The notes beneath the pieces were generated by a model. The model worked only from the letters and a program-made list of their open reading frames with translations, had not been told where the DNA came from and did no database searches. The translations under genes were made by a program, and so were the position numbers. Below are positions 1 through 64,000 of a stretch of DNA of 64,000 nucleotides, one piece after another. Source of the stretch: Euryarchaeota archaeon UBA103 (GTDB lineage: Archaea > Thermoplasmatota > Poseidoniia > Poseidoniales > Thalassarchaeaceae). The stretch spans positions 8,346-72,345 of the forward strand of contig DAYH01000030.1 of the NCBI GenBank assembly GCA_002506825.1, given 5' to 3'. Within the stretch, counting starts at the first letter, position 1. Every line of letters starts with the position of its first letter.

Positions 1-3000
1 AGATAGATGGGACGCAACTTCCTTCGGGTTGGACTTGGGAAGATATTACGCCAGGAGGGAGTAACAGCGTTCAGATTGCAACTGGAGAGTCGTGGTCGCC
101 GTTGATCGAGATTGTCGCACCTTCCACGGCCATGGGTTCGGATTCGGGCTTCCTTGGCTTGACAATGTCCCTTGATAGTGACTCGAACGTTAGTGTTTCG
201 TCGATACTGCCTATTGAAGCCAATAGGACTAGAGGGCTTTCTATTAGGGGGCCAGAGGGTGCATCATATAGCTCAGGCTACGGATTAATTGGCGATTCTG
301 CCAGAGCGTGGATAGTTGTAGAAAATATTGGGAACGCTTTGGAGAACCAAATCTCCTTGGATTGGGGAAATACACTTTGGGGCAGTGATCTAAGATTAAT
401 TGATGAAGGGGGCAATGAGAGATTCGCTTTGGTTCTTGATCCAGGGGAGAGGCTGGTGCTGGAGGCTTATCTTGATGTACCATTGGTGGATGAAAATCAG
501 CAGACGGTATCGATTGGAGATTATGTTGAAACTGCCCTAACACTGTGTGTTGATGGAAATGAGGCGTGTCAAACTGTTGACTTGACATTCATAGCTTCGG
601 GAGTAATTAGTAGGAGTCACATTAGAAGTGTCCCTTCCAATGGCCTTGAGTGGATCGTGGAAGCTAATGGGCCAGTTGGTGAAAATTTGCTCTCTTGGTC
701 CCTTTCATCAGCCGGAATGGCAAAGACTGGCTGGTCTTGGACTGCGTCGGGGGACCTGTCCATAAACGGGGATAATCTTTCGATGAATATTTCAAGCGGA
801 AGTGGAGTAGGAATTTTATCACTGGATCTTCCCAATAATGCGGCTCCTGCGTTTCACTACTTCGAAGATAACAGTGAAGAGTCGGTATCGCATTCACTGA
901 GGCTATCACTGGAGATACTCCAAATATTCAGGTCTTCTATGGTAATCACATCGCCTAATGATCAGCCTTTCCTTGTAGAGGTTGATGATGAGTCACTGGT
1001 TGTCTTGAGGCTAGAAAATCCGGGAAACGGCGATGATTCATTCAGTCTGGATTTTTCTGTAGTAATAGATGAAAACATCACAGAAGACCCTGGAGTTGAT
1101 GTATCATTTTCAAGAGAATTCGTTTCTTTATCTGCAGGCAGTCTAACCACCGTTCCTGTAACTGTTCTCTTGCCTGAGAATACCCCTGCCAGAGTGCCAC
1201 TGAAAGTTTCATTCACGATGCAATCTGAAGGAGATTCCAATGCTTTCTCCACTGTCGAAATTATCTTTGAGGCTAGACAGGATCATCAATGGAACATCTA
1301 CCCGTTCTTGCCTAGTGAGTCTGGGGATATTTATGCAGACGGACAAACCTTCCAAGCCAACCCTGGAGAGTCTATTTCATTGGACGTACTAGTAACAAAT
1401 GTTGGTAATTTAATAGATGATCTAACATTAGTAACGTCGGTTACAACTTCCTTGGAGACTGGTGATTCCTCATCAGAGTGGGCTTCTAGTGGAAGTACAA
1501 TTTCTAGTCTGGGAGTGAACGAAACTGGGACTATTAAAGTGAATACTAGCATACCACTGGATGCATGGAGTGGGTCATCGGTTGATGTGATGGTTACCGC
1601 TTTAGCACAAGGTCAAGAAATTACAACATTCTCATTTTCGGTGGTCTCTGGCCATGTTCCTTCATGGAATGCAGTTATTGATCAGGCTAACTTGGAAGTT
1701 GACCCACGAGGCTCAGAAATTACACTTTCAGTATTACAGATGGGGAACTCTCCGAGCCGTCCTTACATCTCCATGTTTGTATCGGGAGAACAGGGTTGGG
1801 AAATCGGAAATATATCAGAGATGCCTATGATAAATCCAGGAAATAGTGCCCCTCTATTACTCAACATTACTCCTCCCAGTAATGCAGTACATGGGAGAGC
1901 GGTTGAGCTGACGCTAAGAATCAAAGAGGGAGATTCGAGCGGATTGTCTGAAATAGTATTCCCTCTGAGAGTTGCAGTAACTCATGATTTCTCTTTGTCT
2001 GGGCAGGGGGATTGGGTGATTAGCCAAGATGGGGGATACCCCCTAGGATATATTGAAAATCGGGGGAATGCGCCTAGTACCATTTCAATTCAGATACTCA
2101 GCCTGCCACTAGGTTGGGAGATCTCGGGGGATCAATATGTTATTTTGGGAGTCGGGGAGATCTCTGGCATTCCAATTGAGCTATTGCCCGATGAGAGCTG
2201 GGACGGCGATGTCAAGACAATAAGAATCCTGGCCGAAGACTCCGAAGGTAACCAAAGAGAAATCTCGATGGATACCCGGATGGAGAGCTACTCATGGTCT
2301 ACCAGTCCGGTAATCATTTCTACCTCGGGTGACAGCTATGTCTTGGGAGTTCATCGAACCGGTTCCGAGAGTACAATAATTGATTCTGAAAATGGGCTGC
2401 TTCAGTGGAGCGACGCGGGAGGATGGCTATGGGGCTCTGGAGCAGGAGGAAATGGAAGCGTGAATGTTAATTCATCCACAATACTCGAGTATAGATCTTG
2501 GGTATCTGAACCGTCTTTTAGGCAGGCTAGTTGCTCTGTAGGGGGAAGCGTGAATTCTGTTGAAGCCAGTTGCACCATATTGAATGGGAGTGACAAATTT
2601 GCATATACTCTGATTCTTTCTGACGATCGAGGCAATATGCTGGATTCGGTTTCAGGATTACTTGAGGCCGAAGAGTCGTCTGGAATGATAAATCTCAGTG
2701 CGGATGATTGGGGCCCTCTACCAGGGAGAAGTGAGTTGACAATTAGGGTCATTGATTCCAGGGGAATTGAGTTTTCTTCCGATAGCAACATATTCGAAGT
2801 TAGAAGAACTGATTGGAATGTCGGGCTGGTTGGATTGGAGATTGTAGGCACTGGACAGGATCAAGAAATATCAATACTCACCAAGAGAGAGAATCATCAA
2901 ATTTTAGATGGTTCGATTTGTCTGGTTGACATTGAGGCCGGGGCCTTTACTGCAGAATACATAGTCGATATGTCAGAATCTAGTGCTCTAGCCCCCAGGC

Positions 3001-3470
3001 CTACCATAGATAGGCCGGATGTCAAAGATGGAGTAGAATTAGTGGCTAAGATAAGCTGTGGGTTCCCTTGGGACATTGATTCAAATCCTTCTGACGATGA
3101 GGCAAGAATAATTCTATCTGGGTCCGACGGGTCCGAAGGGGGCTTCAGTGACTCCAGTACTGCATTAGCATCGGCTAGCTTGGTGATCGGAATTTCGATA
3201 GCTTTCGCATGGATGGCTAGAAATTTCAGAGAAGGCAGGGAAATGATGGAGAAAACTAGGCAAGCTGTAGAGAAAAAGGCATTGGAAAGGAAGGCCAATA
3301 TGGCAAAGGATGTACAAGCCGTTGATGATAAAACGAATAAAGAAGAAGAGATTTCGGAATTATCGGAAGAAGTACCTGCGAGGGCTAGCGAAGAAGTACC
3401 CCAAGAAGACAAAGAAAGCCTACTTGATAGCTTTGAACAACGTCTTAATCGTCTCAGATCGGAAAAGTAG
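1..3470 (+). CDS. Large cell-surface (adhesin/S-layer-like) glycoprotein, 5'-truncated by the window edge. CARDB/NEW3-like beta-sandwich repeats, C-terminal TM anchor and a charged cytoplasmic tail.
   Basis: The frame is open from nt 3, with no stop upstream of the TTG at 102, so the N-terminus lies outside the window. Recurrent 'x-N-x-G-N' strands: ENIGNALENQISL, LENPGNGDDSFSLDF, VTNVGNLIDDLTLV, LQMGNSPSRPYIS, IENRGNAPSTISIQ. Also LSLPLGWEISG. Many N-x-S/T sequons. Hydrophobic span ALASASLVIGISIAFAWMA, then a ~80-aa K/E-rich tail. Confidence 0.75.
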   Translation, partial: IDGTQLPSGWTWEDITPGGSNSVQIATGESWSPLIEIVAPSTAMGSDSGFLGLTMSLDSDSNVSVSSILPIEANRTRGLSIRGPEGASYSSGYGLIGDSARAWIVVENIGNALENQISLDWGNTLWGSDLRLIDEGGNERFALVLDPGERLVLEAYLDVPLVDENQQTVSIGDYVETALTLCVDGNEACQTVDLTFIASGVISRSHIRSVPSNGLEWIVEANGPVGENLLSWSLSSAGMAKTGWSWTASGDLSINGDNLSMNISSGSGVGILSLDLPNNAAPAFHYFEDNSEESVSHSLRLSLEILQIFRSSMVITSPNDQPFLVEVDDESLVVLRLENPGNGDDSFSLDFSVVIDENITEDPGVDVSFSREFVSLSAGSLTTVPVTVLLPENTPARVPLKVSFTMQSEGDSNAFSTVEIIFEARQDHQWNIYPFLPSESGDIYADGQTFQANPGESISLDVLVTNVGNLIDDLTLVTSVTTSLETGDSSSEWASSGSTISSLGVNETGTIKVNTSIPLDAWSGSSVDVMVTALAQGQEITTFSFSVVSGHVPSWNAVIDQANLEVDPRGSEITLSVLQMGNSPSRPYISMFVSGEQGWEIGNISEMPMINPGNSAPLLLNITPPSNAVHGRAVELTLRIKEGDSSGLSEIVFPLRVAVTHDFSLSGQGDWVISQDGGYPLGYIENRGNAPSTISIQILSLPLGWEISGDQYVILGVGEISGIPIELLPDESWDGDVKTIRILAEDSEGNQREISMDTRMESYSWSTSPVIISTSGDSYVLGVHRTGSESTIIDSENGLLQWSDAGGWLWGSGAGGNGSVNVNSSTILEYRSWVSEPSFRQASCSVGGSVNSVEASCTILNGSDKFAYTLILSDDRGNMLDSVSGLLEAEESSGMINLSADDWGPLPGRSELTIRVIDSRGIEFSSDSNIFEVRRTDWNVGLVGLEIVGTGQDQEISILTKRENHQILDGSICLVDIEAGAFTAEYIVDMSESSALAPRPTIDRPDVKDGVELVAKISCGFPWDIDSNPSDDEARIILSGSDGSEGGFSDSSTALASASLVIGISIAFAWMARNFREGREMMEKTRQAVEKKALERKANMAKDVQAVDDKTNKEEEISELSEEVPARASEEVPQEDKESLLDSFEQRLNRLRSEK

Positions 3471-3480
3471 TGGTGAAAAG

Positions 3481-4107
3481 ATGTCCACAAATTCTAATCT
3501 TCCTAGTTTCCATACATTTGACCCAATATTGAATGACCCCCTGGAAATCATTCATGCAATACTATCGTCCCTGGGAGGGGATCACACAGAATTGAAGAAG
3601 GCAAGCCCTCTTTCGAGAGATATTCAGAATCTAAAGGAAGGGATTGAACCTGTTTTTGACCCCGCCACAATGCTATACTTGTCCATAGTTGAATTGGATT
3701 CAGAGGGACGGAGGGAGGGTTCGATAGACTCCAGCTCTGGAAAGGAAAGACTAGGTAGATTTCCCTATGGGGATGGAAATATCGTTACCTATCTCTTGGA
3801 AAATACTAGAGAGAAAGGGGATATGACCATTTTACATGACCTCCTATCCAAACTCTCTGACGGATTATCTGAAGAAAACTTAGGCGAGTTGGGATTCAGA
3901 GAGGGATTTGGAGGTTTGACCCTCCTAGGATGGTTGAACAGGCGAGAAGTATCAGAGTTACGTAGCGCAATTCGGTCCGGGAGGTGGGAAGTACTTTCAG
4001 AAGAGCCTTTGGATGGTGGAGTAGACTATGCTTTCAGACTCTTGCTCGCAATGCTTAGATCCGCTCAAAGGAAGAGATGCGGGGTCCTGATGAGAAGGCA
4101 TTCATAA
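3481..4107 (+). CDS. Hypothetical cytoplasmic protein (208 aa)
   Basis: The ORF track starts at 3310 and overlaps the upstream gene by 160 nt in a K/R-rich out-of-frame read. The internal ATG at 3481 (MSTNSNLPSF...) lies 10 nt after the upstream stop. No recognisable motifs. Confidence 0.55.
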   Translation: MSTNSNLPSFHTFDPILNDPLEIIHAILSSLGGDHTELKKASPLSRDIQNLKEGIEPVFDPATMLYLSIVELDSEGRREGSIDSSSGKERLGRFPYGDGNIVTYLLENTREKGDMTILHDLLSKLSDGLSEENLGELGFREGFGGLTLLGWLNRREVSELRSAIRSGRWEVLSEEPLDGGVDYAFRLLLAMLRSAQRKRCGVLMRRHS

Positions 4108-4108
4108 G

Positions 4109-5020
4109 CTAGAATTCTTGACCCGTCAGGCGCTCGAACATAGTGGCATAAAGCTCTGATGTTTGTCTAATTATCTCATCTGGAAGAGGGGGGATTGGGG
4201 GTTCTTCGGTACCTGCTTCCCTAGCGGCATAAAGTTGCTCATAATGGCCAGTTGAGAGATAGTGCTCCCTAACAAACTCCTTAGATAGCGACACAATCTT
4301 TCCATTCTCATAATCATCTGCGGCCCACCATCTATCTTCGTCTAGGGTCCCGAATGAATCCACTAGAACTGGAACCCGGCCATGGCCAAGTGCGAATTCT
4401 TTCTTTCCATCCACATGAATGAGTCCTCTCTTAGATGCCTCCCTATTGATAATTTCATCTATCTTCACAACAATATCAAGGATAGCATCGAACTCCTCCT
4501 CCTTTAGATTGGAGATTTCTAAAGCCTCTTTACGATCCAATAATCTGTCAAATTTCTCAAATTTAGTTGAAACTTCTAGATAGGGAGCTGGTAGTTTAAT
4601 TCCTTCGTATAGCACAGTTCCGGGTTGGAATCCGAATTCCTCTGATCCGACATCGCCTCTATCATATCTCCTCCATCCACCTCCAGCGAGGTAGTGCCTA
4701 CAAATAACCTCCAGAGGGACGAAAACATTCTCCATATCTCGAGGAATTGCCCCTGGCTCCCTAATTACCTCAAATCGACGTGCTAGAACTCTGTCTGGTG
4801 CATTCATTTCGATAACATGGGTTTGACATATCTCGGCTTCCTCTACCAACTTGAACCAATGGCATGAAGTCCTGTTTAGACTCTCTCCCTTTCTTGGAAC
4901 CAAACTTGGTATGATTTGATCAAAAACGCTAATCTGATCCGTGTACCTAAATTCTATTACATCCGGATCTTCTGTACTCCATACTTCCTTGACTTTGCCC
5001 TTGTATAGCATGCCTACCAT
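4109..5020 (-). CDS. purC: Phosphoribosylaminoimidazole-succinocarboxamide (SAICAR) synthase
   Basis: N-terminus MLYKGKVKEVWSTEDPDVIEFRYTDQISVFDQIIPSLVPRKGESLNRTSCHWF matches the PurC pattern (LYEGKAK...TDRISAFD...IP.KG..L). The track start at 5065 is TTG; ATG candidates are at 5020 (MVGMLYK) and 5011 (MLYK). Confidence 0.85.
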   Translation of the reverse strand: MVGMLYKGKVKEVWSTEDPDVIEFRYTDQISVFDQIIPSLVPRKGESLNRTSCHWFKLVEEAEICQTHVIEMNAPDRVLARRFEVIREPGAIPRDMENVFVPLEVICRHYLAGGGWRRYDRGDVGSEEFGFQPGTVLYEGIKLPAPYLEVSTKFEKFDRLLDRKEALEISNLKEEEFDAILDIVVKIDEIINREASKRGLIHVDGKKEFALGHGRVPVLVDSFGTLDEDRWWAADDYENGKIVSLSKEFVREHYLSTGHYEQLYAAREAGTEEPPIPPLPDEIIRQTSELYATMFERLTGQEF

Positions 5021-5085
5021 GTTACAAGGAAGGGAAAGATGATGATGAACATTACTGAAAGACAATCAGATTTTTCAGTACCGCC

Positions 5086-5098
5086 GGGACTATATCCC
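5086..5098. promoter_or_regulatory. Near-palindromic TATA-like element in the divergent purC / ABC-permease intergenic region
   Basis: GGGACTATATCCC (reverse complement GGGATATAGTCCC) sits between the two divergently transcribed genes, ~35 nt from the ATG at 5127. Confidence 0.3.
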
Positions 5099-5126
5099 AA
5101 GAACCTCGCCAAGTAATGGGGAGCGG

Positions 5127-7265
5127 ATGACTGAAACTATGAATTCTGGCAACCGAAGAATTTCCCCCTTGTCATTTCCAGGCTATTTTTCCATTGCATT
5201 GATGATATTACTGGCCCTATCCGTACCTGCAAATGCTCAGGAGTATAGAAGTGGTTGGGACCTCATCAACAGCGGCACGTTACATGACCTTTATTCTGTA
5301 GAGTCTGAAGGGAACGAGGTATGGGCTTTCGGGGAAAATGGCACTATGGTATTGAGTGGAGACGGAGGCCTATCTTGGGAGGTAGGTGAATCTCTCACTT
5401 CTTCTGATCTGACAATATCGGATTCAGGCTTTGGCTCTTTCTTGGCGGCCAGTATGGATGGTACGATTCTAATTAAGTCTGGAAATGAAATGACATGGTC
5501 GGATATATCATTAGATATTGGGGATGAATCGATTTACGGTGCATGCCTAAATGGCGGTAATGAGGCAGTAATCGTTGGCGGGAATGGGTCCATATGGACT
5601 TACGAAATGCAAGTATGGAGCAATCGTTCAGTTTCTGGGGAAGATCTCCTAGACGTATCTTTCTTAGATTCAGAAAGAGGGATTGCTGTCGGTGAACAAG
5701 GAACAATTCTATTCTCTAATGACGGAGGCTCTTCTTGGGACTACAGGGATGCCCCTACTGAAGCTTCGTCATCGAGGATCATAGACATAGAGTTCTTCAG
5801 TGAAATTAGGGCATATGCCATTACTGATGAAGGAGGAGTTCTGAAGTCTTCGAGAGAGATTAACACAGCAGTGGGATTTCTCTGGAATATGCAATATTTT
5901 GAGTCCGAAGGAGGCTCATCTAATCTTGGAGTAAATCTTACATCTATAGAAATTGCAACAACAAATAAATTTCTTCTTTCTGGAAATGATGGTTACCTCT
6001 CAATGAGCAAGGATGGAGGGAATATAGTAACCCGGCAGATGATTCCACTGGGCAACACAACATCATTCTATGACATAACAATGCTAGATGGCTTCAACGG
6101 CATAGCCGTAGGCAGTAATGGCTCCCTACTTTTGACTGAGAGATCCGGGGAGGATGAACAGGTTGGCTTTGAAGTCATGGACTTCTCAGAATTTGGAAAC
6201 TTTGTAGATTACTCAAAGGGGATGCTGATAGATGGTTTGTATGCCACTATTAACATTGTAATGTTTGGAATTTTTCTCGGCTTCTTCCTCGGAATCTCCC
6301 TCTCGATGATGAAGACCTCGCCTACTACTCTCAAAGAAATTTCTCAGAGGAGGAGTTTGGCAGTGATAAAATCTACAGGAGTGATCTTTACTATAATTGG
6401 GGCCTCCTTAGTAAATCATCTAGTTCCTATTATTGCGAATCTTGGATTGGATGGCTGGGAATATATTTATGCTCCGATTGGAATTATTAATCCTGATGGA
6501 ATTACTGGAGAACTACAATTCGAAAACTTCCTATTCCTAATACTTGGAGTGAGCCTTTTCCTTCTGGGAGTACTCTTCATATCAGCGAATGGAGATTATA
6601 AAAAATCTCACTACAACATTAGGGGTAAAGAAATTATTTGGAATCCTTGGGGCATTAGGCCTCTGAATTTCATTGCAACTATCTACACAGATATTTTCAG
6701 AAATACTCCTCTGATTGTCCAATTCTTGTTCATACATTTTGGAGTCCAGATAGGTGCATTGATCGGCGATCCAGGAGCAGAAATGTTGGATGGCTCTAGT
6801 AATTTCATCCTGGCTTTCCTCAGGGACGATATCCTTTCTAACAGGGCCTGTGTTAGTGCGATATTCGCCTTGGGCCTGAACTCAGGCGCCTACCAGTGCG
6901 AGACAATACGTGGAGCCATTTCCGCAATACCCTCTGGGCAGATGGAGGCTGGAAGAAGTATAGGGCTGAATTACATGCAGACAATGAGACTTGTTATTAT
7001 GCCTCAAGCCATTCGAATTTGCATCCCCCCAATGGGTAATGAGATGGTTAATTTAGTCCTAAATTCATCACTTGCAATGGTAATAGGTTATTCCGAGCTT
7101 ACTCGAAAAGCCAAACTGATTAACGCGGTTACTTTTCAGGTATTCTGGTCCTATGGCATGGTTTTAATTTCCTACTTTATTGTTACTTGGACACTGGCTT
7201 TATTCCTGAGGTATCTTGAGAATAAGACTAGAATTCCTGGACTGGGAATATCCGGAGGGAGCTAA
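5127..7265 (+). CDS. Fusion protein: signal peptide, Asp-box (BNR)/Ycf48-like beta-propeller, and polar-amino-acid-type ABC transporter permease (HisM/GlnP family)
   Basis: N-terminal hydrophobic leader [18 protein letters not shown]. Asp-box motifs [18 protein letters not shown] and a degenerate SKDGGNIV in a ~310-aa repeat-rich region. C-terminal half carries the permease signatures [17 protein letters not shown] and the EAA loop [36 protein letters not shown]. Confidence 0.8.
5238..6162 (+). other. Extracytoplasmic Asp-box/BNR beta-propeller domain of the ABC permease fusion
   Basis: Repeated blade-like pattern of G-x-x-G-T/S-I-L/hydrophobic, then S-x-D-G-G-x-S-W. Examples: [60 protein letters not shown]. 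Confidence 0.6.
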
Positions 7266-7266
7266 A

Positions 7267-8007
7267 ATGGACAGTGTTCTAACTATTTCAGATATGCACA
7301 AAACGTATGCTGGAGGAGTTCATGCAGTACGAGGAGTTTCGTTTGAAGTTAATGAGGGCGAGTCAGTAGCCATAATTGGATCATCTGGAAGTGGGAAATC
7401 CACAGTTCTAAGATGCATAAACAGGCTAATTGAGCCAACTGAAGGAGAAGTAAGGCTTCGTGGAGATTTAATTAATACTCCTTCCGCAGATATCAATAAT
7501 GTAAGATCTCGTATTGGGATGGTGTTCCAGTCTTTCGAGCTATTTTCTCATCTTAGGGTCATTGATAATATCACACTTGGACTGAGACATGTCAGAAAAA
7601 TGAGCAAGAAGGACGCGGAGAGTGAAGCTCTTGAAGTTCTGGAGAAGGTTGACATGCTAGACCGAAAAGATGCTTTTCCTGGAAATCTATCCGGAGGACA
7701 GAAACAACGTGTTGCAATTGCTAGAGCACTTGCAATGAAGCCTGAAGTAATGTTGTTTGACGAGCCTACAAGTGCATTGGATCCAGAATTGATTGGTTCA
7801 GTACTGAAAACAATTCGAGGATTGGCAGACGAGGGAATGACAATGATAGTAGTAACACATGAAATCGGCTTTGCTAGAGATGTAGCAGATAGGGTGATTT
7901 ACATGGATAAGGGAATAATTGCAGAATCTGGGAAGTCATCGATTATTGATAATCCAAAGACGGAACGCCTGAAGAGGTTCCTCTCATCTATCAATGAGGA
8001 AGACTAA
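7267..8007 (+). CDS. ABC transporter ATP-binding protein (polar amino acid family, GlnQ/HisP-like)
   Basis: Walker [10 protein letters not shown], signature [15 protein letters not shown], Walker [13 protein letters not shown]-loop VTHE. ATG at 7267, 1 nt after the permease stop; the track start at 7216 overlaps the permease. Confidence 0.9.
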
Positions 8008-9359
8008 ATCATTCCTTGTGACGTCATGGCCTCTGCAACCTTTAGGAATCCAGCTATATTGGCACCAGCAACATAGTTTCCAGGCATTCCAAATCTTTCT
8101 GCGGTTTCGTATGCATTCTTATGGATATCTACCATTATGGCATCTAGCCTAGAGTCGACCTCTTCACGTGTCCATGACAACCTAAGGCTGTTCTGACTCA
8201 TTTCAAGTCCGGAGGTGGCGACCCCTCCTGCATTGGACGCCTTTCCAGGGGCGAAAAGAATTCCATTCTTTAGGAATACTTCAACTGCTTCGGGAGTACA
8301 CGGCATGTTAGCCCCTTCTGCAACGGCAATAACCTCATTCGCGACTAGCATTTCTGCCTCGGATTCATTTAGCTCATTTTGTGTAGCGCATGGAAGAGCG
8401 ACGTCAACATTAACCCCCCAAAGTCCATTTGGAGTAGGCTCTGGTTCAGATGCATTGAATTCAACACCATCGAAATTATTCGCATACTCTGAAATTCTTC
8501 CTCTTCTGTTGTTCTTTAGGTCCATGATCCAATCTAACTTCTCTCGATCGATCCCAGACGGATCATGAATCCATCCACTAGAGTCGGACATAGTTACTGG
8601 CTTTCCACCGAGATCGAGTACCTTCTCACATGCGAACTGAGCCACGTTTCCTGAACCAGATATAGACACGGTTGCTCCTTTGAACGATCTACCAGTTGTT
8701 GCCAGCATCTCACGTGCGAAGTATACTAATCCGTATCCTGTGGCTTCGGGCCTAATCAAGGATCCACCGTAAGATCTTCCCTTTCCGGTAAGGACCCCTG
8801 TGAATTCATTGGCGAGTTTCTTATACATTCCGAACATGTATCCGATCTCCCGTCCTCCCACGCCAATATCGCCAGCTGGAACATCTAAATCGGCACCGAT
8901 GTGCCTCCATAATTCCATCATAAAGGATTGGCAGAATCTCATTACTTCAGAATCGGACTTACCCTTCGGGTTGAAGTCGGAACCTCCCTTTCCCCCTCCC
9001 ATGGGCAACCCAGTAAGGCTGTTCTTGAACACCTGCTCAAAAGCTAAGAATTTCAATATAGACTGATTCACACTTGGATGGAACCTGAGCCCTCCCTTGT
9101 ATGGCCCGATCGAGCTGCTCATCTGGATTCTGAATCCCCTATTTACTTTCAGATTTCCATCATCATCATACCAAGGAACTCTGAACTGTATAATTCGTTC
9201 AGCCTCTACCATTGCCTCTATTACTGGCATATACTCAGGATACTCCTTGATCACAGGAGTAAGGCTGTCGAGAACCTCCTCAACTGCCTGATGAAATTCA
9301 GACTGGTTCGGATCTCTTGCAATTACGCCATCATATACTGATTTAATTCTGCTATCCAT
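8004..9359 (-). CDS. gdhA: Glutamate dehydrogenase (NAD(P)+)
   Basis: [48 protein letters not shown] is the GDH catalytic Lys/Gly-rich region. GSGNVAQ is the dinucleotide fold. The track start at 9368 is GTG; the ATG at 9359 (MDSRIKS) fits the upstream TATA spacing better. Confidence 0.9.
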
Positions 9360-9384
9360 AGCACTCACCGGTGGTTGAAAGATT

Positions 9385-9395
9385 CCTTATTAAGG
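9385..9395 (-). promoter_or_regulatory. Candidate TATA box for gdhA
   Basis: The minus strand reads CCTTAATAAGG, centred about 30 nt upstream of the ATG at 9359. This is consistent with a leaderless or very short-leader archaeal promoter. Confidence 0.35.
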
Positions 9396-9466
9396 TACCA
9401 GCCGCACTTGCGAGTGGCCTTTCCCTTTTGAATCATATCCCGTCTAAGCATTGGAGAAAGTATCTA

Positions 9467-10783
9467 TTAAGAGAATAGAATATTCTCAGAAACCTTGGAT
9501 ACCTTACCTTCATGCCCTGGTAGGGTCATCACATAGAATACCGCCTGGCTAACCTGCCTATTTCTTAATGCCTCGGCAATTGGGGTGTGTTCCCTCAACC
9601 ATCTGGTTCTGCCATCATCACCAATAATTCTAATATCGACTTGAGACATTCTTGGTTCGGCGAGTAGGAGCTTGATATTTGGAACATCTATGGCCACATA
9701 GCCGGGTTCTAGACCGGCCCTCCTAGCAATCTCATCTTCAAATTCGAGCCTCTTGTTGGAGTCCGAAGCAAGCTCTGCCAGTAAATTGATATTTTCGTCA
9801 TTGAGTTCCTGCCTCCTCCTAGATAAGCAAACTTTGAGTAGTTGCCTATACTTCAATCTCCTAATCATATCTCGAGCGAAATCTCCTGCTTCGTGCATTA
9901 CTTGCCAAATCTCTGCGTCTACCCTTCTCTGGAGATCGAAAGTGTCAGGAGTGTTATCTTCACTACGCTCTACTGCCCTCGAGAGCATGACCTCTGTGAC
10001 CCTAGTGACTCTGTGGAAATATACTGCACTGTACATCAGGCCTCTGGCAACGAGCATTCCTTCGAGTGCCGGCAGACCGCCTTCTTCCACCGAAATATCC
10101 CCCCCATGCCTTTCTAGACACCTGATTAGTCTTCTATGATCAATCACTCCATGCTTTACGCCTGTAAAGTGCGAGTCTCTGAGAAGGTAGTCGATTTGGT
10201 CGCAATCTACCGGGCCGTGTACAAGATGAGCCATTGTCTTATCATTCTGAACAAAGTTTGTTTTACCTTCGGTCCAAGAGAGAAGGTTTCTCTCCGAACC
10301 TCTAGCATCGGGACCTCTTATTAGGCCTGCAACCTCCTTAGGATCTATACCGTGATTCTCAAGGATTTCTGGTACGCTTACTCTCTCTTGAATTGATGAC
10401 TCTTCGCCATCCCTTAACACGTCGTAGTCGCCAAGAATAATTCCCTCAGTAATTGACATGTGGTCCAAACCTCCCCTCTCATGTAGAATATGCTCCAATG
10501 TATGAGAATAGGGGCCATGTCCTACATCATGCAATAGCGCGGCAACACTTACCGCATCAGTCTCAGAACTATCTAGGCCCAGAGACTCTGACATCATACC
10601 AGCGACATGAGATACACCGAGGGAATGCTCGAAGCGAGTATGGTGGGCTCCGGGGAATACTAGATGTGCCAGTCCCAGTTGTTTGATATGGCTTAGCTTA
10701 TTCATCTCAGGAGTTTTGAGAAGCTCCTCTCTGACGCCATCAATCCTGAACTGCCCATGGATTGCGTCATTGATTGTTTTCAT
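9467..10783 (-). CDS. HD-domain phosphohydrolase (dGTPase/SAMHD1-like, COG1078-type)
   Basis: HTRFEHSLGVSHVAGMM ... LLHDVGHGPYSH ... DQIDYLLRDSHFTGV are the classic H..HD..D metal-binding and DxxxYxxRD motifs. Confidence 0.8.
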   Translation of the reverse strand: MKTINDAIHGQFRIDGVREELLKTPEMNKLSHIKQLGLAHLVFPGAHHTRFEHSLGVSHVAGMMSESLGLDSSETDAVSVAALLHDVGHGPYSHTLEHILHERGGLDHMSITEGIILGDYDVLRDGEESSIQERVSVPEILENHGIDPKEVAGLIRGPDARGSERNLLSWTEGKTNFVQNDKTMAHLVHGPVDCDQIDYLLRDSHFTGVKHGVIDHRRLIRCLERHGGDISVEEGGLPALEGMLVARGLMYSAVYFHRVTRVTEVMLSRAVERSEDNTPDTFDLQRRVDAEIWQVMHEAGDFARDMIRRLKYRQLLKVCLSRRRQELNDENINLLAELASDSNKRLEFEDEIARRAGLEPGYVAIDVPNIKLLLAEPRMSQVDIRIIGDDGRTRWLREHTPIAEALRNRQVSQAVFYVMTLPGHEGKVSKVSENILFS

Positions 10784-10923
10784 GCAAGCCCCGTCTCTGC
10801 GAGAGTGTGCCCCCCATTAATGGAACTGCCTAGATATGATGGAGATAATTGTAATTCAATTGCATTTCATATGAGATACAATTAATACCCCCCTCCCCTT
10901 TCGACAGTTCAGTAGGTGTCGAT

Positions 10924-11292
10924 ATGTCCGGTCACAGTCCAATGGTCTCACTTAGAATTCCGGAAGATCACCTTCTAGAATTAGACAGAATGGTAGGCTT
11001 TGATGGAATGAGAAATCGTTCTGATGTTATTCGGTCAGCGATTAGAAAGTATCTGACTGACGAGTACCAGGTTAGTGGAGAGAAGGTAGAAGTAAATCTA
11101 GGTCCCGATCTAAGTTCCATAATGGATGATTTCTGTAAATTACATGGTGAGAAACCTGACTCAGTTTTGAGGCAGGCGGCTAGAGAACACATTAGAAGTG
11201 TTACAGTTGAAAACAGTAAAGTTACAGATATGATTTCTTCCAGAATGAATGAGCTGAGAGAAAGAAGCAATGACGATTCAAACGCTATATGA
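10924..11292 (+). CDS. Ribbon-helix-helix (CopG/NikR-N-like) transcriptional regulator
   Basis: VSLRIPEDHLLELDRMVGFDGMRNRSDVIRSAIRKYL fits an RHH beta-strand plus two helices. Small (122 aa) and divergent from the HD gene. Confidence 0.65.
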   Translation: MSGHSPMVSLRIPEDHLLELDRMVGFDGMRNRSDVIRSAIRKYLTDEYQVSGEKVEVNLGPDLSSIMDDFCKLHGEKPDSVLRQAAREHIRSVTVENSKVTDMISSRMNELRERSNDDSNAI

Positions 11293-11332
11293 GGCGAGGG
11301 AAATGTGTGAGGATGGGATGCACAGAACCAAC

Positions 11333-11358
11333 GCGGGGGGGCCTAATAGCCCCCTCGC
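11333..11358. other. 10-bp GC-rich hairpin (one G-U pair) in the 184-nt RHH/XPD intergenic spacer
   Basis: GCGGGGGGGC-CTAATA-GCCCCCTCGC. An upstream copy GCGAGGG (11294-11300) could pair alternatively with CCCTCGC (11352-11358). Confidence 0.4.
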
Positions 11359-11476
11359 ACCCAAATTAAATGGCCTTAGAGGACTTAGGGATAGAGCCAT
11401 GAAAGCCCTCGGAAGTAGTTTCTAGAGGATTAGTCACTACCCAATCTTCTTGGCCGTCCTTTTCCCGGTAAAACAT

Positions 11477-13474
11477 ATGAGTGCGGGCGCGGCAGATTAT
11501 TCTGCAATATTTTTCGCCCATAAAGAAGCCAGAAGATCTCAGATAGAGATGATATCAGATGGGGTCGATACCCTATCTGGAGGAGGCTTCCTACTAGCTG
11601 CTGCACCCACAGGAATAGGAAAAACAGCGGCGGCGCTTGCATCAGCCTTACAAGCCTCATTTGATAACAATCTGTCTCCTGAAAGACCTAAGATAATTTT
11701 CATGACGGGAAGACAGTCTCAACACAGAATAGTAGTGGATACGGTTCGTAAAATTAATTCGAGAATTCCAGATGGAGTTCCAAAAATAACACTGGTCGAC
11801 ATAATCGGAAGGGAGGGCATGTGCGAATATGTGGACCGTTCAACTGGGAGATGCAGTTGTGAGGGCGATATTGTCGAAGAATCTCGTAAGTCTCGTCGGT
11901 CAGACATGAGAAAGAAGTTGCTCGAACAGCCCCGTCACGTAGACTGGAGTGTAAAATATGGAAGAGCTAGGAAAGTTTGCTCTTGGGCGACGGCTAGGAT
12001 GACGGCGGGGCACGCAGATATTCTTGTATGCGACTACAATCATGTTTTCGTGGAGGGGGTCAGGGAGGCATCTTTACCTGCTATGGGCATAGAACTAGAG
12101 AATTCTATTCTAATTGTAGATGAAGCCCATAACCTACCAGATAGGATAAGAAGCGGTTTGGAGAGAAGGGTTACAGATGATGTTTTTAGAAGAGCTTTGG
12201 ATAACATAGAGGAATACAAGGGAAATTTAGAGAAGACTAATTCTGATCTTGAATTGCCTGAATCTAGCCAACTCAGAGACGTAAGAAACCTGGAAATGCA
12301 AGTTAAGGCTCTCCAAGAACCAATATTGAACTGGCTACAGGAAAAGAAGCTTGAAAATGAGGAAACTAAGGGAGATGACTTAAGGATATCAACTCAAGAT
12401 TTCTTGGACGTATTTTCTAAAGCTACGGAAGGCGCCATAGAAGACGATGAAACGGATGAAATTTCTAGAGTAATATTGATGGTAAGACGTTTATTTTCTG
12501 TGACAATTGATGAAGAGGAGGATGCAGATGATGAAGAGCAGAATGATTGTACAAGAATAGCGGAGATGCTTGAAATATGCATCAAGTTCAGAAATAGTTC
12601 TGCATTGTCTTTGGTATTTGACGAACTACTTGATAGTCCACGTATAACCTGTCATCTTCTTGATCCGAGCGTGGTTGGGAAATCAGTGTTCGAAAGATGC
12701 CGTGGATCAATTTTGATGTCTGGAACTCTATTCCCTCCTGAGATGTATTCCGACATACTTGGAATACCAACCATGCAATCTGTTTGTAAAATATATTCAT
12801 CAGATTTTCCAATAGAGAATAGGCCAGTTCTTATCGCCAGCGATGTTACTAGTAAATTTACTGAGCGTGAAAGAAGTATTCCGATCATAGGGCAACATGT
12901 TAGGGCGGTTATTGAAAATACTAATGGAAATGTAGCCATCTTTGCACCCAGTTATAGCATGTTAGAAAGAATACATTCAGACTTCGAAAATTTAGGTTGG
13001 AGTAGTAAAAGAATACTAAAGGAAGAGCAGCGAATGAGTAAGGGAAGAGTGGAGTCTATGATTTCAAAACTCTATGAACAGAAAGAAATGGGAGGTGCAG
13101 TAATCTTTGGAGTTCTGAATGGTAAACTTTCGGAAGGTGTTGACTATTCAGATAATATTCTGGATGCGTTGGTCTGTATTGGGCTGCCCCTTCCCCCCCC
13201 TAGTGCCAAACAGGATGCTTTGATAGAGTACTTCACTAACAAATTTGATAGGAATAGAGCATGGAAGTATGCTAGTCTTCAACCTGCTGTAAATAGTATT
13301 CTCCAAGCACTGGGAAGGCCGATAAGGAAGAAGCAGGACAGAGCAATAATTGTACTATTGGAAAAGAGAATCCTTGAGCGGAGGATCAGTGATTGTATGC
13401 CTTCGATGATGAAGATGCAAACCTCAAAACCCTCTAGGACCGCAGAGAGAGTAAAGGCATTCTTCGACATCTAG
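11477..13474 (+). CDS. XPD/Rad3-type Fe-S DNA helicase (DEAD_2 family)
   Basis: Walker A AAPTGIGKTAAAL. Four-Cys Fe-S module (EGMCEY, GRCSCEG, KVCSW). VCDYNHVF. DEAH box IVDEAHNL. C-terminal GKLSEGVDYSDN and QALGRPIRKKQDRAIIVLLEKR. The track start at 11450 is TTG; ATG at 11477. Confidence 0.85.
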   Translation: MSAGAADYSAIFFAHKEARRSQIEMISDGVDTLSGGGFLLAAAPTGIGKTAAALASALQASFDNNLSPERPKIIFMTGRQSQHRIVVDTVRKINSRIPDGVPKITLVDIIGREGMCEYVDRSTGRCSCEGDIVEESRKSRRSDMRKKLLEQPRHVDWSVKYGRARKVCSWATARMTAGHADILVCDYNHVFVEGVREASLPAMGIELENSILIVDEAHNLPDRIRSGLERRVTDDVFRRALDNIEEYKGNLEKTNSDLELPESSQLRDVRNLEMQVKALQEPILNWLQEKKLENEETKGDDLRISTQDFLDVFSKATEGAIEDDETDEISRVILMVRRLFSVTIDEEEDADDEEQNDCTRIAEMLEICIKFRNSSALSLVFDELLDSPRITCHLLDPSVVGKSVFERCRGSILMSGTLFPPEMYSDILGIPTMQSVCKIYSSDFPIENRPVLIASDVTSKFTERERSIPIIGQHVRAVIENTNGNVAIFAPSYSMLERIHSDFENLGWSSKRILKEEQRMSKGRVESMISKLYEQKEMGGAVIFGVLNGKLSEGVDYSDNILDALVCIGLPLPPPSAKQDALIEYFTNKFDRNRAWKYASLQPAVNSILQALGRPIRKKQDRAIIVLLEKRILERRISDCMPSMMKMQTSKPSRTAERVKAFFDI

Positions 13475-13514
13475 TAAGCAATGGGTTCATGTCAGACCAT
13501 CTCTTCCGTTCTTC

Positions 13515-13985
13515 ATGGAGTGGACCAGAGTTTCGATAGGAGAGAAAAAAGGCGATGTTCCTCAGATCCCAACACTTCCTGAATCATCAGGGCTTGATAC
13601 TGATGCCTTGTCATCTCATCAAAGATTCATGTCGAGTATTGGCCACATGACTGAAGTAATTGATAATCATGAAAAATCAACAAAAAGAGTATTACTTCCT
13701 GGGGTTGAGGCTTTAGGCGGATTTGACTCCATTAGATCCTTTCAAGACGGAGTTTCCGCGATAGGCGCTGAATCAATTGGTAACGGATTAGAGATTCTAC
13801 TATCAAAATCTATTATGGGCGAAGTACTTCTTCAGAAGATGGCTGTAGAGTCAGGACAGGCCATAAGACTAGTAGTGCCGGAAAAGTTTGGAGGAAACGT
13901 AGAGTCGTTCATGCTCCCCTTTGGGGCGACTGTGGACGAGGCGTTCTGGGATGGAAATAGATTGAAGATAACCTTCAATTACTAA
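13515..13985 (+). CDS. Hypothetical protein (156 aa)
   Basis: ATG-initiated ORF 40 nt after the helicase gene, same strand. No recognisable motifs. Its stop overlaps the stop of the convergent giant gene. Confidence 0.5.
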   Translation: MEWTRVSIGEKKGDVPQIPTLPESSGLDTDALSSHQRFMSSIGHMTEVIDNHEKSTKRVLLPGVEALGGFDSIRSFQDGVSAIGAESIGNGLEILLSKSIMGEVLLQKMAVESGQAIRLVVPEKFGGNVESFMLPFGATVDEAFWDGNRLKITFNY

Positions 13986-16900
13986 TCTTCAATTATTTTT
14001 CCTTTGGACCTTATTGGAACTTCCTCAAGTTGGTCTATTTCTTGTAGTACCGAGTTGAGAGCCATCTGGGCGCTTTCCCTATGTTGATCTCCAAGAACGT
14101 GACTGGAATACCTGGCTTCTTCGAATATTCTATCCAGCGACAGTAATGCCTGTTCACTTATTGGAAGTGCGCTCCTAATTGCCATTTCGAATTCCCTCAC
14201 TGTTTCGAAATCCCTTCTAAGGAACCCTCTACTCATCAATATTTTACAAAGTCCTTCATAACAATTGAAGATCGCTTCCCTAACTTCGTCTCCAGCGGCA
14301 AGAAGTTCTGCAGTGTAGCTAAATACGCCTGCCAATTCATCAATAGCAGCCTTCTTCTTTTTCCTTATGGAGACTACTAATGCTGAAACTCCTATCATGA
14401 ATGCTACCAGAATTATCGATAATATCGCGGGCCTTAGTAGTGAATCCGAAGCCTCGGCCTGATAGTTTATCTCAACTTCACTAAACTGGGCTAATTGAGT
14501 GGCGTTGACTGGATCGATAATGTCGGAGTCAGAGCTGAATTCCATATTCAACTCGCCCCAGAAGTCCCTATCCCAGAATGAGTGCTCTTCATGGAATGAC
14601 TCAAATTGATAGTTGAATATCCCATTTTCATCTGTCATCCCAACTACAGTAAAGAGTGTGTTAGTATCATTAGTTAGTCTGGCAGTTATGGACACGCCCT
14701 CTACTGGAGGGGCCCTATTATCATCTGAAGCGGTAACATTGATTTTTCCAGAAATCTTAGTCTGGCCCCTCTCGATAAAGAGTACATCAGGAATAAATTC
14801 AAAGTCAACACTAACTAGTATCTGCAGATCGAATTCCAGAGAAGCACCATTAAGGAATCTCTCTGCATCGGGATCCACTTCTATGGTAAAGACAGAATTA
14901 CCTGGTGGCATGTACGTTTTTGCATTGGAAGTAATTAGGAACTGACCTGTTGCTTGGTCCCATGTAATGATTGCATTTGGCTCTAACGACCCCTCCCATA
15001 GGAGTGACATTTCCATTTCTTCCATAGTATTTCCATCGCCCCCGATTTCAAGTACCCTGCCTCTGACTGTTATTGGCCTAGTCTCATCGCCTCTAACAAC
15101 CTCGTCCGATATCAGGAGTATTTCCACATTGATATCAGCCCTTGAGAAAACAGTAGTATTTGTCGAGTCAGGGAGATACAGCTCCTCTCCGTAAAAACTG
15201 ACTGATACTAGGTGGGCGCCTCGAGAAATTGAGTATCCTAATTCATGTGTGAACGAAAACGTCCCATCTATTCCTGTAGTCACTACCAAGATCTCGTTAC
15301 CGTCCAATATGAAAGAAATATTCCTATTTTCCAATCCTGGGCTCCCAGAGGTATCAGAATCATAGAGCCTCCCTGAGAAGTTCCACATTCCCCCTCTCGT
15401 TGCTACGCTGTTCTCGACATTTAGGGTAATAGTAGTGTGATATGCGATCGTGAGATTTGTCTCTACTGAAGTCTGTCGATAGTAGCCTTGATCGGGAGAA
15501 ATCACAGTTACTGGATGAACTCCCACATCTAGGAACTCTGAGACGACCCATGAAAGATGCCAACTACCATCCTCCTCAGTCACGGTAGTTCCTATCAATA
15601 TACCATCTACGAATATCTGTAATGAGTGATTTGAAAGCCACCCATCGGGAAGATTATCCCTAACTGTTCCTCTAAGATTTAGTTCATCCCCAACAGCTAT
15701 TGGTTCTGGATCTTCCACAGTCAGCACTGTGGGCGAGAATACAGTGAAGATTGTAGTAGAGTTTGATCCGAGGATGAATTCCTCGCCCTCGAATGATAGT
15801 GTTACCTCCCTCGGCCCGAGAGGCATATCAGAAGGAACGGGGAAGAATAGACTAAATGAGCCATTTGCATCCACATTGAGCGAGGTCAACATCTGCCCAT
15901 TCATGTAAGCATCGAGACTTCTGTTAGGGAGTGGTCTTCCGGCACCATCGGTTAAAATTCCTTCAATTAGTAAGAGTTCGTTTCTGTCTATCTCGCCCTG
16001 AGGAGTAGTTAGAACTACTTGTGAAGTCTGCGTTACGTTGAACGGAGTTGTAGTAATTGACGATAAGTAATATTCCGGGTTCAGTGAGTCTCCTTGACCC
16101 ATGGGGTCGACCCATGTAAAACCGCCTAGGAACTCGATACTGAATGTATGCTGACCATAGTCCATATCCAATGGGAGGTCGTATGTGATTTGCCATGTGC
16201 CAGATGATGAGTTTGAAATATCGATGTACAGGGGTCCGACGTCAATCCCATCTATCGAGAGGTGAACGACCCCACCTTTCGGTGAACCGTCCTCAAGCAA
16301 AGGTAAGCCATGCTCGTCCAGGAGTGTTCCTCTGAATATTACCTGCTCCCCGGCTACAGCAGAACCTGAAATATCTGCCACTTCAATAACAGTCGGGGCC
16401 AGAATAATTATCCTAGTCCAAGTCTGATCGCCAGATAATCCAGTAGTTCCATTTATTCCGTCGAAAACCGCAGTCACGGTCATAGGTCCAGGATTTCTAT
16501 TTGAGTCGGTTGCTAAACTCGTGTTAATGAGGCCGTTTGAATCGGTAAATCCTGACCATGTCTGAAGACCATCAACTAGAATTTTAACTTCTACATTACC
16601 GACATTTTCTCCGGCATTATCCATTATGGAAATATTTAGGTCTGATGGATCCCCTCTGACTGTTCTTGCATTTGGATCCAGATCTGTTGGGTTGATAATC
16701 GATATCATTGAGAATCCCCTGCTATCGAAACTTCCGTTGCTAGAACTTGAGCTGTAATAATTTACAGTCGGTGTGTATGTAGCTGAGATGTTGTGTGTCC
16801 CCCTCGGGAATGACATCTCCAAGAAAATTCTGGCTGACCAACTTCCATTTGGATCGACTGCTCCTCCCGAAACTGAGAATCCCGTAGAGACATTATCGAT

Positions 16901-19900
16901 CAAGAAGGTTAGGCTTGGCGAAAGAGGATTTCCATTTCTATCCACGATACCACTGCCGTTACTTGAGGTTAGATTCCCAGATACGTCCATGAAATCTCCT
17001 GCAGTCGGGTTCGCGGTAATGGGGCTAAATGATATGGAGGTCGGAGATCTGACGATTATGGTATTGATGAATGTGAAAGAAGTATGTAGGGACTCAGTAC
17101 CATTGGAACCATTGAACATCAACATAACTGATATCGCCCCCAGTGGGTGGGAGTGTGGAACATCGAATGAGAAATTTACATATCCCCCAGAATTAGAAGA
17201 AGTCTCCGTTGACATCCATGTATCATGGAATTTCGCGGCCACGCTCATCCCAGATATTTCTCTGTCATTATTTGATGACTCAACAAACTTAGCACCGAAG
17301 GAAATGGAAGAACCTCTGTCTACGATTGTATTTATGAGGGGGACACGATCTATGAATTGAACAACTCCCCTTACTAGTACCGATTCTGAACCGGTCCCGG
17401 TTAGGTAGAATGGACTACTTCCGTTTTCAACGCTGATTACAACTGTCTTGAGGCCATTAGAAATCCCATCTCCCAATGGATCGGTAGGTACGGAAACGGA
17501 AAATGTGCCATTCGGCGAGGTAGCAAAACCAGATATGAGCTTCTCACTAGGATCATTCAGGAAGAAGACTTCTATTGAGACAGGGCCACTAACTGTCCTA
17601 TTGACATCGAAAGAATCCATCACTTTACCTGTCACAAGGAATGACTGACCCGCAGTTACCTCAGGGAGGGGAGAATTATCTATCCTAACGCTACTGGAAA
17701 CCTGGACTGTTAGATTCATGTAGCTCTGGTTGGCAAGCCATCTGCCTGCATCTGGAGTATCCAGAGAGTCTGTCAAGTCGTCCGGAGCTAGAATCAGCAC
17801 GTCATAGTAGCCAGGAGGGGCATCACTAGGAATTAGAGACTGAAATTCAACGACGCCGTCATTTCCAGTGACAGAGATATTCATTAGCTGCTCAAGAGAA
17901 CCCCCCCAATCAAAGTAAATTTCTACAGTGGCGTTAGAGAGTCTCTCGTTACTCTCAAGATCTCTGACTGTAGCTGAAGCAGATAGGTTTTCGCCCGCCA
18001 CCACGATTGCACTGGTATTGGTAGTCTGAACATCGAACATTGTCTGAATCCCTATGTCCAGTGTGTTTTCTATTGCTGGATCGAAGAAGTAAGGGATACC
18101 CCCGGGCGAGTTCTTTACGAAATCAAGGACTAGAACCGCTTGATAGACTCCTGAACCTATTCCACTAGGCATTGAGAATGATATGTTGTATTGTCCGCTG
18201 GTGGTATCCAACCAAGTTGACCCCAAGGTGTATCTATCAGGAGGGAGAGGATTGCCATCTGGCCCAGGAGGTAGACTGGAGGGGACATCTAAGAAGAGTG
18301 AGGCAGAAGTGTTGTTACCCAAAACAGTTGAGTTGAGATCGGAGTCTGTTACTGATCCTGAGATCCAAGTAGTATTGCCCATCGGAACCCACTCGGTACC
18401 GAGATTGAATATCGGAGACGCCCTGCCTTGGATCCTCACTGTATCAGATGTTTGATTGGGACTTATCCAGGTGGAACCGTTGTAACTGAGAACCCAAGGA
18501 TAGTCGCCTGCGAGAGTTAGATTCGAGGGGGCCCAAGAAGTTACTATTTTGGGAACGTCAGGATTGGAATCATTCCATACATCTGTGCCATTCACAGATA
18601 AGGAGAAGAGCCCAGGAAATGAAGTAATTTCTGCCCCAGTGTGGTCGGATAGTGAGACTAAGATATCTGTAGTAGAGCCCTTTGGAGAGGGGGCCATTGT
18701 ATAGTTGAAAACAATGTAGCTCTTGATACCGTGTTGATCGACTACGGTAGTTTCATCTTTAGCGAAAAGCTGATCTGCCAGATATTGGTATCTAATCTCA
18801 ACAAGTCCTGCAGGAATGGGGACTTCGGAATCTAGGAACGTCCAATTGACAGCGAATTGCCCAGGGCTTGATAGCCAGTCACTGTCGTTTAGATACCAAG
18901 AGTTCAGAGTTTGGAAGGGAGCATTTGTACCGGATCTCCTCATTTGCAATGTAAGGGTCCCATTCAGAGACTCTGGGACTTCAGATTTACTGAGGGCAGT
19001 ACCGTTGAGATATATTGGCCTATTAATCTCCAGTAGAGTATCGTTTAATCCCTGTCCTTCCAGTGAAATCGTCAGATTAGGAGCCTGTGTCAAATTGAGA
19101 TTGATGGTTTCCGAAGATGGCCTGATATGGAATACAGGACCCGATGCATTGTTTAGATCGTATTGATGCCAGCCGGTGTAATCAAGTGTTGCCGATATCA
19201 GGCCCTCTTGCTCGCTTTCATTAATTAATACTGAGAACTCAAAATATCCCCCGGGGCCGATACTAGATATCAGGCTGACAGGGCCATCTTGTGAAGTGGT
19301 ATAATTCATCAGAACCTGCATACTGTCAATCAGTGAAATATCATTATATGGATTATTCTCCAGAGAAACTGAGCCAGTAATCGTAGTGTTTACGCCTATT
19401 CCTAATTTTGGCTCAGTGACTGGTTGGGGTTCGCTTAAAGACAGGGTGATGTCATCGGTGATATTCACGTTCCAGTCTGAGAAAATACCTTGATAACCAA
19501 CGTAACCGAGTGACTTGGTCATAACGACTAATGACGCGTTTCCTGGATTGACAGCTTCAGAAGGCATCCCCGTGATGTTAAAAGAGCCATTAGAGTCAGT
19601 CACGGCAGTACCCACAAGATGTTGAGAAACGGCCGCCAAACCGGGTATTTGATCTGTCATATTTGATTCAATCAGATACATTTCAACACCAACCCCTTCC
19701 ACTGATGTCTGATTATCTGTAAATCGTAGAGTGCCATTCATCCATATCGATTGTCCGGATAAATCTCTATCCAACCACAATGGGCCCCAAGACTCATTTG
19801 TAACCTCGACAAGAGACATTGCAGGACAGGCCTCGAATGGAATCCATCCCAAATCTGCGTTTCCAAGATTTTGGTTAGTTTGTAAGTGAACCTCTACCCA

Positions 19901-22900
19901 TGAAGAGAAGTCTTTTCCGTAAACCTCGAATGCTTCTCCGTTCCAGTACCCTCCAGAAAATCCTGTTACCTTCCTCACGGGGATATCCACCATCCTAAGC
20001 ATTACAGCAAAGAGAGAGGTGAATTGATCACAGCTTCCTTCGAATGAGTTATTTAACATCCAAAATGATAAATCAGACTCAAGACCAGAGCTTAGCGGAG
20101 TGGTACCGTTGTTATTCCTGAGGAATGTGTATGTATCATTACCGTTAATTAAGAAATCTTGAATCGCAGTGACTTTATCCCATGCAGTTAACGCGCCTGA
20201 TTCATTTATGACAGACTGGGAAGTACTTGAAACTAAATCGCGTACTCCCCTCGCGAAGAAATCAGGAGGATCGGTCGCGTAGTCGGTTCCCGTAAATGCA
20301 GTAGAGTTGTCCCTAACTGCCTGAGTGATATTTACTTGCGGAGTGGTGATAAACATTGTATCGATTGAAGAACCATCTACAATTATGTCCCTTGTGAAGT
20401 TAGAAAAATTCAATCCTGCAGTTGGATCGGTCCAACCTGTGAAATTAACTGTATTATGAGGAAGAATAAGCTCATCCCCGACATCAGCCACTCCTGGCCC
20501 CCTGTAACTTATCTCCCATCCCATTAGGGTTGAATTATCCCAGAATTGCTGATCGGAGACTCCTTGTGTGGTCGAGAAACCGGGAGCCATTTCGGTATTG
20601 CCTACAAGAGAGGTATTAACGCCCCATGATATTCCCGTGTATTTGTCGTACGTGTGCCATCTCCAGTAGATTGTATTCTCAGGATCTAGAATAGACGATT
20701 GATTAGTGGCATAGAGATACATGGAGTTAGGAGAAATGTCATCTGATGGGTCCCAAGGGTTGTTTGGGGAGTCTTCGCACTGCCCGTCCCAGTAGTCGGA
20801 AGTACACTCTTGACCGTCGGGAATACCTCCTCCGTCAGTATCAGGATCTCTCCAATCGGTCCCTGTTGAGTTTTCGATTGTATCGGGTATTCCATCTCCA
20901 TCCGTATCGACGGGGTTTCTGTCATCATTGGGGTTGTCCTGGGGATTAGTTCCGTCAATATACTCTTGGAAATCTGTGACTCCTCCGTTATCGGTATCTG
21001 ATAAATTCCACAGAGTGAAATAGGTATCGTTAGTGAAATTGCCCCCTAGCCCTGGAAATAAAACTATACAGCCTGTCGTATTTTCAAAGTAATTATTCAA
21101 TCCATCTCCATCTGAGTCAAGAAAGTTTTCACATGGATCAAGTGGATTGGTGCCATTCAGAATCTCATCTAAATCATCCACTCCGTCAGAGTCGGTATCT
21201 ATCAGATTTGGATTGGTGGGAAATCCCCATGTAGAAAGATACTCTTCCCAATCCGCAAGCCCATCACCGTCTGAGTCAGAGTAGTCATCATCACAAACTG
21301 GATCGTTGACAGCTCCCACGGTAGCGTTCCAGCACCAAGAGAAATTAGTGAAGAGAACAGTGGAGGTATTGGCTGGCAAATCTACATTGACGCTTCTCAG
21401 TACATCCGAATCTATGCTTTCGTACCTGAACTCCACGAGAGTTCCATTTGACTGGACGTAGTATGCCATAGGGGCATCTGTCTGTCTCCAATCGATCGGT
21501 GATTGATCTAAATCCGAGGTTGTGTTGAGCGTCAAGGATGATGTTACGGCATCCCATGCTACTATCTGGAGTGTTAGCTCCTGTCCCGATAAGCAAGGAT
21601 CCGTATTGTGGAAAGGCAGATTTTCGTCTCCATCAGATACCCCTCCTCCGTCTGTATCGAAAACGTTCCATAGAGTACATGTCATATTCTCTTCCCAATT
21701 CTGAATACCGTCTCCGTCGAAGTCTCCTGCATCCTCTATCCTAGTTGGATCGGTTTCATTCATGTCCACTATTCCGTTGCCATTGAGGTCTTCTTCACCA
21801 TCATCGAATTGATCTCCATCGGTGTTGTTACTTCTTGGATCGCTAGCTTGAGGCGGGTCTCCATATTGGCCATTTACCTCGACTCCGTCATCAATACCAT
21901 CAGAGTCCGTATCGGGAGAAGTGGGGTCCGTGAGAAGTATCAAGGCCTCGTATGAATCATTGAGTCCGTCTCCATCTGTGTCGTTTGACTGCGGGTCTGT
22001 AGATGTGATGCCATCTACTTCTGCTGTTAGAAATTGGCATCCCCCGGGGCCCAAGGACAATACGGGATTGCAAGGCGATTCGGTAGCAGTCATAGCAAGT
22101 GGCCCTGGCCTAAAATACTGTGTAGGCGGAGTCGTGGAGCCATTTCTAGTGCCCCATGCTGGATTGACATACTCCTTCAGATTGATCAGTCCATCACCGT
22201 CTGGATCTCCAAAAGTACCGTCCATATTGCTGTTTGATGTCGGATCTAATCCATTTGCGGCCTCCCACCCATCTGGCATACCATCACCATCGGTATCCCA
22301 TCCATCTGGGTCCTCGTCTGATACTCCATCGCCATCATCATCATCGCTGGAGCAGTTTGCATCACCATCCCCGTCCCCATCGAAGTTATCCACCATTCCG
22401 TCTTTGTCGTCGTCGAATGTGTTGAAGCAGATATTTCCCCTGGGGTCCTCGTCGGCGCCATCAGAATTCAACCCCTGAATGAGTTGCATGGCACTTTCCT
22501 CGTCCCAATCTCTGACAGGCACGGTACCATTCCACCAAACTCCATTGTCTAGTACATTGGGAGTTAACGGCGAATCCCAGCCATTGGGGATGGAATACTG
22601 ATACTCATTGAGGTTAGTGAAAGCATCTCCATCTGGATCTCCAGTAGAGCCATTATCTCCGTTTTGAGACAGGGGATTCAATCCGTACTGCCATTCCCAT
22701 CCATCTGGAAGTCCATCGTTATCTGAGTCCCAGTCTTGCGGCTGTGTGTTGATGTAGAATTCTAAGCCGTAGGATAGTCCGTCTCCATCTTGATCGGATG
22801 AAGCTAGGGCCTCCCATGCACTGAACTCCAATGCTGAATAAGAAGACAAAAGCATCAGCAAGGAGAATACGAACGCGGAACGTTGTTTTCTGGTTCTCAT

Positions 22901-22933
22901 CGCATCTTTTGAAAGAATCACGATAGAGCCCAT
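13982..22933 (-). CDS. Giant (~2,983-2,986 aa) type-I membrane surface protein: signal peptide, TSP type-3-like Ca-binding repeats, transglutaminase-like core, long array of Ig/CarboxypepD_reg-like repeats, TM and DUF4129-like cytoplasmic domain
   Basis: Single uninterrupted 8.96-kb ORF. The track start at 22942 is GTG. The ATG at 22933 is preceded by GAGGTGA with 5-nt spacing. Leader RTRKQRSAFVFSLLMLLSSYSALEFSA. Domain motifs are listed in the sub-features below. Confidence 0.85.
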   Translation of the reverse strand: MGSIVILSKDAMRTRKQRSAFVFSLLMLLSSYSALEFSAWEALASSDQDGDGLSYGLEFYINTQPQDWDSDNDGLPDGWEWQYGLNPLSQNGDNGSTGDPDGDAFTNLNEYQYSIPNGWDSPLTPNVLDNGVWWNGTVPVRDWDEESAMQLIQGLNSDGADEDPRGNICFNTFDDDKDGMVDNFDGDGDGDANCSSDDDDGDGVSDEDPDGWDTDGDGMPDGWEAANGLDPTSNSNMDGTFGDPDGDGLINLKEYVNPAWGTRNGSTTPPTQYFRPGPLAMTATESPCNPVLSLGPGGCQFLTAEVDGITSTDPQSNDTDGDGLNDSYEALILLTDPTSPDTDSDGIDDGVEVNGQYGDPPQASDPRSNNTDGDQFDDGEEDLNGNGIVDMNETDPTRIEDAGDFDGDGIQNWEENMTCTLWNVFDTDGGGVSDGDENLPFHNTDPCLSGQELTLQIVAWDAVTSSLTLNTTSDLDQSPIDWRQTDAPMAYYVQSNGTLVEFRYESIDSDVLRSVNVDLPANTSTVLFTNFSWCWNATVGAVNDPVCDDDYSDSDGDGLADWEEYLSTWGFPTNPNLIDTDSDGVDDLDEILNGTNPLDPCENFLDSDGDGLNNYFENTTGCIVLFPGLGGNFTNDTYFTLWNLSDTDNGGVTDFQEYIDGTNPQDNPNDDRNPVDTDGDGIPDTIENSTGTDWRDPDTDGGGIPDGQECTSDYWDGQCEDSPNNPWDPSDDISPNSMYLYATNQSSILDPENTIYWRWHTYDKYTGISWGVNTSLVGNTEMAPGFSTTQGVSDQQFWDNSTLMGWEISYRGPGVADVGDELILPHNTVNFTGWTDPTAGLNFSNFTRDIIVDGSSIDTMFITTPQVNITQAVRDNSTAFTGTDYATDPPDFFARGVRDLVSSTSQSVINESGALTAWDKVTAIQDFLINGNDTYTFLRNNNGTTPLSSGLESDLSFWMLNNSFEGSCDQFTSLFAVMLRMVDIPVRKVTGFSGGYWNGEAFEVYGKDFSSWVEVHLQTNQNLGNADLGWIPFEACPAMSLVEVTNESWGPLWLDRDLSGQSIWMNGTLRFTDNQTSVEGVGVEMYLIESNMTDQIPGLAAVSQHLVGTAVTDSNGSFNITGMPSEAVNPGNASLVVMTKSLGYVGYQGIFSDWNVNITDDITLSLSEPQPVTEPKLGIGVNTTITGSVSLENNPYNDISLIDSMQVLMNYTTSQDGPVSLISSIGPGGYFEFSVLINESEQEGLISATLDYTGWHQYDLNNASGPVFHIRPSSETINLNLTQAPNLTISLEGQGLNDTLLEINRPIYLNGTALSKSEVPESLNGTLTLQMRRSGTNAPFQTLNSWYLNDSDWLSSPGQFAVNWTFLDSEVPIPAGLVEIRYQYLADQLFAKDETTVVDQHGIKSYIVFNYTMAPSPKGSTTDILVSLSDHTGAEITSFPGLFSLSVNGTDVWNDSNPDVPKIVTSWAPSNLTLAGDYPWVLSYNGSTWISPNQTSDTVRIQGRASPIFNLGTEWVPMGNTTWISGSVTDSDLNSTVLGNNTSASLFLDVPSSLPPGPDGNPLPPDRYTLGSTWLDTTSGQYNISFSMPSGIGSGVYQAVLVLDFVKNSPGGIPYFFDPAIENTLDIGIQTMFDVQTTNTSAIVVAGENLSASATVRDLESNERLSNATVEIYFDWGGSLEQLMNISVTGNDGVVEFQSLIPSDAPPGYYDVLILAPDDLTDSLDTPDAGRWLANQSYMNLTVQVSSSVRIDNSPLPEVTAGQSFLVTGKVMDSFDVNRTVSGPVSIEVFFLNDPSEKLISGFATSPNGTFSVSVPTDPLGDGISNGLKTVVISVENGSSPFYLTGTGSESVLVRGVVQFIDRVPLINTIVDRGSSISFGAKFVESSNNDREISGMSVAAKFHDTWMSTETSSNSGGYVNFSFDVPHSHPLGAISVMLMFNGSNGTESLHTSFTFINTIIVRSPTSISFSPITANPTAGDFMDVSGNLTSSNGSGIVDRNGNPLSPSLTFLIDNVSTGFSVSGGAVDPNGSWSARIFLEMSFPRGTHNISATYTPTVNYYSSSSSNGSFDSRGFSMISIINPTDLDPNARTVRGDPSDLNISIMDNAGENVGNVEVKILVDGLQTWSGFTDSNGLINTSLATDSNRNPGPMTVTAVFDGINGTTGLSGDQTWTRIIILAPTVIEVADISGSAVAGEQVIFRGTLLDEHGLPLLEDGSPKGGVVHLSIDGIDVGPLYIDISNSSSGTWQITYDLPLDMDYGQHTFSIEFLGGFTWVDPMGQGDSLNPEYYLSSITTTPFNVTQTSQVVLTTPQGEIDRNELLLIEGILTDGAGRPLPNRSLDAYMNGQMLTSLNVDANGSFSLFFPVPSDMPLGPREVTLSFEGEEFILGSNSTTIFTVFSPTVLTVEDPEPIAVGDELNLRGTVRDNLPDGWLSNHSLQIFVDGILIGTTVTEEDGSWHLSWVVSEFLDVGVHPVTVISPDQGYYRQTSVETNLTIAYHTTITLNVENSVATRGGMWNFSGRLYDSDTSGSPGLENRNISFILDGNEILVVTTGIDGTFSFTHELGYSISRGAHLVSVSFYGEELYLPDSTNTTVFSRADINVEILLISDEVVRGDETRPITVRGRVLEIGGDGNTMEEMEMSLLWEGSLEPNAIITWDQATGQFLITSNAKTYMPPGNSVFTIEVDPDAERFLNGASLEFDLQILVSVDFEFIPDVLFIERGQTKISGKINVTASDDNRAPPVEGVSITARLTNDTNTLFTVVGMTDENGIFNYQFESFHEEHSFWDRDFWGELNMEFSSDSDIIDPVNATQLAQFSEVEINYQAEASDSLLRPAILSIILVAFMIGVSALVVSIRKKKKAAIDELAGVFSYTAELLAAGDEVREAIFNCYEGLCKILMSRGFLRRDFETVREFEMAIRSALPISEQALLSLDRIFEEARYSSHVLGDQHRESAQMALNSVLQEIDQLEEVPIRSKGKIIED
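13985..14430 (-). other. C-terminal TM helix, poly-Lys stop-transfer and ~115-aa cytoplasmic DUF4129-like helical domain of the giant protein
   Basis: ILSIILVAFMIGVSALVVSIRKKKK, then ...EAIFNCYEGLCKILMSRGFLRRDFETVREFEMAIRSALP...LDRIFEEARYSSH. This resembles the DUF4129 pattern Y..l...l...G.....ETp.Ey...l.......l..l...yE.ArYs (from memory). Confidence 0.45.
14610..19610 (-). repeat. Array of at least 11 divergent ~100-aa beta-sandwich (Ig-like/CarboxypepD_reg-like) repeats, rich in N-x-S/T sequons
   Basis: Recurring [TS]-D-x-N/D-G-x-F/W ... P ... G-x-h-x-V motif: TDSNGSFNITGMP, TGNDGVVEFQSLIP, SPNGTFSVSVP, VDPNGSWSARIFL, TDSNGLINTSL, SSSGTWQITYDLP, VDANGSFSLFFPVP, TEEDGSWHLSW, TGIDGTFSFTHEL, TDENGIFNYQF. 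The repeats diverge at the DNA level. Confidence 0.65.
19800..20160 (-). other. Transglutaminase-like (papain-fold) core domain
   Basis: EGSCDQFTSLFAVMLRMVDIPVRKVTGFSGG ... FSSWVEVHL ... LGWIPFEACP matches the TGase-core template G-x-C-x-x-F-A...R..GIPAR.V.G ... HAW.EV ... GW..fD. The Cys codon is at 20030-20032 (residue 971 counted from 22942). Confidence 0.65.
20745..22795 (-). repeat. Array of thrombospondin type-3-like calcium-binding repeats (protein level)
   Basis: At least 15 D-x-D-x-D-G-x-x-D-x-x-E units by eye, including DSDNDGLPDGWE, DTDGDGMPDGWE, DPDGDGLINLKE, DTDGDGLNDSYE, DTDSDGIDDGVE, DFDGDGIQNWEE, DSDGDGLADWEE, DTDSDGVDDLDE, DSDGDGLNNYFE, DTDGDGIPDTIE and DTDGGGIPDGQE. Confidence 0.75.
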
Positions 22934-23010
22934 GCTACTCACCTCTACCTAGGGCGGAAAGTAGGGCTCTTAAGAGGAATGGAGCGTCGTTCGGACACTG
23001 CCTCATTCTA

Positions 23011-25974
23011 TTAGACGAGTTCAATGTCGTCATCACCATACACATCTTCCTCATCTTCCTCTTCCTCTTCCAAGGAAACCACTGGTGCAGGTATGTCATC
23101 TATGTCTTCTGAATCTTCTTCGGAGGCATCAGAAATAGCATCTAAGTATGCCATATGTGACCTCCACCTTCGGCGATTCAAGGCCGATTGTGTTCCGGCT
23201 ATTAGTAACATGACAGCTATGATTCCAACGACATAAGTTGACAGTCTAGGATGAGTGAACTCATTCACTAGACGTTCCAAGAGAGAATCGATTCCAATCG
23301 TCATTATGACCGTTGCCTTAGCAGTAGAATCGTCAGGCCAACTTTGATCCGTATCGAAGGGAGTAGCAGTAACCATTATGCTTGAAGAGTCGCCATTATT
23401 GGAGGACTCTGGAACAGTGACCTCTAGGACGAATGTGACCTCATCAAATGCTTCCAAAACCACCAGTACCGAACCAGAGGGGCCATCAATCTCAACATTC
23501 CATGAAGAAGAGTCCGATTCGGCTTCAAGGAGAATGGTAAGTGGACTGTTTCCTAGGTTCTTCACCTTCATCTGAATCTCTACCGTGTCCCCGGGAGAGA
23601 GGAGCCTGTTGGGCGAAACCTGTACAATCTCAAGTGAAGGTTCATCAGAGTCTATTTCGAATACCATCGGAAGATCGAAATATCTAGGATCTTCATCCGG
23701 AGTATCCTCTACTACTCGTAAGTAGACTGTATGATTTCCAAACTCAACTTGACTGGTCAGGGTGATAGTAACAAAAACCTCGGTTTCATCACCAGGAGCT
23801 AACGAAACCCTGGGAACGGCATTTCCTGAGTCGTCCTCAATTCTGAACTGCCATTGCCCGTAGGCCGCGTTACGATCGGTATTCTCCTCCAGAGATGCTG
23901 GATTCTGAATTCTCCACCATGTGGCCGACTCTCCCGATGTCATTGTGTTGGTGATCTTGGCCCTCAAGGCGACTTCAGCATTTCCCGAACCGGGTGAACA
24001 AAGAGAAACTGTGATATAGCCAAGTGGGGAACCATCGCAGTCATAGGAAACCTCTGCCCTAATGCCAAATGTCCTCTGAATTGTGAATTCGATAGTAGAA
24101 GATAGATTACTCTGGCCGGTACTTACGACCTCCAATTCAACAGTACCTATGTCAGGATCTAGCCTATCCGACGATGGTTTTACTAAAATCCTGAGAGTCT
24201 GTGTCTGATGCCTATCGAGAAGGGAGGTATGAAAAGTTCCGTCTCCATCATCCTCTAGAATCCTCTCTCCAGTGTCATTATCATATACCTGGATAATGGC
24301 CTTGGCCCTCTGGAGAACGTCAATCTTAAATTCGTCTGCATCAAAACCAGTATTGAATATCTCCATAAGAAAAGGCGTGAACTGGTCGTAGTCAACATAG
24401 CTGTTAGCGGAAGCATCAAAGTCGTCTGGTCTTGAAGAATTGGCAACTGCTATTTCATGATCTTCAGACCATATTGAAACTTGAGGAGGCTGGAACACAT
24501 CCATCTTCTTGAGGTCTATCTGTAGCGTGTCCTGATGAACAACCTGTAAGACCCCATCAACCTCTGCCTCTGCTACAGCCCTGATGTCAATGGAACTGGG
24601 AGCACCTGTAAGATCCTCAGGCGCGGTCAATGTGAGAATGGGATTGAGTATGTCCCCACCAGAGTTTAGAGTATAGCCTCCTGGCGAGTCGAACTCTATC
24701 AACCATGAGCTGGGGAAATTTGTCAGTACTTCAAGCTCTACATCCATAGATTTGGTCGAATCGCCCCTATGTACCATCTGAAGAGGGACTGGTGTGGTCT
24801 GCTCAGGGGCGATATACTCTGTTGACCTGTCTTGCCTATGATTCAGTGCCACTCCCCACTGTTCCATATTTACCGGTTCGTGCTCAACTATCACACTGTT
24901 ACCCTGTATATCTGAAACTTCGAGCTCTACCGTATATTCACCAGAGGGTATGCCGCTGGGATACGACCAAAGATACTCTCCGAAGATACCTTGGCTGGTA
25001 TCCTCAATATCTTCATCGTCCTCGTCAATGACATGATCAATTCTGTAGATCCCGTTTGGATCCCTCATAAGTAGTCTAACTGAGTCGACGTCGTACCTTC
25101 CGAAGCTACTTTTCACATCGAACGAGAATTGCATTACCCTTTCTGACAGGATATCATTAGGATACCAATCAAGTTCGGCACCCTCAGCCAGTTCCGCACC
25201 CTCTCTTTGCAATAAAACCAAGCTATTGGCAATCGCATTAGCCTCAATTTCCAAAGTACTGAATCTCTCATCGCCATCTATTTCGTTCCACGCGACCTCG
25301 GCCTCACAGCTAGAAGAGCCCCCCCACGGGCTTCCTCCTCCGCTATCGCAACCAGACATATCAGCATCGATGATTAATTCCAAGCGTTCATCTTTGTCTA
25401 TAGTGAATGTCTCGTCGCCTCCGATATCGATTTCAAAAGTTTCATGATCGAAACTACAACTTTGGGTGAGGCCTGGGTTACAGGCTTCTGATGACCAAGA
25501 CGCTGATCCGACCTGTGATCCTGATGCTTTGAGGGTGAGTGTCCAGTCAACTGTGGCAGTATCGGGACCCGTGGACCTCAGAAATATCCCAATTGGGAGA
25601 TAGTATGAGCCAGATCCTGATCCATGGTTAGGCCTACCAGCAACCTCGAGGCTGGAAAGCATTGGACTGGTCTTGAATTCAATACTGCTACTTAGAGCGC
25701 TCATGGACTCCTGTCCACCGGATTCGGGAACTTGTGTAGTGATGAATCCATCTCCGCCTGCAGAGGAATTTTGGGATGCGATATACATTGTGTAAAGATT
25801 CATTTGAACGTCGGATGAGACGCCATAATTGGTAGTCTCAGATAGCTCACTATTGGAAACAGTAGATGCCGCATAGGGAATAAGGAGCACTAGGCATAGG
25901 GCCAGTGCTATCGCCTTACTCCTAAGAGCGTAGTTCGCTATACTCCTCCCTTGCACGGTTAAGCGCCCATACAA
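23011..25974 (-). CDS. Large (987 aa) type-I membrane surface protein with CARDB/NEW3-like beta-sandwich domains and an acidic cytoplasmic tail. Immediately upstream of, and co-oriented with, the giant gene.
   Basis: N-terminal leader RSKAIALALCLVLLIPYAAS. MKVKNLGNSPLTILLEAESDSSSWNVEIDGP and FPSSWLIEFDSPGG resemble CARDB/NEW3 strands. TM VVGIIAVMLLIAGTQSAL, then RRRWR and a D/E-rich tail (EEEEEDEEDVYGDDDIELV). The start is ambiguous: TTG at 25974 or GTG at 25956. Confidence 0.75.
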   Translation of the reverse strand: MYGRLTVQGRSIANYALRSKAIALALCLVLLIPYAASTVSNSELSETTNYGVSSDVQMNLYTMYIASQNSSAGGDGFITTQVPESGGQESMSALSSSIEFKTSPMLSSLEVAGRPNHGSGSGSYYLPIGIFLRSTGPDTATVDWTLTLKASGSQVGSASWSSEACNPGLTQSCSFDHETFEIDIGGDETFTIDKDERLELIIDADMSGCDSGGGSPWGGSSSCEAEVAWNEIDGDERFSTLEIEANAIANSLVLLQREGAELAEGAELDWYPNDILSERVMQFSFDVKSSFGRYDVDSVRLLMRDPNGIYRIDHVIDEDDEDIEDTSQGIFGEYLWSYPSGIPSGEYTVELEVSDIQGNSVIVEHEPVNMEQWGVALNHRQDRSTEYIAPEQTTPVPLQMVHRGDSTKSMDVELEVLTNFPSSWLIEFDSPGGYTLNSGGDILNPILTLTAPEDLTGAPSSIDIRAVAEAEVDGVLQVVHQDTLQIDLKKMDVFQPPQVSIWSEDHEIAVANSSRPDDFDASANSYVDYDQFTPFLMEIFNTGFDADEFKIDVLQRAKAIIQVYDNDTGERILEDDGDGTFHTSLLDRHQTQTLRILVKPSSDRLDPDIGTVELEVVSTGQSNLSSTIEFTIQRTFGIRAEVSYDCDGSPLGYITVSLCSPGSGNAEVALRAKITNTMTSGESATWWRIQNPASLEENTDRNAAYGQWQFRIEDDSGNAVPRVSLAPGDETEVFVTITLTSQVEFGNHTVYLRVVEDTPDEDPRYFDLPMVFEIDSDEPSLEIVQVSPNRLLSPGDTVEIQMKVKNLGNSPLTILLEAESDSSSWNVEIDGPSGSVLVVLEAFDEVTFVLEVTVPESSNNGDSSSIMVTATPFDTDQSWPDDSTAKATVIMTIGIDSLLERLVNEFTHPRLSTYVVGIIAVMLLIAGTQSALNRRRWRSHMAYLDAISDASEEDSEDIDDIPAPVVSLEEEEEDEEDVYGDDDIELV

Positions 25975-26097
25975 GTGGCGTTAAAGCGTTCGTGCGACTT
26001 GGGCAACTGATACGTCAATTGTGAGGGTAGATAATATGGCCCAAATATAGACTTCGGGGCGCTCGATTCAAGGAGTATGACCCCCTCCTAGTGTCCA

Positions 26098-26183
26098 GCA
26101 GAGGTACCCGAGCTGGTCAAAGGGGCCGGACTTAAGCTCCGGTGCGTAGTGCTTCGCAGGTTCAAATCCTGCCCTCTGCACCA
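26098..26183 (+). tRNA. tRNA-Leu (anticodon UAA), genomically encoded CCA
   Basis: Acceptor GCAGAGG/CCTCTGC. Anticodon stem CCGGA/TCCGG with loop CU-UAA-GC. Long variable arm (class II tRNA). T-arm GCAGG-TTCAAAT-CCTGC. Discriminator A, then CCA. Confidence 0.85.
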
Positions 26184-26588
26184 TTATCTCTTTCTAGACA
26201 TCTGACAGCCAAAATTTGCATCTCCTTCCAGAATATCCATCTTAGTGATTTTTACTGTAGCTTCGGAAACAGGCAGTGGGGCCAATAGTTTATTCAGTAT
26301 TCTAGAACCCAGTGACTCGAGTAAGGAGACTCTTGTTTCTCGGATTGAATCATCGATAGATTCCAACAAATATTCATAATTCACTACATCGGATATTTTG
26401 TCAGATTTAGGAGATTCTGAGTTGAGGATAATTACTTCAATATCAAAACGTAATTTTTGAGGCCTGCCTATCTCATGGGCATGAATTCCTATATCTACAT
26501 CTCTGAATAATTCCCTTAGAAAAATCACGGTTCTCCCAGACCCATAATCACTGTTGCGAAGGCCGGTTTCCTCTGAGTAGTGATCCAT
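26184..26588 (-). CDS. Dihydroneopterin aldolase/epimerase family (FolB/FolX-like tunnelling-fold) protein
   Basis: TVIFLRELFRDVDIGIHAHEIGRPQKLRFDIEVIIL...DKISDVVNYEYLLESI...LLESLGSRILNKLL...VSEATVKITK follows the FolB pattern (I.l..l.f.G.h..E......d+.l......D.l.dtvnY..v...i.....L+E.La..i......v....V.v.K). ATG at 26588 (MDHYSEE), 1 nt after the upstream stop. Confidence 0.6.
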   Translation of the reverse strand: MDHYSEETGLRNSDYGSGRTVIFLRELFRDVDIGIHAHEIGRPQKLRFDIEVIILNSESPKSDKISDVVNYEYLLESIDDSIRETRVSLLESLGSRILNKLLAPLPVSEATVKITKMDILEGDANFGCQMSRKR

Positions 26589-26589
26589 C

Positions 26590-27351
26590 TTACTCCTCCG
26601 TCTCAAAGACGACGTCCCTGCTTCTAGATAGGAACCGTTCACCTGAATCAGCATAAATTATCTGCCCTGTTACTGACTTGGCAGATATCAAGTAGACAAC
26701 TGCATCTGCAATGTCTGCGGCCGAGGGCCCTGATTGTAGAGGGGTTTGTGATTGCGCTTTCTGAAAACCTTCAATTGTTTGCTCGGGACTGGGCAAAGTA
26801 TGGCCTGGTGCTACTGCATTGACCCTTACTGAAGGCGCCAGCCCCCTAGCCAATGTTTCAGTCAGTCCTGCCATTGCGAATCTAGATGCGGTGTATGAGA
26901 GATAGTCCGGATTTGGTTGAGAAATCTTCTGATCCAGAATGTTAACTACCGAGCCAATAATTCCAGTGGGAAGTGTCCGGAATAGTTCTGAGATAAGTAG
27001 CGTGGGCGCTAAAGCATTGACTTGCATGTGACGATCCCAAGATTCTTTAGAAATATCCGAAATATCATCGAAGTTGAATAGGGATGCATTATTGACGATT
27101 CCAGATACTGGGCCGAGTTCACGACTGATTTCTCCAAACAATTTTGCAGGCATTGATTCATCGAATAGATCCCCTTGGAAAGAGGCGGCATTACCTCCTC
27201 TTGAGTTGATGGTTTCGACCAGATCAGACGCCTCATTTTCAGAGGAATTGTAATGTATTGCTACAGTAAATCCACACTCAGAAAGCCGTAAGCAAATCTC
27301 CCTTCCGATCCTTACTGCCCCACCAGTAACAAGTATGACAGCCGCATCCAT
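26590..27351 (-). CDS. Short-chain dehydrogenase/reductase, pteridine reductase (PTR1/FolM)-like
   Basis: AVILVTGGAVRIGREICLRLSECGFTVAIHYNSSENEASDLV resembles the PTR1/FolM N-terminus. NNAS and Y...R catalytic region (YTASRFAMAGL). The track start at 27402 is TTG; the ATG at 27351 gives MDAAVILVTGG. Confidence 0.7.
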   Translation of the reverse strand: MDAAVILVTGGAVRIGREICLRLSECGFTVAIHYNSSENEASDLVETINSRGGNAASFQGDLFDESMPAKLFGEISRELGPVSGIVNNASLFNFDDISDISKESWDRHMQVNALAPTLLISELFRTLPTGIIGSVVNILDQKISQPNPDYLSYTASRFAMAGLTETLARGLAPSVRVNAVAPGHTLPSPEQTIEGFQKAQSQTPLQSGPSAADIADAVVYLISAKSVTGQIIYADSGERFLSRSRDVVFETEE

Positions 27352-27447
27352 GACCGTGCGAAGAGTTTCACTCCTATTACGGGTTGTATTGAACGACCCC
27401 AAAGGGGTCGATGAGAACGATTAACTCCGTAGCTCTATCCGAGACAT

Positions 27448-28509
27448 ATGATGGCGACGCGACTACCGACCGTTGACACATCGAAAATAGGCATAGATTC
27501 CTGTTCTGGATCAGATACTGAAAGTCATAAAAGTAGAGTAGAAAGGGAGCGAAAAAGACTCCCAAACTGGTTCAGGACCAGTCTTCCAGTCGGTAAATCG
27601 CAGTCCAGGTACAACAGTACTATGTCTAGCGTCAAGGAGAATGGTTTGAACACAGTATGTGTTGAAGCCAGATGCCCCAATATCCATGACTGCTGGGGCA
27701 GAGGGACTGCAACTTTCATGATTGCCGGTGATGTATGTACGAGAGGATGTAGATTCTGTGCAGTTGATACCGCAAAGTTTCCACCTCCACTAAATCCTGA
27801 TGAGCCTGAAGATTTGGCTCTAGCAATAGATAGCATGGGAATAAATCATGCAGTGATCACAGTTGTCAACAGAGACGACCTGCCTGATGGAGGAGCCGCA
27901 CACTACAGAAAATGTATAATGGCGGTTCATCAGAGGTGTCCAGATGTAGGCATAGAGCTTCTTTGCTCCGACCTAGATGGGAATTTGGACTCTTTGAAGA
28001 TTCTACTAGAAGATTTACCAATACGTGTTTTTGCTCATAATGTTGAGTGTGTACCGAGGCTCGACAAAGTGGTCAGAGACAGAAGGGCCTCATTCGCACA
28101 ATCTTTGGAGATTCTCGCGGTGGCTAAGAGTTTACGGCCAGATCTGAAGACGAAAACTAGTATCATGGTGGGGCTCGGAGAGACAGACTCAGAGGTGATC
28201 GAAGCCATGAAAATGGTCAGATCGTCTGAAGTTGATATGATTACCCTTGGACAGTATCTTCAACCAGGTGGGCGTCATCTACCAGTTGATAGGTTCCCAG
28301 AGCCTTCACAATTCGCTGATTGGGACCGGGAAGCAAGAGAAATGGGTTTCTCAGCTGTTGCCAGCGGGCCTTTGGTGAGGTCCAGTTATCGCGCGGGCCT
28401 CCTATGGGAAGAAGCCATGGGATTGGAACCAGTAGTAACTAGGGAGTCCACTGGTTCGGCTGTGAGTCACCTTACATTTTCACCTGTCAAAGGAGGCCAA
28501 AAGATATGA
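27448..28509 (+). CDS. lipA: Lipoyl synthase (radical SAM)
   Basis: Auxiliary cluster CVEARCPNIHDC (Cx4Cx5C) and radical-SAM CTRGCRFC (Cx3Cx2C). GTATFMIAGDVCTR. Confidence 0.9.
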   Translation: MMATRLPTVDTSKIGIDSCSGSDTESHKSRVERERKRLPNWFRTSLPVGKSQSRYNSTMSSVKENGLNTVCVEARCPNIHDCWGRGTATFMIAGDVCTRGCRFCAVDTAKFPPPLNPDEPEDLALAIDSMGINHAVITVVNRDDLPDGGAAHYRKCIMAVHQRCPDVGIELLCSDLDGNLDSLKILLEDLPIRVFAHNVECVPRLDKVVRDRRASFAQSLEILAVAKSLRPDLKTKTSIMVGLGETDSEVIEAMKMVRSSEVDMITLGQYLQPGGRHLPVDRFPEPSQFADWDREAREMGFSAVASGPLVRSSYRAGLLWEEAMGLEPVVTRESTGSAVSHLTFSPVKGGQKI

Positions 28510-28531
28510 GCGTCGAGAGGGTGTATGCATC

Positions 28532-29773
28532 ATGAGCGAGGGGCACGGGACGGACCCGTTGCATGTTCCTGACGCCCCCCATAGGCCAGGGGATGAGGCT
28601 GGATTCGTAGACTGGCCATGGTCCCCCGAGGATCTGAAAAGGCCGGATGTCGATTGCGATGCATCTGAAACTGTGACACTAGCAGAGGGTTTAGTGAGAG
28701 TTCTTGGGGATGATAACAAGTCTTCTGGGGAGTGGGATCCAAAACTTTCCTCAGAGGAGATGATAGCCGGCTTGGAACACATGATGCGTCTTCGTATTTT
28801 TGATGATAGGATGATGAAAATGCAGAGAACTGGTAAGCTCTCATTCTACATGCGTTCATTTGGCGAGGAAGCGGTTGCAATTGCTCAAACAATGGCTTTG
28901 AAAGAGCAGGACTGGCTTTTCCCCACTTACAGGCAACCTGGAGCTCAATTTGTCAGAGGCAGAGATATGGTGAGTATGATTTGCCATTGTATTGGAAATG
29001 AGATGGACAATGTCAAAGGCCGGCAGATGCCTGTGCACTACACCTACAGAGAAGGACGGTTCATCTCGGTTTCTAGTCCCGTTGGAACACAATTTAGCCA
29101 GGCCGTTGGGGTTGCCTTGGCTTCTGGGTACAAGGGACTCGATGAAGTCACAATTACCTGGATTGGAGACGGGGCTAGTGCAGAAGGGGATTATCATTAT
29201 GCTTTGAATTTCGCAAGTATCTTTCAGGCTCCAGTGATTTTGAATGTTGTTAACAATCAGTGGGCAATATCTACTCACAAAAATTTTGCAAGTAAAAATG
29301 GCAATTTTGCTGTCAGAGGATTGCCATATGGAATTCCTAGCATTCGTGTGGACGGTAATGATTTCTTGGCCCTTTACTCAGTTACTTCTTGGGCTCGAGA
29401 GCGAGCCTCGAGAGGACTTGGCCCTACGCACATCGAGGTCTTGACATACCGTGCTGGAGCACACAGTAGTAGTGACGACCCATCTAGATACAGGCCTTCT
29501 GATATTCACTCTCAATGGCCCGGTGGAGATCCCATAGACAGACTTACAGAGCATCTTAAGGAGACAGGAGAATGGTCAGACGAGATGCATCAGAAACTTT
29601 CCGAAAAAATAGACTCTGAAGTTATGGTGGCATACAAAGAAGCTGTCAAGTTCGGAGATTTGGCGAATGGCCCTTACCCATCTTCCGATGCAATATTCAC
29701 AGAGGTTTACGAGAGTCCCCCTTGGCATCTAGAGGAACAATGGGATGAAATGAAGAAATGGAGGGATTCATAA
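28532..29773 (+). CDS. 2-oxoacid dehydrogenase E1 component, alpha subunit (BCKDH/PDH type, ThDP-dependent)
   Basis: ThDP motif IGDGASAEGDYHYALNFASIFQAPVILNVVNNQ (GDG-x26-NN). YRQPGAQFVRG. MPVHY. Confidence 0.9.
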   Translation: MSEGHGTDPLHVPDAPHRPGDEAGFVDWPWSPEDLKRPDVDCDASETVTLAEGLVRVLGDDNKSSGEWDPKLSSEEMIAGLEHMMRLRIFDDRMMKMQRTGKLSFYMRSFGEEAVAIAQTMALKEQDWLFPTYRQPGAQFVRGRDMVSMICHCIGNEMDNVKGRQMPVHYTYREGRFISVSSPVGTQFSQAVGVALASGYKGLDEVTITWIGDGASAEGDYHYALNFASIFQAPVILNVVNNQWAISTHKNFASKNGNFAVRGLPYGIPSIRVDGNDFLALYSVTSWARERASRGLGPTHIEVLTYRAGAHSSSDDPSRYRPSDIHSQWPGGDPIDRLTEHLKETGEWSDEMHQKLSEKIDSEVMVAYKEAVKFGDLANGPYPSSDAIFTEVYESPPWHLEEQWDEMKKWRDS

Positions 29774-30783
29774 TGCCTAATATGAATATGGTAGAGTCCG
29801 TAAATAATGCTCTGGATACAATGTTATCGAGGGACAATGATGTCATTATGTTCGGAGAAGATTTTGGATACTTTGGAGGTGTTTTTAGAACATCCGATGG
29901 CCTGCAAGATAAGCATGGTAAGCACAGAGTTTTCGACTCGCCCCTTTCCGAGGGAGGAATTGCGGCTACTGCTTTCGGGATGGGAATAAACGGACTCAGG
30001 CCAGTAGTTGAAATACAGTTTGCAGACTATATCTTTCCGGCATACGACCAAATCGTCAACGAGATGGCGAAGGTAAGGCATCGTTCTGGTGGAGAGTTCT
30101 GGTGTCCGGTAACCATCAGAACTCCAGCGGGAGGGGGAATTAGAGGGGGGCACCATCACTCTCAATCTCCTGAGGCTCAGTTTACGCATACGCCGGGCCT
30201 CAAGGTAGTTTATTGTTCAACACCATACAACGCCAAGGGACTGCTAATCAGCGCTATTGAGGATAATGATCCAGTTATCTTCTTCGAGCCAAAAAGATGC
30301 TATAGGGGCCCTTTCTATGGAGACCCACACAAAGTGCCAACATGGTCTGGACATCCAGAGGCAGAGGTTCCCGAGTCTCATTACACCATTCCCCTAGGAG
30401 AGGCACGGTTAGCCTTGGAAGGCAGCCAGTGCACGGTGATTTCTTGGGGGGCGATGGTTCATGTGTGCGAGCGTGCAATAATGGACAGTGGAATTTCTTG
30501 TGACCTAATAGATCTCCAAACACTAGTCCCTTGGGATCGAGAAGCAGTGGTCAAATCGATCGAGAAGACAGGTAGATGTGTAATAGTTCATGAAGCTCCA
30601 AAAACTAGTGGATTTGGAGCTGAAATGGCTGCTTCGATACAAGAAAGATGTTTTTGGAGTCTGGAGTCCCCAATAGAGAGAGTGACTGGTTGGGATACTC
30701 CTTTTCCCCATACTACTGAATGGGATTACATGCCCGGACCAGATAGAGTGGCCGCGGCGATAGCGAAAACACAGGAGGATTAA
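29773..30783 (+). CDS. 2-oxoacid dehydrogenase E1 component, beta subunit
   Basis: MVESVNNALDTMLSRDNDVIMFGEDFGYFGGVFRTSDGLQDKHGKHRVFDSPLSEGGI is a typical E1-beta N-terminus. The ATG at 29773 overlaps the E1-alpha stop (TAATG). Confidence 0.9.
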   Translation: MPNMNMVESVNNALDTMLSRDNDVIMFGEDFGYFGGVFRTSDGLQDKHGKHRVFDSPLSEGGIAATAFGMGINGLRPVVEIQFADYIFPAYDQIVNEMAKVRHRSGGEFWCPVTIRTPAGGGIRGGHHHSQSPEAQFTHTPGLKVVYCSTPYNAKGLLISAIEDNDPVIFFEPKRCYRGPFYGDPHKVPTWSGHPEAEVPESHYTIPLGEARLALEGSQCTVISWGAMVHVCERAIMDSGISCDLIDLQTLVPWDREAVVKSIEKTGRCVIVHEAPKTSGFGAEMAASIQERCFWSLESPIERVTGWDTPFPHTTEWDYMPGPDRVAAAIAKTQED

Positions 30784-30784
30784 C

Positions 30785-32071
30785 ATGGCGAAATATGATT
30801 TCAAATTGCCCGATATTGGAGAAGGAGTCGTAGAGGGCGAAGTAGTCACGTGGCATGTATCGGTAGGGGACGTGGTTTCCGAGGATGATCCAATTGTTGA
30901 CGTGATGACCGATAAGGCTACTGTAACCATTCCATCGCCTACAGATGGAACTGTTGTGTCCCTTAATGGAGAGGTAGGCGATATGGTAGCCGTTGGTTCT
31001 GTACTGATAGAGTTCGATACCGATGGGTCGGCTCCTTCGATCCCTGAGCTTGAGGATGAGTCCGAGCCGATAGAAGAAGAGGCAGAGGAAGAACAGGTAG
31101 AGATTCCGGCAAAAACAGAGGTTAGAGAAGTTGTAAAATCTCCTGAAGTATCGAAACCAGTTCAAATGTCTGCGCCAGAAATTCCCATATCGAGTTCCAG
31201 AACAGTACTGGCTAGTCCGGCTGTCAGAAGAAGAGCTAGGGAGGCCAACATAGACCTGGCATCATTGAGTGGCAGTGGCCCCGCTGGCAGGGTTAGGCAC
31301 GCGGACATAGATGCCTTCGTTGCAGGAGGGGGGGCCGTTATGGGCGCTCCACCAGTGGCATACTCAACCAAGAGGAGCGGTTTTAGTGAAGTCAAAATCG
31401 TTGGTCTGAGGAGGAAGATTTCAGAACAGATGGTCAAGAGTGCGTTTTCAATCCCTCACTTCTCATATTTCGAAGAGGTTGATGTGACGGAGCTTGAGGC
31501 ATTGCGACAGGCGCTCAATACTAGTCGTGGGGAGGATCAACCTAAACTTACTTATCTGCCATTCATAATGCTAGCTTTAGCCAAGATAATGCCAGAACAT
31601 CCAGAATGTAACGGTTATTTCTATGATGGAGATGGAGTTGTACACCGTCATGAGGCTGTAAACCTGGGAATAGCCACCCAAACAGATAGAGGACTATATG
31701 TCCCAGTAGTGAAGAATGTTGAGTCCATGGATGTTTGGCAAGCGGCAAATGATCTGATTCGTGTTTCTGGGGCGGCTAGAACAGGAACAGCTAGCCTCGA
31801 TGACTTGACTGGCTCTACATTCACGATAACTAGTCTTGGAAGAGACGGTGGACTAGGTGCAACACCTATTATCAATCATCCCGAGATGGCCATATTAGGA
31901 GTCCATAAGGCCAGAGAGATGCCGGTTGTCAGGAGTGGCAATATCGTAATTAGAAGGATGATGAACCTATCTAGCTCCTTCGACCATAGAGTAATTGATG
32001 GCGCAGATGGGGCCCGACTAGTACAGCATCTGAAGAAAATGTTAGAGCATCCTGCGATGATATTCATGTGA
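30785..32071 (+). CDS. Dihydrolipoamide acyltransferase (E2) with one lipoyl domain, a peripheral-subunit-binding domain and a catalytic domain
   Basis: Lipoyl-Lys motif DVMTDKATVTIPSP. Acidic/Pro linker. PSBD SPAVRRRAREANIDLASLSGSGPAGRV. Catalytic SSSFDHRVIDGADGA. Confidence 0.9.
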   Translation: MAKYDFKLPDIGEGVVEGEVVTWHVSVGDVVSEDDPIVDVMTDKATVTIPSPTDGTVVSLNGEVGDMVAVGSVLIEFDTDGSAPSIPELEDESEPIEEEAEEEQVEIPAKTEVREVVKSPEVSKPVQMSAPEIPISSSRTVLASPAVRRRAREANIDLASLSGSGPAGRVRHADIDAFVAGGGAVMGAPPVAYSTKRSGFSEVKIVGLRRKISEQMVKSAFSIPHFSYFEEVDVTELEALRQALNTSRGEDQPKLTYLPFIMLALAKIMPEHPECNGYFYDGDGVVHRHEAVNLGIATQTDRGLYVPVVKNVESMDVWQAANDLIRVSGAARTGTASLDDLTGSTFTITSLGRDGGLGATPIINHPEMAILGVHKAREMPVVRSGNIVIRRMMNLSSSFDHRVIDGADGARLVQHLKKMLEHPAMIFM

Positions 32072-32080
32072 GTTGACAAA

Positions 32081-33517
32081 ATGGCCGAAATCAGAAAATG
32101 TCAGGTTTTGATAGTCGGGGCTGGCCCTGGAGGATATGTAGCTGGAATTAGATCTGGCCAACTTGGCCTAGATACAATAGTTGTAGAGGGAGATAAAGCA
32201 GGAGGTACTTGTCTAATCAGGGGCTGTATTCCCAGTAAGGCGATGATACATGCCGCTGAGAGGTTCGAGTCGCTTTCAAAGCACAGTTCTGAAGAGGGCC
32301 ATATGGGAATTTCAATAACATCTGAGCCTGAGCTCGATATGTCGTCACTTGTTTCCTGGAAGGATTCAATAGTGGATCGTTTGAATAAAGGCGTAGAATC
32401 TCTACTCAAGGGATCTGGCGTAGAGCTCGTAAAGGGATGGGCGACTTTTAGTGGACCTAAGAGATGCACTGTAAAGACTTCAGACGGAGAAATAGAAATT
32501 GAAGCAGAGAATGTTATTTTAGCAACTGGATCTAGTCACATAGACCTACCTTTCATGCCTTGTGATGAGGAGTTCATTCTCTCTTCCACCGGAGCTCTTG
32601 AACTGGATTCTCTTCCCTCGAAAGTAGCCATAGTTGGAGGTGGCTACATCGGACTAGAACTCGGATGTGCACTTTCCAAACTAGGTTCTGAAGTAACGGT
32701 CGTCGAAGGCATGGATAGTGTACTTGGAATATTTGATAAAGAGCTTCGAAGACCTCTGGAGATTTGGCTGAAGAAGCATGGCGTCTCGATCCACACCAAT
32801 GCACTAGCCAAGGGGGCAGAAGTGAAAGGAAGGGGTGCCTCGAAGAAAGTAGAGCTCTCTTTCGAGAAGAATGGCGAAATCCAATCGATAAAGGTTGACA
32901 AGGTCCTGGTAACAGTTGGAAGAAAGCCCAATACCAAGGATTGGGGATTAGAGACAATGGGGGTCAGGATGGATCACTCTGGACGATTCATCAGGATTGA
33001 CAGACAATGCAGAACGAACATCCCAGGAGTTTTCGCTATAGGAGATGTTTCTGGAGAGCCTATGCTAGCCCACAAGGCCAGTTCACAGGGAGAGATGGTA
33101 GCTGAGATTATATCGGGCCTAACTAGAGAGTTTGACAAAGTGGCCATCCCAGCAATAGTTTTCACGGAACCTGAGATAGTTTCAGTGGGTTTGATGCCTC
33201 ATGAGGCAGAGGATAGGGGAGAAGAAATAATTGTAGGGAAGTTTCCTCTTGCGGCCAACGGTAGGGCCTTGACTCTCGAAGCAGAGAAAACAGGCGGATT
33301 CGTCAGAGTTGTAGCTCGTGATTCTGATCACGTCATATTAGGAATACAGGCCGTTGGAAGCCATGTTGCTGAACTCCATGGAGAGTTTGTACTAGCACTA
33401 GAAATGGGTGCACTTTTGGAGGATATTGCTGATACGGTACATGCACATCCGACGATGGCAGAGGCCTTCCATGAAAGCGTCCTGAAATCTCTAGGACATG
33501 CTATCCATTCTGCATGA
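32081..33517 (+). CDS. lpdA: Dihydrolipoamide dehydrogenase (E3)
   Basis: FAD fold VGAGPGGYVAG. Redox disulfide GGTCLIRGCIPSK. NAD fold IVGGGYIGLELG. C-terminal HAHPTMAEA. Confidence 0.9.
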   Translation: MAEIRKCQVLIVGAGPGGYVAGIRSGQLGLDTIVVEGDKAGGTCLIRGCIPSKAMIHAAERFESLSKHSSEEGHMGISITSEPELDMSSLVSWKDSIVDRLNKGVESLLKGSGVELVKGWATFSGPKRCTVKTSDGEIEIEAENVILATGSSHIDLPFMPCDEEFILSSTGALELDSLPSKVAIVGGGYIGLELGCALSKLGSEVTVVEGMDSVLGIFDKELRRPLEIWLKKHGVSIHTNALAKGAEVKGRGASKKVELSFEKNGEIQSIKVDKVLVTVGRKPNTKDWGLETMGVRMDHSGRFIRIDRQCRTNIPGVFAIGDVSGEPMLAHKASSQGEMVAEIISGLTREFDKVAIPAIVFTEPEIVSVGLMPHEAEDRGEEIIVGKFPLAANGRALTLEAEKTGGFVRVVARDSDHVILGIQAVGSHVAELHGEFVLALEMGALLEDIADTVHAHPTMAEAFHESVLKSLGHAIHSA

Positions 33518-33526
33518 GGTGGATTA

Positions 33527-34189
33527 TTGTCGGAGATAGAAATACTCCATCTAGGAGTAGAGGAGTATTCCTCGGTTTTTGAGACGATGAAGATTTTACA
33601 GCATAAGAGGATTGATGATGAAATCTCGGATACTCTAATTTTTGTTATCCATCCAGAAATTGTTACTTTGGGCCCTAAGGCAATCAGAGAGGGAGTAGAG
33701 ATTGAAGATTATCAAATTTTTGAGACAGACCGAGGAGGAGGGGCTACGTGGCATGGTCCGGGACAGCTAGTTGTCTATCCAATAATTAAGTGGGAAGGGG
33801 AGATGCAAAGTGTCAAGTCTGTTATCTCCATACTGGAAGACTGGACAATTTCGGCATTCGAAGAATGCGGGATAGATTCATACAAAGACCAGGCAATGCA
33901 GGGAGTTTGGGTGGATGGGTACAAAATTTGCTCTATTGGACTTTCTTTCTTTAAGTGGGTCAGTAGGCATGGCATGTCGATAAATGTGAATACTCCCGGT
34001 TCAAGAGTTGAGGGCCTTTCTGGATGCGGGATGGAGGAAGGGGTACACACTTGTCTGCATAAACTAGGATATCTCCAAGACAAAGACGGGAACGACATCG
34101 ATATCAAAAGAGTTGAGCGTGCGTTGATCGGTACATGTGAGAAAATTTTAGGAAGAGTTCCTAGTTATCATTTGGATAAGGGCGTGTGA
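33527..34189 (+). CDS. lipB: Octanoyl/lipoyl transferase
   Basis: DRGGGATWHGPGQLVVYPI and KICSIGLSF...RHGMSINV are LipB hallmarks. TTG start at 33527 preceded by the Shine-Dalgarno-like GAGGTGGA with 3-nt spacing. No in-frame ATG upstream of the conserved region. Confidence 0.8.
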   Translation: MSEIEILHLGVEEYSSVFETMKILQHKRIDDEISDTLIFVIHPEIVTLGPKAIREGVEIEDYQIFETDRGGGATWHGPGQLVVYPIIKWEGEMQSVKSVISILEDWTISAFEECGIDSYKDQAMQGVWVDGYKICSIGLSFFKWVSRHGMSINVNTPGSRVEGLSGCGMEEGVHTCLHKLGYLQDKDGNDIDIKRVERALIGTCEKILGRVPSYHLDKGV

Positions 34190-34196
34190 AGTTAGA

Positions 34197-35390
34197 ATGA
34201 TTCCTAAGAAAGGCAATTTTTCTAAGCTATGGGGATTGGAACCGAGCACTGTTTTCCTGAATCATGGATCATTCGGAGCGGCTCCTATTGCAGTACTCGA
34301 AGAGCAAACTAGGATCAGAAATGAAATGGAGGAGGACCCTGTATATTTTGTAGAGAAGAAGATGAACGATCTATGGCAAAAATCCATCCTTGAGCTATCT
34401 AAATTTCTCAATGCCGACCCAGAAGGGATGGTTTTCGTTACTAATGCGACCATGGGCGTAAACACGATACTCAGATCTCTGAAACTTTCTCCTGGGGATG
34501 AAATAATTGTTCCAGATCATGCATATCAGGCGTGTAGAAATGCGATAGATTTCGTTACAGGGAGATCGGGTGCTAGGACCGTGATTGTACCAGTGCCTTT
34601 CAGAGTCAATGATGAATCTGAAATCATTGATCCAATACTATCTGCAGTAAGCGACAGGACAGTATTAGCAATGATAGACACTGTTTCAAGCCCCACAGGA
34701 ATAAGAATGCCATTTGAGATCTTGGTGCTTGAACTACAGAATAAAGGGGTTGATGTCCTAGTTGATGCGGCCCATGGACCAGGTATTGTACCTCTTGATA
34801 TTCGCAAGCTGAATCCAGCATATATCACTGGCAATTGTCACAAGTGGTTGTGTACTCCCAAGGGCTCTGCATTTTTGCATATCAGAGAAGATAAGAGAGA
34901 GGAGGTTAATCCTCTAAACATAGGACACGGATACTCAAGTGACCTCTCTCCGGCTGAAAAATTCCGTTTTGAGTTTGATTGGTCCGGTACTCGCGATCCA
35001 AGCCCATGGCTTTGTATCCCATTCTCCATTGGATACATTGGAAGTCAAATTGAAGGGGGATGGGATGAGATAATGAGGAACAACAGGAATATGGCATTGT
35101 ATGGCAGGGGACTTCTTTGTGATGCTCTTGACATTATTCCTCCAACACCCGACTGTATGGTTTCTTCGATGTCTTCGGTTGAGTTCCCATGGAGTGGAGA
35201 TGTACATCCACCATCTCCAGATGGGGACCCCCTTCACAACTTATTGTTTGACGAATACAGAATTCAGGTTCCCATAATATCATGGCCCATTCACAACGCT
35301 AAATACATCAGGATATCGGCTCACATTTACAACAGTAAAGAGGAGTTTGAATATCTCTCGGAAACTCTAAAATCTGTATTAAGGCGATAG
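34197..35390 (+). CDS. PLP-dependent aminotransferase class V family (isopenicillin-N-epimerase/cysteine-desulfurase-like)
   Basis: VFLNHGSFGAAP N-terminus. DAAHGPG. PLP-Lys context GNCHKWLCTPKGSAFLHI. Confidence 0.7.
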   Translation: MIPKKGNFSKLWGLEPSTVFLNHGSFGAAPIAVLEEQTRIRNEMEEDPVYFVEKKMNDLWQKSILELSKFLNADPEGMVFVTNATMGVNTILRSLKLSPGDEIIVPDHAYQACRNAIDFVTGRSGARTVIVPVPFRVNDESEIIDPILSAVSDRTVLAMIDTVSSPTGIRMPFEILVLELQNKGVDVLVDAAHGPGIVPLDIRKLNPAYITGNCHKWLCTPKGSAFLHIREDKREEVNPLNIGHGYSSDLSPAEKFRFEFDWSGTRDPSPWLCIPFSIGYIGSQIEGGWDEIMRNNRNMALYGRGLLCDALDIIPPTPDCMVSSMSSVEFPWSGDVHPPSPDGDPLHNLLFDEYRIQVPIISWPIHNAKYIRISAHIYNSKEEFEYLSETLKSVLRR

Positions 35391-35426
35391 GCAACCATTC
35401 AAGGCATGTAGCATTACCCGCACATC

Positions 35427-36005
35427 ATGCCAAGTGCAGTAGTAGCGATAACAGGGGCCTCAGGCGCTCGCTATGGAGTGAGGCTAGTAGAACAACTAAG
35501 TCGGGCTGGATGGGAAATCGATCTCATAGTAAGTAAGGCTGGAGAAATTAATCTCAAACTAGAATGCGATATTGGTGCGGCCGAGCTTAGTGAAATTACA
35601 GGAGTCTCGATACACAACAATGCTAATTTAGCGGCCAGACCTGCTTCTGGTTCGGCTTTGTATGACGCATACGTAATTTGTCCGGCTAGTGGGACGACAA
35701 TAGGAAAGATTGGTGCGGGGATATCAGACAACCTTTCCACGAGAAGTGCTCTAGTTGCGATAAAAGAGAGAAGGAAGCTGATTATAGTGCCGAGAGAGAC
35801 TCCCTCTCCAACTCCTCATTTAGAAGCTATGGCGAAGATGTCATCATGGGGAGTTGTCATATTACCGGCTAATCCAGGATTCTACAATTCACCAGAGACA
35901 ATTGATGACTTGATAGATTTCGTAGTGGCCAGAATTCTAGATCAGATGGGAGTATCGCACACTCTCGGTAAGAGATGGACTGGTGAAGAAGTAACACTGG
36001 GGTAA
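35427..36005 (+). CDS. ubiX: Flavin prenyltransferase UbiX/Pad1
   Basis: VAITGASGARYGVRLVEQL ... VICPASGTTIGKIGAGISDNL ... VPRETPSPTPHLEAMAKMSSWGVVILPANPGFY. Confidence 0.85.
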   Translation: MPSAVVAITGASGARYGVRLVEQLSRAGWEIDLIVSKAGEINLKLECDIGAAELSEITGVSIHNNANLAARPASGSALYDAYVICPASGTTIGKIGAGISDNLSTRSALVAIKERRKLIIVPRETPSPTPHLEAMAKMSSWGVVILPANPGFYNSPETIDDLIDFVVARILDQMGVSHTLGKRWTGEEVTLG

Positions 36006-36047
36006 TAGAGTAATATCAGTCAATAACCAGAATGGGTTCAATAGTCA

Positions 36048-37790
36048 GTGCGATTTAACATTCACGTGGACGAATCTTCGGAATGGTCAGACTTATCTGT
36101 TTCTGAGCTTAAGGATGCCCTCAGGGCAATAGGAATGCCGATTTCTGGAAGAAAGGACGAGTTGGTAACTAGACTGGAAGAGTATTCGGTTTTTCAGGCC
36201 GAATTAGTCGATACTAAGTCCGATGAGGATAAATCTGCGGGTTTTCTAGATCGGATAGGGGATTTGCCATTTCCCGCATTAGTTGTGATTTCAATACTAA
36301 TTGTTGGCAGTTCAGGGGGGGCAGTGATTTACGGTGATGAAATCCTCGATTTTATCCAAGGAGAACCGGAGTATGTATTGATTGATTTTGATAGTGAAAA
36401 AGCTAGAGAGTTTGCTCAAACGTTGGTTGATTTGGGGCATCCAGAATGGGAAGGTAGAATGTCTGGAACTGTAGAAGAAGAAAATACAGCCAATTCGATT
36501 AAGAGTAATTTTACATCCATGGGGATACCATCCACTATGGACGAATTCGATGTTAATATGTTCGAAATTGGGAGTGAACCAGATTTGTCAATATGCACTC
36601 CAGGAGATATCGGGAGTATTTTTGGAGGGCCAACTCCTTGCTCTACGGCCGATGTTAATAGAGAGATAACTCAGTTCACGCACAGAGAGGACTATGTGAT
36701 ACAGGGCTATAGCGGATCCATAGATGTCTTTCATACTGAAAATGCTGAGATTGTTGACTTGGGAAACGGTAGTGAAGATTCCGATTGGGCGTCTGCTGCC
36801 AGTAAAATTGCCATGATTTGGATAGAGTCGGGGACTGATGGGAATACCGATTTGCTACAAAGAGCATTGGCCAATGATGTTAATTCGATGATCACGGTTA
36901 ATTCTCTGATTAATTGTGATGACCTGGTAATGAATGACTGCGTTCCTTATTTCAAAGGAATAGATCTGACAAAATTTGATTTCATCCCTGATTCATTTGG
37001 TTTCATTATGGTCTCCAAGAGTGTCGGTACCTCAATATCCGATAGTGTGATAAATGGCGATGGAAGAATTCAGATGAGAATAGATGTGGATAATCAGGCC
37101 ATATCGACTATCTATGTCCCGTGTGGAATAATTGAAGGAAAATCCGATTCAATAATTGTCCTAGGTGCCCATCATGATACAGTCTACAATAGCCAGGGGG
37201 CCGTAGATGACAGCTCTGGAGTGGCCACATTGCAAGAAATTGCCAGACAGTTTTCCATTCTAGAATCTAGATTGGGGGCGCCAGAGTATACGATTTACTT
37301 CTGTACTTGGGGTGGCGAGGAAGAAGGACTTTGGGGGTCTAAAGAATGGGTTGACAAGTATAGGAATATGCTATCGGAAGACTTGCGTCTAAATATCAAT
37401 CTAGACATGAATCATATTGATTTGGAGAGAAATAATGGCCTAACTATCTATGGAAATAATCCAAAGGATACGAAGATAGTTAGAGGCATTAGTGCTAAAT
37501 TTTCTGATGTCTACACAGATTTAGCTTCAAAGTATAGAGTAAATGTGAACGATATTCCATCTACAGCTATGCCTTACAACTCGGATCATGCTCCTTTTGT
37601 CTATGAGATAGACAATCAGCCAGACGATGGCATGGAATATGGCAAGGCCCTAGTGTGCTATGGATCAGGATCTAGCGAGTACCATACATATCTGGATACT
37701 ATGGATCGTTTCAATGAGGAGAGTTTGGCAGTATCTGGAATAATACTAGGGTCGTTCATCAGGTATCTGTCATACGGAGAAATATCTTAG
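36048..37790 (+). CDS. Membrane-anchored M28-family aminopeptidase with an N-terminal SAP-like motif
   Basis: SAP-like LSVSELKDALRAIGMPISGRKDELVTRLEE. TM FPALVVISILIVGSSGGAVIYG. M28 metal ligands LGAHHDTV, GAVDDSSGVATLQEIAR, WGGEEEGLWGSKEWV, NSDHAPF. GTG start at 36048, alternative GTG at 36066. Confidence 0.75.
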   Translation: MRFNIHVDESSEWSDLSVSELKDALRAIGMPISGRKDELVTRLEEYSVFQAELVDTKSDEDKSAGFLDRIGDLPFPALVVISILIVGSSGGAVIYGDEILDFIQGEPEYVLIDFDSEKAREFAQTLVDLGHPEWEGRMSGTVEEENTANSIKSNFTSMGIPSTMDEFDVNMFEIGSEPDLSICTPGDIGSIFGGPTPCSTADVNREITQFTHREDYVIQGYSGSIDVFHTENAEIVDLGNGSEDSDWASAASKIAMIWIESGTDGNTDLLQRALANDVNSMITVNSLINCDDLVMNDCVPYFKGIDLTKFDFIPDSFGFIMVSKSVGTSISDSVINGDGRIQMRIDVDNQAISTIYVPCGIIEGKSDSIIVLGAHHDTVYNSQGAVDDSSGVATLQEIARQFSILESRLGAPEYTIYFCTWGGEEEGLWGSKEWVDKYRNMLSEDLRLNINLDMNHIDLERNNGLTIYGNNPKDTKIVRGISAKFSDVYTDLASKYRVNVNDIPSTAMPYNSDHAPFVYEIDNQPDDGMEYGKALVCYGSGSSEYHTYLDTMDRFNEESLAVSGIILGSFIRYLSYGEIS

Positions 37791-37805
37791 TCGGCATTGA
37801 GACGA

Positions 37806-37826
37806 AACCGATATACACTATCGGTT
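37806..37826 (+). promoter_or_regulatory. 8-bp inverted repeat overlapping the putative TATA box of the peroxiredoxin gene
   Basis: AACCGATA-TACAC-TATCGGTT. The A/T-rich centre lies ~27 nt upstream of the ATG at 37840, i.e. leaderless-type spacing. Confidence 0.35.
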
Positions 37827-37839
37827 GTCGGCTTAGTTT

Positions 37840-38307
37840 ATGGTCAAAATAGGAGAAACCGCCCCTGCCTTCACACTGAAAACCACTGACAAGAGCGATG
37901 TCAGTCTGTCTGATTATGCTGGACAGAATGTCATTTTGGCATTCTATCCTGGTGCTTTCACCGGGGTTTGTGACAAAGAAATGTGCGCCTTTCAGGATAA
38001 TATTAGCAAGTTGAATGGTGCCGGGACCATTGTTCTTGGAATTAGCGTTGACTCTCCATGGGCCAACAATGCTTTCTCCCAGAAATATGACCTCGAGTTC
38101 TCCCTACTCTCTGATGTGGACCGAGAAGTCGTCAAAAGCTATGATGCCTCATTTGTAGGCCTCGGTGGCATTGAGGGATATGTTAGTGCCAATAGAGTGG
38201 TGATAGTGATAGATGGCGATGGGATTGTGCGATACCGATGGGACGCGGAAAATCCAGGGGTTGAGCCAGATTATGATGCTGTAGTGGACTTTGCGTCTAC
38301 TCTGTGA
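37840..38307 (+). CDS. Peroxiredoxin (AhpC/TSA-redoxin family)
   Basis: VILAFYPGAFTGVCDKEMCAF carries the peroxidatic Cys in the P-x-x-x-T/S-x-x-C context. Size 155 aa. Confidence 0.85.
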   Translation: MVKIGETAPAFTLKTTDKSDVSLSDYAGQNVILAFYPGAFTGVCDKEMCAFQDNISKLNGAGTIVLGISVDSPWANNAFSQKYDLEFSLLSDVDREVVKSYDASFVGLGGIEGYVSANRVVIVIDGDGIVRYRWDAENPGVEPDYDAVVDFASTL

Positions 38308-38352
38308 TGAGCTTCATATTCTGTGCCAACGATGAGATAAAATCAGTTGTAA

Positions 38353-40095
38353 CTACATCATCTCGGGAGATTTAATCCCCAGAAGTTCCAAACCAGTTGA
38401 AATCACTCTTGCTGTTAAATCACATAATGCCAATCTACTCATCATAGTTTTATCATCTTCCGATTTTAGTATCGGACAGGCCTCATAGAAAGTGGCAAAT
38501 GCAGAAGAGGTAGCATGAATGTGGGTACAGAGTTTGTGAGGGTGTAAACTGGAAATTGATTTGTCCAAAGATTCCGCGAAATTTAGTATGCACTTGGCTA
38601 GGGTCTCCTCCTCTTCAGTGAACAGCTCGATTTTAGAATTTCTTAGTGACTCCCTACTTACAGAAGTCAGCGAAAAAATGCGTGATATCCTTGCATGAGA
38701 ATATTGAAGATAAGGCGCGGTGTTTCCTTCAAATGAAAGCATCTTATCCCAATCAAAGACATAATCCTTAGACCTGTCAGTGGAGAGATCGGCATACTTT
38801 ACCGCCCCTATTCCTATCATCTTTGAAATTCTAGCCTTATTTTCACCTATGAGCTCTGGATTCTTCTCCGAAATGGCACTATCAGCCCTGATGATTGACT
38901 CCTTCAATAGATCAACAAGTTTTGCTGAATGTCCCGTCCTACTTTTCAGCATCTGTCCGTTTGAGTCTAGTACCGAGCCGAAATTTATGTGTGTGGCCGT
39001 ATGTCTTTCATCCATGAATCCAGCTCTTGAGGCGACCTCAAAAACCATCTCAAAGTGTTGTTTCTGAGGAGTTCCCACGACATACATCAGTTCGTCGCAT
39101 GAAATTCTTTCCACCCTATCAATGATACAAGCCAAGTCTGATGTGGAGTAGTTGTACCCTCCATCCCCCTTCTTAATTATCACAGGAAATGGAGCACCTT
39201 CCCTATTGACCCATTTTCCACCCAAATATACTACACTAGCCCCTTCACTCTCTTCTAACATTCCTGATTCACGTAATCTTTCAACGACTGTCGGCAGTAG
39301 GTGCCTATATGCTGACTCGCCCATAATATCATCATCATCAAGGAGAACATCTAACATCTCGTACACTTCATTGAAGTAAATCGTTGATACGTCCACTAAG
39401 ACCTTCCAGAGTCTGAGTGTATCGGAATCCTCGGCTTGGAGAAGAACAACCCTAGATCTCGCCCTCTCTGCGAATAAATTATCATGATCAAATTTTACTC
39501 TGGCCTCTTTGTAAAACTGATCAAAATCTGAAATTGCCCTCTCAGAGGTAAAATTATCTTCGCCTAAATCGATTAAATGCTCAATTAACATTCCAAAGGG
39601 AGTACCCCAATCTCCTATGTGATTCTCCCTGATTACTTCATGGCCCTTGAATCGTAGCATTCGGACTATTGCATCTCCAATTACCGTGGACCTGAGGTGG
39701 CCAACATGCATTTCTTTGGCCACGTTTGGTGCCGAGTAATCAACAACAATTTTTCTGGGACTATCCTTGCTAACTCCCAGCATGCCATCAGATAATAACC
39801 CCATAGTTTTGTTTGCCAACCACTCGGATTCGGCCTTCAGATTAACGAATCCATTCATGGAAGAAGTTAGTGCTATTCCCTGTAAAGAAGGAGATATCAG
39901 TCTAGAAATCTGCTCTGAGACTTCGATGGGGGATTTCTTGAATCTACGAGATAATGAATGGCAAGGAATTGCAACATCCGCCATAGGGCCCAGTGTTGAT
40001 GGACCGATCAAATTGGAAATTTCTTCCTCTGAAATATCTAATTCTGAGATTGAGTCGTAAATCAGAGGAGTACAGGCTTCGATTAGATCTCTCAT
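38353..40095 (-). CDS. argS: Arginine--tRNA ligase
   Basis: SAPNVAKEMHVGHLRSTVIGDA (HIGH-type). GDWGTPFGMLIEHL. C-terminal anticodon-binding (DALR) region ending ...GIKSPEMM. The track start at 40107 is TTG; ATG at 40095 (MRDLIEAC). Confidence 0.9.
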   Translation of the reverse strand: MRDLIEACTPLIYDSISELDISEEEISNLIGPSTLGPMADVAIPCHSLSRRFKKSPIEVSEQISRLISPSLQGIALTSSMNGFVNLKAESEWLANKTMGLLSDGMLGVSKDSPRKIVVDYSAPNVAKEMHVGHLRSTVIGDAIVRMLRFKGHEVIRENHIGDWGTPFGMLIEHLIDLGEDNFTSERAISDFDQFYKEARVKFDHDNLFAERARSRVVLLQAEDSDTLRLWKVLVDVSTIYFNEVYEMLDVLLDDDDIMGESAYRHLLPTVVERLRESGMLEESEGASVVYLGGKWVNREGAPFPVIIKKGDGGYNYSTSDLACIIDRVERISCDELMYVVGTPQKQHFEMVFEVASRAGFMDERHTATHINFGSVLDSNGQMLKSRTGHSAKLVDLLKESIIRADSAISEKNPELIGENKARISKMIGIGAVKYADLSTDRSKDYVFDWDKMLSFEGNTAPYLQYSHARISRIFSLTSVSRESLRNSKIELFTEEEETLAKCILNFAESLDKSISSLHPHKLCTHIHATSSAFATFYEACPILKSEDDKTMMSRLALCDLTARVISTGLELLGIKSPEMM

Positions 40096-40103
40096 ATTAC
40101 ACC

Positions 40104-41387
40104 TCAAGATATTGAGTACCTCAATAGAGCGGTTATTCCGCCAAATGCATCGAATAGAGTAGCGCCCTCTTCCGTATCCATAGAAATCAGGGTAACGGAA
40201 GCGGAAGTATGGCCTGCCAACAGAGTTAATTCATCGATTAAATCCATTGACCTTTCTGCATCCTCCACAACATCCTCAGACGAACAGCTAGGACATACAG
40301 GAATCTCTGACCTTCTACTTTGAGTTCCCTCCCATTCTGACTTACAATGCCTACAAATCCACATTACTCTCCTTTTTCTGATATTTTCAGATAGTAATAA
40401 TCTCTCAACTGCGCCCTGCTCTAGAGCGTTTCTGATCATCATCTCCCCATATGTGGCTTTTGGATGAGCTTGCATCACTTCTCTCAAGAATCTATCAACC
40501 AGCTTTCGCTCTGTATCTAATTCGATTTGGTCCATTAGGCCCCCTGCTCTCTGAACCAACTCCCTGAGTCCACTTTCATTGGAATATCCTACATCGAAGA
40601 ACGGCTCTCTAATTAGTTTCTTAATTTCATGATGGAAGTAATCATTCTTCACAACATAATCTTTTGTTGCACCTGGTCCGCCGATAATTATCCCCTGGAG
40701 ATTTTCAATCATTGGCAACCAGTATGAAGAAGCCCTTTCCGCGGATTTCTTGAAGAATTTGTCCGCGGCTTCTTCGATTAACCTCTCGAATCTCTGTGCC
40801 GACTGACCACCTCTACCGTGCTTTGAAGGGACTAGCGATGTAACATGTTCCTGACAATGTAACCTCTTTCCACTAGCAAGTCCATATGCCGCTTCGGACC
40901 TATCTATGACAAAAAGGCCGTATGCTGTCCTATCAATTAGCATCTCCTCGAGCTGACTGATCTCAAATGTTGAGCCGCACCTGTATCTGTAAGATGTAAA
41001 TGCCTCGGGAGGATCGTCAATAACTATCGACATTAGTCTAGTTTTATTATTTCCAACAATGACGTGTCCTACGAATAAGGCCATTCCTCTTTCTCCGGGC
41101 GTTTTGTATCGGTTTAAGCTGGCTATGGCAGACTCTATAGCATCAGAAACATGCTTCCTAGTCAGCTTAGACTTGATGTTTGCCGCCTGTCCAGCTTCAT
41201 TAGAAAGTTGATGTCTGACATCGCTTATCATCCTATCAGGGGGCACTACGACCGAAACTAGCTCGGTACCCATTCCCTTCATTGCAGACAAGTCCTCTAC
41301 TGCCTTCTTGAGGCGTAATCTCCTTTGCTGGACTTCAATATCGTCGGATATGGCACTACCCCCAGTTAAAGGCCGGAGGGGCAGCAT
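40104..41387 (-). CDS. prf1: Peptide chain release factor aRF1
   Basis: NIKS motif (AANIKSKLTRK), GGQ motif (HGRGGQSAQRFERL), and a C-terminal domain with a CxxC...CxxC insert (CRHCKSEW...CPSCSS). Confidence 0.9.
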   Translation of the reverse strand: MLPLRPLTGGSAISDDIEVQQRRLRLKKAVEDLSAMKGMGTELVSVVVPPDRMISDVRHQLSNEAGQAANIKSKLTRKHVSDAIESAIASLNRYKTPGERGMALFVGHVIVGNNKTRLMSIVIDDPPEAFTSYRYRCGSTFEISQLEEMLIDRTAYGLFVIDRSEAAYGLASGKRLHCQEHVTSLVPSKHGRGGQSAQRFERLIEEAADKFFKKSAERASSYWLPMIENLQGIIIGGPGATKDYVVKNDYFHHEIKKLIREPFFDVGYSNESGLRELVQRAGGLMDQIELDTERKLVDRFLREVMQAHPKATYGEMMIRNALEQGAVERLLLSENIRKRRVMWICRHCKSEWEGTQSRRSEIPVCPSCSSEDVVEDAERSMDLIDELTLLAGHTSASVTLISMDTEEGATLFDAFGGITALLRYSIS

Positions 41388-41448
41388 TTCAACCCTTAGA
41401 CTCCGCTAGGGCAAAGGAATTGAAAGGGGCGTCCTAGCTCGACGGTCG

Positions 41449-42153
41449 ATGACGACCGTGATTGTCGCACTCGGAGGGAGTCTGCTCCGTCCCGAGATTG
41501 AAGAAAGGCATACTTGGCTAGAGGATCTAGTTTCGGTAATTAGGGACAGGGTATCGATGGATGATAGGATCGGGATAGTCGTCGGAGGAGGAGCTCCGGC
41601 CAGAGAGGGGATTGAGCTAGCTCGGCCAATGATTTCAGATGAGGCCCATCTGGATAAAATAGGCATAGCGGCAACTAGGCTAAATGCTACTATTGTCAGA
41701 GAATCACTTTCAGATTCCGGCATTCCCGTATCTGGAACCATTCCTAAGAGTGTTGATGAAGCGGTGCTTCTACTTGAGACTCGTCAAGTTGTCGTCATGG
41801 GAGGAACTAATCCTGGGCATACAACAGACGCTGTGGCGATACGTTTTGCAATATCTTCTGAAGCTGATAAGTGTATCATAGCCACCAATGTAGCAAAAGT
41901 TTTCGACAGTGATCCAAGAGTCAATCCAGATGCTATACCATATGATTCACTAACCCATAGCCAACTACTGGAGATAATTGGATCTTCTCAACACACAAGA
42001 GCCGGAATTTCCCAAATTGTCGATCCTGTTGGGGCCATTGATGCCTCTGAATCAGGCCTGACCTTGAATATCCTCGATGGAAGAAATGTGCACCTCATTA
42101 GAGAGGCGATTGTTGGAGGGGACTTTCAGGGAACAGAGGTAAGGAGGGGCTAA
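41449..42153 (+). CDS. pyrH: Uridylate (UMP) kinase, archaeal type
   Basis: VIVALGGSLL. VVGGGAPAREGIE. VVMGGTNPGHTTDAVA. Amino-acid-kinase fold, 234 aa. Confidence 0.85.
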   Translation: MTTVIVALGGSLLRPEIEERHTWLEDLVSVIRDRVSMDDRIGIVVGGGAPAREGIELARPMISDEAHLDKIGIAATRLNATIVRESLSDSGIPVSGTIPKSVDEAVLLLETRQVVVMGGTNPGHTTDAVAIRFAISSEADKCIIATNVAKVFDSDPRVNPDAIPYDSLTHSQLLEIIGSSQHTRAGISQIVDPVGAIDASESGLTLNILDGRNVHLIREAIVGGDFQGTEVRRG

Positions 42154-42156
42154 ATC

Positions 42157-42474
42157 TTGAGCAGGGCCGATAGAATCGCTAATGCTGGAAGAAGAACGGC
42201 TAAGGAAGCGAGAGATGCGGCCAATAAGAGAAGGCAATCGGAAAGCCGTAAGGTTTCGAATAAATCCATAGATGTCAGGCCCCATAGGCATTGTGTCGTA
42301 TGCTGGAAACCGATTTCTCTGGAGATTGAGCCTGCAGTTTGCGACGATGAGGCTTGTATTGAAAATAATAAGAAAAGGGAGTCTTCTAGAAAGAGACTGA
42401 CCGTAATGTTGTATCTGTTTCCCGGTATTGCTATCCTACTAATTTTCTTACAGATGATGTCAGGGGGAGCATAA
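42157..42474 (+). CDS. Small basic Zn-ribbon protein with a C-terminal TM helix (hypothetical)
   Basis: TTG start 3 nt after the pyrH stop. R/K-rich N-terminus. HCVVCWKPI...CDDEAC four-ligand pattern. TM MLYLFPGIAILLIFLQMM. The start codon is uncertain. Confidence 0.45.
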   Translation: MSRADRIANAGRRTAKEARDAANKRRQSESRKVSNKSIDVRPHRHCVVCWKPISLEIEPAVCDDEACIENNKKRESSRKRLTVMLYLFPGIAILLIFLQMMSGGA

Positions 42475-42488
42475 ATGGAGGGATATTC

Positions 42489-43073
42489 ATGAATATGGTC
42501 AGAATCTTGTCAATACTTCCGGGCCTTGTGGGCGGCCTGTGTGTATTGATGGTCCTTGGTAGCCTTATTGGGATAGATGTGGAAAATTCACGTACTGACG
42601 TCCCCATCGTACCGTGTACTGATGATTCTGTTGGTTGTCCAGTTGGGATGACTGGTGAAGATTTGATAGTGCCTCCCGCATTCGTGTTGCTAGAGATAAG
42701 TATGAAGCTGGAATGGGACGAACCGGATAGAAGTTGGATTGGAGTTGTTGACGCGAAGTATGAAGAAGATTGCCCTCCTGATTCCAATGGCCTTACTTCT
42801 TGTACATCTGATGACTTTGAATTCATTGCAGGAGGTCCTGATTCCTTAGATGGAAGCTTAGAGTTTGTGTTAGAGCCGGGAAAATATCGTTTTGTAACGG
42901 CTGGAAAGGATGGCTCCACCCTTGACGAACAATTGGTCACTATTGAACCTGAAATTCATCTAGCTGGATTTGTAGAGATACTACTTGCCGCCATAGGATT
43001 GACACTGCTTCTAGGTGCTAGCCAGATGGCATTTCCTCTCAGGGAGATGTGGAAGCGCTTTAGAGAAGCGTAA
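42489..43073 (+). CDS. Hypothetical secreted/membrane-anchored protein (194 aa)
   Basis: ATG preceded by GGAGGGA. N-terminal hydrophobic leader ILSILPGLVGGLCVLMVLGSL. Cys-containing ~140-aa ectodomain. C-terminal TM ILLAAIGLTLLLGASQMAF. Confidence 0.5.
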   Translation: MNMVRILSILPGLVGGLCVLMVLGSLIGIDVENSRTDVPIVPCTDDSVGCPVGMTGEDLIVPPAFVLLEISMKLEWDEPDRSWIGVVDAKYEEDCPPDSNGLTSCTSDDFEFIAGGPDSLDGSLEFVLEPGKYRFVTAGKDGSTLDEQLVTIEPEIHLAGFVEILLAAIGLTLLLGASQMAFPLREMWKRFREA

Positions 43074-43118
43074 ATCTAGCATAGATTGCTTGAATAACCT
43101 ATTCCTACTCGTAGTAGC

Positions 43119-43235
43119 ATGTCTGACCGCTGCCCGGGGTGTGGATCAAAAATGGATATTGGCGGCCTGCCTATCTCCATAGGCGGCTTCGATATGTATT
43201 GCACGACGTGCGGACACATTTGGCACATCAATTAG
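43119..43235 (+). CDS. Candidate 38-aa zinc-ribbon micro-protein (not in the supplied ORF track)
   Basis: MSDRCPGCGSKMDIGGLPISIGGFDMYCTTCGHIWHIN has CxxC-x19-CxxC. Its TAG stop overlaps the convergent GTPase stop in a 4-nt TTAG, the same arrangement as three other convergent pairs in this window. Confidence 0.35.
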   Translation: MSDRCPGCGSKMDIGGLPISIGGFDMYCTTCGHIWHIN

Positions 43236-44266
43236 GACAGGTCATTTCTAGGCCAGTCCTCTGGTAGAATTAGAGGGTCTACTATATCGTCAGCGGCAAT
43301 CATTTCAACAAGCCTTTCTCTCAAATGCTCCATTCCCTCCCCCGTGATTGAGCTGATGGCTAAGTCATTCCCCCTTTCTGCAGATTGGTGTAAGTCTAAT
43401 TTACTGTGAACGACGAGGATTGGCCTCTCTGAGATCAACCCACTTACTTCTTCAAGTAGATTCATTTGCTCGTCTAGGTTAGTCGTTGCATCTGGCGTTG
43501 GATCTATCAAGAACAAAAGTACATCCCCCACATTCTCCAAGGCCGCAATGGCCTGCATCTCGATATTATTCCTCTCGACCATAGGCCTGTCTAGAAGGCC
43601 GGGGGTATCGACCATCTGATATTTTCTCCTTCGATGCATGAAGTGGCCAAGGTGTAATTGCTTGGTAGTGAATGGATATGCCGCGACCTCGGGCTCTCCG
43701 CTCGATAGAGAATTAATCAAAGCAGATTTACCTACATTGGGAGATCCGGCTACCACAATACAAGGTTCGGTAGAATCTATAGAAGGTAGCTTTCTTAGTA
43801 TATCACGAGCCTCCCCCAGCCATTCTATTTCTGGAGAAATTTGCTCAATTATTGAAGAGAATCTGCCATATGCCGATCTTCTGGCCTGGTGAAATCCATC
43901 TATATCCCTGAGCCTTAGAATCTTTCTTTGAGTATCTCCTGCTATCGATCTTACTCTTTCTGCCCCCCATTGAATCGCACCTAGACTCTTCCTGTAATTG
44001 TCATTACCGACAGCTGCGTCTACGAGAGCTTGATCAAATTCGGATAAGGCATTCAAACTGGGCCACCTCTCAACGTATGCAATGAGTGTGGTATCAATTA
44101 CTGCAGCCGCGGACTGTACCATCTTATTCATCTGCTTTCTAACTCTGTGATACTTATCTGGATCCTCTACGGTATCCGACTGTCTACTGGCCTTTCTGAA
44201 AGCCTTATCGAGAATCTCATCTGTTTTCAAAACAGTTGGGATTTTTCTCCATTCGATTGATGCCAT
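43232..44266 (-). CDS. NOG1-family (OBG-HflX-like) GTPase
   Basis: N-terminal helical region KIPTVLKTDEILDKAFRKAS. G1 GSPNVGKSALIN. G2 YPFTT. G3 VDTPGLLDRP. The likely ATG is at 44266 (MASIEWRKIP); the track start is 44305. Confidence 0.8.
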   Translation of the reverse strand: MASIEWRKIPTVLKTDEILDKAFRKASRQSDTVEDPDKYHRVRKQMNKMVQSAAAVIDTTLIAYVERWPSLNALSEFDQALVDAAVGNDNYRKSLGAIQWGAERVRSIAGDTQRKILRLRDIDGFHQARRSAYGRFSSIIEQISPEIEWLGEARDILRKLPSIDSTEPCIVVAGSPNVGKSALINSLSSGEPEVAAYPFTTKQLHLGHFMHRRRKYQMVDTPGLLDRPMVERNNIEMQAIAALENVGDVLLFLIDPTPDATTNLDEQMNLLEEVSGLISERPILVVHSKLDLHQSAERGNDLAISSITGEGMEHLRERLVEMIAADDIVDPLILPEDWPRNDLS

Positions 44267-44374
44267 GTGTCTTCCTGACTCTACGACAAACCCTTTCCTA
44301 TTCAAGACAGTAGCCAGAAATTGTATGGATTTTCAAATCAAGCCCTTTTTCTATATGGACCCCGCCGAAAGCAC

Positions 44375-44812
44375 ATGCCCGACATATCCAGTACACTTCC
44401 CGATTGGGCGATAAAGATTCATCGAGCCCACGGTTCTCCTGAATTGAATGATATTCAGGATGTTTTTCATGGTCCTCTTTCAAGTCGTAGCGCTGGGCTG
44501 AGAAAGGATGACATCATTGAGATAATTATTGATTCTAGAGCTATTTCTACTGGTAGTGAAAATATTGCAAGGGGGATGCTGATCGGGACTACAAGAAACG
44601 CTGTTGAGATCATGGATGATGCCGGCATATTCAGATCCATAGCCCGAGATGTGATTGTGGAAGTAAGGCTGATCGCCCATATGAGAGTCCCCTATCTTGA
44701 AGATAGGGAAATGATGACCTTCGAGAAAGAGGATATGCGACGTAGATCAAGTATGCAAGAAAAGGCTGAGCAGATGGCTGATGGCGGCATGGATAGCCAC
44801 CTGTGGGGTTGA
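44375..44812 (+). CDS. Hypothetical protein (145 aa)
   Basis: The ATG at 44375 (MPDISSTLPDW) lies ~22-25 nt downstream of TTTTTCTATATGG (44346-44358). No recognisable motifs. The track start at 44321 would place the TATA-like element inside the CDS. Confidence 0.45.
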   Translation: MPDISSTLPDWAIKIHRAHGSPELNDIQDVFHGPLSSRSAGLRKDDIIEIIIDSRAISTGSENIARGMLIGTTRNAVEIMDDAGIFRSIARDVIVEVRLIAHMRVPYLEDREMMTFEKEDMRRRSSMQEKAEQMADGGMDSHLWG

Positions 44813-44815
44813 GAA

Positions 44816-45145
44816 ATGGGCGGCTTAGAAGGTAAAGATTGTGTGCCGTGCAGAGGAGGTGTACCTCCTCTAGACGAAGAAGATTCACTGGAGCTGCTGA
44901 GTCAAATTAATGAGGATTGGTCACTGATAGAAAATCATCATATTGAGAGGACTTGGGACTTCGACAATTTCGAGGACGCTCTAGAATTTGTAAATTCTGC
45001 AGGCGGAATATGCGAAGATGAGGGGCATCACGCTGATTTCGAATTGGGATGGGGAAGGGCCAAGGCAATTATTTGGACTCACAAGATTGACGGTTTAACA
45101 GAGTCAGACTTCATTCTAGCCGCTAAATTGGACCTTCTGGGCTAG
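44816..45145 (+). CDS. Pterin-4-alpha-carbinolamine dehydratase
   Basis: CVPCRGGVPPLDEEDS...W.L...HIERTWDFDNFEDALEFVN...EDEGHHADFELGWGRAKAIIWTHKIDGLTESDFILAAKLD is the canonical PCD/DCoH pattern (HHP-type His pair, ..THd.gGlt..D). Confidence 0.85.
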   Translation: MGGLEGKDCVPCRGGVPPLDEEDSLELLSQINEDWSLIENHHIERTWDFDNFEDALEFVNSAGGICEDEGHHADFELGWGRAKAIIWTHKIDGLTESDFILAAKLDLLG

Positions 45146-45153
45146 GAATTTTC

Positions 45154-45726
45154 ATGGCTACCGTTCAAGATACTCTGAACAGCAGAAGAACTGTTTATCG
45201 ATTCACAGATAAAGTAGTAGAAAGATCAGACCTAGAGATGGCATTTGAGGCCGCCAGTAACGCCCCTTGTCACAAGCAGACACACCCCTGGAATTACTAT
45301 GTCTTAGGAGAGGAAACAAGGCTAAAGCTACTACCTATGGTGATTTCTATGGCTAAAGAGAAAATCACCAAGGGCAATGGAGGCGAGTCCTTGACCTCTG
45401 TTGACAGAGCGGTTTCGAAGATTATTGATGCCCCCATATTAATCGCAGTTACAACTAAACTTAGTCCTGAGGATTCTTTCAGGGAAGAGGAGGACTACGC
45501 AGCAACTGTTTGTTCCTTGCATAATCTTGTTCTATCCCTGTGGGGCGAAGGGATTGGATCGCAATGGAGTACAGGTAGTATCACAAGACATTCTTCCACA
45601 TACAGCGTATTAGAAATTGATGAGGAAATGGAAAGGATTGTTGGATTCCTCAAGGCCGGTTATCCAGAATCTATTCCCAACAAGGAGAAAAAGAGTCCAA
45701 ATGAGATTAGGAAATACCTACCCTAG
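45154..45726 (+). CDS. Nitroreductase-family flavoprotein
   Basis: LNSRRTVYRFTDKVVERSDLEMAFEAASNAPCHKQTHPWNYYVL matches the nitroreductase N-terminal pattern (R.S.R.f....v....l...l.aA..APs....qPW.f.v). Confidence 0.8.
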   Translation: MATVQDTLNSRRTVYRFTDKVVERSDLEMAFEAASNAPCHKQTHPWNYYVLGEETRLKLLPMVISMAKEKITKGNGGESLTSVDRAVSKIIDAPILIAVTTKLSPEDSFREEEDYAATVCSLHNLVLSLWGEGIGSQWSTGSITRHSSTYSVLEIDEEMERIVGFLKAGYPESIPNKEKKSPNEIRKYLP

Positions 45727-45741
45727 GAAAATGGTGATAAC

Positions 45742-46764
45742 ATGAAGAAAGTGATATACCCCAAGGTTGGAGGTGTTGACTCAATAGAAATACTAGACGT
45801 CGAAGAACCTCAGGCTTCTGAGGGAGAAGTGGTTGTTAGAATCCATAGGGCGGGCATAAATTTCGCGGATCTTATGATGAGGCAGGGGCTATATGGGTCG
45901 AATCCTGATTTTCCATTCACGCCCGGTTATGAGGCGTCTGGAGTAATAATTAGTTTGGGTAAGGGCGTAAAGGGACTAGAGTTGGGAGATAGAGTTCTTG
46001 CAATGACTGGTTTCGGAGGATATTCAGAGAAGGTTTCAATCCCCAGTTCTAGAGTTTTCAAATTACCAGATTCTGTAACTTTTGACCAGGCGGCCGCGAT
46101 CCCCGTTACCTATGGAACAGCATACCATATGCTATTCCACCTAGGGAGGATTTCACCCGGCGACTCTGTACTAATTCATCATGCCGCGGGAGGCGTGGGA
46201 ACTGCTGTCGCTCAATTGTGTAAAGTTGCAGGAGCATCGGTTGTGATTGGCACTGCCTCCGCACCAAAGAAGGAGTTCGTAGAGTCAATTGGAGTGAAGT
46301 TTGTAGACAGGGAAACAGAGGATTTTGTCAAGATTTGCAAAGACATGACTGGAGGCAAGGGAGTTCATCACGCTATTGACCCCGTTGGCGGGAAGAATCT
46401 GATGAGATCATACAAAGCCACTAGAAGAGGTGGCAAGGTGTACTTCTTTGGCGCATCATCTGCAGTTAAGGGAGATAAGAGATCTATTATCTCTGCATTC
46501 AGAATGTGGTTAAATACGCCAAAATTTAATCCAATTAAGATGATGTCATCGAATAAAGCTATTTTTGGAGTTCATATGGGACTTCTGGATGATAATACAA
46601 TCTTTGAGGGACATCTAAGCGCACTTTCTAAGATGCTGGAAGATAATGAAATTGATCCGATAATAGACAGTATTTGGAGATTTGAACGCGTCTCTGAGGC
46701 ACAGATGCACATGCATGACCGTAAGAATCGTGGAAAGATACTCCTTGACTTTGCTCCAGAGTGA
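45742..46764 (+). CDS. Medium-chain (zinc-type) dehydrogenase/quinone oxidoreductase, VAT-1-like
   Basis: VRIHRAGINFADLMMRQGLYGSNPDFPFTPGYEASGVI. NAD(P) fold HHAAGGVGTAVAQL. C-terminal GKILLDF. Confidence 0.8.
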   Translation: MKKVIYPKVGGVDSIEILDVEEPQASEGEVVVRIHRAGINFADLMMRQGLYGSNPDFPFTPGYEASGVIISLGKGVKGLELGDRVLAMTGFGGYSEKVSIPSSRVFKLPDSVTFDQAAAIPVTYGTAYHMLFHLGRISPGDSVLIHHAAGGVGTAVAQLCKVAGASVVIGTASAPKKEFVESIGVKFVDRETEDFVKICKDMTGGKGVHHAIDPVGGKNLMRSYKATRRGGKVYFFGASSAVKGDKRSIISAFRMWLNTPKFNPIKMMSSNKAIFGVHMGLLDDNTIFEGHLSALSKMLEDNEIDPIIDSIWRFERVSEAQMHMHDRKNRGKILLDFAPE

Positions 46765-46791
46765 TAGCGTCCCTAATGCCCCTTAATTGGC

Positions 46792-47202
46792 CTAAAGCCT
46801 AACTGGCCTAGTGGCACCACAGGCTTGACATTTCAGGAGAGTGGTCCTATCCTCCTTGATGAATCTCGTATCTGGGGCTCTGCATTGGTTACACAGGATG
46901 AATGTCTTGACATAGCTCACTAGTTTTTCCTTGATTCTCTTGGGCGGCACTCTTCCCTTCAGCATTATTCGCGATTGTTCCCTAGTTCCTGAAGTTCCTA
47001 GCTCATTGAGAAGATACTGATACACATGATTTGCATCCCTGTCCATTGCGTCAACTACATCTGAGAAATTTCTCAGAATGGTTTGACTACCCTCAATCAG
47101 TATTTCTGGTTCTGGCATAGTCCATCTTGACCTCTGACTAATTCCTTCTGGAATTCTTTCACGAGCCCTGTCGAGAAGTTCTTCGTAGTCGAAACCATCC
47201 AT
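46792..47202 (-). CDS. Translation initiation factor aIF-2 beta subunit
   Basis: C-terminal Zn-ribbon VKTFILCNQCRAPDTRFIKEDRTTLLKCQACGA. The ATG at 47202 (MDGFDYEELLDRA) gives the typical ~136-aa size; the track start is 47259. Confidence 0.85.
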   Translation of the reverse strand: MDGFDYEELLDRARERIPEGISQRSRWTMPEPEILIEGSQTILRNFSDVVDAMDRDANHVYQYLLNELGTSGTREQSRIMLKGRVPPKRIKEKLVSYVKTFILCNQCRAPDTRFIKEDRTTLLKCQACGATRPVRL

Positions 47203-47289
47203 ACTGTTCCGAACATACCACTCCTTTTCACCCCACCGGGAGATACGACTATCGGGCAAGGTAAAATCTTGATACCTCTGGGAGAGGTC

Positions 47290-47739
47290 ATGGAAGAGTC
47301 ACTAGAGGTCATGGTCGCGAGAACAGAGGATGATGCAAGACTGCCAACCAGAGGTAGTGAATATGCCGCGGGATGGGACCTTTATGCTCTTGAAGAGTCT
47401 GTAGTCCCATTTAGGAAAAGCGTGAAGCTACGAACTGGACTGAGGGTGGCAATTCCCGTGGGGTACGAAGGACAAGTTAGAGCCAGATCTTCCTTGGGCT
47501 CAAAGGGCCTAATACTGCCACACAGCATTGGAACTATTGATGCAGACTATAGGGGCGAGCTGTTTGTTCTTATGACATGGATTGGGGAAGGCGAATCATA
47601 CACAGTGAAGGCCGGAGAAAGAATCGCCCAACTATTGATTTCTCCGATCCCTGAGGTTTCTTTCAAAGAGGTTTCAATAGCACAATTGGGAGATACCAAG
47701 AGAGGAGATGGGGGATTTGGGAGTACCGGTCGTTTCTAG
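47290..47739 (+). CDS. dut: dUTP diphosphatase (trimeric Dut type)
   Basis: LPTRGSEYAAGWDLYA. GTIDADYRGEL. C-terminal RGDGGFGSTG. Start ambiguous: ATG at 47290 or 47311. Confidence 0.85.
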   Translation: MEESLEVMVARTEDDARLPTRGSEYAAGWDLYALEESVVPFRKSVKLRTGLRVAIPVGYEGQVRARSSLGSKGLILPHSIGTIDADYRGELFVLMTWIGEGESYTVKAGERIAQLLISPIPEVSFKEVSIAQLGDTKRGDGGFGSTGRF

Positions 47740-47808
47740 CTGCCTGCAACTAGAGATTTTCAATACTCTATTCTCAATAGGTTCATAGGAAGCGGATGGT
47801 GGCCCAGT

Positions 47809-48393
47809 ATGATGACAAGTAGCGTGGATGATTTACGAGCCACCGTAGAAGAATACCGTTCCAAGGGGCTCAATACCCAGCAGATCGCTGATGAGATGTC
47901 CCTTTCCCAGACCACCATCAAGTGGCTTTCCTCTGGCGGAGTAGGTTCTGAAGATAGGCCTGATGACATTAGAGTAGGATGGAGGTCTATTGCTGTTAAA
48001 GCCGGAAGGATAGAGGCGATTTCATATGTCTTCTGCGATATCTTAGAAGAAGAAATTGGAGACGACGTAGATACCATCGTTGGAATCAGCATCAATGGAA
48101 TCGCATTTGCTCAGGCCATAGGCGGACAGCTGGATCTTGACTTGGCTGTAAGTAGGAGTATCAGTGATGATGGTGCCGGACATATTTCGGAGGTCTTCGC
48201 TGACGTGGAAGGGAAGAAATGTGTTGTGGTTGATGACGTTCTTTCTGGAGGAACAACTATGGCTAAGACAGTGAATAATCTAAGAGCGGCCGGAGCCGAA
48301 GTAAAGTTATGCATGGTTCTTGCGAATAAGTCCCACAGAAATGAAATCGAGGGCGTTCCTCTGCGTGGACTTGTCAGAGTAGTGACTGTCTGA
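47809..48393 (+). CDS. Orotate phosphoribosyltransferase-like protein (N-terminal HTH plus PRTase domain, GfcR/PyrE2-like)
   Basis: HTH-like GLNTQQIADEMSLSQTTIKWL. PRPP-binding loop CVVVDDVLSGGTTM. Confidence 0.75.
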   Translation: MMTSSVDDLRATVEEYRSKGLNTQQIADEMSLSQTTIKWLSSGGVGSEDRPDDIRVGWRSIAVKAGRIEAISYVFCDILEEEIGDDVDTIVGISINGIAFAQAIGGQLDLDLAVSRSISDDGAGHISEVFADVEGKKCVVVDDVLSGGTTMAKTVNNLRAAGAEVKLCMVLANKSHRNEIEGVPLRGLVRVVTV

Positions 48394-48402
48394 GGAAGAG
48401 AA

Positions 48403-49971
48403 ATGCACTGGGCAGATTTCAGAGCTCAGAGATTGTCTGAGAGGGAAGTACCGCAAGTAATAGTCTCTGGGATAACTCCCTCGGGCGAATTTCATATTGG
48501 CCACCTTAGAGAAATTCTAACGGCTGAGATGATCCATAGGGCTTGTCTCGATTCTGGACTTGAGTCAAGGTATGTCTTCATTGTGGATTCTATGGATCCA
48601 TTACGCAGAGTGTATGACTTTCTATCTCCTGAATATGAGAAATATATTGGTGTGCCTTTAGCATATATTCCAGCGCCAAGTCCTGACGGAACGCCAAGTA
48701 CTGATTCTGGTAGCTATGCTGATCACTTCTTGAATCCATTTCTAGAATCCCTAAGGGAGATAGGAGTATTCCCGGAAATAGAGATGAATCATGAGGCTTA
48801 CGAAGATGGGAGATTCTCAGAAAAGATTGACCTCGCCATAGGCAAGAGGGAAGAGATTAGAGAGATCATTATGAATATCTCTGGAAGGGACCTGCCTAAA
48901 GACTGGTTTCCCTACAGCCCTCGTGGTTCAGATGGAAGTATGGATGGGGTCCAAGTTACTGGTTACGAATATCCCTTTGTCCATTGGGAGGACTCCCATG
49001 GCATTACGGGGAGGGCCGATATCAGGAAGGCAGAAGGAAAGATGCCCTGGAGAATTGATTGGGCCGCTCGATGGATAATACATCAAGTAACCTGTGAACC
49101 TGCAGGAAAGGACCACGGCGCCGCAGGAGGAAGTTTCGATACGGGTATACCGATTTGTGAAGTTCTTGGAGGAAAACCCCCTGAGAAAATAGTTTATGAA
49201 TGGATTCAACTCAAAGGGATGGGGCCGATGTCGAGTTCATCAGGAGTTACAATAGGACCGATGGAAGCCCTTTCATTAGTTCCTCCAGAAATCCTCCGAT
49301 ATGTCATAGCAAGGAGTAAAATTGGGCGACATATTGAGTTTGATACTGGATCCGCACTGTTCGAAATGGCTGATGAATACGAACGACTTCTTTCTAGGGT
49401 CGAAACTGGTGAGGTTACAAAACGCATGCAGACGAGGATCGATACCACAAAAGGGGCCCTTAGACTGAGTCAGGTTGTAAGAAATTCTGATCCCTCTGAA
49501 TCTATTGGAGGCGTTTCTTTCAGGCATCTATCTATGCTTGCACAAATTAAGTCCTCGGATGATGAAGTCTGGGGATCTTTGAGAAATAGCGGCCATCTAT
49601 CTGGAGAACCTGGGGATTCATTGGTGATTAGATTGGGCAAGATGAGGAATTGGATCGATGGAAAACACTTTCCCGAAGATGCCAGAATAGTAATTCAGAC
49701 CATTATTGGAGAGGAATTTAGTGATAATACGACAGAAGAGCAGCGGTTGTTTTTGAGAGGATTAAGCAAATCTCTGGAGAATTGCGAATGGGACCAGGAT
49801 TCCATCAAAGATACGATTAGGGAATGTATGGGAAATTACGGACTGAAGGGAAAGGATGGCTTCGCGGCACTATACTGGGCCCTACTTGGAAGAAGGCACG
49901 GACCGAGGGCATCGGCCCTGATTTCTGAGATGGATAGGGATGCTTTAATCCAGCTTCTGAAGGGTGTGTGA
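48403..49971 (+). CDS. lysK: Lysine--tRNA ligase, class I
   Basis: GITPSGEFHIGHLREILTAEMIHRA carries a literal HIGH motif in the class I LysRS context. KMSKS-like GMGPMSSSSG. 522 aa. Confidence 0.9.
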   Translation: MHWADFRAQRLSEREVPQVIVSGITPSGEFHIGHLREILTAEMIHRACLDSGLESRYVFIVDSMDPLRRVYDFLSPEYEKYIGVPLAYIPAPSPDGTPSTDSGSYADHFLNPFLESLREIGVFPEIEMNHEAYEDGRFSEKIDLAIGKREEIREIIMNISGRDLPKDWFPYSPRGSDGSMDGVQVTGYEYPFVHWEDSHGITGRADIRKAEGKMPWRIDWAARWIIHQVTCEPAGKDHGAAGGSFDTGIPICEVLGGKPPEKIVYEWIQLKGMGPMSSSSGVTIGPMEALSLVPPEILRYVIARSKIGRHIEFDTGSALFEMADEYERLLSRVETGEVTKRMQTRIDTTKGALRLSQVVRNSDPSESIGGVSFRHLSMLAQIKSSDDEVWGSLRNSGHLSGEPGDSLVIRLGKMRNWIDGKHFPEDARIVIQTIIGEEFSDNTTEEQRLFLRGLSKSLENCEWDQDSIKDTIRECMGNYGLKGKDGFAALYWALLGRRHGPRASALISEMDRDALIQLLKGV

Positions 49972-49982
49972 AGGGCTTAATC

Positions 49983-50708
49983 ATGAGAACTGACCACCTA
50001 CCATTCCCAATGCCTGAACGCCCTCATTCATTAGTTCAAGAGTGGAAGAATCTGACATTTATGCATTGGGAGGTTGATCCAATGAAGTTAGCCAAGTACA
50101 TTCCAGATGGGTTGGAGATTGATCTCTTCGAGGGTAGGGCGTTCATTGGTACAATTCCATTTACTATGGCCAATGTCAGGCCAAGGCTATTATTCCCAAT
50201 ACCTGGAATATCCACTTTTCCTGAAGTTAATATCAGAACTTATGTGAGGGAGGGGGGACGTGGAGGAGTTCTTTTCTTGACTCTCGAGGCGCAGAGCCTG
50301 ATTACTTGCTCCTATGCGCCCAGGGCCTATGGGTTACCATATAGATACTCAGTAGCTAGTGTCCAGTCCAGAAACGGACTATATCGGTGGAACACCAGTA
50401 GAAAGGACGGTAGTCATGAGCTAGTTGGTGAATGCGAATGGTACGAGCAAGACGAGTCGGCGCTAAAGGGAACTCTAGAAGAGTTTCTTTTCGAAAGGTA
50501 CTGTCTTTACACATTCCATCGGGGTAATTTGTGTATAGCCTATACTCATCATGAACCCTGGAAATTTGGCCTAGGAAATGTGAAATTGCACTCTAACTCC
50601 CTCACTGAAGAGTTCGATCTGGGAATTGATGACGTCTTAAGTCCCGACTTAGTACACGTTTCAGAGGGAGTATATGTCAGAACTTGGTCTACGGAGGTGG
50701 TCAGATAG
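49983..50708 (+). CDS. DUF2071 (COG2071, acetoacetate-decarboxylase-like fold) family protein
   Basis: WKNLTFMHWEVDPMKLAKYIPDGLEIDLFEGRAFIGTIPFTMANVRP matches my memory of the DUF2071 N-terminal signature. ATG at 49983. Confidence 0.55.
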   Translation: MRTDHLPFPMPERPHSLVQEWKNLTFMHWEVDPMKLAKYIPDGLEIDLFEGRAFIGTIPFTMANVRPRLLFPIPGISTFPEVNIRTYVREGGRGGVLFLTLEAQSLITCSYAPRAYGLPYRYSVASVQSRNGLYRWNTSRKDGSHELVGECEWYEQDESALKGTLEEFLFERYCLYTFHRGNLCIAYTHHEPWKFGLGNVKLHSNSLTEEFDLGIDDVLSPDLVHVSEGVYVRTWSTEVVR

Positions 50709-51097
50709 TTCTCGAAGGCTCCCGTGACGTATTGATTCTCGATGGAGATTGTGGTCTCTGTCACCGCTTGGCGGACTTCTTAGATAAGCGAATTATTGAT
50801 AGAGAATTATTGGCGTTCAGACCGGGTAATTCTAAGGATGCTGAGATGCTATTTTCTAGAATGCCGGAATCGTTGAGACGTGTCGATACAGTATACCTGA
50901 TTAGAGATGGAAGAACATACATACGATCCGCAGCGGCAATACGTTGTCTTCTTTACCTGGGACCACACTGGAGAGTCATTTTCCCACTGTTGTGGATAGT
51001 TCCCCTCCCCCTTAGGGATTTATCATATCGAATAGTTGCTAAATACAGACATCTCTTCTTCAAGCGTCCTGAGAAATGTACTTTCAGGGTAGATTAG
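50684..51097 (+). CDS. DCC-family thiol-disulfide oxidoreductase (DUF393)
   Basis: ILDGDCGLCHRLADFL carries the D-C-x-x-C motif characteristic of DCC1-like proteins. Start uncertain: TTG at 50684 or 50732, with no in-frame ATG before the motif. Confidence 0.6.
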   Translation: MVYGGGQIVLEGSRDVLILDGDCGLCHRLADFLDKRIIDRELLAFRPGNSKDAEMLFSRMPESLRRVDTVYLIRDGRTYIRSAAAIRCLLYLGPHWRVIFPLLWIVPLPLRDLSYRIVAKYRHLFFKRPEKCTFRVD

Positions 51098-51105
51098 GTG
51101 ATTAG

Positions 51106-51867
51106 ATGAAAATAAGGCTACATCAGTTTCTATCTAGGACTGGGCATTTTAGTTCTAAGAATAAAGCCAAGAATGCGGTTTGGGAAGGCTCCATTTCGGT
51201 TGGAGGAAGAATTGTAAAAGATATTTCATATGAGTTCAATCCTGAGAAGAGAGAGGTTCTTTTCAAGGGCATTAAATTGAGTTTGCCTAGTAATTATGAA
51301 TACTTCATCTTGAATAAACCCGCAGGAGTGATATGCTCGAGAATAAATAAACACGAGAGGTCCCTAAACAAGAATTCAGTTTTTTCATTATTCAAGGGAC
51401 ATATTGATTCAAGGGTATTGGACTCTTTGGTCACAGTAGGAAGGCTAGACGAAGGAACTACTGGCCTTCTGATAATAACCAATGATGGGTCATTAGTGAA
51501 CGATATTGCCAATCCATCAAAAAATATTGGCAAGACCTATCTTCTCAAAGTATCTAAGAGGATTACTCCCGAGTTAATCAGTTCGATTAGGACGGGAGTA
51601 AGTATTGACATTACCAGAAACGAGATAGTCGAGGAATATTTGACTATGCCAGCTGAAGTAACAAAGATCAGTGATTACAGCATCGAGGTAACAATATTCG
51701 AAGGTAAGAAAAGACAGGTCCGTAGAATGGTGGAATCTCTTGGAAACAGAGTACTAGAATTACATAGAACCTCTATCGGGGGATTAAATTTGGACACTTA
51801 TTCACTGAACTCTGGAGAATACAAAAAGGAGTCTCGAGAAGTCATCATGGAGAGAATTAGAAAATAG
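51106..51867 (+). CDS. Pseudouridine synthase, RsuA/RluB family, with an N-terminal S4 domain
   Basis: S4: RLHQFLSRTGHFSSKNKAKNAVWEGSISVGGRIV. Catalytic motif VGRLDEGTTGLLIITNDG. KRQVRRM. ATG preceded by AGGTGAT. Confidence 0.8.
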   Translation: MKIRLHQFLSRTGHFSSKNKAKNAVWEGSISVGGRIVKDISYEFNPEKREVLFKGIKLSLPSNYEYFILNKPAGVICSRINKHERSLNKNSVFSLFKGHIDSRVLDSLVTVGRLDEGTTGLLIITNDGSLVNDIANPSKNIGKTYLLKVSKRITPELISSIRTGVSIDITRNEIVEEYLTMPAEVTKISDYSIEVTIFEGKKRQVRRMVESLGNRVLELHRTSIGGLNLDTYSLNSGEYKKESREVIMERIRK

Positions 51868-51870
51868 AGA

Positions 51871-54800
51871 TTATTCCAGTGTAGAAATTTCTAATAATCG
51901 CGGCTCTGGAGTGCCTAGCTGCATTTCAGCTATAGCTTCTACTTCCATCTTAGCTCCAGCCATAGTAGTGACAAATGGAATATTGAGTTCTACGGCTAGT
52001 CTCCTCATCATATTGCCGTCCAGTACTGCCCCTCCTGTGGCAGTGGGGGTGTTGATAACTAGCTGAATCATTCCCCTTCTCATTAAATCGAGAGCATCGG
52101 GGGACTTCCTGTCTTCAATTCTATAGCATGTGTCGACATCCACTGACCCGTTCTCTCTGAGTACAGAAGCAGTTCCAGGTGTGGCGTAAATCTTGAAGCC
52201 CATATCTTGCAGACGCTTTGCCAAAACAATTGTGCTTTTCTTGTCCTTATCCTTCACAGTGATATAGACTCCTCCAGAAGTAGGTACAGGGAGCTCTGTG
52301 GCCATCCTAGCTTTGAGATACGCGGCGGCTGGCCTCACGTGTGACCCCATTACTTCCCCAGTTGATTTCATCTCGGGACCAGGTGCAGGATCTAGGCCTC
52401 TAAGTTTTATGAATGGGAAAACAGGTGCCTTAACAGATACTGCCTCGGTCTGAGGCTCGGGAATATCAAGTGATGATAATTTCTCCCCTAGAGCTACTCT
52501 TGCGGCAATTCTGGCTAGAGGTACTCCAGTGGCCTTAGCTACAAAGGGGAACGTTCTCGACCCTCTTGGATTAACTTCTAAGACAAATAATTCCTCATCC
52601 CTTATTGCGAATTGGATGTTATAACAACCCCTAATTCCTAATTCCAGACCAATAATAGTGGTCCATTCCTCTACTTGTGAAAGTACACTTTCAGGGATAT
52701 TCTGAGGAGGGATAAAGCAGGTCGAGTCTCCTGAGTGAATGCCAGCCTCCTCCAGATGTTCCATAATAGCCCCGATTAGAACTTCTTCTCCATCGCAAAC
52801 TGCATCGACATCGAGCTCTACTGCATTGCCCAGATACTCATCAATGAGAAGTGGCCGATCAGGGGAAAGATATGCCTCACTCATGTATGTCTCTAACTGC
52901 CTATCATTGGATAATATCTCCATTCCCCTTCCCCCTAAGACATAAGACGGCCTAATGAGGACTGGGTATCCAATGGAAGATACTGCCTTTCTGACCCCTT
53001 CTGGATCTGTAGCAGTCATTCCCCTAGGCATCTTTAATTGACACCTCTCTGCAAAATCCTCGAATCTCTTCCTATCACTAGCCTCATCAACGGCCTCTGG
53101 AGTCGTTCCTTCGATAATCATGCTAAGACCCAATTTTTCTAAATGAGGTAGGCTGTCTGAAAGCGGCAAAGCCAGGTTTATAGCCGTCTGTCCCCCGAAC
53201 TGGAGAAGAATTCCATGAGCTTTCTCTCGGAGTAAGATCTCGGAAACTGATTCCAGATTAAGAGGATCGAAATATAGTCTATCACTGGTATCGAAATCAG
53301 TTGAAACTGTTTCTGGGTTGTTATTTATTATGATTGCTTCATGCCCCATTTCTCTTATTGCCCCTACTGCATGGACACACCCATAGTCAAACTCTATTCC
53401 TTGACCAATTCTGATAGGACCTGATCCAATAACGACTACTCTTTGCTTGGATTTGGTTTCTAGACCTGGAACTAAATCAACACCATTATCGCCGGTCCCT
53501 CCTTCATATGTCGAGTAGTAGTAAGGAGTAACTGCGGCGAACTCTGCCGCACAAGAATCAACCATTCTGAATCTCGGGTGGATGCTTAATTGATGCCTTC
53601 TGATTGTCACGGCGGCCTCTCCCCTTCCCGAGGGTAAATTCTTGAAGCCAGAGGGAGGGAATCCACAGAGGGCATCTGCAATGTGCAGATCGGTAAATCC
53701 CACTCCTTTCCATGATCTCATCTCAGCCTCTGGTATCTCTGAGGGCCGAAGTCCCATCTCGCCAGCAGCCCTAATCTCGGTCTCAACTGCAGCCATCTTC
53801 TCAAATCTATGTAAAAACCACCTAGTTACTCCTCCGGTTAGATCCCTAACATCCTCTAACGAATACCCTCTTCTGAATGCCTCCATGATTGCGGACATTC
53901 TCCTATCAGTGGGAACTCTCAGCCAATCTTCTAAAATCGCAGTGGGGAGTTCCTCCGAGGACCTCTCATCCATAGACTCGCCTCCGGAAGAGTCAGCCAT
54001 AGTCAGCGGCCTTGGATGGGGTTTGCCATACTCTAAACTAGCCCATGCCTTGAGGAAAGCCTCTTCGAAACATCTTCCAATTGCCATGACTTCCCCTGTA
54101 GACTTCATGGATGTCCCTATGGTTCTATCCGCTGTCCTAAATTTATCAAATGGCCATCTGGGTATTTTCACGACACAGTAGTCCAATGTAGGTTCAAAAG
54201 CTGCAGTGGTCCCCCTTCCAGTTATTGGATTGGGAAGCTCATCTAGGGTATATCCAACAGCAATCAATGCGGCCATTCTAGCAATTGGATAACCTGTCGC
54301 CTTTGAAGCCAAGGCTGATGACCGGGATACTCTCGGATTGACTTCGATTACTCGGTACTGCCCTGTGGACTGCTGTACTGCGAACTGAACATTACAGCCC
54401 CCCTTGATATTCAGCCTTCTAATCAGCTTCAAAGCCGCATCCCTTAGCATCTGATGGTCCTGATCTGATAGTGTCTGTTGAGGGGCTACGACTACAGATT
54501 CACCTGTATGGACACCCATGGGATCTAGATTCTCCATAGTACATACAATAATTGCATTATCAGCGGCATCTCTCATTACCTCATACTCGTGTTCTTGCCA
54601 TCCTAGGATACTCACTTCGATCAGAACCTGCCCTATTGCTGATTGCAAAAGTCCCTGACTTGCAATTTCAACAAGCTCACCCTTGTTGAAAGCAGTACCG
54701 CCACCCAATCCCCCAAGAGTGAAAGCGGGACGGATCAAGAGGGGGTATTTTCCAATTTTTTCAGCAGCATCCAACACCTCGCTGATTGACGAACAGGCTA

Positions 54801-55239
54801 CTGCCTCGCAAACTGGAAGATCAATACTCTCACATACTCTCTTGAAAAGATCCCTATCTTCGGCCTCATCTATAGATGCTAGATCGCATCCAATCAACTC
54901 TACACCTAACTCATCTAATGAACCATCCTTGGCCAATGCGGAAGCGATATTCAATGCTGTTTGACCTCCCATTCCTGCTAGAATTGCATCCGGTTTCTCA
55001 ATCTCCAGAATTCTCTTAACGACCTCTGGAAGAAGTGGCTCGATGTATATCCTATCTGCCATTTCTGGATCATTCTGAATAGTTGCTGGATTGGAATTAA
55101 TCAAAATTACTTCATATCCATCGTCTCTCAAAGCCCTGCATGCTTGCGACCCTGAAAAATCAAACTCAGCCGCCTGGCCAATCCTAATCGGTCCGCTTCC
55201 GAGAATCACTATTCTTGAGAGGTCGTTTCTTCGAGGCAC
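51871..55239 (-). CDS. carB: Carbamoyl-phosphate synthase large subunit
   Basis: 1,122 aa with two ATP-grasp halves (ILGSGPIRIGQAAEFDFSGSQA and VIGSGPIRIGQGIEFDYGCVHA) and a C-terminal MGS-like domain. The GTG start overlaps the carA stop by 1 nt. Confidence 0.95.
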   Translation of the reverse strand: MPRRNDLSRIVILGSGPIRIGQAAEFDFSGSQACRALRDDGYEVILINSNPATIQNDPEMADRIYIEPLLPEVVKRILEIEKPDAILAGMGGQTALNIASALAKDGSLDELGVELIGCDLASIDEAEDRDLFKRVCESIDLPVCEAVACSSISEVLDAAEKIGKYPLLIRPAFTLGGLGGGTAFNKGELVEIASQGLLQSAIGQVLIEVSILGWQEHEYEVMRDAADNAIIVCTMENLDPMGVHTGESVVVAPQQTLSDQDHQMLRDAALKLIRRLNIKGGCNVQFAVQQSTGQYRVIEVNPRVSRSSALASKATGYPIARMAALIAVGYTLDELPNPITGRGTTAAFEPTLDYCVVKIPRWPFDKFRTADRTIGTSMKSTGEVMAIGRCFEEAFLKAWASLEYGKPHPRPLTMADSSGGESMDERSSEELPTAILEDWLRVPTDRRMSAIMEAFRRGYSLEDVRDLTGGVTRWFLHRFEKMAAVETEIRAAGEMGLRPSEIPEAEMRSWKGVGFTDLHIADALCGFPPSGFKNLPSGRGEAAVTIRRHQLSIHPRFRMVDSCAAEFAAVTPYYYSTYEGGTGDNGVDLVPGLETKSKQRVVVIGSGPIRIGQGIEFDYGCVHAVGAIREMGHEAIIINNNPETVSTDFDTSDRLYFDPLNLESVSEILLREKAHGILLQFGGQTAINLALPLSDSLPHLEKLGLSMIIEGTTPEAVDEASDRKRFEDFAERCQLKMPRGMTATDPEGVRKAVSSIGYPVLIRPSYVLGGRGMEILSNDRQLETYMSEAYLSPDRPLLIDEYLGNAVELDVDAVCDGEEVLIGAIMEHLEEAGIHSGDSTCFIPPQNIPESVLSQVEEWTTIIGLELGIRGCYNIQFAIRDEELFVLEVNPRGSRTFPFVAKATGVPLARIAARVALGEKLSSLDIPEPQTEAVSVKAPVFPFIKLRGLDPAPGPEMKSTGEVMGSHVRPAAAYLKARMATELPVPTSGGVYITVKDKDKKSTIVLAKRLQDMGFKIYATPGTASVLRENGSVDVDTCYRIEDRKSPDALDLMRRGMIQLVINTPTATGGAVLDGNMMRRLAVELNIPFVTTMAGAKMEVEAIAEMQLGTPEPRLLEISTLE

Positions 55240-56573
55240 TAATCTCCACCTCTCCCTATGATGGCTGGTTGTGGATCTCCAGACAGATGATCGGCAACTA
55301 TCTCGGCAAATCTGTCGAAGAGCGGAGATGCATCATGCGGCCCTGGGCAAGCCTCGGGATGAAACTGGATGGTGAATGCCGGTTTACCGACTAGATCGAG
55401 TCCCTCCACAGTCTTGTCATTGGCATTTACATGCCTAACTGTAAATTCAGCCTCTAAAATATTACTTCCTGAATCGGAGCAAGTCCCTGATGGATGTGGT
55501 GCTAGCATTCCTTTACTGGGATCTTCTACGGCGAAACCATGATTTTGACTGGTTATGTTTACCTTACCAGTTACTAAATCTACAACAGGTTGATTGGATC
55601 CACGATGGCCGTATCTGAGCTTGTATGTCCTCAGTCCTGCGGCGAGACCCATCAGCTGGTGGCCCAAACAAATTCCCATTACTGGCATATCTGATCTAAC
55701 TGCCGCCGCGAGTGATTCTCTAGCGATTGTAGCTGTCCCGTTGTGAGCTGGGTCTCCTGGGCCGTTAGATGCGAAGAGGGCGTCTGGCTTCCAGTCGTCG
55801 ATTATCTCTTGGAATGGCATAGAAGCAGGGCACCAGACCACCTCAAATCTTCTACAGAGCTCCCTGATGATGTTATACTTGATTCCACAATCCAGCACTG
55901 CCAATCGAGGTAAGCTTTGGCCCCTGTCATCTGTAGCTCCCGGATTTGCAATTACTGGCTCATCTATAGTTACTGACTTTACCAAATCTTCATGGTCAGG
56001 AGGAGTCATTTTTGACAGTAATCTTTCCATCTCACTGACCTTATCGGCAGGTCCAAAAACACATAACAAAGTCCCATATTCCCTAACTCTTCTTGTTAGA
56101 TCCCTAGTATCTACTCCTTGAATTCCGGGGACTCCATGGGATAATAGTAAATCATGAATACTGCCAACAGAATCCCTATGATCGGGAATAGGCATCATCT
56201 GTTTGCATACTACTCCTCTGGGGTGTACTCTCGAAGACTCTGAGATTTGAGGTATTATCCCATAATTGCCCAACAAAGGCCATGTGAAAGTTAGGACTTG
56301 GCCAGCGAAAGAGGGATCGGTCAAGCTCTCCTGATAACCAGCCATACCGGTTGTGAAAACCAACTCTCCCTGAGCAATCGTTTCAGCACCAAAAAGAACT
56401 CCGTTGTATCTGGTTCCATCCGCCAGGATTAACAATCCTGGGGCCTCACTGGGAGGGTTTCTGCTCTGTGAACCAACTAGTCCATCTGCAGCATCTGGGA
56501 AAATCGGCGGGTCTGAAACTCCCGGAATACCCGCTCCGGGAATGAAGCCGCGTTGCGGTCCCGACTCCGACAT
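55239..56573 (-). CDS. carA: Carbamoyl-phosphate synthase small (glutaminase) subunit, with an N-terminal low-complexity extension
   Basis: LILADGTRYNGVLFGA. GATase triad region GICLGHQL and HPE (IQFHPEACPGPHD). The track start is TTG; ATG at 56573. About 45 Pro/Gly-rich residues precede the conserved start. Confidence 0.9.
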   Translation of the reverse strand: MSESGPQRGFIPGAGIPGVSDPPIFPDAADGLVGSQSRNPPSEAPGLLILADGTRYNGVLFGAETIAQGELVFTTGMAGYQESLTDPSFAGQVLTFTWPLLGNYGIIPQISESSRVHPRGVVCKQMMPIPDHRDSVGSIHDLLLSHGVPGIQGVDTRDLTRRVREYGTLLCVFGPADKVSEMERLLSKMTPPDHEDLVKSVTIDEPVIANPGATDDRGQSLPRLAVLDCGIKYNIIRELCRRFEVVWCPASMPFQEIIDDWKPDALFASNGPGDPAHNGTATIARESLAAAVRSDMPVMGICLGHQLMGLAAGLRTYKLRYGHRGSNQPVVDLVTGKVNITSQNHGFAVEDPSKGMLAPHPSGTCSDSGSNILEAEFTVRHVNANDKTVEGLDLVGKPAFTIQFHPEACPGPHDASPLFDRFAEIVADHLSGDPQPAIIGRGGD

Positions 56574-56626
56574 CAGCAAAGCTGCACAAATACGTCACTT
56601 AATCATTGATGAAGAAATATACATTT

Positions 56627-57184
56627 TCACTTATTGTCTTCGTTTGTAACTAGTACCTTTCCATCCTCACTGGGTATAACTGAAACGGACCCTCCAGAAA
56701 AATCCTCAGGTCCCTGCGGGCCTAGATATGAGTTCAGAAATACAGCAAGTGCGGCAACCTCTGAATGGGGTTGATTGCCTACTGCGACATTGTAATTGGC
56801 TAGCCCGAATAACTCGCCGGGGACCTTTGTCCCACCTACGACGATGACGACATCGCCCTCTGAGGGAATATTATTTGTTATCTCGTTCCAAGGCTTCCCA
56901 TACATGGTAAGATGAACAATTGTCCCTCCTGACTTTGAGAATGACCTAAGCCACCTCATGGGCCTGCTCTCGTAGCTACATTCGAACTCTCCTCCGAATC
57001 TAGAGGTAACTGATCTCCATGTTTCTATGGGAGTAGGGTCGTCATCTCCGGATAGTATTACTTGATCGGCACCAAATGCTCTGGCGGTCAGTCCCAAGTG
57101 GGAGGTCATCCTCTTGTCTCTATCTACTCTGTGCCCCAATCTCAGGACAGATACTTTCAGAGCTGGGTCATCCGTCATGGTCAC
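56627..57184 (-). CDS. tRNA (cytidine56-2'-O)-methyltransferase aTrm56 (SPOUT)
   Basis: VSVLRLGHRVDRDKRMTSHLGLTARAFGADQVIL is the typical aTrm56 N-terminus. 185 aa. GTG at 57184 overlaps the upstream stop (GTGA); alternative ATG at 57178. Confidence 0.8.
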   Translation of the reverse strand: MTMTDDPALKVSVLRLGHRVDRDKRMTSHLGLTARAFGADQVILSGDDDPTPIETWRSVTSRFGGEFECSYESRPMRWLRSFSKSGGTIVHLTMYGKPWNEITNNIPSEGDVVIVVGGTKVPGELFGLANYNVAVGNQPHSEVAALAVFLNSYLGPQGPEDFSGGSVSVIPSEDGKVLVTNEDNK

Positions 57185-57852
57185 CCCAGTGGAGGAATTC
57201 CTTCTTCATTTGTAATTGGGCTATCCTGAATAGGGGCTGTAGGAAATAAATCCACGCCCATATTCATCATCGTACTCCTGACCCATTGAAGAAGAATCGC
57301 GTCCCAGAAGAATGTTGTTGCCATGCCCACCATTATTGCCATTGCCACTAGTCTTCCTGAAGCGAATATTGCTACTTGCATTTCTATTTCCGAGCCTATA
57401 ACGGTATTACCTAGTGGTTCCAGAATGTAGAACATAATTATCACAATAAGAATACCTCCAATATTATTGAGGATTGCATTTCCTGTTTCCCTGCCTACTG
57501 ACATGATAAAAGTGGCCGCCAAGGCCAAAAAAGGTATGATTATACTTATTTCCCTGAATGTGAACTCCCCAATCAGAGATATTGGGATATCGGCATCTCC
57601 TAGTGAGGATCCTCCTTTGTCCACAGATATCCACCAGAAGACAGCAGTCATAGAGGCTAGAGCTCCGGACACTAAGCCTCTGAAACTAATCATTTCCCTG
57701 ATATCGTGACGATCCGCAGGCTGGAGCCTCTGTATAATCGACTCCATTAATTCCAGTGATTCGCTAGTCGGACCCTCGGGGGCATCAGATTGCTGCATAT
57801 TGCCCATATGGGCATTTAGGGCCTCTTCAGAACCTTGGTCCCCCATCACCAT
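57181..57852 (-). CDS. Hypothetical polytopic membrane protein (223 aa)
   Basis: ATG start. Several hydrophobic spans: GALASMTAVFWWISV, IIIPFLALAATFIMSV, IGGILIVIIMFYILEPL, LVAMAIMVGMATTFFW. No recognisable family. Confidence 0.5.
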   Translation of the reverse strand: MVMGDQGSEEALNAHMGNMQQSDAPEGPTSESLELMESIIQRLQPADRHDIREMISFRGLVSGALASMTAVFWWISVDKGGSSLGDADIPISLIGEFTFREISIIIPFLALAATFIMSVGRETGNAILNNIGGILIVIIMFYILEPLGNTVIGSEIEMQVAIFASGRLVAMAIMVGMATTFFWDAILLQWVRSTMMNMGVDLFPTAPIQDSPITNEEGIPPLG

Positions 57853-57907
57853 CGCTGTAATGCGACTCGGTCACATCATAAAGCATGCGTCGAATGGCGT
57901 ACCGTAC

Positions 57908-58741
57908 ATGCCCGACTGGCGACCTAAACTCAGATGCCGCGATGATGGGAATCCTAGAATTATGGGTATTCTCAATATTACCCCGGATTCCTTTCACGGG
58001 CAATCCAGATATGAAACGGTAGAGATTGCAACTCAGGCCGCCATTTCCATGGCGATGAATGGAGCTGATTGGATAGATGTAGGGGGAGAGTCGACTAGGC
58101 CGGGATCGCGGGCAGTATTGCCTGAGGAGGAGGAGTCTAGAGTGGTACCAGTCATTCAGTCGATAAGGGACGAATTACCCGATATAGGAATCTCAATAGA
58201 TACTAGGAGGTCTTCAGTGGCAATCTCTTCTTTAGAGGCAGGGGCTGACATGATCAATGACGTTTCATCGCTAGGGGATCCGGAGATGTCGAAGGTAATA
58301 GTAGAATCTGGATGTCCCGTCTGCCTGATGCACATGAAGGGAATTCCTGAAAATATGCAAAAAAACCCAAATTACTCTGAAGTGGTTTCTGAAGTCAGGA
58401 GGCATTTGGCTGACTCCTCGTCGAAGCTAAATCTTCTGGGAGTGGATAACTCTAGAATTGTTGTTGATCCGGGGATTGGTTTTGGGAAGCTCCTGAAACA
58501 TAATTTATCACTACTGTCAGCTGGTAGGCAGATTTTGCCTAGTGATGATATGGGGCTGATGTGGGGAGTAAGTAGAAAAAGTATGTTCGCTGATCTTCTG
58601 GGAAGGGATTCTACTGCGGATAGACTTGCAGGAAGCCTTGGGGTCGCTTCAAAAGCACGTAGCTATGGTGTTGATATTATCAGGGTCCACGATGTCGCAG
58701 AGCATGAGGACCTGTTTTCCACGATTAACTCTCTGAGGTGA
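57908..58741 (+). CDS. folP: Dihydropteroate synthase
   Basis: IMGILNITPDSFHG. IDVGGESTRPG. INDVSSLGD. DPGIGFGK. VSRKS. RVHDV. The ATG at 57908 avoids overlap with the divergent membrane-protein gene; the track start is 57800. Confidence 0.85.
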   Translation: MPDWRPKLRCRDDGNPRIMGILNITPDSFHGQSRYETVEIATQAAISMAMNGADWIDVGGESTRPGSRAVLPEEEESRVVPVIQSIRDELPDIGISIDTRRSSVAISSLEAGADMINDVSSLGDPEMSKVIVESGCPVCLMHMKGIPENMQKNPNYSEVVSEVRRHLADSSSKLNLLGVDNSRIVVDPGIGFGKLLKHNLSLLSAGRQILPSDDMGLMWGVSRKSMFADLLGRDSTADRLAGSLGVASKARSYGVDIIRVHDVAEHEDLFSTINSLR

Positions 58742-58745
58742 AGTT

Positions 58746-59918
58746 TTGACTGAGGGCGGCAATAATATTATCGACGTCTCTCCTGATTTGAGGCTCATAG
58801 GCACTGCACATGTCAGTACCAAATCTGTAGAGATCGTCAAAGAGCAAATTGCTGAATATGAACCAGATATTGTCGCTGTTGAGCTGTGTAATTCGAGGCT
58901 TTCCTCACTTAAAGAACCTGAATCATTAGATTCGGATGATTTATTGAAAATAATCAAGGACGGGAGATCTCCAATGATTCTCCTACAATCGGCATTGGCC
59001 GCTCAGCAAAGAAAAATGGGATTGAGCACAGGGGAAAAGCCGGGTGCTGAGCTTCTAGTAGCGGTGAACAGCGCGGAAAGCTCGAATATTCCAGTTGAAA
59101 TGATTGATAGAGACATAGTAATCACACTTAGAAGGGCCTGGCATAGAATGGGAATTTTTGAGAAATGGAGAGTGCTCAGTACCCTTCTCTGGGACGACCA
59201 AGAAGAGGATGATGAATTATCCATTGATGAGATCTTGGGAGACTCAGATATGTTGAGTAGGATGATGGAAGATGCAAGAGAGGTAGCTCCGGGGGCTGGA
59301 GAGGTCCTTATTGATGAGAGAGATGCCTATCTAGCTGGTAGGATACAGCAGATTAGTGGCAAGGGAAAAATTTTGGCGGTTGTTGGGGCTGGTCATCTGG
59401 AGGGCATTGTCAATAATCTCAATAGGCCATCAGAGAAAGTAGTTACAAGGCTGAATGATCTCAGTACGGGGCCGCCGAAGAAGATATGGCCGAAAGTAAT
59501 AATGGCGGCCATACCACTTTTCCTGTTCGGATCAATAGGGTATATGGCATATAATGGCGAGATGGATGATATTAGGCAGACTGCTGAGACGTGGCTGATA
59601 CTCAATGCCGTACTTGCGGGACTTGGCGTGTTGTTAGCCAGAGGGCATCCTCTGTCGATTTTAGCTGGTGCATTGGCCTCTCCTATCACTTCACTTAATC
59701 CAGCACTTGCCGCAGGGTGGTTCGCGGGGTACACACAACTGAAGGTTGCATCGCCGACTGGAAAAGATGCACAGGATTTCCTTAAACTAGACGATTTCTC
59801 CCTTTTCTGGAATAATAGGGTTGGAAGGGTACTAATGGTCACAGCTCTGGGAAATTTAGGTTCGAGTGTTGGTGCATGGCTAGCTGGTGGTGCCATATTC
59901 ATGCAACTTTTCAGCTAA
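58746..59918 (+). CDS. TraB/PrgY-family protein with a C-terminal membrane domain
   Basis: LIGTAHVSTKSVEIVKEQIAEYEPDIVAVELC and ERDAYLA and VVGAGHLEG are TraB-family signatures. TTG start preceded by GAGGTGA at 5-nt spacing. No ATG upstream of the conserved N-terminus. Confidence 0.8.
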   Translation: MTEGGNNIIDVSPDLRLIGTAHVSTKSVEIVKEQIAEYEPDIVAVELCNSRLSSLKEPESLDSDDLLKIIKDGRSPMILLQSALAAQQRKMGLSTGEKPGAELLVAVNSAESSNIPVEMIDRDIVITLRRAWHRMGIFEKWRVLSTLLWDDQEEDDELSIDEILGDSDMLSRMMEDAREVAPGAGEVLIDERDAYLAGRIQQISGKGKILAVVGAGHLEGIVNNLNRPSEKVVTRLNDLSTGPPKKIWPKVIMAAIPLFLFGSIGYMAYNGEMDDIRQTAETWLILNAVLAGLGVLLARGHPLSILAGALASPITSLNPALAAGWFAGYTQLKVASPTGKDAQDFLKLDDFSLFWNNRVGRVLMVTALGNLGSSVGAWLAGGAIFMQLFS

Positions 59919-60133
59919 TTTTCTTGTCCCCACTCGAGAGAGCTCCATCCCCTTTCATGCACATAGTAAAGTACCAACTTAGTAACTACTTCTAATCCTG
60001 CAATTGATGCCGCTATCAATTGATCGGATGTAAATATCCATGCAATGATGAAAGTATCAGTAGTAGCGATAACTCTCCATGATATGGTCTTAGCCAAACT
60101 ACGTTTTTTTGTTGCGGACATAGGGAACACCAT
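59915..60133 (-). CDS. DUF2061 small membrane protein
   Basis: KTISWRVIATTDTFIIAWIFT...VVTKLVLYYVHERGW matches my memory of the DUF2061 pattern. 68-72 aa. Confidence 0.6.
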   Translation of the reverse strand: MVFPMSATKKRSLAKTISWRVIATTDTFIIAWIFTSDQLIAASIAGLEVVTKLVLYYVHERGWSSLEWGQEN

Positions 60134-60147
60134 GGACAGTCATAAAA

Positions 60148-61386
60148 TTACTTAATCGCCTCGATTACAACCGCTATCCCTTGCCCGCCACCTATGCATG
60201 CTGTAGCGATGCCGTATCTCCCCCCTCTTCTTCTGAGTTCTAATGAGAGAGTCAAAAGGAGTCTTGTTCCCGTAGCTGCGAGGGGATGACCAAGTCCGAC
60301 TGCCCCTCCGTTAACATTTACCTTTGAGGGATCTATACCCAGATCTTTGATGCAGGCCACACATTGTCCAGCGAAGGCCTCGTTGATCTCCCAAAGATCA
60401 ATATCCTCGACTTTTAGCCCTGCCTTCTGCAGGGCTAGATTGCTACTTGGAACAGGTCCGTGAGCCATGATTTTAGGATCGATCCCTACTATTCCCCATG
60501 ATACTATTCGGGAAAGGGGCGAATCTCCATCTGACTTAGCCCTTGCACCTGACTTTACAACAACTGCGGCCGCACCGTCAACTACCCCGGAGGCATTTCC
60601 GGCGGTTACAAGAGAGTCGGGGCCAAAGTGCGTCCTAAGTCCGGATAGAGATTCGATCGTTGTCCCTAGGACCACGTGATCATCGTGAGATGCGTCCAAT
60701 ACCCCTTGTGGAGTGGACACCTCCACTACTTCTTCATCCCAGACTCCATTTCGGATGCTCTCCTCAGTCTTCTGGTGACTCATGGCTGCGAAATTATCTG
60801 CATCCTCTCTGGAAACTTCAAGCATCTTACAAAGTTCGTCACTGGTTTGAGCCATGAAATAACCACATACATCATCTCTCAGATTGGTAAAGAAGTAATC
60901 TTCCATATCACGAGGAATCTCTTCACCTTTTCTCGGTGGCCTTCCTAACTTGTAGGAGGTCCTCTCATCTCTAAGGACATGTGGCGCTTGGCTAAGATTC
61001 TCCATACCGCCAGCTACTACTGTCTCAGCCTCCCCAAGCATTATCATCTGTGCCGCCGATACTACGGATTGAGCCCCACTTCCGCAGAGTCTGTTGAGAG
61101 TCAGCATAGGGACCTGATGAGGTATACCGGACAATAATCCGGCCCTCCTGGCACCGAAAATAGCCTGAGATGACGTCTGCAGAGCATGCCCCATTATGAC
61201 GTGGTCTACTTCTGATGGTTCGGTACCGGTCTTCTCCAGTGCGCCCTTGATTGCTATTGACCCCAATTCCTCAGCACTGATTGAAGCCAATCTTCCTCCT
61301 TGTCCGCCGTCTCCTCTTTTTCCACCCAGCCACTCGCAGAAAGGCGTCCTGGCGCCGCCTACAATGACTACATCGTTATCTTCCAT
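60148..61386 (-). CDS. Acetyl-CoA C-acetyltransferase (thiolase)
   Basis: Active-site Cys context LNRLCGSGAQSV. NEAFAGQ. GGAVGLGHPLAATG. CIGGGQGIAVVIE. Confidence 0.9.
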   Translation of the reverse strand: MEDNDVVIVGGARTPFCEWLGGKRGDGGQGGRLASISAEELGSIAIKGALEKTGTEPSEVDHVIMGHALQTSSQAIFGARRAGLLSGIPHQVPMLTLNRLCGSGAQSVVSAAQMIMLGEAETVVAGGMENLSQAPHVLRDERTSYKLGRPPRKGEEIPRDMEDYFFTNLRDDVCGYFMAQTSDELCKMLEVSREDADNFAAMSHQKTEESIRNGVWDEEVVEVSTPQGVLDASHDDHVVLGTTIESLSGLRTHFGPDSLVTAGNASGVVDGAAAVVVKSGARAKSDGDSPLSRIVSWGIVGIDPKIMAHGPVPSSNLALQKAGLKVEDIDLWEINEAFAGQCVACIKDLGIDPSKVNVNGGAVGLGHPLAATGTRLLLTLSLELRRRGGRYGIATACIGGGQGIAVVIEAIK

Positions 61387-61433
61387 GCATGACGCATGGG
61401 GATGGTGCTCAAGAGTCTGACTATTGGTCGCCT

Positions 61434-62918
61434 CTATGACTGGTCGCCATCGGTCATTGAACCAAGATAATCAGGTAGCTCTACGCCTGACATCTTTGCG
61501 ACATCGTGTATGGGCGGCAAGCTTTGAACTAGGCTACTCACGAAGTTACTAGTGGCAGAGGAACCGTCGGAGTTGTTACCGCTATCCCAGACAGTGATCT
61601 TATCGATTTTCAAGTTCCTGATTGCCTCGGTTTGAGCGGCTACCATGTTCTCGATTTTCTCGACCATGAGCAATGTAGCAGCGGCCTTTGGATCTCCAGC
61701 GGCACTAGACACCAGATTGCTGTAACCTTGTGCCTTTGCATCGAGGACCTTCTGAATTCCTTCAGCTTCAGCCTCGTACTTAGCCAGTATGGCATCGGCC
61801 TCTCCTCTGGCGACCCTCCTCTGCCTCTCAGCTTCTGCATCAGCGGCTATCTCTATCTGCTGCTTCTGTATACTAATCTGAACGATTTCGCTTGCCTTCA
61901 ATCTCTCCTCTTCCTCGGAGTAGAATGCCTTCTGGATCTCTGCTTCGGCTACTGCCTTGGCTACATCGGCCCTCTGTTTGGCGGAAGCTTCGGCTTCTGC
62001 CAAATCTGCATTAGCCCTAGCTATCTCGGCTTGAGCTGTGTTCTCTCCTGAAATTGCCATAGCCTCCTGTTGCTCAACGAAAACACGCTGGTCCGCCTCT
62101 GCGGCCTTTCTTCCCTTCTCTGCGGCCGCCATATTCTCTGCGACTGTGATTTCCCTCTCCTTGCTTGCGATAGCGGCACCGATTGCACCGTCCCTCTCAG
62201 CATTGGCAACGTCAACTCTGGCATTCTCCACAGCTGTTGCCGCGGCCTTCTTACCGATACTCTCGATATAGTCCGACTCATCTGTAATATCGACAATGTT
62301 GACATTTAGCTGAGTTAATCCAAACTTTCTAAGCTCTTGGTCAACATTCTGAGTGATGAGGGATAGGAATGCATCACGATCTTGGTTGATTTGCTCGATT
62401 GTCAAGGAGGCGACAGTGAGACGCAACTGGCCCAGGATGATTTCTTCAGCTAGCTTCTCTATCTCTGGAATCTTGAATCCCAAGAGTCTCTCGGCCGCAT
62501 TGGCCATGATGCTTGGCTCCTTACTGACGCCGACTGTGAACGTACTTGGAACGTTAATTCTGATATTCTGCAGAGAAAGCGCGCCTTTCAAGTCGATGTT
62601 GATTGGCATTGGCTTGAGAGAGATGTATGCATAGTCCTGGATTAATGGCCATACTAGTGCCGCACCACCATGGACTACCCTGGATGGCTTTGCCTTTCCA
62701 TCGACCCCCTTAGCGGTTCTTCCATAAATCACCATTACCTGATCTGGTGGGCATCTCTTGTATCTCTGGGCGAAGAATATTACTGCTGCTACCAAAACCA
62801 AAATGATTGCAAAAATCATTATTGTCCCTATAGTTCCACCGTCTGCTCCACCATCTTGCCTCAGCGTTGCCATTAACATTCTGTTCACTCCAGTCGCTAT
62901 GAAGCGGGCACAGGTCAT
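61434..62918 (-). CDS. Flotillin-like SPFH (band 7) domain protein
   Basis: N-terminal TM IMIFAIILVLVAAVIFFA. SPFH core. Long Ala/Glu-rich coiled coil (AEAEASAKQRADVAKAVAEAEIQKA...). Start alternatives at 62918, 62879 and 62873. Confidence 0.85.
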   Translation of the reverse strand: MTCARFIATGVNRMLMATLRQDGGADGGTIGTIMIFAIILVLVAAVIFFAQRYKRCPPDQVMVIYGRTAKGVDGKAKPSRVVHGGAALVWPLIQDYAYISLKPMPINIDLKGALSLQNIRINVPSTFTVGVSKEPSIMANAAERLLGFKIPEIEKLAEEIILGQLRLTVASLTIEQINQDRDAFLSLITQNVDQELRKFGLTQLNVNIVDITDESDYIESIGKKAAATAVENARVDVANAERDGAIGAAIASKEREITVAENMAAAEKGRKAAEADQRVFVEQQEAMAISGENTAQAEIARANADLAEAEASAKQRADVAKAVAEAEIQKAFYSEEEERLKASEIVQISIQKQQIEIAADAEAERQRRVARGEADAILAKYEAEAEGIQKVLDAKAQGYSNLVSSAAGDPKAAATLLMVEKIENMVAAQTEAIRNLKIDKITVWDSGNNSDGSSATSNFVSSLVQSLPPIHDVAKMSGVELPDYLGSMTDGDQS

Positions 62919-62963
62919 GAAGTCTTTCCCGAAAATTGGAGATTATAGGGTCATGATGAGAAA

Positions 62964-63563
62964 TCAGATTCTCTTTACTATCAGAACTTCACCCATCGTA
63001 TCGACCACTTCAATTAGCCTTCCAGTTCCAATTTCTTGCTTGTCCTCGGATCTTGCATTGTAGGTACTGAGGGATCCATTGGTCTCAATCTGGACCTGCC
63101 CGACGCCTTCGTGGGGAATCACGAGATATATCTGGCCCTTGCAACCAACAGTATCTACAATGTCCACGTTGCCAGAAGATTGCATGGCCATGAATACCTC
63201 AAATAATTTTGCAGTTCCATACATTGATGCTGTTCCAGCTATTCCACCTGCCGCGACTGCGACCGGATCGGTACCATCTGATTTCAACACCCAGAGTCCG
63301 GCCAGACCGAAGAACATGAGGAACGCCATGACGCCTTGGAACGTTAGGGCCTTGAATGACGCGTCTGAGCTCATGACATCTATTTCCAATCCGAAGAGTC
63401 CTTCGAAAACACCCTCGGCGACACCCCCTACAAGCATAAGTACGAACCAGAGAAGGAAGAGGATACCTCCTAGAAGAGCAGAAATCCCAAAAATCCACTC
63501 TAATCCTGTTGCATCTCCTAGCCCTACGAGGTCGAAGAGGTTGAAATCATTGATATCCACCAT
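62964..63563 (-). CDS. NfeD-like membrane protein (partner of the SPFH/flotillin protein)
   Basis: Several TMs followed by a C-terminal OB-fold-like tail GCKGQIYLVIPHEGVGQVQIETNGSLSTYNARS...GTGRLIEVVDTMGEVLIVKRI. The ATG at 63563 is preceded by GGAGGGG; the track start is 63596. Confidence 0.75.
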   Translation of the reverse strand: MVDINDFNLFDLVGLGDATGLEWIFGISALLGGILFLLWFVLMLVGGVAEGVFEGLFGLEIDVMSSDASFKALTFQGVMAFLMFFGLAGLWVLKSDGTDPVAVAAGGIAGTASMYGTAKLFEVFMAMQSSGNVDIVDTVGCKGQIYLVIPHEGVGQVQIETNGSLSTYNARSEDKQEIGTGRLIEVVDTMGEVLIVKRI

Positions 63564-63616
63564 AGCCCCTCCTAGGGGATAGGGCATTTGACACATTCGG
63601 CGTATTTCGTTTCTAA

Positions 63617-63754
63617 CTAGTAGTTGGGAACTCCCTCACAACACGCCTCAACTACCCTGTAGCACCTGGGGCATTCCATATGTTGCCTCCTGGGAACTGC
63701 ATCACCTCTGAAACCACATATGCAACTCATGGATTTACAGTGGTCGGAGTCCAT
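63617..63754 (-). CDS. Candidate 45-aa Cys-rich micro-protein heading the NfeD-flotillin operon (not in the supplied ORF track)
   Basis: MDSDHCKSMSCICGFRGDAVPRRQHMECPRCYRVVEACCEGVPNY has 7 Cys and 2 His. Its ATG lies ~27 nt downstream of a TATA-like GAATAAATCC. Same strand as NfeD, 53 nt upstream of it. Confidence 0.3.
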   Translation of the reverse strand: MDSDHCKSMSCICGFRGDAVPRRQHMECPRCYRVVEACCEGVPNY

Positions 63755-63775
63755 GATGAATGAAAGTTGTAACTA

Positions 63776-63785
63776 GGATTTATTC
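63776..63785 (-). promoter_or_regulatory. Candidate TATA box for the micro-ORF/NfeD/flotillin transcript
   Basis: The minus strand reads GAATAAATCC, centred ~27 nt upstream of the ATG at 63754, in the 47-nt gap after the upstream gene's stop. Confidence 0.35.
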
Positions 63786-63801
63786 TTCTCGGTGTTTTTT
63801 C

Positions 63802-64000
63802 CTACTTTTTGTTATTTCTGATGGCCAGATATCTCTCTGCGGCTAAAATCGGGCCCAGTGATGAGCCTGTTACAACTGATGTGATAACGAGATTCCAACT
63901 ACTGCCAATATACTGATCGAGAGTAGTGTAAACGAATAGTGAAATTAGGATCATTATGACGGGAATGGCGAATCTCCTTAGAAAAATCTGGTATCCGCCC
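63802..64000 (-). CDS. 3' end (65 codons) of a membrane-protein gene truncated by the window edge
   Basis: The minus frame is open to nt 63999: ...GGYQIFLRRFAIPVIMILISLFVYTTLDQYIGSSWNLVITSVVTGSSLGPILAAERYLAIRNNKK, stop at 63802-63804. Hydrophobic segments present. Product unknown. Confidence 0.4.
   Translation of the reverse strand, partial: GGYQIFLRRFAIPVIMILISLFVYTTLDQYIGSSWNLVITSVVTGSSLGPILAAERYLAIRNNKK

Follow-up and report, generated by a model that had tools for sequence, protein, structure and literature searches.

[quoted passage not shown] The open reading frame at 5127 to 7265 almost certainly encodes a signal peptide followed by a seven-bladed Asp-box propeller and then by a permease of the polar-amino-acid type. 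In our tentatively favored reading, the type I importer is otherwise canonical and bears the propeller as an accessory ectodomain for docking or capture, not as its sole receptor.

A propeller ectodomain fused to an ABC permease

The frame on the plus strand is uninterrupted from 5127 to 7265, with no in-frame stops by ORF reading, and yields a product of 712 amino acids. Residues 1 to 37 (5127 to 5237, plus strand) form a signal peptide with an RR n-region, a hydrophobic core of 13 residues, and a cleavage-type site between PANA and QE. We made this call by eye and from hydropathy, which is maximal over residues 15 to 33. The AQE/AQS...SGW boundary is kept across the family alignment, and the leader looks like a cleavable Sec signal. 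The original prediction had placed a signal-like leader, a propeller, and a polar-amino-acid permease in this product, and Pfam, AF2, NCBIfam, and hydropathy bear out all three.

The ectodomain (residues 38 to 340; 5238 to 6146, plus strand) was assigned as a Ycf48-like, seven-bladed Asp-box propeller from Pfam, AF2, Foldseek, and dN/dS. It matched Pfam PF14870 (PSII_BNR) with an E value of 5e-15 and 55.9 bits, against a cutoff of 27. The AF2 model of the ectodomain contains 28 strands that make up seven four-stranded blades, with blade 7 closed by the N-terminal strand at residues 44 to 48; pLDDT was 85 to 92 for blades 1 to 5 and 70 to 87 for blades 6 and 7. The full-length model had a pTM of 0.47, which is too low for interdomain geometry. 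In the Foldseek search of the PDB, the leading matches were Ycf48 structures (2xbg, 5oj3, and 5ojp; E value of 1e-13, TM score of 0.73, 19% identity), and all 12 leading matches were Ycf48, with TM scores of 0.70 to 0.74. The predicted propeller fold of the N-terminal region is thus confirmed by both AF2 and Foldseek. The fold had been called Ycf48/sialidase-like; Foldseek and PSII_BNR uphold the first half of that description but the seven blades do not fit the second, and no sialidase family was matched in Pfam or NCBIfam. No sialidase was among the top fold matches, and a FRIP motif was not seen on reading residues 38 to 340. The ectodomain did match a glycosyl-hydrolase-like BNR family weakly (NCBIfam F510_1955, 4e-4), and a published annotation lists GH33 at 4e-6 for a fusion orthologue in an MGIIb MAG. 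Its nearest relatives outside the fusion are giant multi-propeller surface proteins, some of them with T9SS sorting domains.

Two canonical Asp-boxes can be read directly from the sequence, SGDGGLSW at residues 77 to 84 (5355 to 5378, plus strand) and SNDGGSSW at residues 197 to 204 (5715 to 5738, plus strand), the latter followed by a conserved DYRDAP. A degenerate box, SKDGGNIV, lies at residues 294 to 301 (6006 to 6029, plus strand). These are the two canonical boxes and the degenerate one that had been predicted, to which we add a second degenerate box, KSGNEMTW, at residues 117 to 124. Alignment of 77 family members showed that S77, G81, and W84 of the first box, G200, G201, W204, R207, and P210 in the region of the second, and S294 and G298 of the degenerate box at 294 to 301 are each kept in at least 97% of sequences. 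R207, R228, and E259, located in blades 4 and 5, are invariant in the propeller across these 77 members and, judging by sequence, could form an amino-acid or carboxylate site. The conserved propeller residues are common to relatives with and without a gene for a substrate-binding protein (SBP) at the locus.

Permease, insertion, and ATPase

The propeller is extracytoplasmic and is joined to TM1 by a tether of about 10 to 25 residues. The joining region (residues 341 to 362; 6147 to 6212, plus strand) comprises a short acidic linker and a conserved pre-TM1 segment, 22 residues in all, in which G341, G347, F348, F356, F359, and V360 are nearly invariant and FGNFVDYS aligns with the N terminus of ArtQ. 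The permease part matched Pfam PF00528 (BPD_transp_1; E value of 1.4e-14) and the NCBIfam models TcyL, GlnP, EhuC, and HisM, which are all polar-amino-acid permeases, in each case under the equivalog cutoff. It is closest to ArtQ (PDB code 4YMS; E value of 2e-29), with which TM1, TM2, and TM3 to TM5 align. TM1 (residues 363 to 398; 6213 to 6320, plus strand) has its hydropathy maximum at residues 377 to 395 and aligns with ArtQ residues 5 to 46. Within the PAAT-type core of TM2 to TM5 (residues 509 to 712 plus the stop; 6651 to 7265, plus strand), residues 575 to 702 align with ArtQ residues 88 to 215. The EAA coupling loop (residues 607 to 628, 22 residues; 6945 to 7010, plus strand) is intact by direct reading, and almost every residue in it is invariant in the 77 members.

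Between TM1 and TM2, at the canonical junction of the two helices, lies an insertion of 110 amino acids (residues 399 to 508; 6321 to 6650, plus strand), exactly where ArtQ residues 46 and 47 are contiguous. It contains two extra TM helices (hydropathy maxima at residues 411 to 441 and 468 to 486), a conserved, acidic outer loop of 14 residues, and a cytoplasmic β-hairpin. L439, L441, G443, E445, P450, G452, and P456 of the outer loop are kept in at least 97% of the 77 members; the length of the insertion varies, and some homologues have several further helices. A K/R-rich stretch of 14 residues after TM1 places that side of the membrane in the cytoplasm, and the positive-inside rule holds both behind TM1 and behind the inserted hairpin.

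As had been predicted, the next gene encodes the matching ATPase, a GlnQ-type protein of 246 amino acids (7267 to 8007, plus strand). It matched Pfam PF00005 (ABC_tran; E value of 3e-38) and NCBIfam GlnQ (284.6 bits against a cutoff of 379), and on reading, all of its motifs are intact: Walker A and B, the Q-loop, the signature LSGGQKQR, and the H-loop VTHE. The ORF finder had listed TTG 7216 as its start; we rejected this in favor of ATG 7267, one base past the permease stop TAA. The ATPase gene adjoins the fusion gene at every locus and starts 0 to 2 nt past the permease stop in all related loci, and the two genes are probably translationally coupled. The complex probably has the stoichiometry (propeller-permease)2(ATPase)2.

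Distribution, authenticity, and selection

The fusion architecture recurs in 276 protein clusters from 158 species-level genomes. All of its hosts are Marine Group II (MGII) archaea, and all those with a family label or with data in the Tully table are Thalassarchaeaceae (MGIIb). Taxonomy and neighborhoods were determined at the locus level for the best 80 of the 158 loci, and every genome among these with a family label or a Tully-table entry is MGIIb. Gene order is conserved in related loci: purC diverges from the fusion gene, the ATPase gene follows the fusion gene on the same strand, and gdh and then HD run toward the pair from the opposite strand. In the window, the spacer between purC and the fusion gene is 61 nt long (5066 to 5126).

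Could the fusion be an artifact of a frameshift or of chimeric assembly, or a decaying gene? We found nothing in support of an artifact, and the only observation pointing to decay is that transcripts of the operon are weak in coastal metatranscriptomes (0.02 to 0.09 CPM versus 40 to 53 for aapJ). Against it stand the stop-free frame, the intact ATPase motifs, and the recurrence of the same architecture in independent assemblies, in single-cell genomes, and in 158 species. Estimates of dN/dS were 0.06 to 0.10 for the propeller, indicating purifying selection, 0.01 to 0.04 for the permease core, and 0.004 to 0.06 for the linker and TM1, the most constrained stretch of the protein. Because the architecture is found in 158 species and its linker is the most constrained part, the fusion is real; an assembly join or frameshift between 6160 and 6220, which would have undone the original prediction, is excluded, and artifact or decay as a whole is next to inconceivable. 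The propeller evolves 4 to 8 times faster than the permease core, and the fusion cassette has undergone allele replacement among close relatives.

The survey of fused against split versions that had been proposed found the fusion in 158 species-level genomes. The only candidates for a stand-alone propeller beside a plain permease, P0151 and P0127, both stop inside the linker or TM1; we read them as fragments of the fusion, probably cut at contig ends. A 552-aa permease with a weak match, P0373, belongs to an unrelated SBP-permease locus.

Substrate-binding proteins at the locus and beyond

The importer had been described as having no SBP. This stands for the window: Pfam found neither PF00497 nor other SBP families in about 45 window ORFs, a local SBP HMM found none in any ORF of at least 100 aa across the 64 kb, and tblastn with the SBP of a related clade returned nothing. 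It does not hold for the family as a whole, since a PF00497 gene stands beside the fusion in 4 metagenome contigs and in 16 of the 80 related loci, these 16 making up the clade that is sister to the window's own. In the 16 loci, this gene lies between purC and the fusion gene, in the spacer that is empty in the window, and is divergent to the latter. Its product is a membrane-anchored, circularly permuted PF00497 protein from a family of only 88 clusters without a distant tail; every context examined adjoins a fusion gene, and the family is found only at this position.

The remaining 64 of the 80 loci have no SBP gene within 10 kb of the fusion. Their purC/fusion spacers measure 15 to 160 nt, and tblastn found no SBP remnant in them. 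On a purC tree, the SBP is restricted to one clade, so a later gain is the more parsimonious account; on that view a dedicated SBP is missing from the ancestral state, which is also that of the majority, as the idea of the propeller as receptor predicts. The propeller is as constrained in the SBP clade (dN/dS of 0.07) as where the SBP is missing.

For lineages without the neighboring SBP, the available part of the annotation table of one MGIIb genome lists no orphan SBP. The sole PF00497 gene given there is aapJ, about 70 kb from the fusion operon in this published MAG. We rejected aapJ as an orphan partner of the fusion, since in that source it heads a complete operon of its own, aapJ-permease-permease-ATPase, though cross-use by the fusion pump is conceivable.

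Role of the propeller

Since the propeller coexists with a canonical SBP in the sister clade and is equally constrained there, it is not simply a substitute for one, and we tentatively regard it as an added accessory. The propeller would be placed at the transporter's outer mouth, where it would probably pack against the inserted loop or lie close to it, and would serve as a docking platform for a protein or ligand. It might recruit or retain a binding protein, recruit a peptide or another carboxylate-bearing ligand, or gate access, while transport itself would follow the canonical type I cycle. Its partner in the sister clade would be the membrane-anchored PF00497 protein whose gene lies alongside. 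That gene is absent from the window's lineage, where the pump would either borrow a binding protein from elsewhere, such as MGIIb aapJ, or use the propeller alone. An extra TM hairpin with a conserved outer loop is what would be expected of a fixed pedestal and not of a freely swinging receptor, and the sequence suggests that the inserted hairpin is a pedestal that co-evolved with the propeller.

The original prediction had named substrate capture, docking, and regulation as possible roles. Docking or regulation fits the data better; a capture domain that replaces the SBP fits less well, given SBP coexistence and equal constraint. In this latter case, the propeller would be a tethered receptor without the PBP fold that passes an amino acid or short peptide to the permease, replacing the SBP in most Thalassarchaeaceae and working beside a canonical receptor in one clade. 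We consider this doubtful, although several observations speak for it. The propeller occupies the position of the GlnPQ substrate-binding domains (SBDs), as had been predicted, extracytoplasmic and N-terminal to a PAAT-type permease, with a similarly short linker. The absence of an SBP from the window and from most loci, its probably late gain in one clade, and the presence of dedicated permeases and an ATPase for aapJ in the MGIIb annotation all favor a receptor, as do the invariant R207, R228, and E259. GlnPQ SBD1 and SBD2 are tethered receptors that coexist and compete, so a coexisting SBP is compatible with this role. There is also a structural parallel in the groove of Ycf48, which holds a peptide C terminus (PMC11449106). 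Against this, the propeller is rigid and lacks an open-to-closed hinge motion. Class I and II SBPs signal ligand occupancy and stimulate the ATPase of type I importers by hinge closure. The constraint on the propeller is unchanged where a dedicated SBP exists, and we found no precedent in the literature on transporter fusions or MGII amino-acid transport. The specific version in which the Asp-box propeller captures an amino acid or peptide C terminus for a type I importer, so that most Thalassarchaeaceae would be SBP independent, is slightly more doubtful again.

Less likely than either is a propeller unrelated to solute delivery, as an anchor that fixes or positions the pump in the envelope at the S-layer or a neighboring surface protein, a link to extracellular hydrolases, a hydrolase that frees the transported solute from a conjugate, or an external sensor that turns the pump on or off. 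The giant multi-propeller surface proteins among its relatives and the weak glycosyl-hydrolase-like matches (the GH33 one from the published annotation) are consistent with such roles. Fast evolution of the propeller together with allele replacement of the cassette is the typical pattern of an exposed surface module, and huge surface proteins and secreted peptidases abound in MGII genomes (PMC6336850). An enzymatic role is at odds with the seven blades, as the sialidase fold has six, with the closest structure being the non-enzymatic Ycf48, and with the failure to see a FRIP/RIP motif in the ectodomain. More generally, the propeller is tightly and exclusively linked genetically to the permease, the ATPase, and, in one clade, the SBP, which speaks for a function in the transport cycle itself.

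We found no description of the propeller-permease fusion or of this gene in the full-text literature. The gene appears only as automatic annotation, under a JGI name and, in a supplementary table, as Prokka "Ycf48-like protein hcf136_1." To our knowledge, descriptions of type I ABC importers make hinge-bending binding proteins a strict requirement, and the only ectodomains known to us to be fused to them have the hinge-bending binding-protein fold. The propeller-permease family breaks this pattern with a rigid Ycf48-type propeller and a co-evolved membrane insertion. If the propeller is an accessory, the use of Ycf48-like propellers as extracytoplasmic partners extends from photosystem II and RND pumps to ABC importers. 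Should it prove to be a receptor after all, substrate delivery would be solved in a new way, by a fold not known in this function, and ligand occupancy would be coupled to ATP hydrolysis with no Venus-flytrap protein involved. MGII are among the most abundant archaea of the surface ocean and are believed to feed on proteins and amino acids. Fusions with and without a dedicated SBP form a natural comparison set with which the role of the propeller can be approached by experiment; the uncultured hosts and the weak transcription in the single dataset consulted limit the practical value.

Comparison with known systems

The closest architectural parallel is GlnPQ of Lactococcus lactis (and OpuA), in which a single PAAT permease gene is paired with a single ATPase gene and a signal peptide precedes one or more ectodomains joined to the N terminus of TM1 by a short linker. 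As in GlnPQ, the homodimer is expected to carry two tethered ectodomains. The fused domain of GlnPQ has the hinge-bending class II PBP fold, whereas that of the archaeal protein is a rigid seven-bladed propeller and has no PBP (class I/II, Venus-flytrap) fold; the archaeal permease also has the two-helix insertion, and one clade additionally encodes an SBP as a separate, membrane-anchored protein. The permease and ATPase themselves resemble Art(QN)2 of Thermoanaerobacter tengcongensis (4YMS), HisQMP2, and TcyJLN, with which they share the EAA loop, a homodimeric permease, and a GlnQ-like ATPase. ArtQ differs in its length of 220 aa, in having neither ectodomain nor insertion, and in needing the soluble or lipid-anchored SBP ArtI, encoded in its operon. 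The AapJQMP-type system of the same archaeal family is likewise PAAT with a GlnQ-like ATPase and, in the published MGIIb MAG, has unusually long permeases (800 and 577 aa); unlike the fusion system, it is listed there with two different permeases, its own highly transcribed PF00497 SBP, and no annotated propeller.

For the propeller, the nearest counterpart is Ycf48/HCF136, which is also a seven-bladed Asp-box propeller with PSII_BNR above threshold and an extracytoplasmic (lumenal) membrane tether. Ycf48 uses an Arg-rich patch to dock on a polytopic membrane protein from the extracytoplasmic side, and its groove holds a C-terminal peptide tail (PMC11449106, PMC8038367). The archaeal propeller has two invariant arginines (R207 and R228) and E259 in blades 4 and 5; the HMMER alignment leaves the register of its blades relative to Ycf48 ambiguous. 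Its host, an MGII archaeon, is heterotrophic and has no photosystem II, and the score against the NCBIfam Ycf48 equivalog NF010237 (55.7 bits against a cutoff of 326) does not indicate orthology to the photosystem II factor; Ycf48 has a lipid tether, whereas the archaeal propeller is covalently fused to an ABC permease. Bacterial COG4447 Ycf48-like BNR proteins are encoded with, and cofit with, RND-type (COG1033) exporters (10.1101/072470). These are separate polypeptides that serve export by another transporter superfamily in a bacterial double membrane, yet they, too, tie a Ycf48-like propeller genetically and phenotypically to a transporter outside photosynthesis.

Structure of the fusion protein

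The fusion gene is an unbroken frame of 712 codons (window 5127-7265, + strand). The N-terminal half of its product matches PSII_BNR, the Ycf48 family of Pfam (55.9 bits against a cutoff of 27). An AlphaFold2 model, generated with 27 family members as input, arranges 28 strands of residues 44 to 337 into seven blades of four strands each, with the last blade closed by the N-terminal strand (pLDDT of 85 to 92 for blades 1 to 5 and 70 to 87 for blades 6 and 7). All 12 top PDB matches in Foldseek were Ycf48 (E ~1e-13, TM 0.70 to 0.74, 19% identity), and WD40 proteins ranked behind them. In the propeller, residues other than glycine that are invariant across 77 full-length family members include W44, F68, W84, F179, W204, R207, P210, R228, S241, W253, E259, and P307.

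The C-terminal half was assigned to BPD_transp_1 by Pfam and grouped by NCBIfam with the polar-amino-acid permeases TcyL, GlnP, EhuC, HisM, and ArtQ; none of these five matches reached its equivalog cutoff, so they give no substrate name. Against ArtQ of Art(QN)2 (PDB code 4YMS; E 2e-29), the permease core aligns in three pieces, namely, TM1 (residues 356 to 398 on ArtQ residues 5 to 46), TM2 (509 to 541 on 47 to 79), and TM3-5 (575 to 702 on 88 to 215). Since ArtQ is contiguous at residues 46/47, residues 399 to 508 of the fusion protein represent an insertion, which consists of two hydrophobic helices joined by an acidic loop and then a basic segment. In the same 77 members, the inserted outer loop retains L439, L441, G443, E445, P450, G452, and P456. 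ArtQ/GlnP-type permeases have an N-out topology. From this, from the cleavable-looking leader (RR, a hydrophobic core, and ANA|QE), and from the K/R-rich segments after TM1 and after the inserted hairpin, we infer that the inserted loop and the propeller, which a short acidic linker ties to TM1, lie outside the cell.

A GlnQ-type ABC ATPase gene with all catalytic motifs starts at ATG 7267, one base past the permease stop, and its start lies directly past that stop in every related locus as well. The original prediction of a propeller joined to a polar-amino-acid-type permease and followed by its ATPase gene thus held, down to the positions of two canonical Asp-boxes and the degenerate ones. 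purC (4109-5065, - strand) flanks the fusion gene, and the glutamate dehydrogenase gene gdh (8004-9368, - strand) flanks the ATPase gene. The window also encodes the archaeal markers eRF1, aTrm56, and class I LysRS.

The TM1-TM2 insertion is a hot spot (columns ~470 to 890 of the family alignment A1). It comprises 110 aa in the window (6321-6650) and up to ~300 aa in homologues of 840 to 940 aa (for example, P0062, P0065, P0103, and P0055), where several additional helices are predicted. Another clade is marked by a second insertion of ~20 aa in the TM2-TM3 outer loop.

Distribution and constraint

The two-domain architecture is common to 276 protein clusters, down to ~45% identity, and 158 species-level genomes in the GTDB collection encode it; this recurrence rules out a frameshift or assembly join as its source. 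Independent metagenome contigs and single-cell assemblies also bear the fusion. Gene order is essentially invariant across 80 loci: purC diverges from the fusion gene, the ATPase gene follows, and gdh and HD face this pair from the other side. By the Nei-Gojobori method on pairs of close relatives, dN/dS was 0.06 to 0.10 for the propeller, 0.05 to 0.22 for the inserted hairpin, 0.01 to 0.04 for the permease core, and 0.004 to 0.06 for the linker and TM1. Independent assemblies, constant gene order, and low dN/dS bear out a genuine fusion that, to judge from these sequences, is real and functional. No split version, with propeller and permease as separate proteins, was found among the family members seen. 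Apparent "propeller-only" representatives stop inside the linker or TM1 and were read as fragments.

Among the best 80 of the 158 loci, the genomes belong to Marine Group II/Candidatus Poseidoniales, and to Thalassarchaeaceae wherever a family is given; among these 80, neither MGIIa nor lineages beyond the order were represented. The window's nearest genomes (UBA121, UBA463, and UBA62; 86 to 88% identity) and seven others are all MGIIb in Tully's genome table, and a divergent branch (P0145, ectodomain 37% identity) is also labeled Thalassarchaeaceae. Outside the fusions, the ectodomain is most closely related to giant multi-propeller surface proteins, several with bacterial T9SS sorting domains.

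Substrate-binding proteins

We searched all ORFs of 84 loci and the window with a small HMM built from GlnH, HisJ, ArtJ, and FliY (the GlnH sequence was confirmed against the PDB). A substrate-binding protein (SBP) gene was found in 15 loci by HMM and in a 16th by tblastn. In L018 it lies at 8920-9900 (- strand), between purC and the fusion gene, and it has the same position in L016, L017, L025, L026, L029, L030, L032-L035, L037, L044, L046, L052, L059, and L085-L088. The gene encodes ~326 aa and runs in the direction of purC, pointing away from the fusion gene. Its product scores above the SBP_bac_3 threshold in Pfam and carries both a signal peptide and a membrane anchor at the C terminus. 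Residues ~30 to 145 correspond to the C-terminal half of the SBP profile and residues ~180 to 292 to the N-terminal half, so the protein is circularly permuted relative to GlnH/HisJ-type SBPs. Its AlphaFold2 model (pLDDT 70) weakly matches type II periplasmic-binding-fold proteins (TM 0.2 to 0.46). A profile search of a 5.8-billion-protein collection returned 88 clusters, all strong orthologues (35 to 100% identity), with no distant tail, and two of the most divergent members likewise adjoin a fusion gene on independent contigs. The family thus appears to exist only as a neighbor of the propeller-permease. Neither HMM nor tblastn detected an SBP or its remnant in the window or the other 64 loci. 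The original claim that no SBP gene adjoins the importer therefore stands for those loci and fails for the 16 of the sister clade, and the point is weaker than first held.

Elsewhere in these archaea, aapJ and livK are among the most transcribed genes (PMC6336850, PMC9723583). The part of the annotation table of an MGIIb-O1 MAG covered here lists an orthologue of the fusion operon (gene 153, ATPase; gene 155, purC) and, ~70 kb away, aapJ (PF00497), after which come two permeases (800 and 577 aa) and an ATPase; transcripts there stand at 40 to 53 CPM for aapJ versus 0.02 to 0.09 CPM for the fusion operon (PMC9723583). With permeases and an ATPase of its own in that table, aapJ is not an orphan but part of a complete system, which the fusion operon might conceivably still borrow from. 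At 800 and 577 aa, the permeases of the aapJ-type system (MAG SIMO Bin 19-2, genes 91 to 94; PMC9723583, supplementary file 4) are unusually long next to the ~400 aa of those in Rhizobium, and Thalassarchaeaceae may in general carry large additions in their PAAT permeases.

Evolution of the cassette

We used a purC tree as a proxy for the species tree (L052 absent); as neighbor-joining, midpoint-rooted trees of one gene, such trees give rough guidance only. SBP-bearing loci form one clade, in which L021, L027, and L048 are nested without the gene. The window falls in the sister group of this clade, and the other three large clades have no SBP. Parsimony mildly favors a gain in the SBP-bearing clade; at that single node, a loss in the window's clade would be equally possible.

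The fusion protein tree conflicts with the purC tree. Between L016-L018 and L026/L030, identity is 96% for purC and gdh, 82 to 85% for the SBP, 83% for the ATPase, and 51% for the fusion protein (fusion and ATPase genes at about 9900-13100 in each locus). The permease-ATPase cassette has thus either been exchanged or evolves in bursts; allelic replacement or recombination from one Thalassarchaeaceae lineage to another, or episodes of very rapid change in the exposed propeller, would account for this. The propeller is the fastest part of the cassette (42 to 47% identity between clades versus 60 to 70% for the membrane domain).

Other genes of the window

Most related loci keep a 265-aa ORF upstream of purC (3310-4107, + strand; E 1e-42 to 1e-119) that has no Pfam match; its 5' end, from the first ATG, overlaps the end of a surface protein gene. 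That gene (102-3470, + strand; 1122 aa) and two others (13982-22942, - strand, 2986 aa; 23011-25974, - strand, 987 aa) encode predicted surface proteins that are very large, acidic, and Asn/Ser/Thr-rich. The largest has numerous Asp-rich DxDxDG-type (thrombospondin-type-3-like) repeats at its start and a TM helix plus cytoplasmic tail at its end. CARDB/NPCBM-type giants occupy this neighborhood in the related loci. A compact cluster (27448-34189, + strand) of lipoyl synthase, 2-oxoacid dehydrogenase E1 alpha/beta, E2, E3, and lipoate-protein ligase fits amino-acid or keto-acid catabolism in a heterotroph host. In a 580-aa protein (36048-37790, + strand), an M28 peptidase domain is joined to an N-terminal SAP domain (PF02037, E 3e-11), a motif known chiefly from eukaryotic chromatin proteins.

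Possible roles of the propeller

Collectively, these comparisons show a PAAT-type type I importer core with an apparently competent ATPase and a putatively extracellular, seven-bladed Ycf48-like propeller fused to TM1. To this are added an extra hairpin, specific to the family, whose outer loop is conserved and, in one clade only, a dedicated canonical SBP. The single permease gene points to a homodimer, which would bring two propellers into each complex. At the mouth of this otherwise canonical importer, the propeller may serve as an accessory docking, capture, or gating module, with the inserted loop as its pedestal or contact. Of the roles considered, we favor this putative one, at a little under even odds. 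It is consistent with the coexistence of the propeller and a dedicated SBP under unchanged constraint, as propeller dN/dS in the SBP clade (0.07 for L029/L035) matches that of the other lineages. A propeller that is itself the substrate receptor would suit the SBP-less state of the majority and the invariant Arg/Arg/Glu residues; however, a rigid domain has no means of signaling ligand occupancy, and we consider this rather unlikely. A role outside solute delivery, such as envelope anchoring, hydrolase coupling, or sensing, seems to us improbable.

The papers found by literature search do not discuss the propeller-permease gene, which public data carry with automatic annotation only. Its hosts are uncultured, and natural lineages with and without the SBP make the role of the propeller testable. 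In this system, a type I ABC importer bears both an ectodomain of unprecedented fold and a co-evolved membrane insertion. An accessory role for that ectodomain also draws on its nearest structural relative, Ycf48, a membrane-tethered adaptor whose Arg-rich patch mediates docking to the outside of a polytopic membrane protein and whose groove holds a C-terminal tail (PMC11449106, PMC8038367), and on the Ycf48-like propellers that accompany RND pumps in bacteria.

Follow-up and report, generated by a model that had tools for sequence, protein, structure and literature searches.

Archaeal S-layer glycoproteins, such as csg of Haloferax volcanii and SlaA/SlaB of the Sulfolobales, the latter encoded by two adjacent genes, combine a signal peptide, Ig-like arrays, a C-terminal anchor, dense N-glycosylation and cation dependence, and they are usually fast-diverging. 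Giant adhesins typically show near-identical tandem repeats, variable length and a patchy distribution. The erythrocyte protein 4.2 is an inactive pseudo-transglutaminase which is eukaryotic and cytoplasmic and has lost the Cys. In Pfam architectures, DUF4129 is the C-terminal domain of TgpA-type proteins.

TgpA (PA2873) of Pseudomonas aeruginosa is enzymatically active, was reported to be essential, keeps its Cys-His-Asp triad and is predicted to continue with a sixth TM helix beyond its periplasmic domain (PMC3507681). In the PFNA cluster of bifidobacteria (pkb2-fn3-MoxR-duf58-tgm) a membrane transglutaminase (TGase)-like protein is conserved in the company of a beta-sandwich (FN3) membrane or surface glycoprotein; a kinase, a MoxR ATPase and DUF58 also belong to the cluster, which is subject to species-specific episodic positive selection (PMC8430577).

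The window analysed here, a stretch of 64,000 nt of the Euryarchaeota archaeon UBA103, carries two co-oriented genes referred to as the giant and its partner. Both ORFs were detected on the minus strand exactly where an earlier note on this DNA had placed them. The coordinates of the locus are:

23011..25956, minus strand: partner gene, 981 aa from GTG 25956
23011..25974, minus strand: longest ORF of the partner, 987 aa from TTG 25974
13982..22933, minus strand: giant gene, 2,983 aa from ATG 22933
13982..22942, minus strand: longest ORF of the giant, 2,986 aa from GTG 22942
22939..22945, minus strand: Shine-Dalgarno-like GAGGTGA, 5 nt before ATG 22933
26098..26183, plus strand (opposite to the pair): tRNA-Leu(UAA), predicted by ARAGORN

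The longest ORF of the giant comprises 8,961 nt (14% of the window), and its residues are counted here from GTG 22942. The true starts are probably ATG 22933 for the giant and GTG 25956 for the partner, whose resulting 981 aa agree with the length of its orthologues (977-981 aa). The gap between the genes, 68 nt if the giant starts at GTG 22942 and 77 nt if it starts at ATG 22933, and the GAGGTGA preceding the ATG had also been described before and were read from the sequence again; relatives carry GGTG/GGGT-type motifs at the Shine-Dalgarno-like position.

More than 1,800 homologues of the giant were detected, the best 119 of which are all full-length (2,935-3,017 aa, 91-40% identity). Full-length orthologues occur in the Thalassarchaeaceae and the Poseidoniaceae, and 573 matches were confirmed in species-representative genomes. 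In 71/71 genome loci for which upstream sequence exists, and likewise in 118/118 metagenome contigs, the giant is preceded by the partner. With about 13 clusters out of 1.84 billion representatives, the full-length partner family is small, and every full-length partner locus examined adjoins the giant. The pair is thus a genuine two-gene unit as proposed, with 100% co-occurrence at the loci examined.

In the two Poseidoniales families alike, giant, partner, tRNA-Leu and the flanking housekeeping genes are kept together as one syntenic block; the tRNA-Leu occupies the corresponding position in 15/15 loci, which represent both families. The dN/dS ratios amount to 0.032-0.036 for the giant and 0.012-0.016 for the partner, while those of the housekeeping neighbours XPD, LipA and SDR are higher (0.044-0.071). 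The giant and its partner are therefore lineage-conserved core genes and not a variable island.

The earlier note had likened the locus to strain-variable surface islands at tRNA genes, to which the adjacent tRNA gene would correspond. However, the tRNA-Leu is not an insertion-site marker, because it belongs to the conserved synteny, and the GC content at 14-26 kb (0.44-0.48) lies inside the range of the window (0.41-0.50). An ancient syntenic block with a giant of fixed protein length, free of internal repeats, and with purifying selection stronger than on the adjacent housekeeping genes does not resemble such an island, and this reading is refuted by synteny and selection. Together with an alpha-2-macroglobulin-like protease trap, which is considered below, it forms an explanation that we regard as extremely improbable. 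The absence of the MoxR/DUF58 context, by contrast, was confirmed: neither was detected among 44 ORFs of the window, a scan that took in every ORF of at least 290 aa not nested in a larger gene, nor at three distant loci up to a distance of 10 kb.

Each of the two genes is preceded by its own promoter-like element:

25980..25992, minus strand: promoter-like element of the partner, CGAACGCTTTAAC (BRE/TATA-like), conserved in both families
22965..22996, minus strand: ultra-conserved element of ~32 nt upstream of the giant, GTCCGAACGACGCTCCATTCCTCTTAAGAGCC

The GTG start of the partner is situated 23 nt downstream of CGAACGCTTTAAC, which is the geometry of a leaderless transcript, and the GAAC...TTTAA pattern of this element occurs only once in the window. 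All 70 loci whose upstream sequence is available carry a single copy of the element of the giant; in L068/L078 a diverged copy is located downstream of an inserted gene. A metagenome scan for this element recovered the partner upstream in 118/118 contigs and the giant downstream in 111/112. It had no match in Rfam, and its RNA fold z-score was -0.77. We read it as a TATA-like TTAAG, located 35-40 nt ahead of the start codon, combined with a putative specific upstream binding site. Based on the short gap, the earlier note had suggested co-transcription, with a promoter or terminator between the genes as the feature that would speak against it. Such features were partly found: the intergenic promoter-like element is present in every lineage and a hairpin follows the stop codon of the partner in some lineages. 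Furthermore, an unrelated gene sits between partner and giant in two species. Since the promoter-like elements are separate and conserved, co-transcription is not required. Both genes would be transcribed from their own promoters, that of the giant carrying a dedicated, ultra-conserved regulatory site.

The domain content and topology claimed for the giant were reproduced using Pfam/NCBIfam and hydropathy:

20723..22801, minus strand: TSP3-type Ca-binding repeat array, residues 48-740, six invariant Cys pairs
19763..20722, minus strand: TgpA-like domain, residues 741-1060, beta subdomain and transglutaminase core
14453..19762, minus strand: Ig/MG-like beta-sandwich region, residues 1061-2830, no Cys
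13985..14428, minus strand: TM helix and cytoplasmic part, TM 2839-2857, RKKKK, DUF4129 at residues 2860-2986

TSP3_bac matched five stretches of the giant, which contains 13 strict DxDxDGxxD motifs and reaches 22% D+E in the array. The array is the best-conserved extracellular segment; residues 101-400 show a majority identity of 0.76-0.82 with many invariant D/G positions, and it presumably binds Ca2+. In the following 1,770-aa region about 16 mutually diverged sandwich domains are estimated, because the first two were modelled at ~110 aa each (AF2). Many sandwiches are thus present as the earlier note had stated, although its count of at least 11 Ig-like repeats was conservative. Big_3_5 scored above threshold in this region, besides matches to GxPGS, weaker ones to MG2, MG4, Big_1 and CarboxypepD_reg and a faint one to bMG3, and a BLAST search of the giant against itself revealed no internal repeats. 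The single TM helix (hydropathy 2.86) is followed by RKKKK and by DUF4129, which scored 30.1 bits against a cut-off of 24.8 when the C-terminal 172 aa were scanned alone. The TM+DUF4129 module is the most conserved globular part of the giant, its cytoplasmic stretch RRDFETVREFEMAIR being almost wholly invariant.

The weak Pfam matches to MG2, MG4 and bMG3 and the Foldseek matches of both proteins to alpha-2-macroglobulin and complement may point to a protease trap. However, no CxEQ thioester motif was found in the sequence, and no alpha-helical thioester domain was detected by Pfam, the modelled stretch after the core being all-beta. A trap of this type is disfavoured, as neither thioester nor bait region is present and the Foldseek TM-scores are ~0.1.

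The giant contains 96 N-glycosylation sequons (z about 10). In the Ig region 63 N-X-S/T sequons were observed versus 23.6 +/- 3.9 expected, whereas the cytoplasmic domain has none. The density is 3.2 per 100 aa (2.4-3.5 family-wide), and 18 sites are conserved in at least 15/17 sequences. The ectodomain is accordingly predicted to be densely N-glycosylated.

Transglut_core (PF01841) matched residues 922-1038 above threshold (E 2e-10). In a PDB profile search TgpA (6g49; E 7e-7) was the sole sequence relative among the solved structures, and it was also the best structural match of the AF2 model of the domain (pLDDT 86) in Foldseek (E 6e-11, TM 0.60-0.62). The inactive scaffold protein 4.2 (7tvz_E) was among the matches of the core. 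The position of the Cys nucleophile is held by C971 (codon 20030-20032), which is invariant in 17/17 diverse homologues. In all 17 the catalytic His is absent and replaced by S/T/Q/A/N, no His is invariant anywhere in residues 741-1060, and the catalytic Asp position is variable. The 14 Cys of the ectodomain fall into seven invariant pairs in succession, ending with C971/C1039, so that C971 probably forms a putative disulfide with the likewise invariant C1039; its invariance could also reflect a retained chemical role. Judged from these residues the head appears to be non-catalytic, and the cross-linking or proteolysis considered in the earlier note seems unlikely.

Alternatively, the giant may represent a non-canonical TgpA-type enzyme or a transmembrane signalling or assembly device. 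C971 would then still be active towards an extracellular substrate by means of an unconventional base, or a ligand would be sensed by the ectodomain, and DUF4129 would transmit to a cytoplasmic machine, e.g. a MoxR-type ATPase whose gene lies in another part of the genome. The invariant C971 is consistent with this, as are the active and essential transglutaminase TgpA as closest solved relative and the TM+DUF4129 module, which is common to the TgpA family and so highly conserved; moreover, the TGase-like membrane protein of the PFNA cluster was proposed to signal (PMC8430577). However, the missing His and variable Asp, the potential disulfide mate of C971 in an ectodomain whose remaining Cys are all paired, and the lack of MoxR/DUF58 in the window and within 10 kb at the distant loci examined argue against it. 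A stalk of 1,770 residues with ~96 sequons would furthermore be ill-suited to a membrane-proximal enzyme. We consider this explanation improbable.

The partner was described earlier as a CARDB/NEW3-like type-I membrane protein with an acidic tail. Its topology was borne out: an N-terminal hydrophobic signal is followed by an all-beta ectodomain with about 7-8 sandwich domains and three Cys pairs, a TM helix and an acidic cytoplasmic tail:

23389..23598, minus strand: NEW3/CARDB-like beta-sandwich, residues 793-862, the sole part recognised by Pfam
23014..23244, minus strand: TM helix and tail, TM 911-932, NRRRW stop-transfer, acidic tail ending in DDDIELV

NEW3 (PF10633) remained just below threshold (23.9 bits, cut-off 24.4) and CARDB was weak; precomputed PF10633 matches exist for many orthologues. 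The AF2 model is all-beta (pLDDT 61.5) and retrieved only generic MG/Ig arrays in Foldseek; because the TM-scores are ~0.1, its A2M-type matches reflect a generic beta-sandwich likeness. Homology to the Poseidoniaceae orthologue extends from end to end (31% identity, E 7e-140). The tail consists of 39% D+E; every lineage examined has an acidic tail with a D-D-[IV]-E-L-[VLI]-type motif at its end, E969, E985 and L986 being invariant. The partner has only five sequons (0.5-0.7 per 100 aa).

Marine Group II archaea are abundant, uncultured ocean microbes. Among the roles offered earlier, envelope scaffolding is the one favoured by the evidence, and the pair is best read as a constitutive, lineage-defining cell-envelope module of the Poseidoniales (Marine Group II), a structural surface scaffold rather than an enzyme, derived from the TgpA/DUF4129 family; we give this reading an even chance. 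The giant would be secreted via its N-terminal signal and held by the single C-terminal TM helix, with the ~16 diverged sandwiches forming a long stalk from the membrane outward. The stalk would carry the TgpA-like domain with its transglutaminase fold and missing catalytic His and, outermost, the ~700-residue TSP3 array, rigid through Ca2+ and six disulfides, on an ectodomain predicted to be densely N-glycosylated. The cytoplasmic DUF4129 domain may link the giant to some cytoplasmic factor. The sequon-poor beta-sandwich partner is presumed to be membrane-proximal beside the stalk, and its conserved acidic tail (...DDIELV) could serve as a peptide that docks onto the DUF4129 domain or onto that cytoplasmic factor; a putative physical interaction of the two proteins is suggested by their co-occurrence. 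The pair may be part of an S-layer-like structure or a glycocalyx, might in addition offer particles or viruses a contact surface, and could be an abundant, structural and in this sense major envelope component. The Ig part of the giant matched the Haloferax S-layer protein 7ptp in Foldseek (E 2e-7).

For an outermost, virus-exposed layer it would be unusual to evolve at a slower pace than the neighbouring housekeeping genes, as the pair does, and this counts against a scaffold. Signalling or assembly would explain the near-invariant cytoplasmic domain no less well than passive anchoring would. An adhesin, too, would look like an Ig stalk of fixed length bearing a Ca-binding head, which likewise counts against the scaffold reading.

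A dedicated adhesin would place a TSP3/TgpA-like head on a Ca2+-dependent stalk to bind particles, algal surfaces or other cells, with the partner as co-receptor or assembly factor and attachment rather than envelope structure as its role. The overall plan of a membrane-anchored stalk with a distal head fits this explanation, the Ig part matched the "large adhesion protein" extender 6xi3 (Foldseek), and the TSP3 repeats partly match Myxococcus CglD and MtsD, for which the NCBIfam models are named gliding-motility lipoprotein and cell-cell cohesion protein. Thrombospondin genes, furthermore, are widespread in Poseidoniales and were listed as evidence of adhesion by Rinke et al. However, the giant lacks repeats, has a fixed length, is universal across the order and is under stronger selection than the housekeeping neighbours; orthologues occur in both families although, according to Rinke et al., most Poseidoniales genera are free-living by size fraction and particle fractions contain only some of them. 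The conserved cytoplasmic domain would also be left unexplained. An adhesin thus appears possible but rather doubtful.

The literature searched contained no described system matching the pair, beyond the passing mention of "thrombospondin genes" in Poseidoniales, in agreement with the earlier note, which did not recognise the complete architecture as a described system. Undescribed in this literature, the pair is probably a structural part of the envelope of Marine Group II.

Compared with known systems, strings of MG-like beta-sandwiches are shared with alpha-2-macroglobulin and complement; however, the pair has no thioester motif or domain, and the likeness is generic to the fold. With Myxococcus CglD and MtsD the giant shares bacterial-type TSP3 Ca-binding repeats (NCBIfam partial matches of 79 and 63 bits), but these scores fall far short of the cut-offs (400 and 800 bits), the match is confined to the repeats and the remaining architecture is unrelated. 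Protein 4.2 similarly keeps the transglutaminase fold as a non-catalytic structural or membrane-skeleton component. It lost the Cys, whereas the giant keeps the Cys and has lost the His; the analogy is one of principle only.

The pairing of a beta-sandwich partner with a TGase-like protein parallels the PFNA cluster. By contrast, the kinase, MoxR and DUF58 genes are missing from the vicinity of the archaeal pair, on which purifying selection acts very strongly, and no sequence relationship of the partner to FN3 proteins was detected, Pfam giving NEW3/CARDB only.

TgpA and the giant both possess an extracytoplasmic TGase-fold domain with a conserved Cys nucleophile position, and the giant also has the later TM helix and the cytoplasmic DUF4129. 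However, the triad is intact in TgpA while the His is absent across the giant family. Proteins of the DUF3488-Transglut_core-TM-DUF4129 type start with a polytopic DUF3488 N-terminus, where the giant instead has a signal peptide followed by a TSP3 array of 700 aa, and 1,770 aa of beta-sandwiches lie between its core and TM helix. The bacterial TgpA-type proteins are encoded with MoxR and DUF58, whereas the archaeal giant is without such neighbours and has a lineage-specific partner gene instead.

The S-layer glycoproteins resemble the giant in the plan of signal peptide, Ig-array and C-terminal anchor and in its predicted N-glycosylation and Ca2+ dependence, and those of the Sulfolobales also in the two adjacent genes, in line with its sequon density of 3.2 per 100 aa and the match to the csg structure 7ptp. 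Detectable sequence homology is lacking, however, and lattice and abundance are putative; the giant is far larger and slow-evolving, and it adds the TGase-fold, the TSP3 head and a folded cytoplasmic domain.

Both of the co-oriented ORFs that the earlier note had proposed were detected on the minus strand, together with a short element between them and a tRNA gene in the opposite orientation:

13982-22942, minus strand: giant ORF, 2,986 aa from GTG, covering 14% of the window
22996-22965, minus strand: element of about 32 nt, GTCCGAACGACGCTCCATTCCTCTTAAGAGCC, between partner and giant
23011-25974, minus strand: partner ORF, 987 aa from TTG
26098-26183, plus strand, opposite to the pair: tRNA-Leu(UAA)

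The intergenic gap between partner and giant amounts to 68 nt up to GTG 22942, from which the residues of the giant are counted, or to 77 nt up to ATG 22933, which has a Shine-Dalgarno-like GAGGTGA 5 nt upstream. Genes for aRF1, the XPD helicase and a class-I LysRS mark the window as archaeal, and the remaining genes belong to housekeeping metabolism. The GC content over the pair (0.44-0.48) is typical for the window.

The pair represents a core, syntenic and strongly constrained unit in Poseidoniales and not an island. More than 1,800 relatives of the giant were found in the databases; the best 119 of them (cluster representatives) are full-length with 2,935-3,017 aa (median 2,982) and identities from 91% down to 40%, and the named sources among these 119 are Thalassarchaeaceae, Poseidoniaceae or “MGII”. 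In species-representative genomes at least 573 matches were confirmed. Synteny in related genomes, which had been suggested as a check, was found throughout: the partner gene lies directly upstream of the giant gene and on the same strand in 71 of 71 loci with upstream sequence, the contigs of the remaining 10 of the 81 loci examined starting inside the giant. The Poseidoniaceae partner is homologous over its full length (31% identity, E 7e-140). Both families also have the flanking genes in common, with lipoyl synthase and an SDR on one side (plus FolB in Thalassarchaeaceae) and a small ORF and XPD on the other. Since the tRNA-Leu(UAA) gene occupies the equivalent site in all 15 loci tested, it is regarded as part of this ancestral block rather than as the marker of an insertion site.

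The divergence of the pair is equal to or below that of the neighbouring genes, as identities to the related locus L018 amount to 92% for the giant, 95% for the partner, 88% for XPD, 89% for LipA and 85% for the SDR, and those to the Poseidoniaceae locus L001 to 40% for the giant and 39% for XPD. The Nei-Gojobori dN/dS against two close genomes was 0.032-0.036 for the giant and 0.012-0.016 for the partner, compared with 0.044-0.071 for XPD, LipA and SDR; these values are approximate, dS being 1-2 (near saturation) even for the two closest genomes and saturated at greater divergence, and ranking the genes by dN alone gives the same order. The strain-variable surface island beside a tRNA gene suggested in the earlier note is contradicted by the universal synteny, the fixed length, the lack of repeats, the typical GC content and the dN/dS of 0.03, and was rejected.

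Further genes were observed in and around the conserved block. A 156-aa ORF without Pfam match (13515-13985, plus strand) is convergent with the giant gene, with a 4-nt overlap at the stop codon of the latter. Many Thalassarchaeaceae loci have this ORF in the same place, between giant and XPD, and with a dN/dS of about 0.16 it is fast-evolving; Poseidoniaceae carry a similar-sized ORF of weak similarity (E 0.008) at that position. The Poseidoniaceae loci L001 (4709-6928) and L003 (4416-6839) harbour an extra gene between tRNA-Leu and partner, encoding a PKD, He_PIG and YHYH surface protein of 739-807 aa, which was found at this position neither in the window nor in Thalassarchaeaceae loci; it may represent either a third component or an insertion specific to the lineage. 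A contig labelled “Chloroflexota bacterium” (PBAZ01000027.1), most likely mis-binned, also carries the MGII block in full, LipA-SDR-FolB-partner-giant-XPD (57-68% identity). Elsewhere in the window (5127-8007, plus strand) a protein of 712 aa combines a BNR/Ycf48-like beta-propeller (PF14870) with an ABC permease domain (BPD_transp_1), an unusual fusion with an ABC ATPase gene (7216-8007) 3' of it. An M28 peptidase (36048-37790, plus strand) shows an odd pairing with an N-terminal SAP domain (PF02037, E 3e-11), and a flotillin/SPFH gene is located at 61434-62918 (minus strand).

The claimed domain architecture of the giant, including the Ig-like domains, a TM helix and a cytoplasmic domain, was reproduced by profile searches, which yielded TSP3_bac, Transglut_core (E 2e-10) and Big_3_5 as well as weaker matches to MG2, MG4, Big_1 and CarboxypepD_reg. 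PF18884 matched in five stretches, its whole-protein score of 24.6 bits being borderline at a cut-off of 25. A search for tandem DxDxDGxxDxxE loops revealed 13 strict TSP3 motifs with D and G positions that are invariant family-wide, and partial NCBIfam matches pointed to the TSP3 proteins CglD and MtsD. The TSP3 array is the best-conserved extracellular segment (majority identity 0.76-0.82 over residues 101-400) and presumably binds Ca2+. The single strong TM helix (residues 2839-2857) is followed by RKKKK and by a C-terminal DUF4129 domain (PF13559), which scored 30.1 bits against a cut-off of 24.8 over profile positions 1-68 of 69 when scanned alone. Besides the TM helix, only a signal-like stretch at the N-terminus is hydrophobic, and the polytopic N-terminal DUF3488 module (PF11992) was not found in the giant by the Pfam scan. 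The giant thereby presents the plan of S-layer-type proteins, namely a signal peptide, an array of Ig-like domains and a C-terminal membrane anchor. Membership in the alpha-2-macroglobulin family was rejected, as neither a CxEQ thioester motif nor an alpha-helical thioester domain was detected, the MG matches in Pfam were sub-threshold and the Foldseek TM was about 0.1.

Flotillin and “thrombospondin” genes have been described as widespread surface/adhesion markers of Poseidoniales (Rinke et al. 2018, PMC6461757), and the giant gene is present in the literature searched at most implicitly, as such “thrombospondin genes” (PMC6461757). A BLAST search at E <= 1e-3 detected no internal repeats within the giant, unlike in repeat-expanding adhesins, and a tandem-repeat adhesin was therefore rejected; that the giant is a dedicated adhesin is considered rather unlikely.

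For the transglutaminase-fold module of the giant (PF01841, 41.2 bits at a cut-off of 23), the solved structures contain a single relative by sequence, P. aeruginosa TgpA with its periplasmic domain (profile E 7e-7). TgpA was also the best Foldseek match (E 6e-11, target-normalised TM 0.60-0.62) of the confident AF2 model of residues 730-1330 (pLDDT 86, pTM 0.77), followed by animal transglutaminases (TG2, FXIII and also the inactive scaffold protein 4.2). The sandwiches trailing the core matched MG domains of complement/A2M and the Haloferax S-layer protein 7ptp (E 2e-7) in Foldseek.

Among 17 diverse members of both families C971 is invariant and aligns to the Cys of “SGFCAHYA” in TgpA, at the N-terminus of the core helix. 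In the pairwise alignment the catalytic-His motif of TgpA, “DAHAWVEY”, pairs with “DFSSWVEV” of the giant, and the His position (1013) is occupied by S, T, Q, A or N in all 17 members. No invariant His was found across residues 741-1060 of these sequences, and H1019 of the giant is an Arg in Poseidoniaceae. The Asp position (1037), set by the motif and not by structural superposition, varies between E, D, Q, H and N among the 17, and two residues past it C1039 is invariant. The ectodomain contains 14 Cys arranged as seven consecutive invariant pairs and none in the sandwich region of 1,770 aa; C971 and C1039 presumably form a disulfide.

TgpA possesses the full triad, is active and has been reported to be essential (PMC3507681). 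Since the giant family lacks the catalytic His (17/17 members), canonical cross-linking or proteolysis, as envisaged in the earlier note, seems unlikely, and the transglutaminase fold may have been adopted for a non-catalytic role in this surface protein of archaea. That the giant, with its invariant C971 and its replaced His, acts as a non-canonical enzyme of the TgpA type or as a signalling device appears unlikely to us.

The giant carries 96 N-X-S/T sequons (z about 10), of which 63 are located in the sandwich region, where composition-preserving shuffles yield 23.6 +/- 3.9, and none in the cytoplasmic domain. The density is 2.4-3.5 per 100 aa family-wide (z about 9-11), and 18 sites are kept in at least 15 of 17 sequences; conserved sequons include N138, N372, N419, N533, N635, N1077, N1160, N1300, N1313, N1738, N1944 and N1995. 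The partner contains 5 sequons, and its density of 0.5-0.7 per 100 aa across 120 orthologues is at or below expectation. This asymmetry suggests that the giant is exposed and glycan-coated and the partner shielded or membrane-proximal.

A borderline NEW3/CARDB sandwich was the only profile match of the partner, which begins with a hydrophobic segment and has a TM helix (residues 911-932) and a tail in which 39% of the residues are acidic. Its AF2 model, resting on an alignment of database proteins of at least 58% identity, is all-beta with about 7-8 sandwiches and of modest confidence (pLDDT 61.5); the matches listed in the homologue search with the partner profile were likewise all at least 58% identical. 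A sequence comparison with solved structures gave no match, and as the Foldseek search returned only generic MG/Ig arrays with a TM of about 0.1, no function could be transferred. About 13 full-length partner clusters (953-988 aa) were detected by a profile search among 1.84 billion representative proteins; the named ones all originate from Poseidoniales or Thermoplasmatota MAGs, and the most divergent cluster checked retains the same synteny. The tail is acidic in every lineage with a terminal D-D-[IV]-E-L-[VLI]-type motif, and may serve as a peptide that docks to the nearly invariant DUF4129 domain or to a shared cytoplasmic factor. A conserved juxtamembrane NExTHPRxST was observed ahead of the TM helix and the NRRRW cluster (23179-23262, minus strand, residues about 904-932).

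One partner orthologue is named “PEP-CTERM sorting domain-containing protein” by PGAP; sorting by PEP-CTERM/archaeosortase was not adopted, as the protein of the window has no NCBIfam match and a long conserved tail follows its TM helix. A large surface-type protein of 1,122 aa (102-3470, plus strand) with Ig_VWA7/NEW3-like sandwiches, 13 sequons and a charged C-terminal region was rejected as a paralogue of the partner (E 0.06). The weak partner-like proteins P0423 and P0442 were assigned to different systems and not to the family, because P0423 adjoins a beta-helix giant and no giant was seen in the vicinity of P0442. On an unrelated contig (L201, 2033-12625) a weak partner-like NEW3/Ig_VWA7 protein of 874 aa lies directly 3' of a beta-helix (NosD-type) giant of 2,604 aa, which hints at a recurring pairing of NEW3 membrane proteins with giant surface proteins.

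The element GTCCGAACGACGCTCCATTCCTCTTAAGAGCC occurs once per locus in 70 of 70 sources, from both families, that include the sequence upstream of the giant and have no inserted gene. In two further loci (L068 and L078) an NYN-RNase gene separates partner and giant, and a diverged copy of the element is found past the insert, directly upstream of the giant. The inserted gene (8280-9677 in L068 and the equivalent region of L078, two species) encodes a Zc3h12a-like NYN RNase of 465 aa with a long Lys/Ser-rich tail. A metagenome-wide motif scan retrieved 119 contigs with the partner upstream in 118/118 and the giant downstream in 111/112, and thus the element is specific to this site. The TTAAG/TTAAT within it is located 35-40 nt ahead of the start codon of the giant, a geometry that would suit a TATA box of archaeal type at about -26, followed by a short leader with a Shine-Dalgarno sequence. 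An RNA element was also considered and not retained: no Rfam family scored above noise, the fold z-score of -0.77 indicates no unusual folding, and the near-invariance leaves no covariation to assess. Due to the lack of an Rfam match and the fold z-score, a putative promoter or binding site at the DNA level is preferred.

A conserved element, CGAACGCTTTAAC, also precedes the partner, 23 nt ahead of GTG 25956, and its geometry is consistent with a leaderless transcript. A hairpin was observed just 3' of the partner stop codon in Poseidoniaceae loci and in the related locus L080. Scans for sigma-70 promoters and intrinsic terminators gave counts equal to the shuffle expectation, these models being uninformative for an archaeon. 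Since a promoter-like element precedes each gene, the co-transcription deduced earlier from the short gap is not required, and the gap alone lends it no support; read-through from partner into giant may occur. A ribbon-helix-helix (CopG-type) gene (10924-11292, plus strand) is present in the conserved neighbourhood of both families, and its product is a candidate regulator of the element upstream of the giant. As a promoter-proximal site the latter would provide a rare entry to transcription regulation in an uncultured lineage.

A constitutive envelope module fits the evidence best, and we give this reading about an even chance. The giant would form a C-terminally anchored, glycosylated stalk, rigid through Ca2+ and disulfides, with a non-catalytic TgpA-like/TSP3 unit as its head; the partner would be a membrane-proximal beta-sandwich protein, and both proteins would be coupled to the cytoplasm. 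We infer this function along with the glycosylation, the Ca2+ binding, the abundance and the contact between partner and giant. A more far-reaching reading, possible and on balance doubtful, is that the pair constitutes the principal cell-surface lattice of MGII, equivalent to an S-layer, in which a TgpA-derived pseudo-transglutaminase giant and its partner are tied to the cytoplasm via DUF4129 and the acidic tail peptide and controlled through a transcription-factor site of their own that is almost unchanged across the order. If so, archaea would have a type of envelope architecture that has gone unrecognised so far, and the pair would offer the first molecular access to the cell surface of the surface ocean's most abundant uncultured archaea. 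Poseidoniales, of which no member is in culture, have been described as the most abundant planktonic archaea of ocean surface waters (PMC6461757). In the literature searched we found no description of an MGII cell covering, virus-binding surface or particle contact, no paper on MGII thrombospondin transcripts and none identifying an MGII S-layer. With about 80% conservation, the distal TSP3 array is a realistic target across the whole order for antibodies or affinity capture, cell sorting, cryo-ET labelling and virus-receptor tests.

Database relatives of the giant are named “transglutaminase domain-containing” or “hypothetical”, and no paper linking Marine Group II with transglutaminase was found in the literature searched. 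The present analysis turns this anonymous pair into a defined, order-wide unit under extreme constraint. In agreement with the absence of MoxR and DUF58 claimed for the locus, neither a MoxR AAA+ ATPase nor DUF58 was found among the 44 ORFs scanned in the window, including every ORF of at least 290 aa not nested in a larger gene, nor among the called genes within 10 kb in the related loci L001-L003 and L202. The bifidobacterial PFNA cluster, which combines an FN3 protein, MoxR, DUF58 and a TGase-like protein, is a looser parallel (PMC8430577). The pair is a variant of the TgpA/DUF4129 family of transglutaminase-like membrane proteins, with which the giant shares the fold and the TM-DUF4129 module, whereas it lacks the catalytic His and the DUF3488 module of TgpA-type proteins as well as their MoxR/DUF58 context. 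The pair extends this poorly understood family to a setting without MoxR/DUF58 nearby, and adds to it new ectodomain amounting to about 2,400 residues, along with a partner specific to the lineage.
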